Of a stretch of DNA of 64,000 nucleotides, positions 1-64,000 are shown in pieces. The first letter of the stretch is position 1. Each line of letters starts with the position of its first letter. A program made the translations under genes and the position numbers. Under the pieces are notes generated by a model. The model was given only the letters and a program-made list of their open reading frames with translations. It had not been told where the DNA came from and ran no database searches. This DNA is from an uncultured Rikenella sp. (GTDB lineage Bacteria > Bacteroidota > Bacteroidia > Bacteroidales > VadinHA17), in the NCBI GenBank assembly GCA_964537135.1, contig CAZHZC010000002.1:31700-95699 (forward strand), read 5' to 3'.

Positions 1-233
1 ATCTTGTCAGCCACCTCTCAAATGATAAGGGGGTGGTTGCCTTTGAGACTGAGCTCGATTCGCTGGGTGCGGAGGTGGGTATAGTACACTATGTAGATAC
101 TATCACCACCCCGGAACGGATATTTGCGGCACTCAATGCTGATACCCTGCTGATTCATTACTCTGACGGGCGTAGCACCAAAGTGGCCAGCCCGTTCAGG
201 TTTCCTGACCAGGGTGTGGTCAGAGAGCAGTAA
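1..233 (+). CDS. hypothetical protein, 3' end of a CDS entering from upstream of the window
   Basis: Frame is open from base 3 to TAA 231-233 (...GVVAFETELDSLGAEVGIVHYVD...GVVREQ*). No motif I recognise. Ends 26 nt before the ABC ATPase gene. Confidence 0.4.
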   Translation, partial: LVSHLSNDKGVVAFETELDSLGAEVGIVHYVDTITTPERIFAALNADTLLIHYSDGRSTKVASPFRFPDQGVVREQ

Positions 234-259
234 GGAGAAAAATAATTGACAACAACGGC

Positions 260-1144
260 ATGTATGCAATAGAGTGCAGAAACCTTACTCACTATTATGG
301 GAGGAAGCTGGTCTACGAGAACCTCTCATTCAATGTGGAGGAGGGGAAAATATTGGGCCTGCTGGGAAAAAACGGTACAGGCAAGTCTACAACCATAAAT
401 ATTCTGAACGGATTCCTGCAACCATACTCAGGTGAATGCCTTATATATGGAGAGAACAGCCAGCAGCTCTCCCCTGCCAACAAGCGTCGTATCGGCTTTC
501 TGATAGAGGGGCACGTGCAGTATTCATTCATGAATATACACCAGATAGAGAGGTTCTACTCAGGATTCTACCCTGACTGGAACAGTAAGCCCTACTGGGA
601 GCTGATGTCAAAGCTCAAGGTGACACCAAAGCAGAAGATATCAACCATGTCATGCGGACAACGGTCACAGGTGGCCTTGGGACTGATACTTGCCCAGGAT
701 CCTGACCTTCTGATACTTGACGACTTTTCAATGGGGCTTGACCCGGGCTATAGAAGACTGTTTATCGACTACCTGCGTGAATATGCCAAGGCGGAAAAAA
801 AGACGGTCTTTGTTACCTCACATATCATACAGGATATGGAACGTCTTATTGATGATGTGATGATCATGGACTATAATAGAATACTGGCACAGCAGTCTGT
901 TGAACAGTTTATGGGCAGCTTCAGGCAGTTTAACATTACCTTGGAAACGCCCGATGAGGAGATAAAGGGTGGTGAGATCGCTGTCAATATTGAGAAGATT
1001 AAAGAGAAGATAGAATTTTACACCTACTCATCCGAAGAGGAGGTGAAGCGGTTCCTGAAGGATGAGGGAGTCAGATATACCGCCGTGGAGGAGAAAAAGA
1101 TGTCACTTGAAGATGCCTTTATAGGGCTGACCCGCAAATATTAA
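260..1144 (+). CDS. ABC transporter ATP-binding protein
   Basis: Walker A GKNGTGKST, signature-like MSCGQRSQ, Walker B LLILDDFSMGLD, H-loop TSHI. About 80 aa C-terminal extension. Stop lies 1 nt before the next gene. Confidence 0.9.
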   Translation: MYAIECRNLTHYYGRKLVYENLSFNVEEGKILGLLGKNGTGKSTTINILNGFLQPYSGECLIYGENSQQLSPANKRRIGFLIEGHVQYSFMNIHQIERFYSGFYPDWNSKPYWELMSKLKVTPKQKISTMSCGQRSQVALGLILAQDPDLLILDDFSMGLDPGYRRLFIDYLREYAKAEKKTVFVTSHIIQDMERLIDDVMIMDYNRILAQQSVEQFMGSFRQFNITLETPDEEIKGGEIAVNIEKIKEKIEFYTYSSEEEVKRFLKDEGVRYTAVEEKKMSLEDAFIGLTRKY

Positions 1145-1145
1145 G

Positions 1146-1829
1146 ATGAAAAACGGTATCATGCTAAAGTCATTACTGTACAAAGAGTGGATAAAGATCA
1201 GGGTGGTGGCTGTGGCTGCCCTGGGAATCAGCATCGTTGCACTTGCAAACATTTTCCTGAAGGTAAGGCATGACATTCTCTTTACTGACGCTGCAAACTA
1301 TTGGTACTCATTCCTGTTCAGGGGAGCATCCTATTTTGATATTCTCAGGTACATGCCACTTCTTTTCGGGCTGGCAGTTGCTTTGGCACAATATGTTCCC
1401 GAAATTGTCAACAGGCGTATAAAACTTACCTTCCACCTGCCCATGTCGGAAAACGGGGTGCTGATACGTATGCACCTCTTTGGAACAGCGGTGCTGACAC
1501 TACTGCTGATATTAACGTTGGGTCTCTTCTCAGCCGGTAGCGCCATCTTCTTCCCCGCCAATATTGTCAAGGCATCGGTAGTGACAATGCTCCCCTGGTT
1601 TATGGGAGGGGTGGCAACCTATTTCCTTGTGGCACTGATACTGCTTGAGCCGGTATGGCTCTACCGCGGGCTATATACGCTGATAGCGGCAGGGTACATC
1701 ACATTCTACTACAAGGGCGCTGCCATAGAAGCATACCGGCCCATGCTGCTGCCACTGGCACTAATAACTATTCTCATTGGCAGTGTAGTACTGTTCTCAG
1801 GCTACAGATTCAGAAAAGGAGAGATGTAA
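1146..1829 (+). CDS. polytopic membrane protein, probable membrane partner of the ABC ATPase
   Basis: 227 aa with about 6 hydrophobic spans (VVAVAALGISIVALANIFL, LLFGLAVALAQYV, LFGTAVLTLLLILTLGLF, LPWFMGGVATYFLVALILL, LLPLALITILIGSVVLF). 1-nt gaps to both neighbours. Confidence 0.6.
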   Translation: MKNGIMLKSLLYKEWIKIRVVAVAALGISIVALANIFLKVRHDILFTDAANYWYSFLFRGASYFDILRYMPLLFGLAVALAQYVPEIVNRRIKLTFHLPMSENGVLIRMHLFGTAVLTLLLILTLGLFSAGSAIFFPANIVKASVVTMLPWFMGGVATYFLVALILLEPVWLYRGLYTLIAAGYITFYYKGAAIEAYRPMLLPLALITILIGSVVLFSGYRFRKGEM

Positions 1830-1830
1830 G

Positions 1831-3078
1831 ATGATCAGACTAAACAGATATATATTGGTGGCAGTGGGTATACTGGTACTCTCGGTAGTGCTACCATCAT
1901 TGTACTGGACCATCTTTGAAAAGGTGTCAAGGCTGCCAAACCTGTTCTACAGCTGTATTGAAGAGGATTTTATTATTGTGGAGGGCAGCCAGAGACGGTC
2001 ACCACAGGGAAAGGTTTACAGCTCTGATGAGTATGAAGAGGTGTTGCCGCTGATGTTTTTCAGGCAGCTGATTGCTGACGGCAAGATGCCCGATACCATC
2101 AAAGGGGTACAGGTGGAGATACCCTCTATCAACAGAGCCTCATCATTCTACAGATACACACCACGTAAGCTCAACAGCCCGGTACCTGAACTGTGGCCAA
2201 TGCTTGAGTCAGAGAGCGGAAAGGTCAGCCTGGTGATGCCTGATGACTACTTCCGTATCGGCAAGCGGATGGAATTCATTGTTGCAAAAACAAACAGGAT
2301 AGATGAGGAGAAGAGCCGGCGCTTCACCGAAGCCCTCACTGCCAACGGATTTCTGTTCCCCGCATCTGTCATTGCAGGACTGCCTACCACCAGGAAATCG
2401 GTAGATGACGGCTATTTTATTACTGACAGAAAGGGTGATCTCTTCCATGTAAAAATGGTACAGGGAGAACCATATGTGGCAGCTATCGAAACACCTGACA
2501 ACTTCGATATTGTCTATATCGAACCGGTAGATCTGAAAAGTCGTGAATACTATTGTTACATCCTGACAAGAAATAACGGTATCTTTGTTTTGATGGATGA
2601 GGTATATGACCTGCAGAGGCTGCCCATTGACGGCTTTGATCCATACCTGCATTCATTCCGTCTCAATGCAGACCTGTTTAACAAGAGTATAACAGTGACA
2701 GGTGAAAACTGGTTTGAGGCGGTAGCGATGGATGATATGTACCACGTTGTGGCAACATACGGCGAAAAGGGGGAAGGGCTGTATGAGAGGCGGGACGGGA
2801 AGATGTTCGCATCACTCTTTCCTTTTGAGATCAGGCTGAAAGAGGAGGAGTCACAATTCAGAAGACTATTCTTCAGACCATCACCCGGAATCAGGTGGTT
2901 ACCGGTTAACATGGTGGCCGTGGGACTCTCACTGGCGCTGCTGATGAGAAGAGGAAGAGCCGTCAGACAAAATATACCTGATCTGATAATCATTGCCGTG
3001 ACGGGCATTTACGGACTCATTGCCACCAGCTTCTTCCCCAATAAATTCAACAGTACGAAATCAGCTAACCAGAGATAG
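1831..3078 (+). CDS. membrane-anchored protein, DUF4857-like (N-terminal TM, large soluble middle, two C-terminal TMs)
   Basis: 415 aa. TMs ILVAVGILVLSVVLPSLYW (N-terminal), VNMVAVGLSLALLM and LIIIAVTGIYGLIATSFF (C-terminal). Size and context match my recollection of Pfam DUF4857, which I cannot verify here. Confidence 0.55.
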   Translation: MIRLNRYILVAVGILVLSVVLPSLYWTIFEKVSRLPNLFYSCIEEDFIIVEGSQRRSPQGKVYSSDEYEEVLPLMFFRQLIADGKMPDTIKGVQVEIPSINRASSFYRYTPRKLNSPVPELWPMLESESGKVSLVMPDDYFRIGKRMEFIVAKTNRIDEEKSRRFTEALTANGFLFPASVIAGLPTTRKSVDDGYFITDRKGDLFHVKMVQGEPYVAAIETPDNFDIVYIEPVDLKSREYYCYILTRNNGIFVLMDEVYDLQRLPIDGFDPYLHSFRLNADLFNKSITVTGENWFEAVAMDDMYHVVATYGEKGEGLYERRDGKMFASLFPFEIRLKEEESQFRRLFFRPSPGIRWLPVNMVAVGLSLALLMRRGRAVRQNIPDLIIIAVTGIYGLIATSFFPNKFNSTKSANQR

Positions 3079-3082
3079 TGAG

Positions 3083-5968
3083 GTGAAAAGAATCCTGTCA
3101 TCAATTCTTGTGCTAAGCCTGGCAATAACCCTTATGGCCCAGAATCGCTCATCAATGCGTGGCAGGGTGATATGCCGCTCCAGTGGTGAGCCGGTGATGA
3201 TGGCTACCGTGGTTGTCAAAGAGCTTAACCTGTGGGCTACAACAAATGATGCAGGTGACTTTCTGCTGAAGAATGTACCTGCCGGAACATATACAGTGGT
3301 GGTCTCATGCCTGGGATATATCGAGAATGAGAGTCGGTTTACATTTCCTGTGAAAGAGGAGACGGTGACACTGACAATTGATGAGGCTACACTGGCTATT
3401 GAGGGGGTGGTGGTTACAGCCAGGGAGGGACGGCGAATGGCATCAGGCTCAATGATTGAGCAGGCAGCCATACAGCATGTGCAGCCTACTGACCTGTCAG
3501 ATGTGATGCAGCTGCTGCCTGGGCAGACATCACTCAACCCTGACCTGTCACGACCCAAGCAGCTTACCATAAGAGAGATAATCGGGAAAGAGGGCTATAT
3601 GACAAACAATATGGCCAGCCTCGGTACTCTGCTGGTGATTGATGGCGCACCGGTCTCCAATGATGCCAACCTTCAGTTCCTGAAGACCACCAGTGCATCA
3701 CTGGGCGTTACCGCCGGGTTTGGCACCACAGCCTCAGGAGGCACCGATGTGAGGCAGATATCGGTAGACAACATAGAGACCATAGAGGTTGTCAGAGGTA
3801 TTGCCAGTGTAGAGAATGGTGATATGCTGAGCGGCGCTGTCAGGGTGACCATGAAAAAGGGCAAGGTGCCCCTGACTGCCAAGATCAAGACCGACCCGGG
3901 CATCAAACAGTTCTATGCCGGGAAAGGGGTATCACTGGGTGACAGGGCGGGAACGCTTAACCTTGACCTTGACTATACAAAATCATTTGATGACCTGAGG
4001 GTGAAGTACAAGACCTTCAACCGGATCAATGGAGGGGTGATATATAATAACAACCTTTTCCGTGAAACAAGGCCTCTGGCACTCACCCTCTCGGTGCGCG
4101 GATCACAGACCCTCGATATAAACGAGAAAGACCCTGACATGCTCGACGTTGAGAGCTATGAGGCGAGGGAGCAGAAACTCAGTATCAACCTCAACAACAA
4201 ATGGGCACTCAACTCACTCGTGCTGACCAACCTCAACCTTATGCTCTCCGCTGACATACAGAACCAGACGGGGCATGAGGTCAAACTGAAAGAGATACCA
4301 TCAGGTGCACAGCCGCAGCCTGTGGCACTGGAGCCGGGGGAGAATCCGGTACCCATGCTGCCATCATCATATATAAGTGATCTCAGGATAGAGGGAAAAC
4401 CCTACTACTACAATGCCAGGCTCTCAGCCAACAAGTCGCTCAATATAGGGTCACTGGTGAGCAACAGCGTGGCAGGGATAGAGTGGAGGCTCTACGGAAA
4501 CAACGGACAGGGAAGAATATTTGACCTGTCACGGCCGCCGGTACCCACTGAGGGGAACAATGCCAGACCTCGCTCATACAAGGATATACCCGCCCTGGGG
4601 CAGCTGGCATACTATGCCGAGGAGAACCTGGGGATACCTATCGGTAAGACCAGGCTTGACCTGCAGGCCGGGATACGGTTCACAAACGTTCAGCCTGACG
4701 GCATATTCAGCTCCAGAGAGGGCACAACAATGCTTGACCCCCGCTTCAATGCCAGGTATACCATTATTGACAAGAGGGAGGGGCTGCTGTCACACCTGAC
4801 CGTAAGGGGAGGGTACGGACTCTTCTCAAAGGCACCCGCACTGCTCTATCTATACCCTGACAAGGCCTACTGGGACAAGACCGGACTGAGCTATTATGAC
4901 CCTGTTGAACAGCGGGGGTTGTTTGTGGTTACTACAAAGATTTTTGATAACCCCCGCAATGAGAACCTGGTGGCAGCCACCAACCGGAAGCTGGAGGCAG
5001 GAGCGGACATAGGGCTGGGCAACGTAGATGTGAACCTGACCCTCTACCATGAGAAGATGACAAACGGGTTCGGGTTTGCCACCTATTATGAGAACTTCAT
5101 CTTCAACAGATATCTGGCTCCTACCCAGGGCGGTCTTGACCTCTATTATCTCTCCGGCTCAGGTGTCTATTACCGTGACCCGGTTACCGGTGATGAGGTA
5201 CAGCTGCCTGTAGCCAATGATACCGTATATGTCAGCTACACCTACCCCTCAAACAACAATATGAGCGTGAAGAGGGGAGCCGAGTTCACCCTTGACCTTG
5301 GCTCGGTGAATGCGTTGCGAACCTCATTTATCATTGATGGTGCATGGATGTATGTGAAACGGCAGCGGACCGAGAATGACCTTATGAGGCCTACCGGCAG
5401 CATAGGCGGAAAGGAGATGCCGGTGGTGGGTGTCTACCCTGCCGGAAACGGAACCATAGCCAGACGGTTCAATACAACCATCAGAACCATTACTCATATC
5501 AGGGAGCTGCGTATGGTTGCCTCGGTGACCACACAGATAATATGGGTTGACCGCAGTCAGAATATCTATGATGACCCTGATGGTAATCCGCTCTTCTATA
5601 CCACTACGCCGGTTAATGACCTCTATGCAGACAGGGAGAATCCGAAGTTCCTCGACCCGACAGGCTATTATGACCGGCAGATGGTCTATCACCCGTTTGA
5701 CCGCTCTATGGCGGTGACACGTCCCTACTCAGACCTGATTAAGCGTACAAACACTCCATGGTATTATGCTGATCTGAGCTTCCCTCCCTATTTTGTTATC
5801 AACTTCAAACTCACCAAGGAGATAACCAATTATGCAACATTCTCGTTTTACGCAAACAATATCACCAACTATAATCCTCTGCTAAAACAGCGCGGCGGGG
5901 CGCCGGAGAGCTATTTCCGGAGAAATCCGCCGCTCTACTTTGGTGCAGAGGTGAAAATCAAATTTTAA
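3083..5968 (+). CDS. TonB-dependent outer-membrane receptor (SusC-like N-terminus, no SusD partner)
   Basis: GTG 3083, right after the upstream stop, gives signal peptide VKRILSSILVLSLAITLMAQ. Carboxypeptidase-regulatory-like domain (GRVICRSSGEPV...NVPAGTYTVVVSCLGY), plug-like segment (GVVVTAREGRR...DLSDVMQLLPGQ...LLVIDGAP), and a long beta-rich barrel ending ...FGAEVKIKF. Confidence 0.88.
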   Translation: MKRILSSILVLSLAITLMAQNRSSMRGRVICRSSGEPVMMATVVVKELNLWATTNDAGDFLLKNVPAGTYTVVVSCLGYIENESRFTFPVKEETVTLTIDEATLAIEGVVVTAREGRRMASGSMIEQAAIQHVQPTDLSDVMQLLPGQTSLNPDLSRPKQLTIREIIGKEGYMTNNMASLGTLLVIDGAPVSNDANLQFLKTTSASLGVTAGFGTTASGGTDVRQISVDNIETIEVVRGIASVENGDMLSGAVRVTMKKGKVPLTAKIKTDPGIKQFYAGKGVSLGDRAGTLNLDLDYTKSFDDLRVKYKTFNRINGGVIYNNNLFRETRPLALTLSVRGSQTLDINEKDPDMLDVESYEAREQKLSINLNNKWALNSLVLTNLNLMLSADIQNQTGHEVKLKEIPSGAQPQPVALEPGENPVPMLPSSYISDLRIEGKPYYYNARLSANKSLNIGSLVSNSVAGIEWRLYGNNGQGRIFDLSRPPVPTEGNNARPRSYKDIPALGQLAYYAEENLGIPIGKTRLDLQAGIRFTNVQPDGIFSSREGTTMLDPRFNARYTIIDKREGLLSHLTVRGGYGLFSKAPALLYLYPDKAYWDKTGLSYYDPVEQRGLFVVTTKIFDNPRNENLVAATNRKLEAGADIGLGNVDVNLTLYHEKMTNGFGFATYYENFIFNRYLAPTQGGLDLYYLSGSGVYYRDPVTGDEVQLPVANDTVYVSYTYPSNNNMSVKRGAEFTLDLGSVNALRTSFIIDGAWMYVKRQRTENDLMRPTGSIGGKEMPVVGVYPAGNGTIARRFNTTIRTITHIRELRMVASVTTQIIWVDRSQNIYDDPDGNPLFYTTTPVNDLYADRENPKFLDPTGYYDRQMVYHPFDRSMAVTRPYSDLIKRTNTPWYYADLSFPPYFVINFKLTKEITNYATFSFYANNITNYNPLLKQRGGAPESYFRRNPPLYFGAEVKIKF

Positions 5969-5978
5969 CCAAATATAA

Positions 5979-7187
5979 ATGAGTATGAAGAGATTTCCTT
6001 TTTTATTAGCGTTGCTGGCCATCCTGGCGATAGGAATGACCTCCTGTAAAAAGGGTGCTGAGTTATATGATGTCACCATAACTGCGTACTACCCGGCAGG
6101 ATATGATTCTGAAAAGGCAGCCAGCCTGCCGGTAACCATCAGGCATAACATCTCTGGTACAGAGGTGACCGTCACTACTGATGCCACCGGCGTTGCTGTC
6201 GTAGCCCTCGAAGAGGGTGTATACAAAATTCAGGCTACCCAGGAGACCAGTGAGTTCTACTTCAACGGTATCACTGAGAATCTTGCTGTCAGCGCCACCG
6301 GGGCTAACAACTGGGAGATCCACCTGGAGGCTTCATCCAAAAAGGGCGGACTGGTCTTCAAGGAGATTTACTATACAGGCTCAAAGACCGAAGCGGGCGG
6401 AAGCTACTTCTCAGACCAGTTCCATGAGATATACAACAACAGTGATGAGGTGATCTACCTTGACGGCGTATGTCTCGGACTGCTCGAGCCCCAGGGATCA
6501 ACCCCTACCGTATGGGTGAATGAGGATGGATCGATCATGGACAGGCTGCCTCTCACCTTTCATGTGCTGATGTTCCCGGGTAACGGACAAACCTATCCGC
6601 TGGAGCCCAGAACCAGTGTTGTGGTGGCGCAGGACGCTATTGACCATCAGACTGACCCGCTGGGTAACCCCCTCTCACCGGTCAACATGGGAAAGGCCCC
6701 CTTCGAAACCTTTATTGAGGCTCCCGGCAAGGATACAGACAATCCTGAGTCGGCCAATATGATAGTGATGTACTCAACCTCAGCCACAATGGTTGACTGG
6801 CTCCATTCAGTCTCCGGTGCAGCCGTGGTGATGTTCAGGCTCCCCACCGGCCTCGACCATGAGTCGTTCGTCAATGACCCGTCCAACTTCATGCAGAAGC
6901 CCGGTACCACCTCTGCAACACTCTTCTTTATGATAGACAAAGAGTGGGTTATTGACGGGGTGGAGTGCAACAGGCCGGAAGAGGACAAGCGCTTTAAAAG
7001 GCTGCCTACCTCTGTGGATGCAGGGATGGTATGGTGCTCAGCCTCCTATAACTCAAAGAGTGTAAGGCGGAAGGTTGAGAAGATACTTGATGGTAAGGTC
7101 TACTACCAGGATACCAACAACTCCTCCAACGATTTTCTCGGAGAACAGGACCCGACCCCCTTTATCCATCCGACAACTGTAGACTGA
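5979..7187 (+). CDS. lipoprotein, DUF4876-like with lamin-tail-like segment
   Basis: Lipoprotein signal MSMKRFPFLLALLAILAIGMTSC. Ig-like N-domain (VTITAYYP...GVYKIQAT). LVFKEIYYTGS...FHEIYNNSDEVIYLDG resembles a lamin-tail-domain signature. Starts 10 nt after the receptor gene. Confidence 0.6.
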   Translation: MSMKRFPFLLALLAILAIGMTSCKKGAELYDVTITAYYPAGYDSEKAASLPVTIRHNISGTEVTVTTDATGVAVVALEEGVYKIQATQETSEFYFNGITENLAVSATGANNWEIHLEASSKKGGLVFKEIYYTGSKTEAGGSYFSDQFHEIYNNSDEVIYLDGVCLGLLEPQGSTPTVWVNEDGSIMDRLPLTFHVLMFPGNGQTYPLEPRTSVVVAQDAIDHQTDPLGNPLSPVNMGKAPFETFIEAPGKDTDNPESANMIVMYSTSATMVDWLHSVSGAAVVMFRLPTGLDHESFVNDPSNFMQKPGTTSATLFFMIDKEWVIDGVECNRPEEDKRFKRLPTSVDAGMVWCSASYNSKSVRRKVEKILDGKVYYQDTNNSSNDFLGEQDPTPFIHPTTVD

Positions 7188-7277
7188 GATAGTGATGAAT
7201 CAGGCAGATGAGTGTGCCGGACAGCGGCAGGGGCTGCACCGGCACACCATCTTCATAAAAGAGAACCCTCCGTGCAG

Positions 7278-8846
7278 ATGAAGAGAAGCTTCTTTGTTTA
7301 TGCCCTCACACTGCTGGTGGCTGCCGCTGCAACAGGGGGCGCTGCTGCCCAAGAGCCGGCAGTTGTCAGCAGCAATGCCTTTGAGGTGCTCAGGGTGCTA
7401 CACCCTCTGACCCTCACTGACAATGCGGCCTCACTGACACAATACCCGGTCAACAGGCTGAGTATGGTCAGTGCCGGGCTCTCCCTTGACAATGATGAGA
7501 TAACTTTGGTACAGCAGCCTGACAGGGTAACCTCATTCAATGCCCTTACCCGTGGCTTAATGAACTACAGGAGACTGACCATGACGGGCGAGTTTGAATA
7601 CTTAAACTCATATTATCAGGGGGTAAACTATAATGGTACGTTGATGTTCAACACATTGAACCCATACCTGCTTGGCGATACCGTACCTTCGGGCCAGTCA
7701 ATGGAGCAGTTCAGGATCAGGGGCGCCGCAGGATATATGGTCAGTGAGGCGCTGAGTGTAGGTGTGGGAGCCGACTATCTCACGGCGGTGGGAGCCAAGC
7801 AGAAGGACCCACGCAACAAAAATTCAATCACCGGGCTTAAGCTCTATCCGGGAGTGCTCTATTCAACGGGCAACACAATCTTAGGGGTGAACGGGGCTCT
7901 CTATAAGTCAAGCAATGAGGTCTCATACAAGGTTGAAGGCAACTGGAGCCAGTCACTCTTCGCATTCCTCGGGCTGGGCTACTACAGGCAGGAGATCAAC
8001 ATCACATCATACAGCATGCTCTATGATAGCCGGGGGTGGGGTGGCAGCCTGCAGGCAGCACACCACACTGACAAGATCATGATAATGGCATCGGCTGACT
8101 ACCGTCATCTGAAGGAGGAGGCTCTTCGGGGAAACAACTACCGGCTGATCAACGGGATAGCTGTGGTTGATGAGGTGACCCTCACCGGCCTGGTACGGCT
8201 GGCAGCAGAAAGAGGACACCACCTCTTCAGCCTCAAAGGCTCCCTTCAGGTGCTGAGCGGTGATGAGGTGCTGCAGAGATCATACACCGTCAACAAGGGT
8301 AACTACTCATATGACTCACTGGCTACGGTGAGCTGGATCAAGAACAAGCATATGGTCACCAATGCCGGTGGTGAGCTACGCTATACCCGGCTGGTAACCG
8401 ATGCCCAATACAATATCGATCTGGAGGCCGGCGCAGCACTCTATGCCGGCTATCTCTCGGCTGAACACTTCCCGGTGCAGAGCTACGGATACCATAACAC
8501 ACTGAACGGCGGTGTAAAAATATTCTTCAGAAAACTATTCAGAAGCGGCCGGCTGATGATCAGCCCGGGAGCGGAGGCGGGCTACCGGATGAACCTGGCA
8601 TCTGACATGGCCTATACCGAACAGAGTACCAGTGCTACCGCAATGGTCTATCATGATTACTATATACTGAAGGCAGATATGGTAAATGCGACAGCCACGG
8701 TGAGGATGGAGCTGCCGCTGAAGGGAAACAAATTTGTCAAATCATTGTTTTTTATTCCAAAAGGCCGGTGGGCTGCAGCCATAGGATCAGAGGCCGGAAA
8801 CCTCTCAGCTGTTATGGCTGATATTGCAGCCGGATTCATATTCTGA
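7278..8846 (+). CDS. outer-membrane beta-barrel protein (DUF6850-like)
   Basis: ATG 7278 gives signal peptide MKRSFFVYALTLLVAAAATGGAAAQ (ORF-track start 7212 is a GTG upstream of it). Alternating beta-strand pattern throughout. C-terminal ...IAAGFIF aromatic end is typical of OMPs. Confidence 0.6.
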   Translation: MKRSFFVYALTLLVAAAATGGAAAQEPAVVSSNAFEVLRVLHPLTLTDNAASLTQYPVNRLSMVSAGLSLDNDEITLVQQPDRVTSFNALTRGLMNYRRLTMTGEFEYLNSYYQGVNYNGTLMFNTLNPYLLGDTVPSGQSMEQFRIRGAAGYMVSEALSVGVGADYLTAVGAKQKDPRNKNSITGLKLYPGVLYSTGNTILGVNGALYKSSNEVSYKVEGNWSQSLFAFLGLGYYRQEINITSYSMLYDSRGWGGSLQAAHHTDKIMIMASADYRHLKEEALRGNNYRLINGIAVVDEVTLTGLVRLAAERGHHLFSLKGSLQVLSGDEVLQRSYTVNKGNYSYDSLATVSWIKNKHMVTNAGGELRYTRLVTDAQYNIDLEAGAALYAGYLSAEHFPVQSYGYHNTLNGGVKIFFRKLFRSGRLMISPGAEAGYRMNLASDMAYTEQSTSATAMVYHDYYILKADMVNATATVRMELPLKGNKFVKSLFFIPKGRWAAAIGSEAGNLSAVMADIAAGFIF

Positions 8847-8850
8847 TATT

Positions 8851-11001
8851 ATGAAAAGAGAGATTCTGACCGTAGTGGCTATGGTGCTGCTGGTATTTCC
8901 ATTGTCGGCACAGGGCCGCCAGGGCAGTTATGCAATCGTAGCTGACAGCCGGTCGCTGGCAGTGGCAGGTGATGAGATCAGGGAGTATGCAGCAGCCCTC
9001 AGATATGACGGGCTTGAGACTGTGATCATTGAAGACAGGTGGAAGCATCCTGACTCAATCAGACAGCAGCTACGCTCACTATACAAAGCAGACAGGAAGT
9101 TTGAAGGAGCAGTCTTTATAGGCGACATACCTGTGCCTATGATACGTGATGCACAGCACATGACCTCGGCATTCAAGATGGATCAGGTGAGGTACTCATG
9201 GGATCGCTCATCGGTACCCTCAGACCGTTTCTATGAGGACTTTGACCTTGAGTTTACGCTACTGAGGCCAGACACCAATGGCCTCTATTTCTATTACAGC
9301 CTCAACCACTCATCACCACAGAGGCTGACACCGGATATATACAGCGGCCGCATACGCATACCGGGAGACAGTGACGGCTCACAGCTGCGTGCCTATCTTA
9401 AGAAGGCGGCGGCAGCGCACCGTGACCCCGGTACTGTTGATGAGCTGCTGCTCTTCGCCGGGCATGGCTACAATTCCGAGTCGATGACCGCCAGGCTCGA
9501 TGAGAAGGCTGCACTGCTACAGCAGTTCCCGCAGCTCAACAGGCAGAGGAATGGACTGGAGTATATCGACTTCACTTTTGATGCCCATGTCAAGAACCGC
9601 ATACTGTCGGTCATGGCAGAAAAGATGATCGACATTGCCCTCCTGCACCATCACGGAACCTACGATGCACAGCTCGCCAGCGCTGAGCTGGCAGCCAAGG
9701 GCGTCAATCAGAATATTACAAACATACAGAACTACCTGAGGTCTAAGGTGAGGGGAGCCAAGGATACCACGGCAGCCAAGCAGAGGTATATCGACTGGCT
9801 GGGGGTGCCCGATGCATGGTTCCGGGGTGCCAATGACCCTGAGCAAATGCTTATAGATTCAATATGGTCAGCCGGCACAGAGATAGTTGCCGGTGACGTT
9901 GAAAAGTATGATATCAAGGCCAGGTTCATCATGTTTGATGCCTGCTTCAACGGCTCATTTCACCGCGACGGATATATCTCTGCAGCCTACCTGTATGGCA
10001 AGGGGCGTACGGTGGCCGCACAGGCCAATACGGTCAACTCTCTTCAGGACAAGTATCCTGATGAGATGATTGGTCTCCTCTCATACGGGATGAGGGTAGG
10101 TGAGTGGAACAGGCTGGTAGCCTCTCTTGAGACACATATCATAGGTGACCCTGCCTTCCGGTTCCGCCCCTCAGACCAGGGGATGGATGCAGTGACAATG
10201 CAGAAGTATGCCGGCAACAACAGCAGGCTGCTCAGGCTGACACGCTACCCACACCCTGATGTGCAGGCCTGGGCCCTGAGGCAGCTGTTTGAGAATGGCT
10301 ATGATAAGATAGGAGCTCTGCTGGAAGAGACCTATTTCAGCTCACCCTATGCAACCACTCGGGTTACCGCCATGCACCTGCTCTCAGAGGTCGGTGGCGA
10401 CCCGTTTGTAAGGGTGACAGCCGCTGCACTGGACGACTCCTACGAGCTGGCACGCCGGTTTGCAGCAATCTTCTGCCAGCAGTCGGGTGACCCGCGACTG
10501 GCACCGGCACTGATCAGGGCAGTCACCGACGCAAATATATCCAGGAGGGTTAACTATCAGGCCGTTGAGGCGCTGGCCTACTTTGACCGGGAGACTCTGG
10601 AGAGAGAGTTTGCCAGAAGGTTTGAAGGGGTTGATACCGCTAACTATATGGGGGCGATCTACCGGAAAAGAGCGGCAGAGATAGAGAGCCGTACAGATGC
10701 CTGTGCCCGTACGATAAACTCAGTTACCGGTGATGAGGTGACTGACAGGAACCGCATGTTTGACATACGCTCACTGCGCAACCTCACATACCACCCCGCG
10801 GTGGAGCCTCTCCGTGATTATCTCCTCACTGCCCCGGGTGATGATATCGAGATAGCTCTCCTTGAGGCACTGGGATGGTTCAGGCACAGCTACAGGAAAG
10901 ATCTTATTGAGGCTGCCTGCCGTGAGATTATCGCCGGGGAGGATAGGTTCTCCGCTGCAGTACGTGATGAGGCGCTGCGTACGATCAACCGTTTGAAGTA
11001 G
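8851..11001 (+). CDS. secreted protein: gingipain (peptidase C25)-like N-terminal region plus C-terminal HEAT-like repeats
   Basis: ATG 8851 gives signal peptide MKREILTVVAMVLLVFPLSAQG. Blocks YAIVAD...GAVFIGDIPVP...PDIYSGRIRIP...LLLFAGHGY...FIMFDACFNGSF follow the block order of C25-type proteins. The C-terminal ~250 aa has repeated helical units (PDVQAWALRQL, RRFAAIFCQQSGDPRLAPALIRAV, VNYQAVEALAYF, EIALLEALGWF). Confidence 0.45.
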   Translation: MKREILTVVAMVLLVFPLSAQGRQGSYAIVADSRSLAVAGDEIREYAAALRYDGLETVIIEDRWKHPDSIRQQLRSLYKADRKFEGAVFIGDIPVPMIRDAQHMTSAFKMDQVRYSWDRSSVPSDRFYEDFDLEFTLLRPDTNGLYFYYSLNHSSPQRLTPDIYSGRIRIPGDSDGSQLRAYLKKAAAAHRDPGTVDELLLFAGHGYNSESMTARLDEKAALLQQFPQLNRQRNGLEYIDFTFDAHVKNRILSVMAEKMIDIALLHHHGTYDAQLASAELAAKGVNQNITNIQNYLRSKVRGAKDTTAAKQRYIDWLGVPDAWFRGANDPEQMLIDSIWSAGTEIVAGDVEKYDIKARFIMFDACFNGSFHRDGYISAAYLYGKGRTVAAQANTVNSLQDKYPDEMIGLLSYGMRVGEWNRLVASLETHIIGDPAFRFRPSDQGMDAVTMQKYAGNNSRLLRLTRYPHPDVQAWALRQLFENGYDKIGALLEETYFSSPYATTRVTAMHLLSEVGGDPFVRVTAAALDDSYELARRFAAIFCQQSGDPRLAPALIRAVTDANISRRVNYQAVEALAYFDRETLEREFARRFEGVDTANYMGAIYRKRAAEIESRTDACARTINSVTGDEVTDRNRMFDIRSLRNLTYHPAVEPLRDYLLTAPGDDIEIALLEALGWFRHSYRKDLIEAACREIIAGEDRFSAAVRDEALRTINRLK

Positions 11002-11029
11002 TGTATGACTGTACCTGACCGTACACTAC
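10998..11029 (+). terminator. possible hairpin terminator after the cluster
   Basis: GTAGTGTATG (10998-11007) pairs with CGTACACTAC (11020-11029): 10 bp including one G-U, 12-nt loop. Overlaps the TAG stop. No U-tract follows. Confidence 0.3.
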
Positions 11030-11068
11030 AATACTGTATAGAACTCAGAAATACCTGACTGTTTTGAA

Positions 11069-11087
11069 GTACTATACAATATAGTAC
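11069..11087 (-). terminator. possible hairpin directly after the EF-G paralogue stop
   Basis: GTACTATA caa TATAGTAC is a perfect 8-bp palindrome abutting stop codon 11088-11090. The stem is AT-rich and there is no U-tract. Confidence 0.2.
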
Positions 11088-13244
11088 CTACTCCTCTTCC
11101 TCTTCAGCGTCATAGGCCTTGATGACACTCTCCTGCACCTCGGCCGGTACCTGTACATACTCGGCAAATTTCATGGTGTACATGGCGCGGCCGCCTGTCA
11201 GTGAGCTGAGGGCGGTTGAGTACTTGTTCATCTCGGCCAGCGGCACCCTCGCCTTTATAACCTCAAGACCCTTGTCGCTTGACATGCCAAGTACCATGCC
11301 ACGTCGGCCCTGCAGGTCACTGATCACATCACCCATACGGTCGGCAGGAACCATGATCTCAACCTCATAGACCGGCTCAAGGATCTTGGGACCGGCATTT
11401 TTGAAGGCGTTGTTGAAGGCGTTGCGGCCGGCAAGACGGAACGATATCTCGTTTGAGTCGACCGGATGCATCTTGCCGTCATAGACATATACACGTATGT
11501 CACGTGCATAGGAGCCGGTAAGCGGACCCACCTCCATCTTCTCCATAATACCTTTGAGGATGGCAGGCATAAAGCGCCCGTCGATGGAGCCACCGACGAT
11601 ACAGTTGACATAGATCAGCTTGCCACCCCACTGCAGGTCGATCTCCTCCCTGTCACGCACGCTCAGCTTTATCTCCTTGCCGGCGATCTTTATCATGTTC
11701 TTTTCGCTGCTACCCTCTTCCCATGGCTCAATGATCATGTGCACCTCACCAAACTGTCCGGCGCCGCCTGACTGTTTCTTGTGACGGTAGTCTGCCTGTG
11801 AGGCCTTGGTGATGGTCTCACGGTAAGGTATGCGCGGGGTAATGAACTGTGTCTCAATCTTGAATATATTGTCGAGGTGCCACTTAAGTATGTTGAGGTG
11901 ATACTCACCCTGGCCATGCACTATTATCTGCTTAAGCTCCTTGGAGTACTCAATGATGATGGTGGGGTCTTCACCGTGCATCCGGCCCAGTGCCTCACCC
12001 AGCTTCTCCTCATCACTCTCATTGACAGGCTTGATGGCTGTGCGGAACTTCGGCTCGGGAAACATCATGGCCCCAAAGGTCCAGTCATTGGCCGGGGCGT
12101 TGAGCGTATGTCCTGCCTTGGTATTTTTCAGCTTGACAAAACCACCGATGTCACCCGCCTGCATCTCAGAGACGCGGGTACGGTTGCGCCCACTGCAGGC
12201 AAAGATCTGTGACAGCCGCTCCTTGGTGCCATTGCTGGTGTTCACCGCCTCATAGTTCTCAGTGATCTTGCCTGACATGACCCTGAAGTAGTTGATCTCA
12301 CCGATATGCTCCTCGATGGTGGTCTTGAAGACAAAGGCTGAAGGCTGGCCGGCAGTGCTGTAGGACACCTTCTCACCCTTTGAGTTGACCACTGCAGGCA
12401 TATCTGCCGGTGAGGGGGCTGAGGCAACCACAAACTCAAGGAGGCGGTCAACACCTGTATTGTTCTTTGCCGAGAGGCAGAAAACAGGGAAAATACCACG
12501 GTGGAGCAGACCGGCACGCAGGCCGCGGCTTATCTCCTCCTCGGTGAGGGTGTCATTGGCAAAGAAGAGCTCCATCAGCTCCTCATCACTCTCAGCCACC
12601 TTCTCTATGAGGGCTGCGTGCAGCTCGTCAGCCCTCTCACGGTGCTCAGCAGGTATCTCCTCGACAACAGCCTTGCCACCATCCTTGCCATAACGAAGCA
12701 TCTTCATGCTGATGATATCAATGATGGTACTGAAAGTGACACCCTCATCAACAGGAAACTGTGCCAGGGCAACGTTACTGCCAAACCGCTCTACAAGCAT
12801 CTCCACCGACTTCTCAAAGTTGGCCTTCTCATGGTCAAGCCCGTTAACAGCCAGTATGAGGGGCTTGTTGAACCTGTCGGCATGCCGGAAATGGATCTCG
12901 GTACCCACCTCAACCCCGTTCTGCACATTGATAAGCAGCATGGCGGTGTCAGCAGCATACATGGATGAGACCACCCCGCCAGAGAAGTCGTCAAGACCGG
13001 GTGCATCAATAATATTTATCTTTTTGTTGCCGAACTCGGTATAGAGTACTGTCGAGAAGATCGAGTTGCGATTCTCATGCTCAATGGGCTTGTAGTCAGA
13101 GACGGTGTTCCTGCCTTCCACTGTTCCGCGCCTCTCAATATTTCCACCGTTGAAGAGCATCGCCTCTGCAAGGGTTGTTTTTCCTGAACCGGTGTTACCC
13201 AGAAGTACAATGTTTCTCAGGTGGTCTGTGGAGTATGTTTTCAT
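11088..13244 (-). CDS. elongation factor G paralogue (EF-G2-like) with degenerate GTPase motifs
   Basis: 718 aa with five-domain EF-G architecture. P-loop GNTGSGKTT is kept, but G3 reads DAPGLDDF (His->Leu), G4 reads NGLD (not NKxD), and switch I reads NRNSI (not RGITI). Confidence 0.85.
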   Translation of the reverse strand: MKTYSTDHLRNIVLLGNTGSGKTTLAEAMLFNGGNIERRGTVEGRNTVSDYKPIEHENRNSIFSTVLYTEFGNKKINIIDAPGLDDFSGGVVSSMYAADTAMLLINVQNGVEVGTEIHFRHADRFNKPLILAVNGLDHEKANFEKSVEMLVERFGSNVALAQFPVDEGVTFSTIIDIISMKMLRYGKDGGKAVVEEIPAEHRERADELHAALIEKVAESDEELMELFFANDTLTEEEISRGLRAGLLHRGIFPVFCLSAKNNTGVDRLLEFVVASAPSPADMPAVVNSKGEKVSYSTAGQPSAFVFKTTIEEHIGEINYFRVMSGKITENYEAVNTSNGTKERLSQIFACSGRNRTRVSEMQAGDIGGFVKLKNTKAGHTLNAPANDWTFGAMMFPEPKFRTAIKPVNESDEEKLGEALGRMHGEDPTIIIEYSKELKQIIVHGQGEYHLNILKWHLDNIFKIETQFITPRIPYRETITKASQADYRHKKQSGGAGQFGEVHMIIEPWEEGSSEKNMIKIAGKEIKLSVRDREEIDLQWGGKLIYVNCIVGGSIDGRFMPAILKGIMEKMEVGPLTGSYARDIRVYVYDGKMHPVDSNEISFRLAGRNAFNNAFKNAGPKILEPVYEVEIMVPADRMGDVISDLQGRRGMVLGMSSDKGLEVIKARVPLAEMNKYSTALSSLTGGRAMYTMKFAEYVQVPAEVQESVIKAYDAEEEEE

Positions 13245-13287
13245 GATAGAGTGATATAGTTATTATTTTTTACTCTGGACGGGAGCG

Positions 13288-13295
13288 CAAAAATA
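13288..13295 (-). promoter_or_regulatory. Bacteroidetes -7 promoter box (TATTTTTG on minus strand) for the EF-G paralogue
   Basis: Plus strand CAAAAATA is the reverse complement of TATTTTTG, which fits TAnnTTTG. Lies 44 nt upstream of ATG 13244, with additional TTTG motifs further upstream. Confidence 0.5.
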
Positions 13296-13572
13296 GCAAA
13301 TTTTCAAAATATTGCATAAATGTTGTCACTGTTTGAAAAATTTATTTACTTTGCACCGGTTTTTTGAAAAAGCAGGAGTACCGGTCTCTTCGTCAATTGA
13401 GTAAGTATACAAAATGCCGGAAGGAGCGGTCGGGAAGAAAATCCTGCGAATAACTTACAAACCACTAAGTTACATAATTCAGAAAACTTTACCGCATAGT
13501 ACCGGTGCAACCGTGAGGAGCCCCGGTCAGCGTGAAGGGTGTGATGACTGTAGCCGGTAAAAGGCGGCAGGC

Positions 13573-13682
13573 GGGAGTGTGACAGGAGTGATTGAGGAGG
13601 GTGAGTGGAATAAGTGAGTGAGTGAGTGAGGAGAATGAGAAGAGTGAGCGAGGAGAGTGATTGAGAAGAGATGAAGATTTAG
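13573..13682 (+). repeat. C-depleted purine-rich GTGA/GAGG low-complexity tract in the rpsL upstream region
   Basis: 110 nt contain only two C (13583, 13649). Includes (GTGA)4 at 13614-13630 and four GGAG/GAGG cores. Confidence 0.8.
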
Positions 13683-13712
13683 CATAAACTAGAAATTAAT
13701 TAAAGGAGAATT

Positions 13713-14087
13713 ATGCCGACAATTCAGCAGTTAGTAAGAAAAGGCCGCAAGAAGCTGGCAGAGAAGAGCAAGGCACCTGCTCTCGACTCATGCCCGCAGC
13801 GCAGGGGTGTATGTGTTCGCGTATATACCACCACGCCAAAGAAACCTAACTCAGCCATGAGAAAAGTAGCCAGGGTGAGGCTGACCAACCAGAAGGAGGT
13901 CAACGCATATATCCCGGGTGAGGGCCACAACCTGCAGGAGCACTCCATAGTGCTTATCAGGGGAGGCAGGGTAAAAGACCTGCCGGGGGTACGCTATCAC
14001 CTGGTACGTGGCGCCCTCGATACATCAGGTGTGGATGGCCGTAAGCAGAGAAGGTCTAAGTACGGAGCCAAAAGACCAAAGAAGTAA
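13713..14087 (+). CDS. rpsL: 30S ribosomal protein S12
   Basis: 124 aa [12 protein letters not shown]...TTPKKPNSA...[19 protein letters not shown] at 13704-13708, 4 nt before the ATG. Confidence 0.98.
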
Positions 14088-14106
14088 CAGTTAAAGGATT
14101 CACAAC

Positions 14107-14583
14107 ATGAGAAAGGCAAAACCAAAGAAGAGGATCCTATTGCCGGACCCGAAATTCAACGACCCGTATGTTACCCGTTTCATCAATAACCTGATGTACG
14201 ATGGTAAAAAGACCGTTGCCTTCAGGATATTTTACGACTCACTCGAGATAGTTGGGGAGAAGATGAAGAATGCGGATAAGACCCCGCTGGAGATATGGAA
14301 GCAGGCACTTGACAATATCACTCCGCATGTTGAGGTGAAGAGCCGCAGGGTAGGCGGTGCAACATTCCAGGTGCCCCTCGAGATAAGGCCCGACAGGAAG
14401 GTGAGTATCAGTATGAAGAACCTTATCCTCTATGCACGCAGACGATCAGGCCACAGCATGGCCGAGAAGCTGGCAGCAGAGGTGATGGCCGCCTATAACA
14501 ATGAGGGCGGTGCATACAAAAAGAAGGAGGACACACACCGTATGGCGGAGGCCAACAAGGCGTTTGCACATTTCAGGTTCTGA
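14107..14583 (+). CDS. rpsG: 30S ribosomal protein S7
   Basis: 158 aa [17 protein letters not shown]...[14 protein letters not shown]. str operon order. Confidence 0.98.
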
Positions 14584-14616
14584 CAGGCTGCAACATAGGT
14601 TGAAGAGCAAAAAGTG

Positions 14617-16722
14617 ATGAACAACGATCTCAGATATACCAGAAACATTGGCATTATGGCCCATATTGATGCCGGAAAGACTACCACTTCCGAACGCATC
14701 CTCTATTTTACGGGCCGGGTGCACCGCATCGGTGAAGTCGATGACGGCAATGCCACTATGGACTGGATGGTGCAGGAGCAGGAGAGAGGGATCACCATCA
14801 CCTCAGCAGCAACCACCACCTTCTGGAAATATCGGGAGCAGCTCTACAAGATAAACCTGATAGATACACCCGGCCACGTTGACTTCACTGTAGAGGTTGA
14901 GAGGTCACTGAGGGTGCTCGATGGTGCCGTGGCAGTGTTCTGTGCGGTGGGTGGTGTAGAGCCGCAGAGCGAGACCGTATGGAGGCAGGCAAACAAATAC
15001 CATGTACCGCGTATAGCCTTCGTCAACAAGATGGACCGCACCGGGGCTGACTTCCTGGGTGTGGTGCAGCAGATAAGGGATAAGCTGGGAGCCAACCCGG
15101 TGCCGGTACAGATACCCATCGGTGCTGAAGATGAGTTCAACGGAATTATTGACCTGGTCGAGATGAAGGCTATCATCTTCAGGGAGAGCGGTGACCCGCT
15201 GATGAACTTCACGGTGGAGCCGATACCTGAATTTATGGTTGATGAGGCTGAAGAGTGGAGGATGAAGCTGGTGGAGGCGTGCGCCGGAATGGACGATACA
15301 ATACTTGAGCGCTACCTCGAGGACCAGGAGAGTATCACACCCGAAGAGCTGACAGCAGTGCTGCGTCGTGAAACGATAGAGGGTGTGGTGGTACCGGTCT
15401 TCTGCGGAGCATCATTCAGGAACAAAGGGGTACAGCGACTGATAAACGGGGTGACGGCATACCTGCCATCACCACTCGATGTGGGAGCAGTGAAAGGGCG
15501 TGACCCGCGTGATGACAAGGAGATAATACTCATGCCCGATACTGCCGAACCGCTGGCAGCACTGGCCTTCAAGATAGCTACTGACCCGCATATGGGCAGA
15601 CTGGTATTCCTGAGAGTATACTCAGGCAAGCTGAAGGCGGGTGATACCATATTAAATACTAGATCTGGAAAGAGGGAGAGGATCAACCGCCTCTTCCAGA
15701 TGCATGCAAACAAACAGAACCCCGTAGATACCGTCTATGCCGGCGATATATGCGCCGGGGTGGGGTTCAAGGATCTCAAGACAGGAGACACACTGTGTGC
15801 CGTAAACAAACCTGTTATGCTTGAGTCAATGGAGTTCCCCGATCCGGTGATCTGGATAGCTATCGAACCCAGGACCCAGGCTGACATAGAGCGGCTGTCA
15901 CTGGCGCTGGCCAAGCTGGCTGAGGAGGACCCCACCTTCCAGGTGAAGTCTGACCCTGACAGCGGACAGACCGTCATCAGTGGCATGGGTGAGCTCCATC
16001 TCGAGATACTGGTTGACCGTCTTAAGAGAGAGTTCAAGGTTGAGTGCAACCAGGGAAGACCACAGGTGGCATACAAAGAGGCTGTCACAGCAGCATACAC
16101 ACACAGGGAGCTGTTCAGCAAACAGACCGGAGGAAGAGGCAAGTTCGCAGATATTACCGTTGAGCTGATGCCCGCCGAGGAGGGCGTTGCCGGACTAACC
16201 GTGGTGAATGAGATACGTGGCGGGAACGTGCCGAAGGAGTTTATACCCTCAATAGAAAAAGGGTTCCGTGAGGCGATGAAGAACGGCCCGCTGGCCGGAT
16301 TCCCGCTTGACAGCCTCAAGGTGATCATCAAAGACGGTTCATACCACTCTGTCGACTCCGACTCATTGTCGTTCGAGATAGCAGCCAGGCAGGCGTTCCG
16401 CCATGCGGCACCAAAGTGCCGGCCGGTACTGCTCGAACCGGTGATGAAGGCTGAAGTGATCACCCCTGAAGAGTATGTGGGTGACGTGGTGGCCGACTTC
16501 AACAAGAGAAGGGGTAAGGTGGAAGGTATGGAATCGAAAGCAGGTGCAAGGGTGATAAAGGCAAAAGTACCTCTGGCAGAAAACTTCGGATATGTTACAG
16601 TACTGCGTACCCTTACCTCCGGAAGAGCTACATCGGCAATGGAGTTCTCACACTATGAGGAGGTGCCTGAAGAACTTGCCAAAAAAATTATTGAAGTAAC
16701 AACAGGAAAAATCCTTTATTGA
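14617..16722 (+). CDS. fusA: elongation factor G (canonical)
   Basis: G1 AHIDAGKTT, switch I RGITI, G3 DTPGHVDF, G4 NKMD. ATG 14617 preferred; GTG 14614 is also possible. Confidence 0.97.
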
Positions 16723-16724
16723 AG

Positions 16725-17030
16725 ATGAGTCAGAAAATCCGCATTAAGCTCAAGTCTTATGATCATAACCTGGTCGACAAGTCGGCAGAGAAGATCGTGA
16801 AGACAGTGAAATCAACGGGTGCAGTCGTCAGTGGCCCGATACCGCTGCCTACCCATAAGAGAATATTTACGGTGCTCCGCTCACCGTTTGTCAACAAGAA
16901 ATCGAGAGAGCAGTTTGAACTGTCATCATATAAGCGGCTGCTTGACATTTACAGTTCAACGCCAAAGACCATTGATGCCCTCATGAAGCTTGAACTGCCC
17001 AGCGGAGTAGAGGTGGAGATTAAAGTGTGA
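16725..17030 (+). CDS. rpsJ: 30S ribosomal protein S10
   Basis: ATG 16725 gives [14 protein letters not shown]... (101 aa). The ORF-track start 16719 is a TTG overlapping the fusA stop. Confidence 0.97.
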
Positions 17031-17049
17031 AACCGGAAAAAACTGAATT

Positions 17050-17667
17050 ATGCAGGGATTAATAGGAAAAAAGGTTGGGATGACAACTGTCTTCAATGAG
17101 GATAGAAAGAGCATTCCATGCACTGTCCTCGAGGTTGGCCCATGTGTGGTGTCACAGGTGAAGACGGTGGAGAATGACGGTTATTCGGCTTTGCAGCTCA
17201 GCTTCGATGACAAGAGGGAGAAGTCAAGCAACAAGGCTGAGATGGGACACTTCAAAAAAGCAGGTACCGCCCCCAAGAGGAAGATCGCCGAGTTCTCAGG
17301 GTTTGAGGAGGGACAATATAAGCTGGGTGATGTGATCACCGTAGAGCTGTTCAATGATGACTCCTGGCTCGATGTGAGGGGATGGACCAAGGGCAAAGGA
17401 TTCCAGGGAGTGGTCAAACGACATGGCTACAGCGGAGTGGGTGACCAGTCTCACGGTCAGCATAACCGGCTGAGAGCACCCGGCTCACTGGGAGCATCCT
17501 CAACACCCTCAAGGGTGATGCCGGGCAAAAAGATGGCCGGACGCATGGGAGGAAAGCAGCAGGAGACTGAACTGAGAGTGGTGAAGGTGATGCCCGAAGC
17601 GAACCTGCTGCTGGTAAAGGGCGCCGTACCAGGCCCCAAAGGTGGTTACGTAATAATTACAAAGTGA
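17050..17667 (+). CDS. rplC: 50S ribosomal protein L3
   Basis: 205 aa [15 protein letters not shown]...[12 protein letters not shown]. Confidence 0.97.
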
Positions 17668-18290
17668 TGGATATAGCAGTAGTTAACATAGAAGGTAAAG
17701 AGACCGGAAGAAAGGTGACCCTCGATGAGGCGATCTTCGGTATTGAACCCAATGACCACGCCATCTACCTTGACACCAAACAGTACCTGGCAGCACAGAG
17801 ACAGGGAACACACAAGACCAAGGAGCGAAGCGAGGTTACCGGCAGCACCAGGAAGATAAAGAGACAGAAGGGAACCGGCACAGCCAGGGCAGGTGATATT
17901 AAAAACCCGCTCTTCCGCGGAGGCGGACGTACCTTCGGTCCCAGACCAAGAGACTATAGCTTCAAGCTCAACAAAAAGGTCAAACGGCTGGCCAGAAAAT
18001 CGGCCCTCTCCTATAAGATGAGAGAGAACCGGCTGATAGTACTTGAAGATTTCTCATTCGATACCCCAAAGACCTCAAACATGGTCTCAGTGAGCGCAAA
18101 CCTCGAGCTGGTGAACAAAAAATCACTTATTGTTTTACCAGAACAAAATAAAAATATATATTTGTCATCTCGAAATTTGCAGGGAGTTGAAGTTGTAACG
18201 ATCAGTGATTTAAACACTTACAACATCATGAAGGCTTCAACTCTGGTGCTTACAGAGAGTGTAGTTGATGTTTTGCAGTCAACATTCTAA
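17667..18290 (+). CDS. rplD: 50S ribosomal protein L4
   Basis: [14 protein letters not shown]...[33 protein letters not shown] 17667 overlaps the rplC TGA by 1 nt; GTG 17664 is an alternative. Confidence 0.96.
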
Positions 18291-18305
18291 ACCAGGAGCA
18301 GAGAT

Positions 18306-18596
18306 ATGGAAATATTACTGAAACCGTTAGTGACCGAGAAGATGACCAGCCAGGGTGAGCAGTTCAACCGGTATGGCTTCCTGGTCAACCCCAGGGCCAA
18401 CAAGCTGCAGATCAAGAAGGCAGTTGAAGAGCTCTATGGTGTAAATGTTGAAGAGGTCAACACCATGATCTACCGCGGCAAGTCAAAGACCCGCTTTACC
18501 CGGTCAGGTATTATGAAGGGGCGTACAGCTGCAGCCAAGAAGGCTATTATTACTCTCGCCAAAGGAGAGACGATTGATTTTTACAGCAATATTTAA
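18306..18596 (+). CDS. rplW: 50S ribosomal protein L23
   Basis: 96 aa MEILLKPLVTEKMT...KKAIITL. S10 operon order. Confidence 0.96.
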   Translation: MEILLKPLVTEKMTSQGEQFNRYGFLVNPRANKLQIKKAVEELYGVNVEEVNTMIYRGKSKTRFTRSGIMKGRTAAAKKAIITLAKGETIDFYSNI

Positions 18597-18602
18597 CAGA
18601 GC

Positions 18603-19427
18603 ATGGCAGTCAGAAAGATAAAGCCTGTAACACCAGGCCAGAGACATAAGATCGCGAGCTCATTCTCGGAGATCACCAGCAACACGCCTGAAAAGTCACT
18701 GCTGGCACCGCTGAAGAGGTCAGGCGGCAGGAACTCCAGGGGCAGGATGACCATCAGAAATGTTGGCGGAGGCCACAAGAAGATGTACCGGGTTATTGAC
18801 TTCAAAAGGACCAAGGATGGTATCCCGGCAACGGTGACCTCAGTGGAGTATGACCCCAACCGCTCGGCACGTATAGCACTCATCACCTACAGTGATGGTG
18901 AAAAGAGATATATAATTGCCCCATCAGGTATCAGGGTGGGACAGGAGGTGCTGTCAGGAAGGGAGGCACCACCCGAGGTGGGTAATGCACTCTTTCTGGA
19001 GAATATACCCCTGGGAACAATAGTGCACAACATTGAGCTCAAGCCGGGGAGGGGAGGAGCACTGGCACGCAGTGCAGGAACCTATGCACAGCTGGCAGCA
19101 CGTGACGGCAAGTATGCCACCATCAAGCTGCCCTCAGGTGAGACACGTATGGTGCTCACCTCATGCAGGGCCACCATCGGTTCAGTATCCAATCCTGACC
19201 ACAACCAGGAGATATCCGGCAAGGCAGGACGCCGCCGCTGGCTGGGACGCAGACCCCGAACCAGGGGTGTGGCAATGAACCCGGTTGACCACCCGATGGG
19301 TGGAGGTGAGGGGAAAGCCTCAGGAGGGCACCCCAGGTCACGCAGCGGAATGCCATCAAAGGGGTACAAGACCAGGAATAAGAGAAAGTATTCCAACATA
19401 CATATCATTGAAAGAAGGAAAAAATAG
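18603..19427 (+). CDS. rplB: 50S ribosomal protein L2
   Basis: 274 aa [15 protein letters not shown]...[12 protein letters not shown]. Confidence 0.98.
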
Positions 19428-19435
19428 TTGATACA

Positions 19436-19702
19436 ATGAGCAGATCAATCAAAAAAGGCCCGTTCATCGACCTGCACCTCATGAAAAAGGTGGATGCGAT
19501 GAATGATAGCGGAAAGAAGACTGTGATCAAGACCTGGTCAAGAAGATCAGTTATCTCACCTGACTTTGTGGGGCACACCCTGGCAGTACACAACGGAAAC
19601 AAGTTTATCCCGGTATATATCACCGAAAATATGGTGGGACATAAACTGGGTGAGTTTGCCCCGACACGCATATTCCGCGGTCATGGAGGGAAACAGAGGT
19701 AG
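19436..19702 (+). CDS. rpsS: 30S ribosomal protein S19
   Basis: 88 aa [19 protein letters not shown]...[11 protein letters not shown]. Confidence 0.98.
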
Positions 19703-19737
19703 GGTGATAAGCTATATCAACTGAAAAACCAACAGAA

Positions 19738-20157
19738 ATGGGTGCAAGAAAAAGAATAAGCGCAGAAAAAAGGAGGGAGCAGGCCAAAGAGAGAACACAG
19801 GCCGTACTACGGAATGTGCCCACCTCACCACGCAAGATGAGGCTGGTGACAGACCTTATCAGGGGTGAAGAGGTGAACAGAGCCCTCGATATCCTCAGGT
19901 TCAGCAAGCAGGCAGCCTCACGAAGGGTGGAAAAGCTGCTGCTGTCAGCCATAGCCAACTGGCAGGCAAAGAATGAAGGGGTGCGCCTCGAAGAGAGTGA
20001 CCTCTACGTCAAAGAGGTCTCAGTAGACAGCGGACGAATATTGCGGCGTATAAGACCAGCCCCCCAGGGACGGGCATACCGCATCAGGAAGAGATCAAAC
20101 CATGTGACCCTGGTGTTGGGAAGCAGGAAACAGGAAGTAGAAAACATTTCAGAATAA
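19738..20157 (+). CDS. rplV: 50S ribosomal protein L22
   Basis: 139 aa with [14 protein letters not shown]...[21 protein letters not shown]. Confidence 0.96.
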
Positions 20158-20160
20158 ATA

Positions 20161-20889
20161 ATGGGACAAAAAGTTAATCCGATTGGCAACAGGATAGGAA
20201 TCATCAGAGGATGGGACTCGAACTGGTATGGTGGCAGTGACTTCTCGGCAAAACTGGTTGAAGATGCAAAAATCAGAGAGTATCTCAATGCCAGGCTGGC
20301 CAAGGCCAGTATCTCAAAGATCATTATCGAACGTACCCTCAAGCTGATCACTGTCACCGTCAACACCGCACGCCCCGGTATCATTATCGGGAAGGGCGGA
20401 CAGGAGGTTGACAAGCTCAAGGAGGAGCTCAAGAAGATCACCGGCAAGGAGGTGCAGATAAACATCTTCGAGGTGAAGCGCCCTGAGCTCGATGCAGCTA
20501 TTGTTGCCAATAACCTGGCACGCCAGATAGAGGGTAAGATCTCATACCGCCGCGCCATCAGAATGACCATCGCATCAACCATGCGGATGGGGGCTGAAGG
20601 GATAAAGATCGTTATCTCAGGACGCCTTGGCGGAGCTGAGATGGCACGCAGTGAGACATACAAGGATGGGAGAATACCACTTCATACATTCCGTGCAGAT
20701 ATTGACTACGCCCTGGCTGAGGCACTCACAAAGGTGGGCCTGATAGGAATAAAGGTGTGGATATGCAACGGTGAGGTGTATGGCAAACGTGACCTGAGCC
20801 CAAACGTAGGAGCAAAGAGCATGAAGGGAGGAAGGACACCGTCAGGAGGATACCGCAAGAGGTCAGGAAGTAAGAAAGATGCCAGATAG
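20161..20889 (+). CDS. rpsC: 30S ribosomal protein S3
   Basis: 242 aa [20 protein letters not shown]...[10 protein letters not shown]. Confidence 0.98.
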
Positions 20890-20926
20890 GCAGTGACAAT
20901 AGTTAAAAGTAATATATAACCAAGCG

Positions 20927-21346
20927 ATGTTACAACCGAAGAAGACCAAGTACAGGAGGAGCCAAAAGGGCAAAATGAAAGGCAATGCCCAGAGAGGCAA
21001 TCAGCTGGCATTCGGATCATTTGGTATCAAGGCCCTCGAGGAGGCATGGATCACCGGACGGCAGATAGAGGCGGCACGACAGGCAGTGACACGCCATATG
21101 AAGCGTGAAGGACAGATCTGGATACGAATATTCCCGGACAAGCCGATAACAAAAAAACCGGCAGAGGTGAGAATGGGTAAGGGAAAAGGGTCACCTGAAG
21201 GATTCGTGGTACCCGTTTCTCCCGGACGAATAGTGATTGAGGCTGAGGGGGTACCCATCGATCTGGCAAGAGAGGCACTACGCCTGGCAGCAGCTAAACT
21301 GCCCGTAGCTACAAAGTTTGTGGTACGCCATGACTATGCAGAGTAA
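20927..21346 (+). CDS. rplP: 50S ribosomal protein L16
   Basis: 139 aa [15 protein letters not shown]...[11 protein letters not shown]. Confidence 0.98.
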
Positions 21347-21358
21347 AATATCAGAACG

Positions 21359-21562
21359 ATGAAAAGCGCAGAGATAAAGGAATTAAGCGACCAGGAACTT
21401 CTCGAACGAATAGATAATGAGAAGGTGGCACTGGTGAGAATGAGACTGAACCATGCAATCTCACCCCTTGAAAATCCACAAAAGATCAAGGAGAGCAGAC
21501 GAACCATCGCAAGGCTCATGACTGAGAAACGTAAACGAGAGAAGAACGAGAAATCAAAATAG
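21359..21562 (+). CDS. rpmC: 50S ribosomal protein L29
   Basis: 67 aa MKSAEIKELSDQELLERI. Position between rplP and rpsQ. Confidence 0.93.
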   Translation: MKSAEIKELSDQELLERIDNEKVALVRMRLNHAISPLENPQKIKESRRTIARLMTEKRKREKNEKSK

Positions 21563-21577
21563 CCCTATACCAGCATC

Positions 21578-21835
21578 ATGGAAGAAAGGAATCTTAGAAA
21601 AGAGCGTACAGGTATTGTCGTCAGCAACAAGATGGACAAGTCTATTGTGGTGGCAATACACCGTAAAGTCAAGCACCCCATCTACGGTAAGTTCATCAGC
21701 CGCACAAAGAAGCTGATGGCCCACGATGAGGAGAATACCTGCAATATAGGTGATACTGTGCGCATAATGGAGACCAGGCCTCTCAGTAAAAATAAAGCCT
21801 GGAGATTGGTGGAAGTAATCGAAAGAGCTAAGTAA
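21578..21835 (+). CDS. rpsQ: 30S ribosomal protein S17
   Basis: 85 aa ...[19 protein letters not shown]...HPIYGK...HDE. Confidence 0.96.
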
Positions 21836-21837
21836 TT

Positions 21838-22203
21838 ATGATACAGCAGGAAAGCAGGTTGAATGTAGCTGATAACAGTGGCGCCAAAGAGGTGCTCTGT
21901 ATCAGGGTGCTCGGCGGAACCAGAAAGAGGTATGCCAGGGTGGGTGACAAGATAATTGTAACCATCAAGAGCGCAATGCCATCCGGCGAAGCAAAGAAAG
22001 GTACAGTCAGCAGGGCAGTGGTTGTGAGAACAAAGAAGGAGATAAGAAGGCCTGATGGCTCATATATCCGCTTTGATGACAATGCCGTGGTTCTCCTGAC
22101 AAACCAGGATGAGGTGCGCGGAACACGCATATTCGGACCGGTAGCCAGGGAGCTGCGTGACAAGTATATGAAGATAGTATCACTTGCACCTGAAGTGTTA
22201 TAA
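21838..22203 (+). CDS. rplN: 50S ribosomal protein L14
   Basis: 121 aa [27 protein letters not shown]. Confidence 0.98.
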
Positions 22204-22221
22204 CAAATAAAACCACACCCG

Positions 22222-22545
22222 ATGCACAATAAGTTACATATCAAAAAGGGAGACACGGTAGCAGTCATTGCAGGTGAATCAAAAGGACAGAAAGGACGTG
22301 TCCTGAAAGTATACCGCGATAAGGAGAAGGCAGTGGTGGAGGGAATAAACCTGGTATCAAAGCATACCAAGCCCAATGCCAAGGCACCACAGGGTGGAAT
22401 ACTCAGGAAGGAGGCACCCATACATATCTCTAACCTTATGGTGGTAGACCCGGCAAGCGGTAAACCGACACGTATCGGCCGGAGGCTCAATGAGAAAAAT
22501 AAACTGGTACGTTATGCCAAAAAATCAGGAGAGGAGATCAAGTAA
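22222..22545 (+). CDS. rplX: 50S ribosomal protein L24
   Basis: 107 aa ...[24 protein letters not shown] (KOW motif). Confidence 0.96.
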
Positions 22546-23090
22546 TGTATAGCCCCGCTTTAAAGACCAGATACAATAAGGAGATTGTGCCTGCACTGAT
22601 GAAACAGTTCAATTACAAGACTGTGATGCAGGTACCAAGGCTTGAGAAGATAGTGATCAGCCAGGGCCTCGGACAGGCTATTGCTGACAAGAAACTGCTC
22701 GAGATGGGACAGAAGGAGGTGAGTGATATTGCCGGACAGAAGGCAGTGCAGACAATCTCAAAGAAAGACGTCTCAAACTTCAAGCTGAGGAAAAAAATGC
22801 CCATCGGAGTGATGGTGACACTGAGAAGGGTCAAAATGTATGAGTTCCTCGAGAGACTCATTGCCGTTGCACTGCCAAGGATACGTGACTTCAAAGGGGT
22901 CAGCGCCAGACTCGACGGCCATGGCAACTACACCATGGGAATTACTGAACAGATAATATTCCCGGAGATAGATCTTGACAAGATTGCAAAGATCATGGGG
23001 ATGCAGGTCACCTTCGTTACCAACGCCAAGAGTGATGAAGAGGCTTTTGCACTGCTGAAAGAGTTCGGAATACCCTTTAAAAACAAGTAA
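22545..23090 (+). CDS. rplE: 50S ribosomal protein L5
   Basis: 181 aa ...[14 protein letters not shown]...[21 protein letters not shown] overlap with rplX. Confidence 0.97.
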
Positions 23091-23102
23091 ACAGATTATA
23101 AT

Positions 23103-23372
23103 ATGGCTAAGGAATCAATGAAAGCCCGTGAGGTTAAACGTGCCAGACTAGCAAAACGGTATGCCGCAAAAAGAGCTGCGCTGAAGGCTGAAGGTGACTA
23201 TATCGCCCTGAGCAAGCTGCCACGCAACTCAAACCCCATACGGCAGAGAAACCGCTGTAAGCTGACCGGAAGACCAAGGGGCTACATGAGACAGTTTGGC
23301 ATCAGCAGGATCACCTTCAGGGAGATGGCTTCCAAGGGGCTGATCCCGGGGGTAAGAAAAGCAAGCTGGTAA
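23103..23372 (+). CDS. rpsN: 30S ribosomal protein S14
   Basis: 89 aa [13 protein letters not shown]...[26 protein letters not shown]. Confidence 0.97.
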
Positions 23373-23408
23373 CAGAGCAGAAATAAACACAATTAATCAT
23401 ACCAAGAG

Positions 23409-23804
23409 ATGACAGACCCAATAGCAGACTTTCTTACCAGAGTAAGGAACGCCATAATGGCCGGCCATAAAGTGGTTGAGACACCCGCTACCGGCCTGAC
23501 AAAGAATATCACACGGATACTTTATGATAAAGGTTATATCCTGAGCTATAAATTTATTGATGATAACCTGCAGGGCCGGATAAAGATAGCACTGAAGTAC
23601 CACCCCAGAACCAAGCTGCCTGCCATAAAGGAGATACAGAGGGTGAGCCGGCCCGGACTGAGAAAGTATGCCGGAGTGGATGAGCTTCCGAGGGTCCTTA
23701 ACGGACTGGGAATAGCAATACTCTCAACATCAAGAGGTGTCATGACCGAAAAGGAGGCGATCAGGGAGAATGTCGGAGGTGAAGTAATTTGTTATGTCTA
23801 CTAA
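23409..23804 (+). CDS. rpsH: 30S ribosomal protein S8
   Basis: 131 aa MTDPIADFLTRVRNA...GGEVICYVY. Confidence 0.98.
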   Translation: MTDPIADFLTRVRNAIMAGHKVVETPATGLTKNITRILYDKGYILSYKFIDDNLQGRIKIALKYHPRTKLPAIKEIQRVSRPGLRKYAGVDELPRVLNGLGIAILSTSRGVMTEKEAIRENVGGEVICYVY

Positions 23805-23819
23805 ACATGAGGAGGTGAA

Positions 23820-24374
23820 ATGTCACGAATAGGAAAACTGCCCATAAACCTGCCATCAGGCGTTACCATCACGGTTGATGATGGCAACGTTGTCACTGTC
23901 AAGGGGCCGCTGGGCTCCCTCTCACAGAAGATAGACAGTGAGATAAGGGTTGAGGTTGAAGATAATACCGTCACACTTGCCAGACCAAATGATGAGAAAC
24001 GGTTCAAGTCGTTGCACGGACTCTATAGGGCACTTATCGCCAATATGGTGACAGGGGTGTCAGAAGGGTATAAAAAGCAGCTCGAGCTGGTGGGCGTGGG
24101 ATACCGGGCCGAAGCAAAGGGACAACTGCTGGAGATGAGCCTGGGCCTCTCACATGATATCGTCATTGAACTGCCGCAGGAGATACAGGTGGAGACCAAG
24201 ACCGAGAGAAGAAGCAACCCTGTAATAACCCTTTCAAGTATTGACAAACAGCTCATAGGACACGTTGCGGCAAAGATCAGGTCACTGCGCCCGCCCGAAC
24301 CATACAAAGGAAAAGGTATCAAGTTTGTTGGCGAACAGCTGAGAAGAAAGGCAGGCAAATCGGCCGGCGTGTAA
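23820..24374 (+). CDS. rplF: 50S ribosomal protein L6
   Basis: 184 aa MSRIGKLPINLPSGVTI...PEPYKGKGIKF. Confidence 0.98.
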   Translation: MSRIGKLPINLPSGVTITVDDGNVVTVKGPLGSLSQKIDSEIRVEVEDNTVTLARPNDEKRFKSLHGLYRALIANMVTGVSEGYKKQLELVGVGYRAEAKGQLLEMSLGLSHDIVIELPQEIQVETKTERRSNPVITLSSIDKQLIGHVAAKIRSLRPPEPYKGKGIKFVGEQLRRKAGKSAGV

Positions 24375-24394
24375 CATGATAAAAATCTGAAATC

Positions 24395-24754
24395 ATGGCT
24401 TTATCAAAAAGAGAGAGAAGAGAAAAGATCAGACTGAGGATCAGAAAACGGATCAGGGGAACAGCCTCCAGACCCAGACTATCAATCTACCGTAGCAATA
24501 AGGAGATATATGTGCAGGCTGTCGATGATATCAACGGACTGACATTGGCCTCAGCATCCTCAAAAGAGAAAGAGATAGCCTCCGTAAATGGTGTCACCAA
24601 GAGTGAGATAGCCGGTATGGTGGGAAAGAGAGTGGCAGAGATATGCCGGGAGAAAGGAATTGAAGAGGTGATCTTCGACAGAGGCGGATATAAATATCAT
24701 GGCAGAGTAAAATCATTAGCTGACGGAGCACGCGAAGGCGGCTTAAAATTCTAA
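24395..24754 (+). CDS. rplR: 50S ribosomal protein L18
   Basis: 119 aa ...[16 protein letters not shown]...[26 protein letters not shown]. Confidence 0.97.
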
Positions 24755-24759
24755 CCAGT

Positions 24760-25275
24760 ATGACATACGGAATAACGAGAGTAAAGAACAGCGACCTGGA
24801 GCTTACCGACAGACTGGTAAGTATACAGAGAGTAACCAAGGTGACCAAGGGGGGACGTACCTTCAGCTTCTCAGCCATAGTGGTGGTGGGTGATGAAAAG
24901 GGTATAGTGGGGCACGGACTGGGTAAGGCCAGTGAGGTGACCACAGCTATAGCCAAAGGTATTGAAGATGCCAAGAAAAACCTGCTCAAAATACCGGTAC
25001 ACAAAGGTACCATACCGCATGAGCAGGAGGGTAAGTTTGGTGGTGCAAGAGTGTTTATCAAGCCTGCCACCGAAGGTACCGGTATCAAGGCCGGAGGAGC
25101 CATGCGTGCAGTGCTCGAGAGCGCCGGAGTGAAGAATGTGCTTGCCAAATCAAAGGGGTCATCAAACCCGCACAACCTGGTGAAGGCAACAATAGCTGCA
25201 CTGCTCGAACTGCGTGACGCCCGTACGGTGGCTGACCACAGAGGCATCACAATGGAAAAGGTGTTTAACGGATAG
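24760..25275 (+). CDS. rpsE: 30S ribosomal protein S5
   Basis: 171 aa ...[26 protein letters not shown]. Confidence 0.98.
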
Positions 25276-25290
25276 TAAGATCAGATTATC

Positions 25291-25470
25291 ATGGCTAAAG
25301 TGAGAATAACCCAGGTAAAAAGTAAGATAGGGCAGCCCGAGAAACATAAGAGGATACTCGCAGCACTCGGACTGAGAAAGATGCACCAGACAGTAGAGCA
25401 TGAAGAGAGCCCTGAGATAATGGGTATGGTCAGAAAACTGCAGCACCTGGTGAAGGTGGAGAGACTCTAG
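25291..25470 (+). CDS. rpmD: 50S ribosomal protein L30 (below the ORF-track length cutoff)
   Basis: My own translation: MAKVRITQVKSKIGQPEKHKRILAALGLRKMHQTVEHEESPEIMGMVRKLQHLVKVERL*, 59 aa, stop TAG 25468-25470. Canonical slot between rpsE and rplO. Confidence 0.93.
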   Translation: MAKVRITQVKSKIGQPEKHKRILAALGLRKMHQTVEHEESPEIMGMVRKLQHLVKVERL

Positions 25471-25497
25471 GCTATTAACAATATTATATAAACCACA

Positions 25498-25944
25498 ATG
25501 GACTTAAGTAATTTAAAACCGGCCCCCGGATCGGTAAAAAAGGTGAAGCGGATAGGCAGAGGTGAAGGGTCTGGATATGGAGGAACCTCAACACGCGGCC
25601 ATAAAGGAGCCAAGTCACGCTCAGGGTACAGCAGGAAGAAAGGATTTGAAGGCGGACAGATGCCCCTGCAGAGAAGGGTGCCTAAGTCGGGGTTTAAAAA
25701 TATCAACAGGGTTGAGTACAAAGCTATCAACCTCAGTACACTCGAGGCGCTGTCACTAAAGCTCGACACCACACATATCGACCATCAGACACTCCTGGCT
25801 GCCGGACTGGTGAGCAAGAACACACTGGTGAAGATACTGGGTAACGGAGTGCTTACAAGAAAGCTGGAGGTGCATGCACACGCGTTCAGCAAGGCCGCAC
25901 AGGCTGCCATCGAAGCAAATCAGGGAACAGCAGTTAAACTGTAA
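25498..25944 (+). CDS. rplO: 50S ribosomal protein L15
   Basis: 148 aa [37 protein letters not shown]. Confidence 0.97.
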
Positions 25945-25947
25945 GGA

Positions 25948-27276
25948 ATGAAATTTATCCAGACCATAAAGAACATTTTCAAGATAGAGGATCTCAGGGA
26001 GCGGATCATCTATACCTTCGCCATTGTGGCACTCTACCGCCTGGGCAAGTATGTGACCCTGCCCGGCGTAGACCCCTCAATGCTCGATGCGCTGGGCAAA
26101 CAGACCTCATCAGGTATAATGGGGCTGCTCGATATGTTCTCGGGAGGAGCCTTCTCAAAGGCCTCTATATTTGCTCTCGGAATAATGCCTTATATATCGG
26201 CATCAATCGTTATACAGCTGCTGGGAATAGTGTTTCCCTACTTCCAGAAGCTGCAGAAAGAGGGTGAGAGCGGCCGGCGCAAGATGAACCAGTACACCAG
26301 GTACCTGACAGTGGCCATCCTGCTGCTGCAGGCACCCACCTATCTGACAAACCTGCACCATATCCTCCCGCCGGAGGCATTCGTGATACCAGGAACCTTC
26401 TTCCAGATATCTTCGGTGATCATATTGACGGCTGGTACAATATTTGTTATGTGGTTAGGTGAGCGGATCACCGACAAGGGTATTGGAAACGGTATCTCAC
26501 TCATTATTATGGTGGGTATCCTTGCCCGGTTCCCGGTGGCTATCATCTTTGAGGCCGGCGTACGCTGGAATGGTACCGGCGGGCCGGTAGCACTGCTGAT
26601 AGAGCTGGTGTTCCTCTTTGCCGTTATACTGGGTGCGGTGCTGCTGGTACAGGGTACACGACGTATACCGGTACAGTATGCAAGACGTATCGTGGGCAAC
26701 AAGCAGTATGGCGGCGTCAGGCAGTACATACCGCTCAAGGTGAACGCAGCAGGCGTTATGCCTATCATATTTGCACAGGCCATAATGATGCTGCCGGTCA
26801 TACTGGCAGGGTTCAGAGAGTCAGGCTCAGGCTTCGTGATAGCCTTTACAAATATGTACGGCTTCTGGTATAACCTGGTGACGGCAATACTGATCATCCT
26901 CTTTACATACTTCTATACCGCAGTGACCATCAACCCGGTACAGATGGCAGAAGATATGAAGAAGAATGGAGGGTTCATACCGGGCATCAAACCGGGAAGA
27001 AAGACGGTTGAGTTCCTTGATACCGTCATGTCACGGATAACACTGCCCGGATCAATGTTCCTGGCAATCATTGCCATACTACCGGCATTTGCCGTCAACC
27101 TGGGAGTAAGCGGCGAGTTTGCACAGTTCTTTGGTGGCACCTCACTGCTCATACTGGTGGGTGTGGTGCTCGATACATTGCAGCAGATAGAGAGCCATCT
27201 GCTTATGCGCCACTATGACGGCCTGATGAAGACAGGCAGGGTCAAGGGCAGGACAGGAGCCGTTACGGCTATTTAA
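25948..27276 (+). CDS. secY: preprotein translocase subunit SecY
   Basis: 442 aa with 10 TM pattern. ...FSGGAFSKASIFALGIMPYISASI...GISLII. Confidence 0.97.
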   Translation: MKFIQTIKNIFKIEDLRERIIYTFAIVALYRLGKYVTLPGVDPSMLDALGKQTSSGIMGLLDMFSGGAFSKASIFALGIMPYISASIVIQLLGIVFPYFQKLQKEGESGRRKMNQYTRYLTVAILLLQAPTYLTNLHHILPPEAFVIPGTFFQISSVIILTAGTIFVMWLGERITDKGIGNGISLIIMVGILARFPVAIIFEAGVRWNGTGGPVALLIELVFLFAVILGAVLLVQGTRRIPVQYARRIVGNKQYGGVRQYIPLKVNAAGVMPIIFAQAIMMLPVILAGFRESGSGFVIAFTNMYGFWYNLVTAILIILFTYFYTAVTINPVQMAEDMKKNGGFIPGIKPGRKTVEFLDTVMSRITLPGSMFLAIIAILPAFAVNLGVSGEFAQFFGGTSLLILVGVVLDTLQQIESHLLMRHYDGLMKTGRVKGRTGAVTAI

Positions 27277-27293
27277 TGTGACTACGTTCTTTG

Positions 27294-28070
27294 ATGATAT
27301 ATCTTAAGAGTGATGCTGAGGTTGAGCTGCTGAGAGAGAGCAATATGCTCGTCTCAAAGACGCTGGCAGAGGTGGCCCGCCACATAGCCCCGGGGATGAC
27401 AACCCTCAGGCTCGATGCCATCGCCGAAGAGTTCATTCGTGATCATGGTGCCCTGCCGGCCTTCAAGGGCTATGCAGGATTCCCCAACACCCTCTGTACC
27501 TCTGTCAATGATGAGGTGGTACATGGCATACCTTCACAGTATGAGCTGCGCGACGGAGATATTGTCTCGGTTGACTGCGGGGTGGTGATGAACGGGTTCT
27601 ATGGTGACACAGCCTTTACCTTTACCGTGGGAGAGGTGACACCCGGAATTCTGAGACTGCTGACCTATACACGCCAGTCGCTCGAGGCAGGTGTGGAGGA
27701 GGCAATAGCCGGGAACCGTATCGGTGACATCTCAAACGCCATACAGAAAAAGGCGGAGAGCGGTGGATACTCGGTAGTGAGAACACTGGTAGGACACGGT
27801 ATAGGAAGAGCACTCCATGAGTCACCCGAGGTGCCTAACTTCGGGAAGAGGGGAACAGGAGTGAAGATGGAGAGAAACCTGGTCATCTGTATTGAACCGA
27901 TGATCAATATGGGTACAAAAAATACACGGATAGGTGACGACGGGTGGACAGTGACCACCGGCGACGGCAAACCATCAGCACATTTTGAATACGCTGTTGC
28001 GGTCAGGGAGGGGAAAGCTGACCTGCTCTCAACATACAGTTATATTGAGGAAGTTTTAAATAAGAGGTAA
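27294..28070 (+). CDS. map: type I methionyl aminopeptidase
   Basis: ...VHGIP...GDIVSVDCG...[10 protein letters not shown]...CIEP...EH metal-ligand pattern. ATG 27294 preferred; TTG 27291 is in the ORF track. Confidence 0.95.
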
Positions 28071-28074
28071 GTAT

Positions 28075-28293
28075 ATGGCGAAACAACCATCCATAGAGAT
28101 TGACGGAACGATTATCGAGGCCCTCTCAAACGCAATGTTCAGGGTGAAACTCGAAAACGGGCATGTCATCACTGCCCACATATCGGGGAAGATGAGGATG
28201 CACTATATCCGAATCCTCCCGGGTGACAGGGTGAAGATTGAGATGTCACCATATGACCTTACCAAAGGAAGAATAACATTCAGGTTCAAATAG
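28075..28293 (+). CDS. infA: translation initiation factor IF-1
   Basis: 72 aa [41 protein letters not shown]. Confidence 0.98.
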
Positions 28294-28307
28294 AAAATAA
28301 GAGTGCG

Positions 28308-28424
28308 ATGAAAGTAAGAACATCAGTGAAAAAACGGTCGGCCACATGTAAGATCGTAAGACGTAATGGCCGTCTGTATGTGATAAATAAGAAAAATCCC
28401 AGGTTCAAACAGAGACAGGGATAA
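28308..28424 (+). CDS. rpmJ: 50S ribosomal protein L36 (below the ORF-track length cutoff)
   Basis: My own translation: [38 protein letters not shown], 38 aa, TAA 28422-28424. Canonical slot after infA. Confidence 0.95.
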
Positions 28425-28430
28425 TTTGAT

Positions 28431-28438
28431 TAACTTTG
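28431..28438 (+). promoter_or_regulatory. internal -7 promoter box TAACTTTG ahead of the alpha-operon genes
   Basis: Exact TAnnTTTG match, 22 nt upstream of rpsM ATG 28461, in the rpmJ-rpsM spacer. Confidence 0.45.
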
Positions 28439-28460
28439 CACTTCAAATTAAAAGAGGCAT

Positions 28461-28838
28461 ATGGCACGTATTCATGGAGTAGACCTTCCGAGACACAAAC
28501 AGGGCGAGATTGCGCTAACCTATATATATGGGGTGGGGCGAAGCACTGCACAGAAGGTGCTTGACCAGGCAGGGGTAGACCGGCATATGAAGGTGGAGGA
28601 TTGGAATGATGACAATATCAATTCCATCCGTCAGATTCTGGCTGAGAACTATAAACTGGAGGGTGAGCTGCGCTCAGAGACACAGCTCAACATCAAAAGA
28701 CTGATGGATATCGGATGCTACAGGGGCATACGACACCGCATCGGGCTGCCGGTCAGAGGACAGAGCACCAAGAACAACGCACGGACAAGAAAAGGACGTA
28801 AGAAAACCGTGGCAAACAAGAAAAAAGCTACTAAATAA
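28461..28838 (+). CDS. rpsM: 30S ribosomal protein S13
   Basis: 125 aa [26 protein letters not shown]. Confidence 0.98.
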
Positions 28839-28845
28839 GTAACCA

Positions 28846-29235
28846 ATGGCAAAGAAGACTGGGACATCAAAGAAGAGGGTCGTAAAGGTTGAACCTGTGG
28901 GACAGGCTCATGTTCATTCGTCATTCAACAATATAATCGTAACTCTTACCAACAGCTCAGGCCAGGTGATCTCATGGGCATCAGCCGGAAAGATGGGGTT
29001 CAAAGGCTCAAAGAAGAATACACCCTATGCTGCACAGATGGCAGCCGAAGAGTGTACAAAGACAGCCTATGATCTGGGACTGAGAAAGGTTAAGGTATTT
29101 GTCAAGGGGCCGGGCTCAGGACGTGAATCGGCTATACGGGCCATATCCAACAGTGGGGTGGAGGTGACAGAGATCGTTGACGTCACCCCGATGCCACATA
29201 ACGGATGTCGCCCGCCGGCAAGAAGAAGGGTCTGA
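28846..29235 (+). CDS. rpsK: 30S ribosomal protein S11
   Basis: 129 aa ...[18 protein letters not shown]...[16 protein letters not shown]. Confidence 0.98.
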
Positions 29236-29277
29236 CCGAGACCGATAGTAACCACAACATTATAACATTACATTGCA

Positions 29278-29886
29278 ATGGCAAGATATACTGGACCCAG
29301 ATCAAAAATAGCCCGCAAATTCGGAGAACCAATTTTTGGACCTGACAAACATCTCGACAAGAAGAATTACCCTCCCGGACAGCATGGCATGAACAGGAGG
29401 AGAAAAAAGACATCGGAATATGGCATTCAGCTGCGTGAGAAGCAGAAGATGAAATATACCTATGGCCTCCTCGAGAGACAGTTCCGCAACCTCTTTAAAA
29501 AAGCGGCATCAGCATCAGGTGTGACAGGCCTTGTACTGCTGCAGCTGCTCGAGTCACGTCTTGACAATGTGGTCTACAGACTCGGTGTAGCCCCTTCAAG
29601 GGCAGCAGCACGCCAGCTGGTGTCACACCGGCATATCACCGTTAACGGTAATGTGGTGAACATACCCTCATACCTGCTCAAACCGGGCGATATTGTGGGG
29701 GTGCGTGAGAAGTCAAAATCACTCGAGGTGATAGTCGATAACCTGGGAGCAGACCGCAGATCAAAGATGTCATGGCTCGAATGGGATGATACCCAAATGG
29801 CCGGGAAATATATCAGTGTGCCCGAACGCACCGAAATACCCGAAGAATTTAAGGAGCAGCTTATAGTTGAACTCTATTCAAAGTAA
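29278..29886 (+). CDS. rpsD: 30S ribosomal protein S4
   Basis: 202 aa [21 protein letters not shown]...[13 protein letters not shown]. Confidence 0.98.
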
Positions 29887-29905
29887 TTTAAGTAACAATA
29901 GTCAT

Positions 29906-30898
29906 ATGGCCATATTAGCATTCCAGAAACCTGATAAAGTAATCTTACTGGAGGCAGACGACCAGTACGGAAAGTTTGAATTCCGCCCGCTTGAACCGGG
30001 ATATGGTATCACCGTAGGTAATGCTCTCAGAAGAATCCTGATCTCCTCACTCGAGGGATATGCCATCACCACAGTGAAGATAGAGGGCGTAGACCATGAG
30101 TTCACAACTATCACCGGCGTGATAGAGGATGTGACCGAGATCATCCTCAACCTGAAACAGGTACGCTTCAAGAGAATGATAGAGGATGTTGATGAGGAGA
30201 AGATTATGGTTAAGATATCAGGGCAGGAGGCGTTCAGGGCAGGTGACCTGAATAATGCACTCAGCAGCTTTGAGGTGCTCAACCCTGACCTGGTGATCTG
30301 TAATATGGAACCCGATGTCAGACTGCAGTTTGAACTCAGTATAGCCAAAGGGAGAGGATATGTGCCGGCAGAAGAGAACCAGCCCGAAGAGGCTGAGTTC
30401 GGACTGATAGCCATGGACTCAATCTTTACGCCGGTAAGAAATGTGAAGTACTCGGTAGAGGACTACAGGGTTGAGCAGAAGACCGACTATGAGAAGCTGA
30501 TAATTGAGATAAAGACCGACGGCTCAATACATCCGAAAGAGGCACTGAAAGAGGCAGCAAAGATATTGATCTACCACTTCATGCTCTTCTCCGAAGAGAA
30601 GATCACCATCGACTATGAAGATAAGCTCTCACATGAGGAGTTTGATGAGGAGATATTGCATATGCGTCAGCTGCTCAAGACTAAGCTGGTTGACCTTGAC
30701 CTCTCGGTGAGGGCACTGAACTGCCTCAAGGCAGCAGAGGTAGACTCACTGGGTGACCTGGTGAAATTCAATAAGAATGACCTGCTTAAGTTCAGGAACT
30801 TCGGAAAGAAGTCACTGACCGAACTTGAAGAGCTGCTCGAGTCGATGAATATCTCATTCGGGATGGATGTCTCAAAGTATAAACTCGATAAAGAATAA
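29906..30898 (+). CDS. rpoA: DNA-directed RNA polymerase subunit alpha
   Basis: ATG 29906 gives [12 protein letters not shown]...[29 protein letters not shown]-terminal domain ...[16 protein letters not shown]. The ORF-track start 29867 overlaps rpsD. Confidence 0.97.
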
Positions 30899-30921
30899 AC
30901 AACAGTCAAGCGTAGAGAGAG

Positions 30922-31683
30922 ATGCGACATTTGAATGCTATAAACCAGCTTGGAAGAAAAAGCTCTGAAAGAAAGGCGATGATTGCAAATATGGCCTCAT
31001 CACTTATTCTTCACAAGCGTATATCAACCACCACCGCCAAGGCACGTGTGCTGAGAAGCTATGTTGAGCCGGTGATAAACAGATCAAAGGATGATTCAAC
31101 ACATTCACGCAGAATGGCTTTCAGATACCTGAAAGACAAGTATGCCGTGGCTGAACTGTTCAGGGAGGTGGCACCACGGGTGGCTGACAGGCCGGGAGGG
31201 TATACCCGCATACTGAAGACCGGAACACGGTATGGTGACGGCGCTGACATGTGTATCATAGAGCTGGTTGACTTCAATGAAAATATGCTGGCCGATACTG
31301 CTACAAAGGGCAGGGCAACACGCCGCCGCCGGAGCCCAAGGAAAAAGAGCGCTGAGGGTGCCGTCACAGCAAAGGAGACCACAGCCAGAAGAGAAGCAGC
31401 TGAGACAGCTGCCGAGACAGCTGCCGAGACTGCTGCCGAGACTGCTGCCGAGACAGCTGCCGAGACTGCTGCCGAGCCAGCCAGTGAGACCACAGCCGAT
31501 AGCCCGGAAACAGTCACCGATCTGGCTGATACTGTGACAGAGACCACCACCGGGGAAGCTGACAGTGTCACTGAAGCTTCCGCAGCTGTGGCTGAAGCAG
31601 ACGGTGATGGCGCCCAGGCTTCTGACACAACCGGTAAGAGTGACTCAGATCAGCCGGAGGCTGAGAGTGAGGAGCCTCAATAG
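30922..31683 (+). CDS. rplQ: 50S ribosomal protein L17 with long acidic low-complexity C-terminal extension
   Basis: N-terminal ~125 aa is canonical ([20 protein letters not shown]...[16 protein letters not shown]). About 125 aa of A/E/T-rich tail follows. Confidence 0.95.
31396..31479. repeat. 12-bp in-frame tandem repeat (GCTGCCGAGACN) x7 inside the rplQ tail
   Basis: Encodes (AAET)n. Units at 31396, 31408, 31420, 31432, 31444, 31456 and 31468. Confidence 0.9.
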
Positions 31684-31706
31684 CAGCCGGTTATGATCAT
31701 CATATA

Positions 31707-31743
31707 AAAGGGGTATTGTCACATCGGCCATATCCCTTTTTTT
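31707..31743 (+). terminator. rho-independent terminator after rplQ
   Basis: AAAGGGGTAT (31707-31716) pairs with ATATCCCTTT (31730-31739): 10 bp including one G-U, 13-nt loop, then a T-run to 31743. Confidence 0.7.
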
Positions 31744-31774
31744 CGTATATTGCATATTAATTATTAAAACCTAA

Positions 31775-33055
<1,281 letters not shown>

Positions 33056-33110
33056 CTGATAAGCTGATAAGCCGATAGCGGTGATGCCGCCGGGCAGCCC
33101 GAAAAGATTA

Positions 33111-33141
33111 GGAACTCCGCCATGGCGGGGTTCCTGATTTT
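33111..33141 (+). terminator. rho-independent terminator after eno
   Basis: GGAACTCCGC (33111-33120), loop CATG, GCGGGGTTCC (33125-33134), then TGATTTT. Confidence 0.7.
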
Positions 33142-33164
33142 AATCTGGGCTCTCTTTTTATTTA

Positions 33165-33172
33165 TATATTTG
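33165..33172 (+). promoter_or_regulatory. -7 promoter box TATATTTG
   Basis: Exact TAnnTTTG match, 18 nt upstream of ATG 33190. It overlaps the ORF-track GTG 33172, which argues against that start. Confidence 0.5.
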
Positions 33173-33189
33173 TGCAAATCTGTTGCTCA

Positions 33190-35073
33190 ATGTCATTCAA
33201 TGGTCTGACGCAGTTTATTGATCACCTCGAGGCACGGGGTGAGCTGATACGTATAGCTGCTCCTGTCAACCCTCATCTGGAGATAACCGAGATAGCTGAC
33301 CGTTTTGTCAAGAACGGCGGCAAGGCTCTTCTCTTTGAGAATACCGGCACCCCCTTCCCGCTACTGATAAACAGTTTTGCCTCTGACAGCCGTATGGCAG
33401 CAGCCATCGGCCGCTCCTCACTGGATGAGGCGGGGAGTGAGATACTCACGATGATCGAATCGTTCAGCCAGGCACAGGGTATCACAGGCAGGCTCCTCCG
33501 GCTGCCCTCTATGCTTCGTCTCCTTACCCTCACACCACGACGTAAGAGGGGCAGGGGCGAGTGCCAGGAGGTGGTTGAGATGGAGCCCGACCTTGACAGG
33601 CTGCCGGTGTTAAAGTGCTGGCCCTTCGACAGAGAGAGGTTTGTGACCCTCCCGCTGGTGCATACCAGGCACCCGGAGACCGGACGTACCAACCTGGGTA
33701 TGTACAGGATGCAGGTGATGGGGAAAGACAAGACCGGTATGCACTGGCACCGCCACAAGACCGGTGCACGTCATTATAAGGAGTGGAAGAAGAGGGGCGG
33801 GCGCATGCCGGTGACCGTCACCCTGGGCGGCGACCCGGTATATACCTATGCGGCCACGGCGCCGCTGCCGGAAGATATCAGTGAGTACCTGCTGGCTGCC
33901 TTCCTGAGACGTAAAAGGGTCACCTTTGTCAGGTGCCTCACCAATGACCTGTGGGTACCTGCCGACTCAGACTTTGTGATTGAGGGATATATTGACACTA
34001 CGGAAGAGAGGGTGACTGAAGGGCCCTTTGGTGACCATACCGGCTTCTACTCGCTGGCAGACCTCTACCCCGTATTTCATGTGACATGTATCACCCACCG
34101 CCGTGATGCGGTTTACCCCGCAACGATCGTCGGCGTACCCCCTATGGAGGATGTATGGATGAGTAAGGCCACCGAGAAGATCTTTTTCGCTCCCTTAAAG
34201 CTCGCTATCGCCCCTGAGATACGTGACCTCCACATGCCTGCCTCAGGGGTGGCCCACAATATGGTTATTGTCAGTATAGAGAAGAGCTATCCCGGGCAGG
34301 GGATGAAGGTGCTCAGTGCCCTATTCGGTGCCGGTCAGATGATGCTCAGCAAATATATTATTGTGGTGAGCAACAGCGTCTCCGTCACTGACTACCGGGC
34401 GGTGGCCGAAGCCTTCTTCGCCAACGTGCGGTTTGACAGTGACCTGCTCCTCACCCGCGGTCCGCTGGATGTGCTTGACCACGCCTCTGACAGGCTCAGC
34501 ATGGGTGGCAAGCTCGGTATTGATGCTACTGTCAAGCTCTCTGAGGAGCGCACCGGTGAGCAGCGCCATGTGCCGGTGGTGCCGCTCACTGATGACCACC
34601 TTGTTGAAGGGGTGATCACCGGTATGAAGACCATGGCTGACTACTCACTGCCCATAGCTGTCCTGACAATCTCCAAGCCTGAGGAGGGACTCGACATGCA
34701 CCGCCTGTCAGCCTCACTGCCGGCATCACTCACCACGGCAGGAACACTCATAATTGCAGTGGATGACGGGGCTGATGCTGATGACCCTGCCATGCTCACC
34801 TGGCTGGTGACCGGCAACAGCGACCCGGGGCGCGACCTCTACCACCTGGTGGGGGGTGCACTGTTTATCGATGCCACCTCCAAGGTGGGCTCACTGCCGG
34901 TCTTTCCGCGAGAGTGGCCCAATGTGGTCTGCTCAGACCCTAAGACAATAAGCCTGGTAGACAGCAGATGGCCTGAATATGGTATAGGACCACCGGTAGG
35001 GTCACCCTCACTTAAACTGCTGCCACTGGTCAGACCGGGTGAGGCGGCCGTCATAAAAACCAAAAGGGAGTGA
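33190..35073 (+). CDS. UbiD-family (prenyl-FMN-dependent) decarboxylase
   Basis: MSFNGLTQFIDHLEARGELIRIAAPVNPHLEITEIADR...GGKALLFEN...MYRMQV...HWHRHKTGARH...GPFGDHTGFY. About 130 aa C-terminal extension relative to E. coli UbiD. Confidence 0.85.
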   Translation: MSFNGLTQFIDHLEARGELIRIAAPVNPHLEITEIADRFVKNGGKALLFENTGTPFPLLINSFASDSRMAAAIGRSSLDEAGSEILTMIESFSQAQGITGRLLRLPSMLRLLTLTPRRKRGRGECQEVVEMEPDLDRLPVLKCWPFDRERFVTLPLVHTRHPETGRTNLGMYRMQVMGKDKTGMHWHRHKTGARHYKEWKKRGGRMPVTVTLGGDPVYTYAATAPLPEDISEYLLAAFLRRKRVTFVRCLTNDLWVPADSDFVIEGYIDTTEERVTEGPFGDHTGFYSLADLYPVFHVTCITHRRDAVYPATIVGVPPMEDVWMSKATEKIFFAPLKLAIAPEIRDLHMPASGVAHNMVIVSIEKSYPGQGMKVLSALFGAGQMMLSKYIIVVSNSVSVTDYRAVAEAFFANVRFDSDLLLTRGPLDVLDHASDRLSMGGKLGIDATVKLSEERTGEQRHVPVVPLTDDHLVEGVITGMKTMADYSLPIAVLTISKPEEGLDMHRLSASLPASLTTAGTLIIAVDDGADADDPAMLTWLVTGNSDPGRDLYHLVGGALFIDATSKVGSLPVFPREWPNVVCSDPKTISLVDSRWPEYGIGPPVGSPSLKLLPLVRPGEAAVIKTKRE

Positions 35074-35084
35074 TACCACACCTG

Positions 35085-36050
35085 ATGTCGCTGCTCACCA
35101 CCCTCAACACCGGTGAGAGAGGTGATAGTCCTGATACAGGAGGTACCGTGATAATGCTGCTGATAGTGCTGTTGCTGATAGTGGTAGCGGTACAGGCATG
35201 GCTGCTGGTACGCACCAGGAGACACCTGGCAGGAGCACGCAGCGCCTACCGTGAGAAGGAGGAGCAGCGGGCCGAGCTGCAGCTGCGTAACAAGGAGCTT
35301 ACCGACAGCCTCAACTATGCACGACGGATACAGGCTGCCATGCTGCCATCAGAACAGCTGATCAGTAGAATCTTTCCCGACCACTTTATCTTCTACCGGC
35401 CAAAACATATCGTCAGTGGCGACTTCTACTGGTTTGGTGAGCGCGATGACAAGCTCTTCATCGCTGCTGCCGACTGTACCGGACATGGCGTGCCGGGTGC
35501 ACTCATGTCTATGATAGGACTTGAGCTGATACAGAAGATTGTCAACAGTATGAAGATCGATGATACAGACCAGGTGCTGTTGACCATGAACCGTGAGCTT
35601 GAGATGGCCTTCTCACGCGAAGAGGGTGACAGGAGTGCCATCAAGGATGGGATAGAGATAAGCATCTGTGTGATAGACCGTAAAACCAGGGTGATGGAGT
35701 TCTCAGGTGCCTTCCTTCCGGTATACATAGTGCGTGATGATAAACTGATTGAGATCAAGGGCGACAAGAAGAATGTGATACAGTCATTTGCCATGGTCTC
35801 ATTTAACCGGACCAGCTTCACACTGCAGGAGGGTGATATACTCTATCTCTTCACCGATGGTTACGCCGATCAGTTTGGCGGACCGGAAAACAAGAAGTTT
35901 ATGTACCGCCGCCTGAGGCATATCCTGCTGACAATAAGCAAGTATTCGCTCGCCGATCAGCAGCGTATACTCGATGAGACAATAGTGTCATGGATGGAGG
36001 GGCATGACCAGATCGATGATATGATGATACTGGGAGTGAAGCCCTTCTGA
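35085..36050 (+). CDS. PP2C-family (SpoIIE-type) serine phosphatase with N-terminal TM
   Basis: TM MLLIVLLLIVVAVQAWLLV, coiled-coil, then LNYARRIQAAMLP...SGDFYWF...AAADCTGHGVPGALMS...LFTDGYADQ. Start is uncertain: GTG 35070 overlaps the upstream TGA, and ATG 35085 is an alternative. Confidence 0.85.
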   Translation: MSLLTTLNTGERGDSPDTGGTVIMLLIVLLLIVVAVQAWLLVRTRRHLAGARSAYREKEEQRAELQLRNKELTDSLNYARRIQAAMLPSEQLISRIFPDHFIFYRPKHIVSGDFYWFGERDDKLFIAAADCTGHGVPGALMSMIGLELIQKIVNSMKIDDTDQVLLTMNRELEMAFSREEGDRSAIKDGIEISICVIDRKTRVMEFSGAFLPVYIVRDDKLIEIKGDKKNVIQSFAMVSFNRTSFTLQEGDILYLFTDGYADQFGGPENKKFMYRRLRHILLTISKYSLADQQRILDETIVSWMEGHDQIDDMMILGVKPF

Positions 36051-36106
36051 ATCTATATGGTTATCTCTCCACTACCCTGGCAGACACCGGGAGCTCCATG
36101 CTTACA

Positions 36107-36222
36107 CCCCGGTCAGCAGTGATTTCGCCCGGGTCAGCAGTGTTTTCGCCCCGGGTCAGCAGTGCTTTCGCCCGGGTCAGCAGTGCTTACGCCCGGGTCA
36201 GCAGTGCTTACGCCCGGGTCAG
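36107..36222. repeat. 21-bp tandem repeat CCCGGGTCAGCAGTGCTTACG x5.5
   Basis: Units start at 36107, 36128 (22 nt), 36150, 36171 and 36192, with a partial unit at 36213. The last partial unit supplies the sensor kinase stop codon (TCA 36219-36221 on the plus strand). Confidence 0.9.
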
Positions 36223-37550
36223 ATGAGGGCCGTGATCTTCTCTATCAGCACCTCGGGCTCTATCGGCTTACTGATATAGTCATCCATCCCCACTGCCAGG
36301 CACTGCTCACGGTCACCCAGCATGGCGTTTGCCGTTATGGCAATGATAGGTACATGCTCGTGGGTGCTCATCTCCAGGGCCCTGATCTTCTCAGCAGCCA
36401 CCAGTCCGTTCATCACCGGCATCTGCACATCCATCAGTATCAGGTCATACCTGGCGGTACCAAACTTATCAAGTGCCTCCTTGCCGTTGCGTGCCACCTC
36501 AATACTCTTTATCAGCGGCTCGAGCATCAGCTGTGTGATACGCTGGTTTATCGGATTGTCTTCCACCAGCAGTATCCTTAGCTCCCGCAGCTCCTTACGG
36601 CTCTTCTCATCCGATCGTTCACGTATCAGGGAGGAGGGTGCTGCAGGCCTGGTTATCTTGTCAGCCTTGCGCATAAAGATATAGAAGACGAACCATGAGC
36701 CTGTATCTGAGGCAGCCTCCTGCCAGTTACCTCCATTGTCACGTATCAGCCTGCCGGCCAGCGGGTAGGGCTGCCGCTTCTCACCAATGAATATGACAGG
36801 ATTATTTGATGAGAGGGTAAACTCAACCTTTTGCACACCATCCCTGTCGCCTGCCTCCCTCACCTGTATCTTGATGGTCACCTTGCCATCTGACCCTGAG
36901 ATGGCAGCACTGAGCAGGTCAATCAGTATCTGCTTGATCAGTATGGGGTCACCACTATACTCGCTCTCACGCTCACTCTGCTCATCATAGAGTATCACAC
37001 TCTCAATGTGCCTCCTGTTGAGTCTCATCAGCTCTATGGTGTCATGGATTATTGGTCCCAGCCTGAAACGTATCTCACTGCGCCGCTCAAAGGTTATATT
37101 GCCGGCTGTCTCCATGGTGAGGTCATTGACAACCTCCACCATACTGCTGGTGGAGGCGATGAAGGTGTCAACCAGCTCCTGCTGCTTGGGTGACAGGGCT
37201 GTCTCTCCAAGCATATTACCAAGCAGCACCAGGTTGTTGAGTGGCTCCCTGATCTTGTGTGAGAAGGAGTTGATCACCTCCTCATTGGTTTCGGCAATGG
37301 AGGCCAGCTCAATCAGTATACGGCTATTGTCAGCTATCAGCCTGTAGAGGCCGGTTATCACAATGATCAGGGGGACAAGGGCAATGATGCCGGCAGCTAT
37401 GGGAAGGTAGACCATGCCGGTCAGGGCGGTGACAAGGGCAACAATAACCATCAGCAGCGAGAAGAGTGCCGGAACAAGAATGCGGCGTCGCGTGCGGCGG
37501 GTCATCAGATCAGAGTGCGGATGGACGGATGATTTTGAACTGTTTGACAT
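36219..37550 (-). CDS. hybrid sensor histidine kinase / response regulator with degenerate ATP-binding domain
   Basis: Two TMs, H-box SFSHKIREPLNNL, and a receiver domain (ILLVEDNPINQ...DLILMDVQMP...PIIAITANA...DDYISKP). The N-box Asn and G1/G2 boxes are not recognisable. ATG 37550 (MSNSSKS...) is chosen because a -7 box lies downstream of ORF-track start 37598. Confidence 0.85.
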   Translation of the reverse strand: MSNSSKSSVHPHSDLMTRRTRRRILVPALFSLLMVIVALVTALTGMVYLPIAAGIIALVPLIIVITGLYRLIADNSRILIELASIAETNEEVINSFSHKIREPLNNLVLLGNMLGETALSPKQQELVDTFIASTSSMVEVVNDLTMETAGNITFERRSEIRFRLGPIIHDTIELMRLNRRHIESVILYDEQSERESEYSGDPILIKQILIDLLSAAISGSDGKVTIKIQVREAGDRDGVQKVEFTLSSNNPVIFIGEKRQPYPLAGRLIRDNGGNWQEAASDTGSWFVFYIFMRKADKITRPAAPSSLIRERSDEKSRKELRELRILLVEDNPINQRITQLMLEPLIKSIEVARNGKEALDKFGTARYDLILMDVQMPVMNGLVAAEKIRALEMSTHEHVPIIAITANAMLGDREQCLAVGMDDYISKPIEPEVLIEKITALI

Positions 37551-37578
37551 ACTGTAAATGCAGTAGATTAACTCTAAC

Positions 37579-37586
37579 CAAAGATA
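37579..37586 (-). promoter_or_regulatory. -7 promoter box TATCTTTG (minus strand) for the sensor kinase
   Basis: Plus strand CAAAGATA is the reverse complement of TATCTTTG. Lies 29 nt upstream of ATG 37550. Confidence 0.45.
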
Positions 37587-37637
37587 CACCAATTTCAATT
37601 AAGAGAAAGGGAGGCTTGGTTTCTCTGGCCAAAAGAT

Positions 37638-37645
37638 TAAATTTG
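37638..37645 (+). promoter_or_regulatory. -7 promoter box TAAATTTG
   Basis: Exact TAnnTTTG match, 45 nt upstream of ATG 37690. Divergent from the kinase promoter. Confidence 0.45.
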
Positions 37646-37689
37646 TCTTACGGTATAATTTTTGAGAGATAAACTGAAAACAGGGTAGG

Positions 37690-38442
37690 ATGAAGAAGGT
37701 TGCACTGACACTGACAGCACTCACGGTTTACGTGATGATGGTTGGGGCACAGCCGGGAGATACTCTCATTCAGTATGCCCCCGGCTTCAGGTTCAATGAT
37801 GGGATATACCTTAATTTCGACATGGTTAGGAGCAACAGCCCCATACCAAAGGCTAAGCTCTTCACATCGGTTGATTACAATGACAAGGATTTCTTTGACC
37901 AGGTGATCTCAGCCGGCAAGATCTATTTCTATGACAATCTGGGGGTGAGGCAGGAGATAGAGAAGGATAATATTTGGGGGTTTGCCCGTAATGGCGTGCT
38001 CTATGTCAAGGTGCAGAACACCTTTAACCGTATCACCTTTTTTGGCTCTATCATACACTTTGTGGCTGATGTCACCACACGAGCCGGATATAACAATCCG
38101 TACGGATATTATGACCCCTACTACTATGACCCCTACCGCTCATACTATTCACCATACTACAGCCCTTTCTACTCGTCACGCTATTATGACCCCTATTACT
38201 ACGGAGGCTATCCATACCGCAGTAATGTTACACGGACTGACCTGGAGATGTTTATGATCGATTTTGAAACCGGTAAGACATACAAGTATAACCTCGACAA
38301 CCTTGAGATGCTGCTCATGAGAGACCCTGTGCTGTATGAGGAGTTTGTCTCAATGCGAAACCGCAACAAGAAAAAGATGATGTTCGTCTATCTCAGGAAG
38401 TTCAATGAGGCTCATCCGGTATTCCTTCCCACAGGCAAATAG
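37690..38442 (+). CDS. secreted hypothetical protein with an extreme Tyr/Pro-rich insert
   Basis: Signal peptide MKKVALTLTALTVYVMMVGAQ. In residues 134-176, 20 of 43 are Tyr (YNNPYGYYDPYYYDPYRSYYSPYYSPFYSSRYYDPYYYGGYPY). Confidence 0.7.
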   Translation: MKKVALTLTALTVYVMMVGAQPGDTLIQYAPGFRFNDGIYLNFDMVRSNSPIPKAKLFTSVDYNDKDFFDQVISAGKIYFYDNLGVRQEIEKDNIWGFARNGVLYVKVQNTFNRITFFGSIIHFVADVTTRAGYNNPYGYYDPYYYDPYRSYYSPYYSPFYSSRYYDPYYYGGYPYRSNVTRTDLEMFMIDFETGKTYKYNLDNLEMLLMRDPVLYEEFVSMRNRNKKKMMFVYLRKFNEAHPVFLPTGK

Positions 38443-38449
38443 AGGTTTT

Positions 38450-39298
38450 ATGAGATATTATGCCCTTGTTGTTCTGCTACTGATCACCGCCCTGCGTCTG
38501 GGAGGTCAGCAGCGCCCCTGGCCCATGGCAGGTGATATTGAGAGACTCAGTGAATCGGTCACCTGTGTGGTGATGCAGGAGGGGCAGGCCTCATTCTACA
38601 ACGCTGAGATGGGTGACGCCACCAGAGAGTGGTCGCTCACCCCGCTGAAAACGATATCATACAGTGAGTTTGAAAACCTGCTCGATGACCCCTCATACTC
38701 ATTTCTGGTGACAACGGTTGCTACAATCAGCAATGACAGGTCAGGTGCCCGGTATGAGTTCCTCAGCCTGCTGCTGGGTAGTGAAGGGGGCGGACTCAAT
38801 GAGATGCCCGGGTTTTGTGATGTGCCGCTATGCTATGAAGATACACCCTCTGATGAGTACAGCTATATGCTGGGCCCCCTGGTACGCTTTATTGAGCAGC
38901 ACACACGCAGGGTGATGGAGAATCCATCCGGCACGGCACTACGGGATCTCAGATACTATAACAGGAATGTGCCTGACCTGAAAGATAAAACCATACTGCT
39001 GCAGGAGGATGACCTGGTACCCGGACTAAACAGTGAGGCTGCCATAGCAGCTCACTATCGCGGTAAGGTGATGCTGGTTGATGAGGAGGAGATCATCAGT
39101 GCTGTTGAGGAGCAGCGTAAGGATGTGGTGGTGATGCATAGGGTGGCTCCCGCTACGCAGGATGGGAAGGGACTATGTATCAAGATGCTGATAGGTGCCG
39201 ATGATGCGGTACTCTATTACTACAACAGCCACCAGACTGATGCACGTAACCCCGGCGGACTGCTGGTAAGTGACCTGAAGCGTATTTCCCGCTTCTGA
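38450..39298 (+). CDS. secreted hypothetical protein
   Basis: ATG 38450 gives signal-like MRYYALVVLLLITALRLGGQQ. Starts 7 nt after the upstream stop. No motif recognised. Confidence 0.6.
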   Translation: MRYYALVVLLLITALRLGGQQRPWPMAGDIERLSESVTCVVMQEGQASFYNAEMGDATREWSLTPLKTISYSEFENLLDDPSYSFLVTTVATISNDRSGARYEFLSLLLGSEGGGLNEMPGFCDVPLCYEDTPSDEYSYMLGPLVRFIEQHTRRVMENPSGTALRDLRYYNRNVPDLKDKTILLQEDDLVPGLNSEAAIAAHYRGKVMLVDEEEIISAVEEQRKDVVVMHRVAPATQDGKGLCIKMLIGADDAVLYYYNSHQTDARNPGGLLVSDLKRISRF

Positions 39299-39319
39299 GG
39301 ATGCAGCATTCTCACGCAG

Positions 39320-39700
39320 ATGTCGTCATTAATAAAAAATGTGATGCAAATGAGTACCATCTACACACAGTCGGAACGAGACTGGGCAATGTTCTGCCAC
39401 CTGTCATCATTCGCTGCCTACTTCTTCCCGCTGGGAGGTATCGTCGGACCGCTGATCTGCTGGGTGTCACGCAAGGATGAGTCTGAGTGGGTCAACAGAA
39501 ACGGTAAGGCTTCACTCAACTTTCAGCTATCGGTACTGCTCTATACCGTTTTGATTATACCCCTCATATTTCTTTTGGTGGGTATACCACTTCTGATTGC
39601 ACTCCTCATCTTTGAGGTGATCTGTGTGGTGATAGCCAGTATCAGGGCAGCTAAAGGCGAGGCATACCGCTACCCACTCTCAATCCCCTTCATACAGTAG
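39320..39700 (+). CDS. DUF4870-like small membrane protein
   Basis: ERDWAMFCHLSSFAAYFFPLGGIVGPLICWVSRKDESEWVNRNGKASLNFQLS plus two further TMs. Start uncertain (ATG 39320, 39344 or 39350). Confidence 0.65.
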   Translation: MSSLIKNVMQMSTIYTQSERDWAMFCHLSSFAAYFFPLGGIVGPLICWVSRKDESEWVNRNGKASLNFQLSVLLYTVLIIPLIFLLVGIPLLIALLIFEVICVVIASIRAAKGEAYRYPLSIPFIQ

Positions 39701-39724
39701 CAGCCTCCATACAGCAAACCACTA

Positions 39725-39824
39725 CATATTGCCGCTGCCTTCATGCAGCAGCCCCTGCATATTGTAGCTTCCTTATATACGGCAGCTGCTTTCATATTGC
39801 CGCTGCCTTCATGCAGCAGCCCCT
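39725..39824. repeat. 32-bp direct repeat (two copies, 68-bp period) in the intergenic region
   Basis: CATATTGCCGCTGCCTTCATGCAGCAGCCCCT at 39725-39756 and 39793-39824. Confidence 0.85.
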
Positions 39825-39835
39825 ACAGCCATATA

Positions 39836-39859
39836 TGCCTGCCTCAGCGCCGGCAGGCA
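39836..39859 (+). terminator. possible terminator hairpin after the DUF4870-like gene
   Basis: TGCCTGCC (39836-39843), 8-nt loop, GGCAGGCA (39852-39859). A T-run (CTTTTTTA) lies about 20 nt downstream. Confidence 0.35.
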
Positions 39860-39890
39860 GCTGAGAGGCCTCCTGTCACGCTTTTTTATC

Positions 39891-39898
39891 TATTTTTG
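39891..39898 (+). promoter_or_regulatory. -7 promoter box TATTTTTG for hisS
   Basis: Exact TAnnTTTG match. It ends 2 nt before ORF-track ATG 39901, so the real start is most likely ATG 39919. Confidence 0.5.
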
Positions 39899-39918
39899 TC
39901 ATGAAATCTATTTATGCC

Positions 39919-41295
39919 ATGGCTCAGAAACTATCTATCCCCAGGGGGACACGTGACTTTTCGCCGGCGGAGATGCTTCGCCGCAACTATATACTTGACA
40001 CTATCAGGTCACTCTTTACCCTTTACGGGTATCTGCCTGTTGAGACCCCGGCCATGGAGAATCTCAGCACCCTGCTGGGTAAGTATGGCGAGGAGGGTGA
40101 CAGGCTTATCTTCAGGGTACTCAACTCAGGTGACTATCTGTCGGGGGTACCTGACGGAGTACTCTCGGCAGCTGACCCCGCAACCCTTGTGCCACATATA
40201 AGTGACAAGGGACTGAGGTATGATCTTACTGTACCTTTTGCACGTTACGTGGTTCAGCACCGTGACGAGATACAGTTCCCGTTCCGCAGGTACCAGATAC
40301 AGCCGGTATGGAGGGCTGACAAGCCACAGAGGGGCAGGTACAGGGAGTTCTTTCAGTGTGATGTAGATATTATAGGAAGCAACTCACTGCTCAATGAGGC
40401 TGAGCTGATACAGATTATTGATGATCTGTTCCGGTCACTCCGAATAGCTACGGTTATTAAGGTTAACAATCGCAAAATACTCTCCGGGATAGCTGCCCTG
40501 GCCGGCGCCGGTGACCGTATCACAGATATTACCGTTGCCATTGACAAGCTTGAAAAGATAGGCAGGGAGGGTGTGAGGGCTGAGCTGGCTGAGCGTGGTA
40601 TCCCGTCTGGCTCAATCGATGTGCTGGAGCCCGTGCTGAGCCTCTCAGGCACCACCGCGGAGAAGCTGCTGCAGCTGCGCGAGATGCTGTCAGGCTCACC
40701 TGACGGGATAAAGGGGATTGAGGAGATGGAGGAGCTGATGGGCTACCTGGAGATGGCAGAGGTGAGGGCTGTGGTGGAGTTTGACCTCTCACTGGCACGT
40801 GGCCTCAACTACTATACCGGAACCATTATTGAGGTGAAGGCTGCCGACCTGCCTTTTGGTAGTATCTGTGGTGGCGGCCGCTATGATGACCTTACCGGTA
40901 TCTTCGGGCTGCCCGGCCTCTCCGGCGTGGGTGTCTCCTTTGGTGCTGACAGGATCTACGATGTGATGATGCAGCTAGAGCTCTTTCCCGAAGAGAGAGA
41001 CTCCTCCACCGGAGTGATGATAGTCAACTTCGGCAGGGAGGAGCTGCCGGCACTGCTTAAGATAGCCCGCGCACTACGTCAGGCGGGCGTGGCGGCTGAG
41101 CTGTACCCTGAGCCTGTCAGGCTGAAGCGGCAGCTCTCATATGCCGGGTCACGCGCTATCCCGCTGGTGATCATTGCAGGTGGCCATGAGATAGCGGCCG
41201 GGGAGGCGATTATCAGAGACATGAAGAGTGGTGAGCAGAGCAGAGTATCGCTCGATGAGCTGCCCGGCATTGTGGCTGCGCGCCTCAGGAGCTGA
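39919..41295 (+). CDS. hisS: histidine--tRNA ligase
   Basis: MAQKLSIPRGTRDFSPAEM...RYDLTVPFARY...FRRYQIQPVWRADKPQRGRYREFFQCD...GGGRYD. Confidence 0.95.
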   Translation: MAQKLSIPRGTRDFSPAEMLRRNYILDTIRSLFTLYGYLPVETPAMENLSTLLGKYGEEGDRLIFRVLNSGDYLSGVPDGVLSAADPATLVPHISDKGLRYDLTVPFARYVVQHRDEIQFPFRRYQIQPVWRADKPQRGRYREFFQCDVDIIGSNSLLNEAELIQIIDDLFRSLRIATVIKVNNRKILSGIAALAGAGDRITDITVAIDKLEKIGREGVRAELAERGIPSGSIDVLEPVLSLSGTTAEKLLQLREMLSGSPDGIKGIEEMEELMGYLEMAEVRAVVEFDLSLARGLNYYTGTIIEVKAADLPFGSICGGGRYDDLTGIFGLPGLSGVGVSFGADRIYDVMMQLELFPEERDSSTGVMIVNFGREELPALLKIARALRQAGVAAELYPEPVRLKRQLSYAGSRAIPLVIIAGGHEIAAGEAIIRDMKSGEQSRVSLDELPGIVAARLRS

Positions 41296-41315
41296 TCCTG
41301 TGATTCTTCTGCCGG

Positions 41316-41870
41316 TCAGCGTCCCCTCTCAGACATCCTGCCCTGCCCCTGCCTCCGCTGGTTCAGCTCACGCAGCAGCTGCTGCTTATACTGGTTCTCA
41401 ACCTGATACAGCCTGATGATCTTCTCAGGTGGCAGCACCTTCTCCAGGTGGTTGTTGAAGGTGACTATCAGGGAGGCCTCATCAGCAAACGAGCGTGTCA
41501 GCTTACCTGCTGTCTCCGCTATCTCACTGCTGCTCATATTTGCCTCATTGCGTGCAGAGTATTGCATCAGTATCAGGCGCTCTGACTGCAGGGCGCTCTT
41601 ACGTGCTGAGTAGTCATTGTAGAGAGGCCAGAACTTCTCAGCCTCTCCGGTGGTGAGGTTTAGGTGCGTGGTGAAGAAGGCTATCTTATAGGCGGTCAGC
41701 TTCTCAGCGTCGCCCTGCATCGCCCCCTGACCCATACCGGCTCCCATCCCCTGTCCGGCACCCTGTCCCACTCCCTGTCCCATACCCTGTCCGGTGCCCT
41801 GCCCGTAAAGGGTTGGTGAGGAGGTAAACAGTGCAATAACAATCAGCTTTATAATAGTCATTCGTCTCAT
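41316..41870 (-). CDS. periplasmic Spy/CpxP-like helical protein with (GQGx)n repeat
   Basis: ATG 41870 gives MRRMTIIKLIVIALFTSSPTLYGQ, then GQGMGQGVGQGAGQGMGAGMGQG, then helical ...LTTGEAEKFWPLYNDY...LPPEKIIRLYQVENQYKQQLL. Third gene of the ECF sigma operon. Confidence 0.55.
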   Translation of the reverse strand: MRRMTIIKLIVIALFTSSPTLYGQGTGQGMGQGVGQGAGQGMGAGMGQGAMQGDAEKLTAYKIAFFTTHLNLTTGEAEKFWPLYNDYSARKSALQSERLILMQYSARNEANMSSSEIAETAGKLTRSFADEASLIVTFNNHLEKVLPPEKIIRLYQVENQYKQQLLRELNQRRQGQGRMSERGR

Positions 41871-41877
41871 CTCACAT

Positions 41878-42447
41878 CTATATAAGTTCGTAAATATCAT
41901 TAAGATCAATCTCTTCATTCACAAGGTAATCAATGATCACATCCGTTGAGATCTCCTCATCGTCAATGCCAAACGTGTTTCCCTCAGGCTGATAGAGGCT
42001 CAACTCATACTCTATCATGCTGATATCTATCTCTTCGGCCATCAGGTCAGCGTAGTGGCTGACACCATATTCATATTCTGTCTCTCCTGGCACACCGACT
42101 ACCAGCCTCACTATGATCGTCCCCAGTATGGCAAATCCGGCCAGCAGGGCTGCAAAAGCCAGGAATGGCTTGAGGCTTATTGAGTGGCGGCTGCTCTTGT
42201 CACTGTCACCAGCAGGTACCTTATCGCTTCTCCCGGTGTGGACGGCAGTTTCTCCGGCCGGAGCCATGCTCCTGTCTGCCTCGCCTGCCGGAGCCATGCT
42301 TCCGGCTGCCTCGCCGGCAGGGACACCCTTTGCATCACCCTCCTCCATCACCCTGATGGTACCCAGGGTACGCTCTGCCAGTGACCGGAAGTAGTCATCA
42401 GGAACCCTGAACGGATTGCCCCTGCTCTTATGTTCACCCTTTTCCAT
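41878..42447 (-). CDS. putative single-pass anti-sigma factor
   Basis: 189 aa with a cytoplasmic N-terminus, one TM (LKPFLAFAALLAGFAILGTIIV) and an acidic C-terminal domain. Lies immediately downstream of the ECF sigma gene. The call rests on position only. Confidence 0.45.
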   Translation of the reverse strand: MEKGEHKSRGNPFRVPDDYFRSLAERTLGTIRVMEEGDAKGVPAGEAAGSMAPAGEADRSMAPAGETAVHTGRSDKVPAGDSDKSSRHSISLKPFLAFAALLAGFAILGTIIVRLVVGVPGETEYEYGVSHYADLMAEEIDISMIEYELSLYQPEGNTFGIDDEEISTDVIIDYLVNEEIDLNDIYELI

Positions 42448-42480
42448 ATCTTCTCTTTGATGTCTGTTTATGACATTGGT

Positions 42481-43062
42481 TTAATCATTCTTCAGATATT
42501 GCTCAATCTTTTTCACTGCATGGTGGTATGATGCCTTCAGTGCCCCTGTGGTGGTTCCGGTTATCGCACTTATCTCATCATAGGTCAGCTCATCATAATA
42601 TCTCATATTGAACACCAGTCGTTGCTTCTCAGGCAGCTTCAGCAGTGCATTCTGAAGCTTCACCTCAGCCTCATCACCATCAAACCATGCTGCTCCCTCC
42701 TCTGATAGTGCCAGTATACCGTGCAGGTTGTCAAGTGGCAGGTGGCTCTCCTTCTCACGTCGCCTGATGAGGGCCAGGGCCTCGTTGGTGGCGATGCTCC
42801 ACAGCCAGGTGAGCAGCCTGCTCTCAGACCTGAATGAGCCCGCCCCGCGCCAGGCATTCATGAAGGTGTTTTGCAGGGCATCATCAGCATCATCATGTGT
42901 CAGGACTATCCGTCGTATATGCCAGTAGAGTCTCTCTCCGTAATGGTCTATCATCATCCGGAATGCCTTCTCTGCATCAGTGACGAGCAGCTCTTTTATT
43001 TGATCATCAATCCTATCTGGCATCAGCCCTCTTTCCTGGAGTCTTTTGGTCAGATGCCCCAT
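42481..43062 (-). CDS. ECF-type RNA polymerase sigma-70 family factor
   Basis: Region 2 DDADDALQNTFMNAWRGAGSFRSESRLLTWLWSIATNEAL. Region 4 LPEKQRLVFNMRYYDELTYDEISAITGTTTGALKASYHHAVKKI. Confidence 0.9.
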   Translation of the reverse strand: MGHLTKRLQERGLMPDRIDDQIKELLVTDAEKAFRMMIDHYGERLYWHIRRIVLTHDDADDALQNTFMNAWRGAGSFRSESRLLTWLWSIATNEALALIRRREKESHLPLDNLHGILALSEEGAAWFDGDEAEVKLQNALLKLPEKQRLVFNMRYYDELTYDEISAITGTTTGALKASYHHAVKKIEQYLKND

Positions 43063-43089
43063 GGCACCGAAGGTTTAATCTCACCGGAT

Positions 43090-43097
43090 CAAAATTA
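43090..43097 (-). promoter_or_regulatory. -7 promoter box TAATTTTG (minus strand) for the ECF sigma operon
   Basis: Plus strand CAAAATTA is the reverse complement of TAATTTTG. Lies 28 nt upstream of ATG 43062. Confidence 0.5.
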
Positions 43098-43150
43098 GCA
43101 AAAAGATGGAAGCCTTTCCTGCTGCCATCTCAATGGTACCCTCTTTTTGG

Positions 43151-43158
43151 TAACTTTG
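43151..43158 (+). promoter_or_regulatory. -7 promoter box TAACTTTG for ychF
   Basis: Exact TAnnTTTG match, 18 nt upstream of ATG 43177. Confidence 0.5.
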
Positions 43159-43176
43159 CCACACAGAAAATGAGCT

Positions 43177-44265
43177 ATGGCATTGAAATGCGGAATAATA
43201 GGGATCACCAGCTCGGGGAAGACCACCATCTTCAACTCTATCTCAAACACCCGGGGTGAGGTAAACACGTTTGGTACAGGTGTCAGAGCCAATCTGGGGC
43301 TTATCAGGGTGCCTGACCCCAGGCTTGATGTGCTGGCCGGGCTACAGCCTACCGGACGTGTGGTACAGGCTACGGTAGAGATAGCTGATATACCGGGCCT
43401 GGTGCGTGGTCAGGGTGAGAGTGCCGGGGCACGGCTGCTGGGTGAGGTACGCACTACCGATGCACTGATACATGTTGTACGTTGTTTTGAAGATGAGGGT
43501 ATGCCTCACCCCGACGGCAGGGTTGATCCGGTAAGGGATATTGAGAATGTTGAGCTGGAGCTGCAGGCCAGGGACCTGGAGTCGGTCATGAAGAAGACTG
43601 AGCGGCTTGAGAAGGTGGCAAAGAGCGGCGACAAGGAGGCGCGCCGTAACATAGCCACGCTCACCCTTTACAGAGACCACCTGGAGGCGCTACAGAATGC
43701 CTCATCACTGGAGCTGCCACCAGGGATGAGCGGGGCGGTTGATGACCTTGCCCTGCTGACCATGAAACCGGTACTATTTGTCTGCAATGTAGATGATAAC
43801 TCAGCTGTCACCGGCAACAGATGGGTTGATGCTATGAGGGAGTACCTGGCCGGGAGGGGAGCTGAGCCGCTTATCATTGCAGGTGCCCTGGAGGCTGAGA
43901 TAGCAGCTCTCTCTGATGAGGATGACCGTACCGGGTTTCTGGAGGCGGCAGGCCTTGATGAGCCGGGGGTCAACAGGCTGGTACGGGCGGCATATAGCAT
44001 GCTCAGCCTGATCACCTTCTTTACCGTTGGTCCCAAAGAGATAAGGGCATGGACCATCAGGGAGGGAATGACCGCCCCACAGGCGGCCGGGGTGATACAC
44101 TCCGACCTTGAGAGAGGCTTCATCAGGGCTGAGGTGATGAAGTATGCCGACTTTGTTGCCCTCGGATCAGAGCAGGCGTGCCGCGAGGCGGGCAGGCTGG
44201 CGGTGGAGGGTAAGGGGTATGTGGTGGCTGATGGTGACATACTGCATATACGGTTTAACGTGTAG
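43177..44265 (+). CDS. ychF: redox-regulated ATPase YchF
   Basis: 362 aa MALKCGIIGITSSGKTTIFN...ADIPGLV...C-terminal TGS-like ...GYVVADGDILHIRFNV. Confidence 0.93.
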   Translation: MALKCGIIGITSSGKTTIFNSISNTRGEVNTFGTGVRANLGLIRVPDPRLDVLAGLQPTGRVVQATVEIADIPGLVRGQGESAGARLLGEVRTTDALIHVVRCFEDEGMPHPDGRVDPVRDIENVELELQARDLESVMKKTERLEKVAKSGDKEARRNIATLTLYRDHLEALQNASSLELPPGMSGAVDDLALLTMKPVLFVCNVDDNSAVTGNRWVDAMREYLAGRGAEPLIIAGALEAEIAALSDEDDRTGFLEAAGLDEPGVNRLVRAAYSMLSLITFFTVGPKEIRAWTIREGMTAPQAAGVIHSDLERGFIRAEVMKYADFVALGSEQACREAGRLAVEGKGYVVADGDILHIRFNV

Positions 44266-44273
44266 GGTGCGAT

Positions 44274-46124
44274 GTGAAGCGGAGAGGCTATATACCGGTA
44301 ACCATCCTTATGGTGGTGACATATCTCCTCAGCGCCGGAGGCCTGATGGGAGAGGCAATAACCGGTGAGCTGCCTCCTGCTGCCTCCCCGAATCCTCTTT
44401 TCCCGGGAGAGCCTGCTGATGCTGTTTACTTTTCACTGACACCCTCCCCGCTGAGAGCCACCTCCTCCGTAGCTGCCGGAGAGCAACCGGGCAGGGAGGC
44501 TGTCGGGAGGGTGATAGCCATCTATGGTCAGGCGGAGGTGGTGATCAGCTACCCCGGCTATGAGGAGATGAGCCGTCTCGCCTCGCGCTTCTCCGTCTCA
44601 TCATGTGATGGTCATACCGCTCACCTCTGTCTCTCGCCAGCCGATACTGCCCTCTTCTTTGCTGAGGCGGTCAGTTACAAGCTGCTGGTTCCCGAAGAGC
44701 GTAAAGGGTTCTACACCTCCTCCTCGGTGGAGGAGGCGATGCGGTGGCAGAGCTACCCCACCTGGCAGCAGTATGACTCTGTCATGCACCTCATTGCTGA
44801 GAGATGGCCTGCGGTGTGCCGCCTTGACACTATCGGTTTTTCGGTGATGGGCAGGAGCGTGCTGGTGCTTGAGATTACCGGCAGCGGGGGTAGCGGCCAC
44901 AAGCCGGAGGTGATGCTCAGCTCATCAATCCACGGTGATGAGACTGCCGGCTTTGTGCTGCTGATGAGGCTTGCCAGCTACCTGGCAGAGCATGCCGGCG
45001 ATGATGGCACACCCGTGGCTGACCTCGTTCAGAGACTCAGGATATGGATAAATCCGTTAGCCAACCCCGACGGGATGTATCGTGATGGTGACACGATCAT
45101 CTATCCGGTCAGGGCCAACAGCAACGGTTATGACCTGAACCGCAACTTCCCCGACCCTACGCATAGTGTGCCACCGCCGCTGCAGCAGGAGACAGTGGAT
45201 ATGATACGGTTTATGGCGGAGCGGCGGCCGGTGCTCTCTGCAAACCTGCACAGTGGGAGTGAGGTGGTTAACTATCCGTGGGACAGGTGGGTGCGGAGAC
45301 ACCCTGATGACCGATGGTTCGAAGGGGTGAGCCGCCGCTATGCCGATACCGTCCACCGGTATGCTGCACCATACTATATGAGATCACTAGATAATGGCAT
45401 AACGCGTGGGTCAGAGTGGTACCGTATCAGCGGGGGGAGGCAGGATTATGTTACCGGCACCCTGGGCGGACGTGAGGTGACTATTGAGCTTGATGGGGAG
45501 AAGATGACCCCGGGCACTGCCCTCGGGCTGATGTGGGAGTGGAACTACCGCTCACTGCTCGGCTACCTCGCTGAGGCACTGACAGGGGTGCAGGGTACCG
45601 TTACCGGTAACGATACGGGTGACCCGCTCACTGCACAGGTGCTTATCACAGGCCATGATGCCGACTCATCACATGTGTGGTCTGACAGCGCCACCGGGTC
45701 ATATGTACGGCTGCTTCCGCCCGGCACCTGGCGCCTCGCCTTCCTGGCACACGGGTATGAAACGAGGGTTATTGAGGCGGTGCTGACGGAGGAGGAGCCG
45801 CTGATGATAGCGAATGTCACACTGCAACGCAGTGGGGGGAGCTACCCCACACCACCGGCATCAGGAGTCACGGCGTGGCCCAACCCGACAACCGGCGAGG
45901 TAAGCCTGATGCTGCCTCTGATAATGAGCGGTGAGATCACTGTCAGGGCGGCTGACATGAGAGGGGTGATTGTCAGGGAGGTGAGCACCACCTCCCACCC
46001 GGGGGTCCCGGTACCTTTCAGCCTCAGCGGAGCGCCACCCGGTATCTATATGGTGATAGTACGAAAGGAGCCACACGGACCGGTGGTGAGAGGAAGGGTG
46101 GCGGTGATACGCAGCAAGCCGTAA
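44274..46124 (+). CDS. M14-family zinc carboxypeptidase with T9SS-type C-terminal sorting domain
   Basis: SSIHGDETAG (HxxE Zn site), NPLANPDG, NSNGYDLNRNFP, LHSGSEVVNYPW. Carboxypeptidase-regulatory-like domain, then a C-terminal ~80 aa ...VTAWPNPTTGEVSLML...PPGIYMVIV typical of T9SS CTDs. GTG start 8 nt after ychF. Confidence 0.85.
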   Translation: MKRRGYIPVTILMVVTYLLSAGGLMGEAITGELPPAASPNPLFPGEPADAVYFSLTPSPLRATSSVAAGEQPGREAVGRVIAIYGQAEVVISYPGYEEMSRLASRFSVSSCDGHTAHLCLSPADTALFFAEAVSYKLLVPEERKGFYTSSSVEEAMRWQSYPTWQQYDSVMHLIAERWPAVCRLDTIGFSVMGRSVLVLEITGSGGSGHKPEVMLSSSIHGDETAGFVLLMRLASYLAEHAGDDGTPVADLVQRLRIWINPLANPDGMYRDGDTIIYPVRANSNGYDLNRNFPDPTHSVPPPLQQETVDMIRFMAERRPVLSANLHSGSEVVNYPWDRWVRRHPDDRWFEGVSRRYADTVHRYAAPYYMRSLDNGITRGSEWYRISGGRQDYVTGTLGGREVTIELDGEKMTPGTALGLMWEWNYRSLLGYLAEALTGVQGTVTGNDTGDPLTAQVLITGHDADSSHVWSDSATGSYVRLLPPGTWRLAFLAHGYETRVIEAVLTEEEPLMIANVTLQRSGGSYPTPPASGVTAWPNPTTGEVSLMLPLIMSGEITVRAADMRGVIVREVSTTSHPGVPVPFSLSGAPPGIYMVIVRKEPHGPVVRGRVAVIRSKP

Positions 46125-46258
46125 CCGGTGATACGCAGCAAGCCGTAACCGGTGACACGCAGTAAGCCCTAACCGGTGACATGCAGTAAGCCGTAACCGG
46201 TGACACGCAGTAAGCCGTAACCGATAACACGCAGCCAGCCCTAACCGGTGAGAACCGG
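46103..46258. repeat. 24-bp tandem repeat GGTGAYACGCAGYAAGCCGTAACC x6.5
   Basis: Units at 46103, 46127, 46151, 46175, 46199 and 46223, with a partial unit at 46247. Unit 1 encodes the last 7 codons plus the TAA stop (46122-46124) of the carboxypeptidase. Confidence 0.92.
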
Positions 46259-46374
46259 CCCCTGATGGTTGAAAATCTTATCAATCATTGGTGATATCTT
46301 TTGCATCTGAGGTTGCAGGTACGCTCAAAACTGATATTTTTGAGACTTATTTCACGGAAGGAAGGGTTATCAGG

Positions 46375-48024
46375 ATGAAACGTATTTTCACTATTAATAT
46401 ACTGCTCACTATTCTCTTTGGAGCAGCAGCACAGTCAGCATATATACCTCCCGACAAGCCCAGGCTGGTGATCGGAATCGTTGTTGAGCAGCTTCGCTAT
46501 GACCAGCTGGAGCGTATCTGGGATCTCCTTCCCGACAACGGCCTCCGCAGGATGGTCAGTGAGGGTACCTACTACCGTAACACCTCCGTTGACCACCTCT
46601 CGACGCAGGCGGCACCCGGGCTGGCAACCATTGTTACCGGTGCCTCACCCTCAGCCCATGGCATCATCTCCGACTCATGGTTCCACCCCTACAGTGATGA
46701 GATGATATTCTGTGTGCATGACCCCTCTGCCAATCCGGTGGGTGGCAGCTTCGAGACAGGCCTCTACTCACCGGCCAACCTGCTGGCCTCTACCTTTGCC
46801 GATGAGCTGCAGATGGCCACCTGTCAAAGGTCAAAGGTGTATGGAATAGGCATGAAGGAGATGTCTGCAATTATCACTGCCGGCCATGCTGCCGATGGTG
46901 CCTTCTGGTATGATGACCGTACCGGCACCTGGATGTCGAGCACCTGGTATGGTGAGACACTGCCCCCGTGGCTGATGGACCTCAATGCCATGATGCTGCC
47001 GCTGCAGTACCTTAATCAGCAGTGGAAGCCGCTGCTTGACCCGGCACTCTACCCCGGATGCCAGCCTGACAGCAGTATCCATGAGGCGGGGTTCAACGGA
47101 CAGCGTTGGTTCCCTTATGACCTCAAGTCGCTCTCTACCAAAGGGAAGCTGCTCAATGTGACCAGGAACTACGGTTTTCTGCGTGAGACACCCTTCGCTG
47201 ATGAGTTCACCACTGAGCTGGCGCTGCGTCTCATTGACAATGAGGAGCTGGGCCAGGATGAGATCACCGACTACCTGGCCATCACCTACTCCGCTACCGA
47301 CTATGTGGGGCATCGGTTCGGACCCTCATCGGTAGAGGCTGCCGATGCGCTGGTACGGCTTGACCGTAATATTGGCAGGCTGCTTGACAAGATTGACAAG
47401 AGCCTGGGAAAGAAGAATGTGCTGGTCTACCTTGTTGCGGCTCATGGCGTCTCTGAGATTCCTGCCGTACTTGAAGAGCACCGTATACCGTCAGGCTACT
47501 TCAGGATAAACCAGTCACTGCAGCTGCTGCGCAGCTACCTCAACGCCGTCTATGGGCAGGGTGACTGGGTGAAAGGTATCTTCGACAGCCAGATCTTCCT
47601 TAACCGCAGCCTGATAGAAGATGCCAAGATCAACCTTGAAGAGGCGCAGAGGAGGGTGGCCCGTTTTATGGTACAGTTCTCAGGGGTGGCAGCTGCAGTG
47701 CCTACCTCTACGTTTGAGATGAATGAGTTCGGGCATGGACTGCTCAGGAAGATGAGCAATAACTTCAGTCAGCAGCGTTCAGGTGATGTTATGTTTGCGC
47801 TTAACCCCGGATGGGTAGAGAAGAATGATAATGTGACCGGCCACAACTCACCGTGGGAGTATGACAGCCATGTGCCGCTCATATGGTTCGGATGGACTGC
47901 CAGCCGGGCGTCGGTCACGCGCAGTGTGACCACCAGGGATATTGCCACCACCCTGTCGGTCCTCTGCAGGGTGCCGCTGCCCAATGCTTCCAGCGGCGAC
48001 CCGCTGCATGAGCTCTTCAGGTAG
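46375..48024 (+). CDS. alkaline-phosphatase-superfamily enzyme (nucleotide pyrophosphatase/phosphodiesterase-like)
   Basis: ATG 46375 gives signal peptide MKRIFTINILLTILFGAAAQS. ...VTGASPSAHGIISDSWF..., ...YSATDYVGHRFGP..., ...AAHGVSE... resemble NPP/AlkP core motifs. Confidence 0.75.
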   Translation: MKRIFTINILLTILFGAAAQSAYIPPDKPRLVIGIVVEQLRYDQLERIWDLLPDNGLRRMVSEGTYYRNTSVDHLSTQAAPGLATIVTGASPSAHGIISDSWFHPYSDEMIFCVHDPSANPVGGSFETGLYSPANLLASTFADELQMATCQRSKVYGIGMKEMSAIITAGHAADGAFWYDDRTGTWMSSTWYGETLPPWLMDLNAMMLPLQYLNQQWKPLLDPALYPGCQPDSSIHEAGFNGQRWFPYDLKSLSTKGKLLNVTRNYGFLRETPFADEFTTELALRLIDNEELGQDEITDYLAITYSATDYVGHRFGPSSVEAADALVRLDRNIGRLLDKIDKSLGKKNVLVYLVAAHGVSEIPAVLEEHRIPSGYFRINQSLQLLRSYLNAVYGQGDWVKGIFDSQIFLNRSLIEDAKINLEEAQRRVARFMVQFSGVAAAVPTSTFEMNEFGHGLLRKMSNNFSQQRSGDVMFALNPGWVEKNDNVTGHNSPWEYDSHVPLIWFGWTASRASVTRSVTTRDIATTLSVLCRVPLPNASSGDPLHELFR

Positions 48025-48759
48025 CTAAATAGTCACACCATTGAACCGGTCCCTTATACGGCATGCGGTGACAATAAAGCCGGGGTCCTTCTCACAGCTG
48101 TTGCCGGTAACGATCATGTCGGCTCCTGCAGCAAAGGCCTCCTCTATCTTTTCAGCACTGTTGAGGCCGCCACCGGTGATGACAGGTATGTTCACCGTCT
48201 CCCTGACAGCCCTGATCATTGCCGGAGGTACCGGCCGGGCTGCTCCGCTGCCCCCCTCGAGGTAGATAGCCCGCATACCCAGCATCTCACCGGCCAGGGC
48301 AGTGGCAACGGCAATATCACTCTTCCCTGACGGTATGGGTGCTGTCTGGCTCATATACCCTACTGATGATCCTCCGCCACAGTCGATAAGCATATATCCT
48401 ACCGGGATGACCCTCTCCCTGATGCTACGTAGCAGTGGTGCGGCTATCACGTGCTTGCCGATGAGCAGCTCCGCGTTGCGTCCGCTGATGAGGGAGAGGA
48501 AAAAGATGGCATCAGCCTCGGTGCTGAGCTGTGTAAGATCGCCGGGGAAGAGGATGACGGGGATCGTGGTGAGCGCCTTCAGCCTACGTATGACACTGCC
48601 GGTAGGCACACTGGTGAGGCTGCCGCCGGCAAGGAAGAGGTCGGCACCGGCGGCGGAGGCCTGGCTGATAGCAGCAGAGAGCGCCTCCTCACCGGCATGG
48701 TCAGGGTCAATCAGACGGGCAACCATGCGACGTGTTCTGTTGGGTAGCTCAACCATCAT
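48025..48759 (-). CDS. geranylgeranylglyceryl/heptaprenylglyceryl phosphate synthase family protein (PcrB/GGGPS-like)
   Basis: ...IDPDH...GADLFLAGGS...PVILFPG...FFLSLISGRN...YLEGGSGA...IPVITGGGL...GADMIVTGN TIM-barrel pattern. ATG 48759/48756 overlaps the upstream stop by 8-11 nt. Confidence 0.8.
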   Translation of the reverse strand: MMVELPNRTRRMVARLIDPDHAGEEALSAAISQASAAGADLFLAGGSLTSVPTGSVIRRLKALTTIPVILFPGDLTQLSTEADAIFFLSLISGRNAELLIGKHVIAAPLLRSIRERVIPVGYMLIDCGGGSSVGYMSQTAPIPSGKSDIAVATALAGEMLGMRAIYLEGGSGAARPVPPAMIRAVRETVNIPVITGGGLNSAEKIEEAFAAGADMIVTGNSCEKDPGFIVTACRIRDRFNGVTI

Positions 48760-49393
48760 GCTTCTTCCTGGTCCAGACAATGGTGTAGTTATCATACCGT
48801 GTATAGTTGAGGGTGAACCGGTCATGAAGCCGCTCATTCTCAACAACCCCGTTTATCTCACCCGACTCCTTAACAGTAAAGGGCTCTATGGTGATGTCAT
48901 TGACAATATTGATTCCCTGCTTGTCACATATCTTGTAGATAGCCTCCTTGGCACACCAGTGGATATAGAGGTGATAGGTACGGTCTGCCCACCGGCGGGT
49001 GATCTTCTCCTTTTTGTTGATGAACTTAGAGGCGAAGGCATTGATATTTACACGCATATACTCCAGGTCAATACCTACCCTCTCATCCTTGCTTACCAGT
49101 ATGGCGGTCAGCTTGTTTGAGTGGGTGATACTGATGAAGTGCGATCCATCCTTAATAAAGGGCTTGTTGTTCTTGTTATAGACGATACGTGCGTCACTGC
49201 CCAGTACCTCGGCCAGCAGGGCCCGCACGCTAAGAAACTCTATCTTCCTCGAGGTGCTGCGGAAACGGTTGTAGCGCTTCTTCTCCTCAGGCCCTATCGT
49301 CACCATCTCCAGGAGGGTCTCAAGATCCTCCTCGATCTTCCAGACACCTATGATGGTCTCCTTGTTCAGATAGTGCTTGGTGATACAGCCCAT
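48749..49393 (-). CDS. 4'-phosphopantetheinyl transferase superfamily protein (Sfp-type)
   Basis: ...RKIEFLSVRALL..., ISITHSNKLTAILVS, VGIDLEYMR, HWCAKEAIYK (W/KEA motif). Confidence 0.8.
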   Translation of the reverse strand: MGCITKHYLNKETIIGVWKIEEDLETLLEMVTIGPEEKKRYNRFRSTSRKIEFLSVRALLAEVLGSDARIVYNKNNKPFIKDGSHFISITHSNKLTAILVSKDERVGIDLEYMRVNINAFASKFINKKEKITRRWADRTYHLYIHWCAKEAIYKICDKQGINIVNDITIEPFTVKESGEINGVVENERLHDRFTLNYTRYDNYTIVWTRKKHDG

Positions 49394-49396
49394 TCC

Positions 49397-50029
49397 CTAC
49401 CTCCAGCTCAGTGTCTCGATAAGGTGAATGATATCCTCCCTGAGGAACTTTATCACCGGCATCAGCGAGTCTTCATTGGGCTGTGCCATGAAGTAGAGTG
49501 AGCCACGCAGGTAGTGCCTGACACTGTCGGTGGCAAAGAACTGTACTGCTGAGGCGGTGTTTCCCTGCAGGTCATAGAGGATACCATACACCCTGGCCTG
49601 CTCATCAGCCCACAGCTTCTCATCAATAGCCTCAGCCCTGATGGTGTGCTTGTAGGCCATCTCGCGCGACATCTCCGTCAGTGATGCCAGGTTGTTGTGT
49701 ATATCAAAGTAGGTGAGGTGTATCTTGGCCTTCAGTGACGGAAACTCAATATCCATCCAGCAGGTGTCAGTGGCAGCTGCCGGATGAAGGTTAATAACTG
49801 CATAGTGAGGGTACTCAATCGAATAGGAGCAGGGAGAGTCATAGTGCAGGTAACCCTTTGCGGGCAGGTCAATCCTGAAGTAGCCTGACGGCCTGGGTAC
49901 GGGAGGCCCGCCACAGCCGGCAGTAAGCAGCAGAAGCAGCAACAGCAGCATTACCAGAGGTAGCTGCAGGAATGGTATGGCTGTTATTTTCTTTCTCCTC
50001 TCTCCTGTTCTCATCTCTTCTGTTCTCAT
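49397..50029 (-). CDS. gldD: GldD-like gliding-motility lipoprotein
   Basis: Lipobox ...LLLLLLTAGC, then PRPSGYFRIDLPAKGYLHYD... Conserved ssb-gldE-gldD order as in Flavobacterium. ATGA overlap with the gldE stop; a second in-frame ATG is at 50014. Confidence 0.65.
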   Translation of the reverse strand: MRTEEMRTGERRKKITAIPFLQLPLVMLLLLLLLLTAGCGGPPVPRPSGYFRIDLPAKGYLHYDSPCSYSIEYPHYAVINLHPAAATDTCWMDIEFPSLKAKIHLTYFDIHNNLASLTEMSREMAYKHTIRAEAIDEKLWADEQARVYGILYDLQGNTASAVQFFATDSVRHYLRGSLYFMAQPNEDSLMPVIKFLREDIIHLIETLSWR

Positions 50030-50068
50030 CTCTTCTGTTCTCCTCTCTCCTGTTCTCCTCTCCTCTCT
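49994..50068. repeat. 15-bp tandem repeat TCTCMTCTCTYCTGT x5 spanning the gldE stop and gldD start
   Basis: Units at 49994, 50009, 50024, 50039 and 50054. Contains both candidate gldD ATGs (50014, 50029) and the gldE TGA (50026-50028). Confidence 0.9.
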
Positions 50069-51378
50069 ACAGATATCTCCCTTATACGTCTCTTCTCAAC
50101 CGACTCTATTGTAAACCTGAACCCTTCTGCGGAGATGACCCTGCCGGTTGCCGGTATCTCTTCGAGCAGCTCCAGCAGCAGTCCGGCAAGTGTCTCCGAC
50201 TCACCCCTGAGCTCACTGAAAGGGTCATTTTCAATCCCCATGATCCGGTAGAAATCATTGAGAAGTATCTTACCGTCGAAGACCCACTGTCCCTCGCCGG
50301 TCTCCCGGTAGAGGGGCTCCTCATCATCGGTCTCATCGGTTATCTCACCCACGATCTCCTCAAGGATATCCTCAAGGGTCACCAGGCCGCTGGCGCCACC
50401 ATACTCATCAACCACAATAGCCATATGTATCTTCTTCTCCTGAAACTCCTTAAGCAGTCCGCTGATCATCTTTGTCTCCGGCACCACATAGGGCGGCCTG
50501 ATCAGTGTCTGCCAACGGAAGTTGTCAGGCTTGCCCAGGTGGGGCAGCAGATCCTTGACCATCAGTATGCCCCTTATGTTGTCAAATGAACCGGTATATA
50601 CCGGCAGGCGTGAGAAGCCCGACTCTATCACCTCCTCCATGATGGTGTGAAACCCTTTGCTGATATCCAGGGCCCTGACATCCATCCGGGGGCACATGAT
50701 GGCACTGACGGAGGTGTTGCCAAACCGCACCACACCGCGCAGCAGCTTCTGGTCATCCTTTATGTCAGGCGAGGTGAGGTCAATGGCTGCCGAGAGGTCG
50801 CTGATTCTGATGGGGCTGCCACTGGCCCGGTGTCTGCGCCGGGCAATGAAGGAGGTGTGGGAGAGCAGTGATGCCAGTGGCCCGAAGATAGCCGATATCA
50901 CGGTGAGTGCCGGTGCCACCATCAGCGCAAACTTAAGCTGTATGCGTGATGCAAATATTTTTGGGGTCACCTCACAGAAGAGCAGCAGGATGAAGGTGAT
51001 GACCACCACCTCAATAATGAATGAGAGTACCGGGTTGTTGCTCAGGTCAAAGAGCCTGGAGCTGATGAAGGCTGCCAGTATGATGATGGCGATATTGACA
51101 ACGTTGTTTGCTACCAGTATGGTACCCAGCAGCCTGTCAGGCTTGCCCAGCAGGCGCAGTGCCGCAGCCGGCCTGCGTCCTTTTCGCTGCCTCAGCTCTT
51201 CAAGGTCATTAGGGGTGAGGGAGAAGTAGGCTGTCTCGGAACCCGAGATAAAGGCAGATGATAATATCAGCAGCAGCAGGATAATGATCTCGGTAGAGAG
51301 TGTCATCAGTGAGGCTGTGCCGCTGACAGTAATAATCATTCTGTTGAATGAGCCTGAGATAAATGTCTCCAAGATCAC
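50026..51378 (-). CDS. gldE: GldE-like CNNM/DUF21-CBS-CorC membrane protein
   Basis: DUF21 TMs (...LILSSAFISGSETAYFSL...), CBS pair (...VSAIMCPRMDV...GFSRLPVY...IRGILMVKDLL), CorC_HlyC C-terminal domain (...GFRFTIESVEKRRI). GTG start 51378 is uncertain. Confidence 0.75.
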   Translation of the reverse strand: MILETFISGSFNRMIITVSGTASLMTLSTEIIILLLLILSSAFISGSETAYFSLTPNDLEELRQRKGRRPAAALRLLGKPDRLLGTILVANNVVNIAIIILAAFISSRLFDLSNNPVLSFIIEVVVITFILLLFCEVTPKIFASRIQLKFALMVAPALTVISAIFGPLASLLSHTSFIARRRHRASGSPIRISDLSAAIDLTSPDIKDDQKLLRGVVRFGNTSVSAIMCPRMDVRALDISKGFHTIMEEVIESGFSRLPVYTGSFDNIRGILMVKDLLPHLGKPDNFRWQTLIRPPYVVPETKMISGLLKEFQEKKIHMAIVVDEYGGASGLVTLEDILEEIVGEITDETDDEEPLYRETGEGQWVFDGKILLNDFYRIMGIENDPFSELRGESETLAGLLLELLEEIPATGRVISAEGFRFTIESVEKRRIREISVERRGEQERGEQKR

Positions 51379-51391
51379 CCGGTTTGGTTAA

Positions 51392-51958
51392 CTAAAAGGG
51401 CAGGTCGTCGGCGTCACTGTGTGAGGTGAGCTCATCACCCGGTGATGGTGCCGGCGGTACGGGAGGCTGATAGCTCTGCCCCGGCGCACTGCCACCCTGC
51501 GGGTCAGCCGGCCCGCTGCCCTGTCCGCCACCCTGGTATCCCTGGTTCCACTGGCTGCCGCTCTGCCCGCTGCCCTGGCTCCACTGGCTGCCGCTCTGCC
51601 CGCTGCCCTGGTACCCCTGGCCCTGACTGTCAGCTCTTCTTCCCAGAAGCTGTATCACCTCTGCCTCCACCTCCACAACATATCGCTTGTTACCGTCACG
51701 GTCATCATATGACCTGTAACGCAACTTACCCTCAACGAGTATCTGTGACCCTTTACGGATATAATTCTCAGCCAGCTCGGCAAGCCTTCTCCAGGCCACA
51801 ATATTGTGCCATTCGGTCTGTGTAACCTTCTCTCCACCCTTGGGGGTATATGTCTCGCTGGTAGCAAGTGAGAATGATGCCTTTATACTCGACTCAAAAC
51901 GTCTGATCTCAGGGTCACGACCCACATTGCCCACGAGTATTACCTTATTGAATGACAT
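51392..51958 (-). CDS. ssb: single-stranded DNA-binding protein
   Basis: MSFNKVILVGNVGRDPEIR...TEWHNIVAWRRLAE... OB fold, G/Q/S-rich linker with a 33-bp x2 repeat (51548-51613), and acidic tip DADDLPF. Confidence 0.96.
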   Translation of the reverse strand: MSFNKVILVGNVGRDPEIRRFESSIKASFSLATSETYTPKGGEKVTQTEWHNIVAWRRLAELAENYIRKGSQILVEGKLRYRSYDDRDGNKRYVVEVEAEVIQLLGRRADSQGQGYQGSGQSGSQWSQGSGQSGSQWNQGYQGGGQGSGPADPQGGSAPGQSYQPPVPPAPSPGDELTSHSDADDLPF

Positions 51959-52168
51959 AGCTTTAATATATTTTTCTCAGATTAAGGGTTGTAAAGGTAC
52001 GAAAAAAAACAGTCCCGCAGGTGTAACATCTCATTGAGCCGTGCGTAGTGATGCCTGAGAGGGTGCCCCGGAGGTAACGGCTGTCACCCATTATTCATAG
52101 GTACCAAAAAATCAGGTTATTCGGAGCGAAAAAAAAATATTGTCAACGTTTATTGATAAATATTATTC

Positions 52169-52176
52169 TATATTTG
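52169..52176 (+). promoter_or_regulatory. -7 promoter box TATATTTG for the HU gene
   Basis: Exact TAnnTTTG match, 52 nt upstream of ATG 52229, in an AT-rich spacer. Confidence 0.5.
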
Positions 52177-52228
52177 CATATTGAAAATCAGAACATCAAA
52201 TATTTGTTGAATTTAAAATTCTTGCAAA

Positions 52229-52516
52229 ATGACAAAAGCAGACATTGTTAACGAAATTGCCAAGAACACTGGAATTGAGAAAGTGACTGTACAGAAGAGC
52301 GTTGAGGCTTTTATGGAAGCAGTAAAGGACTCAATGGTTGCCGGCAATAATGTTTATCTCAGGGGATTCGGCAGCTTTATTGTTAAGAAGCGCGCTCAGA
52401 AGACAGCCAGGAATATCTCCAGGAACACCACTATTATCATTCCGGCCCACAATATTCCGGCATTCAAACCGGCTAAGTCTTTCATCAACAAAGTAAAATC
52501 AAACGTTAAGAACTAA
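52229..52516 (+). CDS. hup: HU-family DNA-binding protein
   Basis: 95 aa MTKADIVNEIAKNTGIEK...VYLRGFGSFIVKKRAQKTARNISRNTTIIIPAHNIPAFKP. Confidence 0.93.
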   Translation: MTKADIVNEIAKNTGIEKVTVQKSVEAFMEAVKDSMVAGNNVYLRGFGSFIVKKRAQKTARNISRNTTIIIPAHNIPAFKPAKSFINKVKSNVKN

Positions 52517-52520
52517 TTGT

Positions 52521-52613
52521 ATGCCAAGCGGAAAAAAAAGAAAAAGGCATAAGATGGCGACCCACAAGCGCAAAAAGCGTTTGAGGAAAGACAGGCATAA
52601 GAAGAAGAAATAG
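52521..52613 (+). CDS. 30-aa ultra-basic peptide, candidate bS22-like small ribosomal protein (not in the ORF track)
   Basis: My own translation: MPSGKKRKRHKMATHKRKKRLRKDRHKKKK*. ATG lies 4 nt after the HU stop and the terminator hairpin follows. Resembles, from memory, the mycobacterial bS22 pattern KKRRKRM..KKHRKLLR. Confidence 0.5.
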   Translation: MPSGKKRKRHKMATHKRKKRLRKDRHKKKK

Positions 52614-52641
52614 CATAAATGCACAGTCTGTAGCTTGAAAT

Positions 52642-52680
52642 CTAACCTAAAGATCTGCAGGTCTTTAGGTTAGTTCTATT
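52642..52680 (+). terminator. rho-independent terminator after the HU / small peptide genes
   Basis: CTAACCTAAAGA (52642-52653) pairs perfectly with TCTTTAGGTTAG (52662-52673), followed by TTCTATT. Confidence 0.7.
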
Positions 52681-52717
52681 ATAAGAGAGACAGTCATGTG
52701 ACAATAAATTCCGGACA

Positions 52718-54274
52718 GTGAATAAGGATTTAATAATCAGCGTAAAGGATGCTGAGATATCCATTGCACTACTGGAGGATAAGCAGCTTGTCGAGTTAAA
52801 CAGGGAAGATCGGAATGTAAAGTTCTCAGTCGGCGACATTTACCTTGGTAAGGTAAAGAAGATCATGCCGGGGCTTAATGCAGCGTTTATCAACGTTGGT
52901 TTCGAAAAAGATGCTTTCCTGCACTACCTTGATCTGGGCGCCCAGTTCAGATCATTGCACCGTTATTATCAGCTCTCCACCCAATCAAGGATCAGGGTTC
53001 CGGCATTCTCAAAGTTCAAGCCTGAGCCCGATATCAACAAGGAGGGTAAGATAACCGAGGTCCTTACCCAGGGTCAGACGGTCATAGTGCAGATCACGAA
53101 GGAGCCTATCTCCACCAAGGGCCCGCGGCTCGCCTCTGAGGTGAGCCTCGCAGGCCGTAATCTTGTGCTGATGCCATTCTCAGACAAGGTCTCTGTCTCC
53201 TCAAAGATAGAGAACGGTGATGAGCGAAACCGCCTCAGGTTATTGATACAAAGTATCAAACCCAAAAATTACGGCGTCATTGTACGGACGGTGGCCGAAG
53301 GTAAGAAGGTTGCTGCCCTTGACGCTGAACTTAAAGAGCTTGTCAGCCGATGGGAGAAAGCGCTCTCCTCAGTGCGCCGTGACGTTAAGTCGCCACGGCT
53401 CCTGCTGGGAGAGATGAACCGAACGACAACTATCCTCAGGGATATACTCAGTACAGATTTCAACAGTGTCATCGTCAATGATGAGGTGATAGCTGCTGAA
53501 GTGAAAAGCTACATCAGGGAGATTGCTCCTGAGAAGGAGAAGATTGTAAGAGTCTATAAAGAGCAGGTACCTATCTTTGACCATTTTGGTGTCACCAGGC
53601 AGATAAAAGGGCTCTTCGGACGTACCATATCTTTCAAAGGCGGATCATACCTTATTATAGAACATACAGAGGCTCTGCATGTCATAGATGTCAATAGCGG
53701 CAACCGGTCGAGACAGGGATCTGACCAGGAGTCAAATGCCCTCTCTGTCAACCTCGAGGCGGCACGTGAGATAGCCCGGCAGCTGCGCCTGCGCGATATG
53801 GGCGGTATTATTGTGGTTGACTTCATTGATATGCAGTCAAATGAGCACCGTCAGGCTCTCCTGGAGCGTATGAAGGAGGTGATGAACAATGACCGGGCCA
53901 AGCACAATATATTACCACTGAGCAAGTTCGGACTGTTGCAGATCACCCGCCAGAGGGTGCGCCCCGAAATGATGGTGGTGACCGATGAGAAGTGCCCTGT
54001 CTGCCGCGGCGAGGGGAAGACCGCCCCGGCACTGCTGCTTACTGACGATATTGAGCGTACCCTGGTATCGATCATCGAGAAGGTGAAGACACGTCGCTTC
54101 ATACTCAAGACACATCCCTTTGTGGCTGCCTACCTGAAGGAGGGGATATTATCCCGCATCTCAAAGCTAAACAGGAAGCATGGGGTGACCATAAAAGTTC
54201 TGCCGATGGAATCGTTTCATTACCTCCAGTACCAGTTCTTCGACAGGCAGGATAATGAGATAGATCTCAACTGA
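52718..54274 (+). CDS. rng: ribonuclease E/G family protein
   Basis: GTG start. S1 domain ...GDIYLGKVKKIMPGLNAAFINVGFEKDAFLH. Catalytic core ...HVIDVNSG...NLEAAREIARQLRLRDMGGIIVVDFIDM... Confidence 0.92.
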   Translation: MNKDLIISVKDAEISIALLEDKQLVELNREDRNVKFSVGDIYLGKVKKIMPGLNAAFINVGFEKDAFLHYLDLGAQFRSLHRYYQLSTQSRIRVPAFSKFKPEPDINKEGKITEVLTQGQTVIVQITKEPISTKGPRLASEVSLAGRNLVLMPFSDKVSVSSKIENGDERNRLRLLIQSIKPKNYGVIVRTVAEGKKVAALDAELKELVSRWEKALSSVRRDVKSPRLLLGEMNRTTTILRDILSTDFNSVIVNDEVIAAEVKSYIREIAPEKEKIVRVYKEQVPIFDHFGVTRQIKGLFGRTISFKGGSYLIIEHTEALHVIDVNSGNRSRQGSDQESNALSVNLEAAREIARQLRLRDMGGIIVVDFIDMQSNEHRQALLERMKEVMNNDRAKHNILPLSKFGLLQITRQRVRPEMMVVTDEKCPVCRGEGKTAPALLLTDDIERTLVSIIEKVKTRRFILKTHPFVAAYLKEGILSRISKLNRKHGVTIKVLPMESFHYLQYQFFDRQDNEIDLN

Positions 54275-54279
54275 CCAGC

Positions 54280-54312
54280 CTCTCTCTTCCTTGGGAGGAG
54301 AGAGTGCTATTT
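54280..54312 (+). terminator. possible terminator hairpin after rng
   Basis: CTCTCTCTTCC (54280-54290), loop TTG, GGAGGAGAGAG (54294-54304): 11 bp including one G-U, then TGCTATTTAT. Confidence 0.4.
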
Positions 54313-54420
54313 ATAGCTCAGTATCATCTATTTAACTTTTTTTAAACCTTTAATTGCACTTTACAGATCTCAAATCGGGATTGATATTCATATCTTAGCA
54401 GACTAACCAAACCTTTTGTG

Positions 54421-55626
54421 ATGCAGTTTAAAGTTTTCATGATGCTCATCTGCTTCATGGCGGTATCATGCCAGATGAGTGAAGAGCAGGTCAGCCGTAA
54501 AGCTGAGAGGATTCATGATGACATCCTTTCAGTAGACACACATTGTGATACTCCGATGCGACTTCTCAGGGCCGGTTTTGACCCCGGTATTCGCAATGAT
54601 AACGGGAATGTTGACTTCCCCAGGATGAAGGAGGGGAGGCTTGATGCTGAGTTTTTTGCAATATTCCTCGGTCAGGGGCCTCGTACCCCTGATAACTATG
54701 ACCTTCAGCACGGGATTACCCTGGCAGTATTTGACTCGATCAAGGCGGTGGTGGAGCGTAACAGTCACCAGGCAGGTATAGCACTCACCCCTGATGATGC
54801 GGTACGGCTCAAGGATGAGGGGCGGCTGGCAATCTTTATGGGTATCGAGAACGGCTATCCGATGGGAACCGACCTCTCCAGGATAAAGCAGTACTATGAC
54901 CTGGGAGCACGCTACATCACCCTGTGCCATACCTCAAACAATGATATATGTGACTCATCAACAGATCGTAATGGCCCTGAACACCATGGGCTGTCAGAGC
55001 TGGGCCGTGAGATGGTAAAGGAGATGAACCGGGTAGGAATGATGGTTGACGTCTCACATATCTCCGATGAGTCATTTTATGATGTGCTGGAGGTGACGAA
55101 GACCCCGATTATTGCATCGCACTCATCGGTGAGGGCCCTCTGTGAGAGTCCGCGTAACCTGGATGATGACATGCTTCAGGCACTGAAAAAGAATGGCGGC
55201 GTGATACAGATATGCCTGCTGAGTGACTACCTGAGGCAGCCCGAGCCCAATCCCGAGTATGATGCAAAGGTTAAGGAGATGCGTGAGAGATGGCAGGAGA
55301 TGGGACCTGACCTGACTGAGGAGGATCAGATGAAGAGATGGGCAGAGTTTTCAGAGCTGAGAAGAAAGTATGTCAAGCTGGCAACCATTGAGGATGCAGT
55401 GAACCATATACAGCATGTGGTTGATGTTATCGGTATAGACTATGTGGGAATTGGGTCTGACTTTGACGGCGGTGGCGGCATCGAAGGGTGTACCGATGTC
55501 TCGATGATGGTAAACATCACCAGGGAGCTGATCAGGCGCGGGTATAAGCGCAACGATCTGGCAAAGATCTGGGGCGGCAACTTCATGCGGGTGATGCGTG
55601 AGGTGCAGGCTATGGCTGAGGTTTAG
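54421..55626 (+). CDS. membrane dipeptidase (peptidase M19), lipoprotein
   Basis: MQFKVFMMLICFMAVSC lipobox. DTHCDTP, ITLCHTSNN, VDVSHISDESF, IASHSS, GIGSDFDGGGG. Confidence 0.9.
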   Translation: MQFKVFMMLICFMAVSCQMSEEQVSRKAERIHDDILSVDTHCDTPMRLLRAGFDPGIRNDNGNVDFPRMKEGRLDAEFFAIFLGQGPRTPDNYDLQHGITLAVFDSIKAVVERNSHQAGIALTPDDAVRLKDEGRLAIFMGIENGYPMGTDLSRIKQYYDLGARYITLCHTSNNDICDSSTDRNGPEHHGLSELGREMVKEMNRVGMMVDVSHISDESFYDVLEVTKTPIIASHSSVRALCESPRNLDDDMLQALKKNGGVIQICLLSDYLRQPEPNPEYDAKVKEMRERWQEMGPDLTEEDQMKRWAEFSELRRKYVKLATIEDAVNHIQHVVDVIGIDYVGIGSDFDGGGGIEGCTDVSMMVNITRELIRRGYKRNDLAKIWGGNFMRVMREVQAMAEV

Positions 55627-55632
55627 AACCGG

Positions 55633-55664
55633 TAAATAACTGTATAAGTAAATAACTGTATAAG
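55633..55664. repeat. 16-bp tandem duplication TAAATAACTGTATAAG x2
   Basis: Copies at 55633-55648 and 55649-55664, between the dipeptidase stop (55624-55626) and its terminator. Confidence 0.85.
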
Positions 55665-55700
55665 GCTGCGGCCCGCATTTTCATAAGGCGGGCCGCAGTC
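55664..55700 (+). terminator. rho-independent terminator after the dipeptidase gene
   Basis: CTGCGGCCCGC (55666-55676) pairs perfectly with GCGGGCCGCAG (55688-55698), flanked by a GG/TC extension, then TGTTT. Confidence 0.65.
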
Positions 55701-55774
55701 TGTTTCAGGCTTCTGGCATCAACTAGTTCGCGTCGGCCGGCACCATTCACCGCGACAGCTCCCGGCTTCCGCCT

Positions 55775-56866
55775 CTACTGCCGGGTCGCTTTCACTCTTG
55801 AGAAGCGGAGGGCTCTGATCATCCATGACGGCAGTGGCTTGTGTGGGTTACGCTTGCGCAGGTCGAGGTACCATCCCAGCTTCTTGAGAATAGGCACCTT
55901 GTGTGTCTCCACAAACTCAATAAGTGTTCCGTCGGGATCTTCAATATATGCAAAGTATCCGGCAGCCTCACCCATATCGAAGCTGCCCCCTTCATGGCTC
56001 TTCATGCTGTCTACCGTGAATGGGAATCCTGCCTCGCTGCAGTAGCTGCGTAGCTGATCCATACCCCTTATGTCATAGCAGAGATGTATGAAGCCGGGGT
56101 CACCCCAGTATCGTCCCTCATAAATCTTTGACGGCTGCCGGTCGAGAGCCTGTACCAGCTCAATGACGCTCTGTCCGAAGACAGGATTAAAACCGCCATG
56201 AAAGGGTTCGCCCGGTGCCAGCAGCAGGCGGCGGAACCGTTTGTCACCGCCGGGGAGGCCTGCCAGGTCATCAAAGGTGCCGGTGACATCATAGATCACC
56301 CTGTCATAACCCAGTATCTCCGAGTAGAGGCGGCGGGAGCGGTCAACGTCTGTGACACCAATCATTGCGCCATAGGTGCCGCCAGAGACACCCTTAAGGT
56401 TCATGAACCACTCATCAGCCTCAACAATGTGGAACAGGTTACCGTAAGGGTCATTGAGGAAGAAGGTGCTCCCTCCGGCAGGGTCAGCCTGCGGCGGGCC
56501 CGACAGTGTCAGTCCGCCATCATTCCAGTGGCGCCATGCCTTTGCCGCCTCCCTCACCTTGATCTTGGCAGCGAAGATACCCAGGTCACCCACAAGGATC
56601 TCCCGGTTACGCCGCTGTGGCACCCTGCTCTTATGCTGCCACACCTCGAACCCGCCGCCGCCCTGCAGGTTGATAGCCAGCACGGCGTGCCTCGCCTGCG
56701 GCTCACCACCCGTATAGGACAGCATCAGCTTAGCCACCGCCTCATCTTCAAATATACGGCAGTCCATACCCAGCCACCTGATATACCAGTCCCATGCCTC
56801 GGTGAGGCTGGTGACACCTATGCCTATCTGCTGTATGCCACTGATAATGTAATCTCTCTTTTTCAT
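55775..56866 (-). CDS. VOC (glyoxalase/bleomycin-resistance/dioxygenase) family protein, two-module
   Basis: 363 aa. IQQIGIGVTSLTEAWDWY...FEVWQH... and ...AMIGVTDVDRSRRLYSEILGY...HLCYDIR...YIEDPDGTLIEFVE repeat the VOC beta-alpha-beta3 pattern. Confidence 0.75.
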   Translation of the reverse strand: MKKRDYIISGIQQIGIGVTSLTEAWDWYIRWLGMDCRIFEDEAVAKLMLSYTGGEPQARHAVLAINLQGGGGFEVWQHKSRVPQRRNREILVGDLGIFAAKIKVREAAKAWRHWNDGGLTLSGPPQADPAGGSTFFLNDPYGNLFHIVEADEWFMNLKGVSGGTYGAMIGVTDVDRSRRLYSEILGYDRVIYDVTGTFDDLAGLPGGDKRFRRLLLAPGEPFHGGFNPVFGQSVIELVQALDRQPSKIYEGRYWGDPGFIHLCYDIRGMDQLRSYCSEAGFPFTVDSMKSHEGGSFDMGEAAGYFAYIEDPDGTLIEFVETHKVPILKKLGWYLDLRKRNPHKPLPSWMIRALRFSRVKATRQ

Positions 56867-56887
56867 CTTTAATAATAGTTGTTAAGA

Positions 56888-57049
56888 TCAGCTGCTTCGC
56901 CTTCAGCAGCTGTTTTGCCTTTGTCAGCTGCTTCGCTTTCATCAGCTGTTTTGCCTTTGTCAGCTGCTTCGCTTTCATCAGCTGTTTTGCCTTTGTCAGC
57001 TGCTATGCCTTCGTCAGCTGTTTCGCCTTTATCAGCTGCTTTGCACTCC
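56888..57049. repeat. 18-bp tandem repeat TCAGCTGYTTYGCCTTYR x9 (36-bp higher order) filling the SDR-VOC spacer
   Basis: Nine contiguous units from 56888 to 57049, each containing a CAGCTG palindrome. The array abuts the SDR stop (57050-57052) and ends 21 nt before the VOC ATG (56866). Confidence 0.92.
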
Positions 57050-57856
57050 CTACATCGGTTCAATTCTTCCTGCCAGCCTGTAAAAGAGGGGTGGCAGGTA
57101 TCTTCTTATCCAGAGCATCAGCAGCTCCGTACTGCCTACCAGTATCTCCCTCCGGTTACGTTTTAGTCCGCGTATGATCTGTCTGGCAGCCTTTTCGGTT
57201 GTCACACCGCCCTTCTGTCCGTCATCCATCCTGCCATGTTCACTGCCATTGGCTGTCAGTGCGTGCAGTGATATAGATGTCTGCACTCTGCCCGGTATGA
57301 TCATTGAGACCTTTATATTATCTTTTCGGTGTTCCAGCAGGAGGGTCTCAAAAAAGCCGTGCAGCGCCTGCTTTGATGCTGAGTAGGCTGATCTGAGCGG
57401 GAAGCCGAAGCGTCCGGTGATGGAGCTGGTGGCTGCTATCTGGCCTCCGCCGGCAGCTATCATGTGTGGCAGCACCGCACGGGTGAGGGCGATAGTTCCG
57501 AAGTAGTTTATCTCCATGATCTTGCGATCGAGCCACATGGGTGTCTCAACCAGGAGTGCCCTCTGGCTGATGCCAGCCACGTTAATAAGGATATCTATAC
57601 GGCCCTCCCTGGCGACAACCTGCTCTGCCAGCTCATCGATGGCGGAGTTCTCCTCGAGGTCAAAGGCGACGGTAGTGACTTTACCCTTCAGTCCGGCACA
57701 CTCATTTGCCACCCTGGTTAGTCCGGCAGTGTCACTTGATGATGCTATGACACGGCTTCCCTCCCGGGCAAAGGCCCTGACCAGTCCCTCCCCGATGCCC
57801 GATGATGCTCCGGTGATCCAGACCACTTTACCTGTAAAAAAATCTTTTCTGTTCAA
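57050..57856 (-). CDS. SDR-family oxidoreductase
   Basis: TGASSGIGEGL (TGxxxGxG), NVAG, and YSASKQAL catalytic YxxxK. ATGA overlap with the upstream acyltransferase stop. Confidence 0.9.
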   Translation of the reverse strand: MNRKDFFTGKVVWITGASSGIGEGLVRAFAREGSRVIASSSDTAGLTRVANECAGLKGKVTTVAFDLEENSAIDELAEQVVAREGRIDILINVAGISQRALLVETPMWLDRKIMEINYFGTIALTRAVLPHMIAAGGGQIAATSSITGRFGFPLRSAYSASKQALHGFFETLLLEHRKDNIKVSMIIPGRVQTSISLHALTANGSEHGRMDDGQKGGVTTEKAARQIIRGLKRNRREILVGSTELLMLWIRRYLPPLFYRLAGRIEPM

Positions 57857-59181
57857 ATTGATGAGATACGGTTAACAAGGTTGTTATAGGCCTCCTGCAC
57901 CCTGATGTACAGCTGGTTGCCGGTACGCTTCAGGTTCCAGATTCTGAACCCGCCGATGGTACGTATCAGCAGCAGGAACCAGTTCCAGGCTACAATGCCG
58001 AGCACGGGAATGATAAGAAATATTGCGATAGCCAGCCACCACGGCCTTATGAATATCAGTGCCAGTATCAGGTAGAGAGGGCCGAAGATAAAGCTGAGAC
58101 CCAGAAAGAAGCCATACCTGGCGGTACTGATAAAGGCGGGGTCTTTTGACCTGACAGCCTGCCGGTAGGCTATCTGATAGGTGAGAATATTGAATGCGGC
58201 ACCTGCCAGGAAGAGGGGCAGGCCGGCCAGCAGCAGCAGTGACGAGAGGGTGAGCCACCCCAGCCGGTGGGCCTTTTTTCTGAGGTGACGGTAGGTGACA
58301 CCCATCTGCCGAGCACCATCCCTGACCATAAGAGTGGTCTCACATATATTGTGATAGCTGTCAGGGTCAGAGTGACGCAGCTCACCGAGCATCTCAATGA
58401 GTCTCTTGTCACGGAAGAGTCTCGGGTATCTTATACGGTCACTGTAGCGCTCATTGATGATTGTCCGCAGCTCATTGAGCGCCTCATAGTTCTCATCATC
58501 ATCAATATGTACCATCACCTTCTTCATCTCAACAGAGATGCGGTCACGCAGTGCGGTGATCGCCTTCACCGGACTCTCACGGTAGGCATCATAATATTCT
58601 GACACATTGACGGGGCGGCCGTAAACCACGGTGAGCACCTGCCTGAAGTGCCAGTAGTGTGAATAGTCGAGTCCTACCGGTACGATATTGACCTCAGTGC
58701 CATACTCCAGTGCCTCGGCTGTCTGGAAGGCTATACGGCAGATACCCTTCTTCAGCTGTCTCAGTCTTCGGTAGGTGGCGTGGTTACCCTCAGGCAGTAT
58801 CACCACCCCGTTGCGGTTCTGCATCACCCTGAGGGTGTCACGGAAGGTCTCCTCATTGAGCTTCACCGCCTCGATGCCATCCCTGATACGGTAGATGGGA
58901 AGTATCTTGAGGAAATAGAGGATTCGTGCTACCAGTCTCTTGCGGAAGATATCGGCCCTGGCCAGGAAGACCAGCTGCCGGTTGAGGGTGCAGATTACCG
59001 CCATGGCATCCATCAGTGCATTCTGGTGGTTAGGCGCCAGTATGGTAGGAACGGAGAAGTCGAGAGCATCTCTGCCCAGTACAATTACCTTCCGGTAGAA
59101 GATGGTGTTGTGCCAGAAATGAACGTACCTTTTCAGTAGTTGATAACCGACATCATATTTTTCAATATTATCCTTACCCAT
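57853..59181 (-). CDS. lysophospholipid/glycerol-3-phosphate acyltransferase-family protein with C-terminal TM domain
   Basis: HX4D motif APNHQNALMDA, VILPEGNH block, and 3-4 C-terminal TMs. ATG 59181 (MGKDNIEKY...) preferred over TTG 59208. Confidence 0.8.
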   Translation of the reverse strand: MGKDNIEKYDVGYQLLKRYVHFWHNTIFYRKVIVLGRDALDFSVPTILAPNHQNALMDAMAVICTLNRQLVFLARADIFRKRLVARILYFLKILPIYRIRDGIEAVKLNEETFRDTLRVMQNRNGVVILPEGNHATYRRLRQLKKGICRIAFQTAEALEYGTEVNIVPVGLDYSHYWHFRQVLTVVYGRPVNVSEYYDAYRESPVKAITALRDRISVEMKKVMVHIDDDENYEALNELRTIINERYSDRIRYPRLFRDKRLIEMLGELRHSDPDSYHNICETTLMVRDGARQMGVTYRHLRKKAHRLGWLTLSSLLLLAGLPLFLAGAAFNILTYQIAYRQAVRSKDPAFISTARYGFFLGLSFIFGPLYLILALIFIRPWWLAIAIFLIIPVLGIVAWNWFLLLIRTIGGFRIWNLKRTGNQLYIRVQEAYNNLVNRISSI

Positions 59182-59349
59182 TAAAAGAGCCGTTGCACCT
59201 TCCGACAATAGGTTACCTCAGGCTGTGACCTGATAACGGTGGTGAAGTTAAAAAAAGTTTTATGCCAGCCATCAGATATCCTGTAGTTTAATGTTCACAC
59301 CCTCACTTTTAGGTATTTGTACTACCCTGTTGCGGCATAGGGGTGCCGC

Positions 59350-59727
59350 TTATGAGAGGAAGTCATCGAGCTCCCTCCGTTCACGCTTTGTTGGGCGTCC
59401 GCTTCCCCGTCTGCGGTACCCGCCGGCCATCCTGCCTGCCTCCAGCTTCTCACGCTCCTCCTGCGGTGTTATGTCACTCATATATTGGGGTACCAGAGCG
59501 GCTCCCACCCTCCCTTTTGGTAATGCCACCACCTGGTAGCTGTAGGTCACCGGTGGCTTTCTGACGGTGATGGTCATCCCTGCCATGATGGGTGATGCGG
59601 CTCTCAGCACCCTGTCGCCCGCCATCACCCTGCCTTTACGGCACTCATCGGTAGCCACTGTCCGTGACTTGTAGACCCTGACATACCAGAGGAATTTGTC
59701 AATGCGTATCTCACTCTCCTCCGTCAT
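59350..59727 (-). CDS. RNA-binding S4-domain protein (Hsp15-like)
   Basis: IRIDKFLWYVRVYKSRTVATDECRKGRVMAGDRVLRAASPI S4 fold. Overlaps the pth 3' end by 17 nt. Confidence 0.8.
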   Translation of the reverse strand: MTEESEIRIDKFLWYVRVYKSRTVATDECRKGRVMAGDRVLRAASPIMAGMTITVRKPPVTYSYQVVALPKGRVGAALVPQYMSDITPQEEREKLEAGRMAGGYRRRGSGRPTKRERRELDDFLS

Positions 59728-60304
59728 CGCTGATCATCTTGCCCCGCCTGTTGTAGGCTGTCATGGTGAGCTCACATCCGGCGGTGACAAATGATTGTAT
59801 CATCTCCAGTGCCAGTGGTATTCGTCTTTTGATGAGTGCCAGCTCATCACTCTCCCATTCGCCCAGCACCCAGTTCACCTGGTGGCCTCTGGTAAAATCA
59901 CCGGCAATACCGATACGGAGTCGTGCAAACTGGTCTGTCCCCAGCGCCTCGCTGATGCTTGTCAGTCCGTTATGGCCTCCTGCCCCTCCGCCCGGGCGCA
60001 GCCGTATACTGCCTGTGGGCAGTGCCAGGTCATCGGTTATCACCAGCAGCCGCTCCAGGTCAATCTTCTCACGGCGCATCCAGTACCTGACTGCATTGCC
60101 GCTGCGGTTCATCAGGGTAGAGGGTTTGAGCAGTATCAGTCCGGCATTCTTGTGCCGCACCGTGGTGACCCATCCGTAGCGGCGGTCATTAAAAGAGGCG
60201 GCCGAGGCTGCAGCAGCAGCATCGACCACCATAAACCCTACATTATGACGTGTGTTAGTATATGCGTCACCCACATTGCCCAGTCCTGTGACAAGATACT
60301 TCAT
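59711..60304 (-). CDS. pth: peptidyl-tRNA hydrolase
   Basis: MKYLVTGLGNVGDAYTNTRHNVGFMVVD...DDLALPTGSIRLRPGGGAGGHNGL. Confidence 0.96.
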   Translation of the reverse strand: MKYLVTGLGNVGDAYTNTRHNVGFMVVDAAAAASAASFNDRRYGWVTTVRHKNAGLILLKPSTLMNRSGNAVRYWMRREKIDLERLLVITDDLALPTGSIRLRPGGGAGGHNGLTSISEALGTDQFARLRIGIAGDFTRGHQVNWVLGEWESDELALIKRRIPLALEMIQSFVTAGCELTMTAYNRRGKMISDDGGE

Positions 60305-60321
60305 CACCTGTCATGGCCTGC

Positions 60322-60960
60322 TTACTCGTTCTGTGTGGCGGCTGTCTCCTCACCGCCCTCTTCAGCTGTCCCTTCCTCTTCACCTTCCACACTCTCCTCC
60401 TCTTCACTCTTGACTGCCACCCTGGATACATCTACCGAGATGACCTGTGCACGTTTGTTGTCGAGTATTTCGAGGTTGTCAAGCCTGATATCACCTACAC
60501 GTATGGCGTGTCCGATAGCCAGCTTACTGATATTGAGGGTGAGGTAGTCAGGGAGGTGCTCAAGAAGACCTTTGACTCTCAGCTTCCTGCGCTTGATGCG
60601 CAGCTTACCTCCCGCCTTAACCCCGACAGAGTCACCGGTGATTCTTACCGGCAGCTCAATAATTACCGGCTTATCGGGAGAGACCTGTATGAAGTCTATA
60701 TGGAGGGGCTTGTCGGTCACCGGATGGAACTGCACCTCCTTCATTACGGCGGTGTGGCTGGTGCCATCAATGACCAGGTTAATGATATAGACATCAGGTG
60801 TGTAGATCAGCGGACGGAACACATTCTCATGAGCATGAAAATGGAGGATCTTCTCTCCACCGTACATCACACATGGTACATTACCCTTTGCCCTCAGGCT
60901 GTTGGTGCTTTTTTTGCCGCACTCGCTGCGTGAGTCGGCATTGACAGTGATACTCTTCAT
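60322..60960 (-). CDS. rplY: 50S ribosomal protein L25 / general stress protein Ctc
   Basis: ATG 60960 gives MKSITVNADSRSECGKKSTNSLRAKGNVPCVMYGGEK...QFHPVTDKPLHIDF, with an acidic C-terminal tail. Confidence 0.93.
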   Translation of the reverse strand: MKSITVNADSRSECGKKSTNSLRAKGNVPCVMYGGEKILHFHAHENVFRPLIYTPDVYIINLVIDGTSHTAVMKEVQFHPVTDKPLHIDFIQVSPDKPVIIELPVRITGDSVGVKAGGKLRIKRRKLRVKGLLEHLPDYLTLNISKLAIGHAIRVGDIRLDNLEILDNKRAQVISVDVSRVAVKSEEEESVEGEEEGTAEEGGEETAATQNE

Positions 60961-61047
60961 CACATTCTGGTTTGTTGTGCTACTCAAGGCTGATGCCACT
61001 CAACCTCCCATCACACGTTAGACGTTCATGTTGGAAAAAATGGCGTG

Positions 61048-61055
61048 CAAATATA
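61048..61055 (-). promoter_or_regulatory. -7 promoter box TATATTTG (minus strand) for rplY-pth-S4
   Basis: Plus strand CAAATATA is the reverse complement of TATATTTG. Lies 88 nt upstream of ATG 60960. Confidence 0.4.
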
Positions 61056-61065
61056 GTGAAAATGG

Positions 61066-62004
61066 TCAGAAAACAAAACCTGAATTGATTGAGGTGTTTG
61101 TATAGACCGCTCTTATTGCATTGGCAAAGATCTCACCTACGGAGAGCACCTTTATCTTGGGTGAGTGGCCATGATAGGGTACACTGTCTGTCACCACCAG
61201 CTCCTCAAGCGGTGAGGCGTCAATCTTTTCGATGGCATTGCCTGACAATATGGGGTGTGTGGCCACCGCCCTGACACTTAGTGCACCGCGGTCTTTCATC
61301 AGGGTAGCTGCAAAAGCCATGGTGCCGGCGGTATCAACCATATCATCAACGATGACCACATGGCGGTCTTCAACATCACCAATAACCGATATCTCCTCCA
61401 CCACGTTGGGCTTCTTCCTCAGCTTATAGCAGAGCACCAGCTCACACCCCAGGTGGCGGGCGTAGGCATTGGCTCTCTTTGACCCTCCCATATCGGGTGC
61501 CGAGACGGTCAGGTTGGGCAGGTTAAGGTTCCTGATATAGGGAGCAAAGAGGGCTGAGCCGAAGAGGTGGTCTACCGGTACATCAAAGAAGCCCTGTATC
61601 TGGTCAGCATGAAGGTCTATGGTAATGATACGGTCAACACCGGCCCTGGCAAGCATATCGGCGGTGAGCTTGGCGCCCAGTGAGACACGTGGCCTGTCCT
61701 TGCGGTCCTGACGGGCATAGCCGTAGTAGGGAATGACAGCGTTGATCTTGTAGGCAGAGGCTCTCTTGGCAGCATCGATCATCAGCAGCAGCTCCATAAG
61801 GTTCTCTGCGGGTGGGTTGGTAGACTGTATTATGAAGACGTGACAGCCGCGCACCGACTCATCTATACAAGGCTGAAACTCTCCGTCACTGAAGGTGAGC
61901 AGGGTGCTCCTGCCCAGCTCGACATCAAGGTTCTCGGCAATCTTTTCAGCAATGGTGAGTGATGAGGTACAGGAGAAGATCTTGAATGGAGCCCGGGCGG
62001 TCAT
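61066..62004 (-). CDS. prs: ribose-phosphate pyrophosphokinase
   Basis: 312 aa ...IPYYGYARQDRK...ITIDLHADQIQGFF...VIVDDMVDTAGT. Confidence 0.97.
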   Translation of the reverse strand: MTARAPFKIFSCTSSLTIAEKIAENLDVELGRSTLLTFSDGEFQPCIDESVRGCHVFIIQSTNPPAENLMELLLMIDAAKRASAYKINAVIPYYGYARQDRKDRPRVSLGAKLTADMLARAGVDRIITIDLHADQIQGFFDVPVDHLFGSALFAPYIRNLNLPNLTVSAPDMGGSKRANAYARHLGCELVLCYKLRKKPNVVEEISVIGDVEDRHVVIVDDMVDTAGTMAFAATLMKDRGALSVRAVATHPILSGNAIEKIDASPLEELVVTDSVPYHGHSPKIKVLSVGEIFANAIRAVYTNTSINSGFVF

Positions 62005-62041
62005 AGTGAGTTGGTTTAACAGGTTAGTAAAAATGATGTCT

Positions 62042-62049
62042 CAAAAATA
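62042..62049 (-). promoter_or_regulatory. -7 promoter box TATTTTTG (minus strand) for prs
   Basis: Plus strand CAAAAATA, 38 nt upstream of ATG 62004. Confidence 0.5.
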
Positions 62050-62064
62050 GTATAAAGGGTGTAA

Positions 62065-62673
62065 TCATATACCCCGTTTGAATAATATCATTGTCTCAGA
62101 GATGTAGCCTAGCAGGTCATCACGTCCGTTACCCTTCACTGCGGAGGTGACAAAGGTGGGTGGCAGGCTCTCCCAGTTGCGCAGCATCACCCTGTCATAG
62201 AGGGTGATATTCTTTTCGGCCGTTGCTGCCGACAGTTTATCGATCTTGGTGAAGACTCTGGCGAAGGGTACCCCCTGCAGGGCTGCCCTCTCCATAAACT
62301 CAAGGTCAGAGGCTACCGGCTCATGCCTGGAGTCTATCAGCACGAAGAGTGAGATAAGGTTCTCACGCCTGGTCATATAGGCTGTGATGAGCCGGTCCCA
62401 CTCATTGCGCCTCTCCCGTGAGACACGGGCATAGCCGTAGCCGGGCAGATCGACAATATACCACTGCTCATTGATGATGAAGTGGTTAACCGTCTGTGTC
62501 TTGCCGGGGTGACCTGAGGTCTTTGCCAGTCCTCTCTCGCCCACCAGCATATTTATCAGTGATGACTTGCCCACATTTGACCTGCCTATGAAGGCATATT
62601 CCGGAAGGTCAGGTGCCGGCATACGGCCCATAGTGACACTGCTGGTGACATAGGAGGCCGATTTGATGATCAT
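62065..62673 (-). CDS. engB: ribosome biogenesis GTP-binding protein YihA/EngB
   Basis: FIGRSNVGKSSLIN (G1), DLPGYGYA (G3), TKIDK (G4). ATGA overlap with the upstream thioesterase gene. Confidence 0.93.
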   Translation of the reverse strand: MIIKSASYVTSSVTMGRMPAPDLPEYAFIGRSNVGKSSLINMLVGERGLAKTSGHPGKTQTVNHFIINEQWYIVDLPGYGYARVSRERRNEWDRLITAYMTRRENLISLFVLIDSRHEPVASDLEFMERAALQGVPFARVFTKIDKLSAATAEKNITLYDRVMLRNWESLPPTFVTSAVKGNGRDDLLGYISETMILFKRGI

Positions 62674-63059
62674 TGCCTTCCAAGCTTCTCAAGGAAGCTC
62701 TGGTTATCTATGATATATCTTTCGTGATAGCCTTCACCTATCGTACCCTCATCATCACTGGCCTCCACATGGAAGAGCAGCCTGTTGCCATTAACCTCCT
62801 GCAGGGTGGCGGTACAGGTGACTGTTCTGCCTACGGGGGTGGGCTTGACATGTTTAATATTTACCAGGGTGCCGACGGTACCTTCGCCTGTATTAAGGCA
62901 GGCCTCTACGGTCTTCATGGCGGTCTGCTCCATGAATGCTATCATACCTGGTGTTGAGAGAACATTGTGCAGGCCTGACCCGTATGTAGCGGCAGTATCT
63001 TTACCCTCTACCGTCATGGTGTTTGTGAGCCGCAGGCCCGGAGTGATTGTTTTTGACAT
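62670..63059 (-). CDS. hotdog-fold thioesterase family protein
   Basis: 129 aa ...YGSGLHNVLSTPGMIAFMEQTAMK...GTLVNIKHVKPTPVG...ATLQEVNGNRLLFHVEA..., resembling the fluoroacetyl-CoA-thioesterase-like subfamily. Confidence 0.7.
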   Translation of the reverse strand: MSKTITPGLRLTNTMTVEGKDTAATYGSGLHNVLSTPGMIAFMEQTAMKTVEACLNTGEGTVGTLVNIKHVKPTPVGRTVTCTATLQEVNGNRLLFHVEASDDEGTIGEGYHERYIIDNQSFLEKLGRQ

Positions 63060-63066
63060 GGTTTAC

Positions 63067-63855
63067 TTAGTTTAAATCTTTATATGGTAGTGGTATGGCC
63101 AGGCGGTAGTAGAGCCTGTTGCCATACGGCGTGAGGTATGAGCCGATCACCACCACCGAATCGGCATGATGATCAGGTGTCTTCTTCAGGTCAAGGTATC
63201 CGGTGGTGGCTGTCTGCAGCAGCAGCAGCATCGAGTCGATATTAACCACACCATCAATATAGTCGCCACGGTAGAACCGTCCCTTCTCCGCCAGGTTTGA
63301 GAACTCGGCATAGATCTTATAGAGACCTCTCTCCCTGTAGCGGTCTTCCACGCGGTAGGTGAGTGAGGGGTAGTCTGTCACCTTCTCACCGTTGATGGTA
63401 TACTCCTCCAGCCCGGGGTACCGTTTGCCGTCGTTATAGCTGAGCCTGGCCTTTACACGGCCGCTCTTGTAGTACTGTATCTGGTCACCGTGTATGGTGT
63501 CATTGACAAAGGGGGTTGACCGGAACAGCTTCCCGTCGGGGTAGTACCAGGTGGCATCGCCGTTCTTTTTGTCGCCTGAGTAGGGTATCTCCTGCTCCAG
63601 GGCCCCTCCCTTGTAGTAGGTGCGTGTCATCCCCTCACGCAGGCCGTTCTTGTAGGTGATCTCCTTCAGCTTGATGTTGTCTCTGATGACATATTTCACT
63701 CCTGTATAGCCGGTGTCAGGCTGGTGGCGCTCACGGCCACGGCGACTCTCATCACTGCCGGTGCCGCCGCAGGCGGTGATCATCAGGGTGATCATCAGGG
63801 TGATAGCTATGATTGGTAGTCTCATGTCTGCTTTTCTCATGTCTGCTTTTCTCAT
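63067..63855 (-). CDS. MORN-repeat-variant (YwqK-like) lipoprotein
   Basis: Lipobox ...LMITACGG. Repeated YKNGLREG...YYKGG...YSGDKKNGDATWYYPDGK...VNDTIHGDQIQYYKSGR units. Three in-frame ATGs at 63855, 63840 and 63825; 63825 alone already gives a normal lipoprotein signal. Confidence 0.75.
   Translation of the reverse strand: MRKADMRKADMRLPIIAITLMITLMITACGGTGSDESRRGRERHQPDTGYTGVKYVIRDNIKLKEITYKNGLREGMTRTYYKGGALEQEIPYSGDKKNGDATWYYPDGKLFRSTPFVNDTIHGDQIQYYKSGRVKARLSYNDGKRYPGLEEYTINGEKVTDYPSLTYRVEDRYRERGLYKIYAEFSNLAEKGRFYRGDYIDGVVNIDSMLLLLQTATTGYLDLKKTPDHHADSVVVIGSYLTPYGNRLYYRLAIPLPYKDLN
63776..63805. repeat. 12-bp in-frame tandem repeat GTGATCATCAGG x2.5 in the signal peptide of the MORN gene
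   Basis: Units at 63776, 63788 and a partial at 63800. Encodes ITLMITLMIT. Confidence 0.85.
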
Positions 63856-63887
63856 TTCTGCTCCTCTTGTTTCTGCTCCTCTTGTTA
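63821..63887. repeat. 15-bp tandem repeat x4.4 covering the MORN gene start codons and the whole upstream spacer
   Basis: CTCATGTCTGCTTTT x2 (63821, 63836), CTCATTTCTGCTCCT (63851), CTTGTTTCTGCTCCT (63866), and partial CTTGTTA ending in the upstream gene's stop (63885-63887). Confidence 0.88.
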
Positions 63888-64000
63888 TGGAATAAATATT
63901 TCAAGCAGCCTGGCAGTGCCACGTGGTATTATTGCCACGCTCTCTGCCGAGGCAGGAATAAGTAGTGTCTCACCCGCCTCTATCTCCTCACTCTGACCGT
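63885..64000 (-). CDS. 3' end of a CDS continuing beyond the window (possibly cupin-type sugar isomerase)
   Basis: My own translation of the minus strand: ...GQSEEIEAGETLLIPASAESVAIIPRGTARLLEIFIP*, stop TAA 63887-63885. The GETLLIPA... ending resembles class I mannose-6-phosphate isomerase C-termini. Weak evidence. Confidence 0.35.
   Translation of the reverse strand, partial: GQSEEIEAGETLLIPASAESVAIIPRGTARLLEIFIP

Follow-up and report, generated by a model that had tools for sequence, protein, structure and literature searches.

When gut and oral Bacteroidota are starved of iron or heme, relatives of parts of the locus analysed here are among the most strongly induced genes. Under iron depletion, PG1019-22 of P. 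gingivalis rise 21- to 214-fold, the co-induced BT3625-33 of B. thetaiotaomicron 37- to 128-fold and BT1933-39 3.5- to 7.4-fold, and induction of the outer-membrane locus was seen in each of the three species covered (PMC10434189). Moreover, a DUF4876 gene responds to hemin availability with an LFC of -5.4 (PMC10470040), and a hemH mutant of P. gingivalis up-regulates the DUF4876 gene in the absence of heme, the counterpart in this species being still named an uncharacterized transport system in 2026 (PMC13096392). For the DUF4876 proteins BT1938 and BT3632 a role as lids of non-SusC receptors has been proposed by AF-Multimer modelling; the adjacency of receptor and DUF4876 is kept in 59-81 genera, and the homologous receptor/lid pairs of B. 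thetaiotaomicron gave no fitness phenotype in 519 conditions (bioRxiv 10.1101/2023.03.17.533168). BT3630, from the related B. thetaiotaomicron cluster, is a secreted/OMV lipoprotein which has been used as a secretion carrier (PMC11554821).

Our locus shares its parts with these systems to different degrees. The pairs BT1939/BT1938 and BT3633/BT3632 agree with it in Pfam families and gene order, with a CarboxypepD_reg-like receptor and then DUF4876, which is a kinship at the family level only. A HEAT-repeat gene is also present in BT1936-39, and BT3625-33 also hold an ABC ATPase, a hypothetical membrane protein and DUF4857 (PMC10434189), while two PepSY-TM proteins, a fimbrillin-like lipoprotein and two DUF4876 proteins replace the polyferredoxin, DUF6850 and the C25-HEAT protein there. 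The strongly iron/heme-regulated PG1019-PG1022 likewise combine a DUF4876 lipoprotein and a TonB-dependent receptor with hypothetical genes downstream, but they are not reported to have an ABC/DUF4857 module next to them. The published B. thetaiotaomicron work does not extend to DUF6850, to the HEAT protein being a peptidase or to the ABC module. An earlier note on this DNA saw in the cluster its best candidate for an undescribed system, which no longer holds for the lid proposal (bioRxiv 10.1101/2023.03.17.533168) and the iron-starvation clusters (PMC10434189), but does hold for the whole architecture and its mechanism.

We tentatively read the locus, with a probability of roughly 0.45, as a two-module TonB-dependent acquisition locus of the Bacteroidota iron/heme-limitation type, and our best guess for the substrate is an iron-bearing peptide, protein or chelate. 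The window, that is the whole stretch of 64,000 nucleotides from an uncultured Rikenella sp. that was analysed, contains the following features:

3..233, + strand: C-terminal 76 codons of a polyferredoxin (translation; remainder upstream of the window, L001:2328-4250)
260..1144, + strand: ABC ATPase, 294 aa, of ABC-2 (DrrA/NodI/GldA/PmtA-like) type (Pfam ABC_tran, 1.3e-22)
1146..1829, + strand: divergent ABC-2-type permease, NosY-like, 227 aa, six TM helices
1831..3078, + strand: DUF4857 membrane protein, 415 aa (Pfam DUF4857, 1.7e-81)
3083..5968, + strand: TonB-dependent receptor (TBDT), 961 aa, GTG start (Pfam CarbopepD_reg_2, 9.5e-17; Plug, 5.1e-9)
5979..7187, + strand: DUF4876 lipoprotein, 402 aa, putative surface lid of the receptor (Pfam DUF4876, 2.2e-44)
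7206..7252, + strand: intercistronic stem-loop in the 90-nt spacer past the lid gene (RNA fold)
7278..8846, + strand: DUF6850 outer-membrane beta-barrel protein, 522 aa (Pfam DUF6850, 9.1e-64)
8851..11001, + strand: exported two-domain C25-HEAT protein, 716 aa (HEAT_2, 1e-8; C25 through homologs)

The ORF listing and the junction sequences thus place seven complete genes, all on the plus strand, at 260-11001. The earlier note was right on their common direction and counted eight; the eighth is the tail at 3-233, 26 nt 5' of the ABC ATPase gene. L001, a public contig from this organism whose position 4018 is window position 1, has independent gene calls that match this layout. The genes are as tightly coupled as had been claimed: the gaps between the complete genes are, in order, 1, 1, 4, 10, 90 and 4 nt, so that with the 26 nt before the first of them all lie within 1-26 nt save for the one 90-nt spacer. 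The families named in that note, DUF4857, DUF4876 and DUF6850, all proved correct at the E-values listed, and Pfam also gives ABC_tran, Plug with CarboxypepD_reg, and HEAT_2. In the hmmscan, no HMM of Pfam or NCBIfam links any of the proteins with a transporter whose substrate is known. Further upstream, an RND pump and its PG0541-family partner appear to form a separate unit.

For the neighbourhood, two sets of loci with wide flanks were compared, one anchored on DUF4857 (n=43, other species) and one on the HEAT protein (n=19). In the former, the ABC ATPase and the permease adjoin DUF4857 in all 43 loci, DUF4876 is adjacent in 43, the TBDT in 42 and DUF6850 in 41, and the polyferredoxin is present in 33 and the HEAT protein in 20; in the latter, DUF4876 is found in 19, the TBDT and DUF6850 in 15 each and the ABC module in 1. 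The co-occurrence is strong in Rikenellaceae, Prolixibacteraceae, Marinilabiliaceae and a MAG labelled Chitinophaga, and the arrangement is far beyond chance; judged from the sequences, the cluster is real and widely conserved in Bacteroidota. Its core module comprises the TBDT, the DUF4876 lid, the DUF6850 barrel and between one and three C25-HEAT genes. This set goes without the ABC module in 18 of the 19 wide HEAT-anchored loci and in about 78 of 80 HEAT/C25-anchored loci overall. Because the core stands alone in most of these loci, and because BT1936-39 and PG1019-22 also have no adjacent ABC module (gene lists in PMC10434189), the outer-membrane set is autonomous and the ABC module an add-on.

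This asymmetry bears directly on the trans-envelope machine proposed in the earlier note, taken here as an obligate, ABC-powered, Lpt-, Lol- or GldAFG-like apparatus for outward transport or surface assembly. Since the outer-membrane set so regularly lacks the ABC module, such an obligate machine is distinctly unlikely, and the plug domain and TonB-dependent architecture point to inward transport, while the equivalog cut-offs of GldA, LptB and others are not reached. It does draw on the ATPase and permease being of the exporter/mechanotransducer ABC-2 type, on the GldG-like topology of DUF4857 with TM anchors around a periplasmic domain, on the secreted BT3630 and its use as a carrier (PMC11554821), and on the fact that ATPase, permease and DUF4857 adjoin a core set in 42-43 of the 43 loci, the ABC module being without a neighbouring receptor set in at most 1.

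The 90-nt spacer raises another question, namely whether two or three unrelated operons merely lie side by side here. The RNA fold of 7180-7285 reaches -37 kcal/mol (z -3.8; 0 of 200 shuffles as stable), and no U-tract accompanies the stem-loop. Of 13 related loci that were inspected, 12 have strong hairpins of differing sequence at the same place (L004, L007, L010, L012, L013, L019, L020, L024, L027, L029, L034, L099). The spacer with its hairpin could part transcription units, and the upstream pump already looks like a unit apart. Yet the two gene triads stay adjacent in both orders, the order being inverted between families, the gaps of 1-10 nt are maintained, the co-occurrence is 42-43 of 43 and the related BT3625-33 genes are co-induced, so that we give mere juxtaposition next to no chance. 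No Fur-type box or riboswitch was found.

Within the core module, the TBDT consists of a signal peptide, a CarboxypepD_reg-like N-terminal domain, a plug and a divergent barrel ending in KIKF, and its start is identical in the public L001 gene call. Its homolog in L165 additionally matches TonB_dep_Rec_b-barrel. The receptor had been called SusC-like; membership of SusC/RagA was rejected, as TIGR04056 gives 42 bits vs a cut-off of 368, and SusD is indeed absent from the cluster. The DUF4876 lipoprotein has a lipobox ending in GMTSC and matches the 'putative lipoprotein' of PDB 4q1z at E 2e-45, and at least two Asp/Glu stand just past the lipid Cys in 51 of 71 distinct homolog N-termini; the lamin-tail-like segment formerly seen in it is sub-threshold (LTD, E 0.0058; 17 bits vs 34). 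The DUF6850 protein has a signal peptide and a C-terminus of AAGFIF with a final Phe, and comes after DUF4876 in 41/43 DUF4857-anchored and 15/19 HEAT-anchored loci. A sequence search found no PDB relative of the TBDT, of DUF6850 or of DUF4857.

The last core gene had been described as gingipain-like, and this is borne out through its homologs. Its N-terminal domain (~30-440) is assigned to peptidase C25 (gingipain family, clan CD), followed by C-terminal HEAT repeats. Peptidase_C25 is matched by 19 of 46 family members (best 8.5e-10), and P0176, P0178 and P0181, which are 45-50% identical, pass the Pfam gathering score over residues ~41-441; the window's own protein has no direct C25 match in Pfam, and a PDB profile search with it returned HEAT repeats only. 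H268-G269 and D363-A364-C365 are invariant in the 46 homologs with a hydrophobic strand before each, and H268-G269 and A364-C365 are kept in 33 of 33 sequences including tandem paralogs, where D363 is N or E in three. By homology, therefore, the protein retains a full C25 domain with its predicted catalytic His/Cys dyad. Pfam detected no T9SS C-terminal domain. An M16 peptidase is encoded in ten related loci, and lies between the DUF6850 and HEAT genes in L114, where its position was examined.

Such a wealth of peptidases could also fit a general nutrient uptake without any metal, in which an organic nutrient such as peptides or small proteins would enter through the receptor with its lid and be digested by the C25 peptidases. 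The products would then be taken inward by the ABC complex, which in one species is joined by an amino-acid permease, and the iron induction in model species would be indirect. The one to three core peptidase copies, the M16 gene in 10 loci, the AA_permease inside the Sunxiuqinia cluster, the missing Fur box and riboswitch and a DUF4857 without conserved metal-binding motif speak for it. We nevertheless hold it to be unlikely, considering that two laboratories, working on three species, saw a strong and specific induction when iron or heme was limiting, that membrane redox proteins (polyferredoxin or PepSY) recur which peptide uptake has no obvious need for, and that AA_permease is found in just 1 other locus.

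As for the ABC module, the ATPase is directly 5' of the permease in 43/43 loci. Its top NCBIfam models are PmtA, GldA, DrrA and NodI, and it reaches no equivalog cut-off in NCBIfam, GldA and LptB included, all being far away. The 227-aa protein, whose start may be the ATG at 1161 because homologs are mostly 222 aa, has no Pfam or NCBIfam match in the window copy, and homologs match ABC2_membrane_4 at 6e-5 to 2e-4, below gathering. Its AF2 model (pLDDT 84, pTM 0.83) finds in Foldseek only NosY and LptF among PDB chains with TM-score >0.35, NosY at 0.44-0.59 (up to TMq 0.59 / TMt 0.52) and LptF at 0.39, both with non-significant E-values. On the model and these sub-threshold matches it is a divergent ABC-2 (NosY-like) permease, hence not the non-standard protein it had been taken for. 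DUF4857 has, by hydropathy, one N-terminal TM helix, a beta-rich periplasmic domain of ~320 aa and two C-terminal TM helices; its AF2 model (pLDDT 88, pTM 0.78) gives weak propeller-like Foldseek matches at best (TM 0.25-0.32). It is a putative partner of the permease, and the fusion of both in one protein in P0410 and P0486 implies their physical coupling. Invariant Cys or His are absent across 46 DUF4857 sequences, and the periplasm-facing permease parts show no conserved Cys/His suggestive of a metal site.

The full-length polyferredoxin is a 640-aa membrane protein of NapH/MauN/NosR type with two CX3CP and two CxxCxxCxxxC motifs and an additional TM helix at 306-331. Pfam gives Fer4_5 at 2e-11 plus dicluster families, with no match for the 309-aa C-terminal domain and none to an FMN-binding domain, and the NCBIfam scores for NapH/MauN (48.8 bits) and NosR (47.5 bits) are both below cut-off. 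A PepSY-type membrane protein replaces it in Sunxiuqinia L164, and the PepSY-type BT3628-29 stand where it would be (PMC10434189). A flavodoxin gene is directly 5' of the receptor gene in L110. Since the polyferredoxin core is equally close to NosR and NapH, NosY comes closest to the permease in structure and a Cys-containing lipoprotein (h147) lies upstream in 19/43 loci, one may also think of a periplasmic cofactor maturation with polyferredoxin, ATPase, permease, DUF4857 and small lipoprotein in the parts of NosR, NosF, NosY, NosD and NosL, loading or repairing the metal centre of a client in the periplasm or outer membrane, such as the C25-HEAT protein or the receptor cargo. This is improbable, because DUF4857 has no NosD beta-helix and no conserved Cys, His or Met cluster, the cluster has no NosZ or other metalloenzyme client, the polyferredoxin lacks the FMN-binding match and all model scores are far below cut-offs.

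Returning to acquisition under iron or heme limitation, the non-SusC receptor and its lid would capture and import the substrate, and either this substrate or the machinery itself would be the target of the DUF6850 barrel and the exported cysteine peptidase, which most likely cuts a peptide or protein portion of the cargo once it is in the periplasm. In some clades, ATPase, NosY-like permease and DUF4857 with its periplasmic domain may form an added ABC-2 complex, where ATP hydrolysis would drive either the extraction and hand-over of the metal or cofactor set free, or its inner-membrane passage; the polyferredoxin may feed electrons to the periplasmic side, e.g. for Fe(III) reduction, a role a PepSY-type protein may take in other species. 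It draws on the induction of related clusters under iron or heme limitation, on the flavodoxin gene beside the receptor in L110, on the C25 and M16 peptidases and on the recurrent redox partners. This reading is weakened because export or mechanotransduction, and not import, is typical of ABC-2 systems, and by the lack of a Fur-type box, riboswitch or conserved Cys/His metal site, the absent fitness phenotype in B. thetaiotaomicron, the non-significant NosY E-values and the indirect C25 assignment in the window peptidase.

Three further systems are instructive in comparison. The gliding-motility ABC transporter GldA/GldF/GldG of Bacteroidota includes an auxiliary protein with N- and C-terminal TM anchors around a large periplasmic domain, and thus resembles our locus in joining an ABC-2 ATPase and permease to an auxiliary of DUF4857-like topology; it differs in that the window ATPase scores 129 bits vs the GldA equivalog cut-off of 402.6, and DUF4857 matches its own Pfam family alone, hence no GldG-type auxiliary family. 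NosDFY(L) with NosR, which matures nitrous-oxide reductase (PDB 7o0y, 7o0z, 7o17, 7znq, 7qba), likewise has an ABC-2 ATPase, a six-TM permease and a dedicated periplasmic partner, with a CX3CP polyferredoxin membrane protein encoded beside the ABC module; however, DUF4857 is membrane-anchored and propeller-like, not a NosD beta-helix, the locus has no NosZ or NosL and scores below family thresholds, and its ABC module is attached to a TonB-dependent receptor. In the ferredoxin uptake system FusA/B/C/D and the protease-associated import of Proteobacteria, iron is pirated from a protein by a TonB-dependent receptor working with a protease in the periplasm and an ABC transporter (PMC6042079, PMC6071955, PMC6793856), a logic that our locus resembles. 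Our locus differs in its protease, a clan-CD C25-type cysteine peptidase with HEAT repeats and not M16, in having no dedicated TonB homolog, in a receptor of another family with a lipoprotein lid, and in that its import of a protein is putative, but M16, the family of FusC, does occur in ten related loci.

The locus at positions 1-11001 is real and strongly conserved, and published work already covers its parts to some extent. Its genes, all read in the same direction, are arranged as follows.

Genes of the locus (position in the window, strand, product)
3-233, +, tail of the upstream gene
260-1144, +, ABC ATPase
1146-1829, +, membrane protein of 227 aa
1831-3078, +, DUF4857 protein (Pfam 1.7e-81)
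3083-5968, +, TonB-dependent receptor with a GTG start
5979-7187, +, DUF4876 lipoprotein (Pfam 2.2e-44)
7278-8846, +, DUF6850 protein (Pfam 9.1e-64)
8851-11001, +, HEAT-repeat protein (HEAT_2 as the sole Pfam match)

The intergenic gaps are, in this order, 26, 1, 1, 4, 10, 90 and 4 nt; the gene boundaries are identical in the junction sequences and in independent gene calls on the public contig L001, which comes from the same organism, and the genes probably form one operon. The three DUF families that the earlier note had named are confirmed by Pfam, and the eight genes it placed in 260-11001 are in fact seven complete ones there, the eighth being the tail at 3-233. At its end the locus meets a convergent EF-G paralog and, further downstream, a ribosomal-protein cluster. 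Here two EF-G-family GTPases, at 11088-13244 (minus strand; the divergent paralog) and 14614-16722 (plus strand), flank ribosomal protein S12 (13713-14087), and they are followed by a cluster with ribosomal proteins, SecY and RpoA and then by enolase and a UbiD-family gene.

The spacer at 7188-7277 is the only long gap. Positions 7206-7252 in it form a strong stem-loop (z -3.8, RNA fold against shuffles), which is not a canonical terminator because it has no U-tract. A strong hairpin lies immediately 3' of the DUF4876 stop codon in 12 of the 13 related loci examined (L004, L007, L010, L012, L013, L019, L020, L024, L027, L029, L034 and L099), with stem sequences that are unrelated, so that the structure is kept between loci and the sequence is not. 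This recurrence at the same position with differing sequences suggests a conserved intercistronic element, separating the receptor and DUF4876 genes from the downstream ones in expression or RNA stability.

As for the neighbourhood, 80 genome loci anchored on DUF4857 were fetched, and the 43 of them with wide flanks were used for counting. The ABC ATPase, the permease (the 227-aa protein) and an adjacent DUF4876 gene are present in all 43, the receptor in 42 and DUF6850 in 41, so the co-occurrence of these genes is kept; a polyferredoxin is found in 33, the HEAT protein in 20 and a 147-aa lipoprotein in 19. Rikenellaceae-like genomes have the order polyferredoxin, ABC ATPase, permease, DUF4857, receptor, DUF4876, DUF6850 and HEAT, while Prolixibacteraceae, Draconibacterium and Maribellus have the ABC triad after the receptor triad. 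That the two modules stay adjacent through this inversion argues for a functional coupling between them. Receptor-first loci often carry, moreover, a T9SS-targeted protein of about 790 aa with a BNR/Ycf48/sortilin-like beta-propeller and a T9SS C-terminal sorting domain, whose gene lies between the polyferredoxin and receptor genes (L053:371-2704, L050:4431-8193 and 18 other loci, mostly of the Prolixibacteraceae type).

The earlier note had gone further and proposed a trans-envelope machine joining the outer-membrane and ABC parts. Among 80 metagenome loci fetched with the HEAT protein as anchor, the recurrent unit is receptor, DUF4876, DUF6850 and one to three tandem HEAT genes, DUF4876 being adjacent in 19 of the 19 with wide flanks, and only two of the 80 include the ABC module. 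The outer-membrane set is therefore an autonomous core and the ABC module a clade-restricted accessory; an obligate trans-envelope machine is unlikely, since the outer-membrane set usually occurs alone. Several variants occur. In the related locus L110 a flavodoxin gene with DUF2023 lies immediately 5' of the receptor, and in Sunxiuqinia elliptica (L164:12178-18518) an APC-family amino-acid permease, a PepSY_TM_like_2 protein and two lipoproteins of 288 and 175 aa surround the ABC module; these four were rejected as parts of the system, since the other loci do not conserve them. A 2.5-kb contig (L032, PWGL01000007.1) with a permease, DUF4857 and receptor fragment belongs to a bin that bears the label Candidatus Pacearchaeota archaeon; it almost certainly comes from Bacteroidota and was misbinned.

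The receptor has the general features of a TonB-dependent transporter, namely a plug (Pfam Plug, 5.1e-9), a C-terminal barrel ending in KIKF, and a signal peptide, MKRILSSILVLSLAITLMA, which ends before QN; the Pfam barrel model matches its homolog in the related locus L165 but not the window copy. It is not SusC-like as had been supposed: against the SusC/RagA model TIGR04056 it scores 42.1 bits with a cut-off of 368.25, and the match covers only the N-terminal model positions 4-183. None of the eight proteins matches a SusD-like family in Pfam, and the gene after the receptor is DUF4876; the locus thus differs from a classical PUL, with its SusC/RagA and SusD/RagB pair, in both the receptor score and the downstream gene. 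The DUF6850 protein might act as a Slam-like lipoprotein exporter or a PorV-like peptidase anchor. Searches of PDB sequences with it and with the receptor found nothing. The lamin-tail-like segment formerly noticed in the DUF4876 lipoprotein gave a Pfam match below threshold. In the window's copy of this lipoprotein the export signal, CKKGAELYD, is weak. By its DUF4876 match in Pfam, its lipobox Cys and the 10-nt gap after the receptor gene, it agrees with the lids of non-SusC receptors that were proposed for the DUF4876 proteins BT1938 and BT3632 of Bacteroides thetaiotaomicron from AF-Multimer models and conserved proximity, pairs which gave no fitness phenotype across 519 conditions (bioRxiv 10.1101/2023.03.17.533168). 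The literature basis for surface exposure and receptor binding of DUF4876 is AF-Multimer models together with surface shaving of a B. fragilis homolog.

Up to an E-value of 0.1, the window copy of the HEAT-repeat protein has no match to Peptidase_C25 (PF01364); of its 46 family members, 19 do match (E below 0.1), and three homologs that are 45-50% identical to the window protein reach 32-39 bits against a gathering score of 23, over residues ~41-441. The window protein itself carries the catalytic His-Gly and Ala-Cys dyad of C25 (clan CD), in the motifs IALLHHHG (H268-G269) and FIMFDAC (C365), where a hydrophobic strand precedes each catalytic residue. Neither motif varies among the 46 homologs, and the H-G and A-C pairs are kept in 33 of 33 sequences including tandem paralogs, the Asp before Ala-Cys being Asn or Glu in three. 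Through its homologs and this dyad, the window protein is a putative C25-family peptidase. It has a type-I signal peptide, and a T9SS C-terminal domain was not detected in it; the family profile found in the PDB only artificial HEAT/alphaRep proteins and no gingipains. In a number of metagenome loci, several from human gut (L114-L116, L118-L120, L127, L136 and L149-L155), the gene is triplicated in tandem after DUF6850, with the His/Cys dyad retained in every copy. In L114 a 941-aa M16 peptidase separates DUF6850 from the three copies, and homologs of it bring the total to 10 loci, L115, L116, L118 and L120 included.

Turning to the ABC module, the top NCBIfam models for the ATPase are PmtA, GldA, DrrA and NodI (E 1e-42 to 1e-32), and no equivalog cut-off is reached; it falls in the DrrA/NodI/GldA group, of the ABC-2 (type V) kind. 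These four ATPases all pair with ABC-2 permeases. Six TM helices are present in the 227-aa protein, whose window copy gives no Pfam match; its homologs score 21.8-23.5 bits against ABC2_membrane_4, under the gathering score of 27, and in a Foldseek comparison with its confident AF2 model (pLDDT 84) the only PDB chains above a TM-score of 0.35 are NosY, from NosDFY and NosFY structures (0.44-0.59, with E-values above 0.5), and LptF (0.39), none of them significant by E-value. These sub-threshold matches, the model and the TM-scores together place it as a probable ABC-2 permease. Its family is tight, with 482 clusters nearly all of ~222 aa in a scan of 1.84 billion representative proteins, and in two of these clusters (P0410, 663 aa, and P0486, 659 aa) the permease and DUF4857 are naturally fused in a single polypeptide, direct evidence that the two work together as a single unit in the membrane. 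In the DUF4857 model (pLDDT 88) one N-terminal and two C-terminal TM helices flank a beta-rich periplasmic domain; the protein is assigned to no fold family, because Foldseek gives only weak propeller-like matches (TM 0.25-0.32) and no close solved fold. Its alignment contains no invariant Cys or His, and PDB sequence searches with it and with the permease found nothing.

The contig L001 adds 4 kb 5' of the window, whose position 1 is its position 4018, and there the tail at 3-233 becomes the C-terminal end of a 640-aa membrane polyferredoxin (Pfam Fer4_5, 2e-11). This protein has the motifs of NapH, MauN and NosR, that is, two CX3CP in the TM core (C84-X3-C88-P and C182-X3-C186-P) and two cytoplasmic 4Fe-4S motifs of the CxxCxxCxxxC form (Cys 256/259/262/266 and 283/286/289/293), besides one further TM helix. 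Its core resembles both families about equally, with 48.8 bits against the NapH/MauN model (cut-off 213) and 47.5 bits against NosR (cut-off 1000), both far under the cut-offs. The 309-aa C-terminal domain has no Pfam match, and a visual impression that it is HMA-like was dropped as Pfam gave no support. Before the polyferredoxin lies the 147-aa lipoprotein (L001:1796-2239; lipobox AGSC and three further Cys), which belongs to no family in Pfam or NCBIfam. The Bacteroidetes -7 motif TAnnTTTG occurs upstream of the cluster only once, in the intergenic stretch at L001 1762-1769, 27 nt before the lipoprotein start, and its count in the motif scan is not above chance; a sigma-70 promoter and terminator scan is uninformative in a Bacteroidota genome, and an Rfam scan of seven loci for riboswitches found none, only a tRNA. 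Still further upstream are a multidrug-type RND pump with a PG0541-family partner and then a terminator-like hairpin, on which grounds the pump and the P-II-like gene were rejected as parts of the system; their synteny is confined to Rikenellaceae-like and related Bacteroidales loci sharing the gene order of the window. In relatives, 29 loci have an ECF sigma gene between the small lipoprotein and polyferredoxin genes (for example L004:4925-6459), and after it come genes for a 174-aa membrane protein, weakly similar to Metal_resist/LTXXQ (E 0.018 and 0.089), and for a 111-aa protein; this sigma gene is absent from L001 and the window organism.

Relatives of the locus are among the most strongly iron- or heme-starvation-induced genes of B. 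thetaiotaomicron, Porphyromonas gingivalis and Prevotella intermedia. Under iron depletion, BT3625-33 (DUF4857, a hypothetical protein, an ABC ATPase, two PepSY-TM proteins, a fimbrillin-like protein, two DUF4876 and a receptor) rises 37- to 128-fold, BT1933-39, which includes HEAT, DUF4876 and a receptor, 3.5- to 7.4-fold, and PG1019-22 21- to 214-fold, with induction of the outer-membrane locus in each of the three species studied (PMC10434189). In P. gingivalis the DUF4876 gene changes with hemin availability (LFC -5.4; PMC10470040), and PG1019/PG1020 are still termed an uncharacterized transport system in a 2026 paper (PMC13096392). Our literature search found no publication assigning a substrate, noting the C25 domain or treating the ABC/DUF4857 module mechanistically.

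The best-supported interpretation of the locus is TonB-dependent acquisition of the iron/heme-limitation type, where the link to iron would come from family-level homology to these regulated loci. The lidded receptor would import the cargo; the conserved cysteine peptidase or peptidases, in some genomes with the M16 peptidase, may process its peptide or protein part; the NosFY-like ABC-2/DUF4857 complex might extract, hand over or transport the freed metal or cofactor; and a membrane redox protein, polyferredoxin or PepSY-type, would supply reducing power. What this scheme says of the substrate, of proteolysis, of the direction of transport and of DUF6850 is inferred. The new leads are a cysteine-peptidase dyad that has stayed intact, a probable NosY-like ABC-2 permease with a physical tie to DUF4857, the interchangeable membrane redox partners and the clear split between core and accessory modules. 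If confirmed, the locus would give gut and oral Bacteroidota a third way to acquire iron, besides heme (Hmu) and xenosiderophore (Xus) uptake, and nutrient uptake would join the known roles of Nos-type mechanotransducing ABC complexes.

A more specific reading, to which we give roughly one chance in five, is a Bacteroidota counterpart of protease-associated import. The lidded receptor would then import a peptide or protein that carries iron or heme, clan-CD cysteine peptidases dedicated to the task would dismantle it in the periplasm, their HEAT-repeat domains may hold cargo or cofactor, and the metal would be stripped off and reduced by the Nos-like ABC-2/DUF4857 mechanotransducer, coupled to the transmembrane polyferredoxin. 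No uptake system is known to combine such parts.

Compared with known systems, the ATPase scores 129.3 bits against the GldA equivalog TIGR03522, short of the cut-off of 402.6, and DUF4857, which has no other Pfam match, does not appear as a GldG-type auxiliary, so the module stands apart from GldAFG. NosDFY with NosR is the closest analogy for the inner-membrane module and not a family to which it belongs, as no NosD beta-helix partner, NosZ or NosL is among the Pfam matches of the locus proteins. For the overall logic the closest analogy is Fus protease-associated import, from which the window differs in having neither an M16 periplasmic protease nor a dedicated TonB homolog beside the receptor, and to which the related loci with an M16 peptidase bear a likeness. 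Altogether the locus is best classed as a lidded TonB-dependent uptake system with unusual accessory machinery, a new variant.
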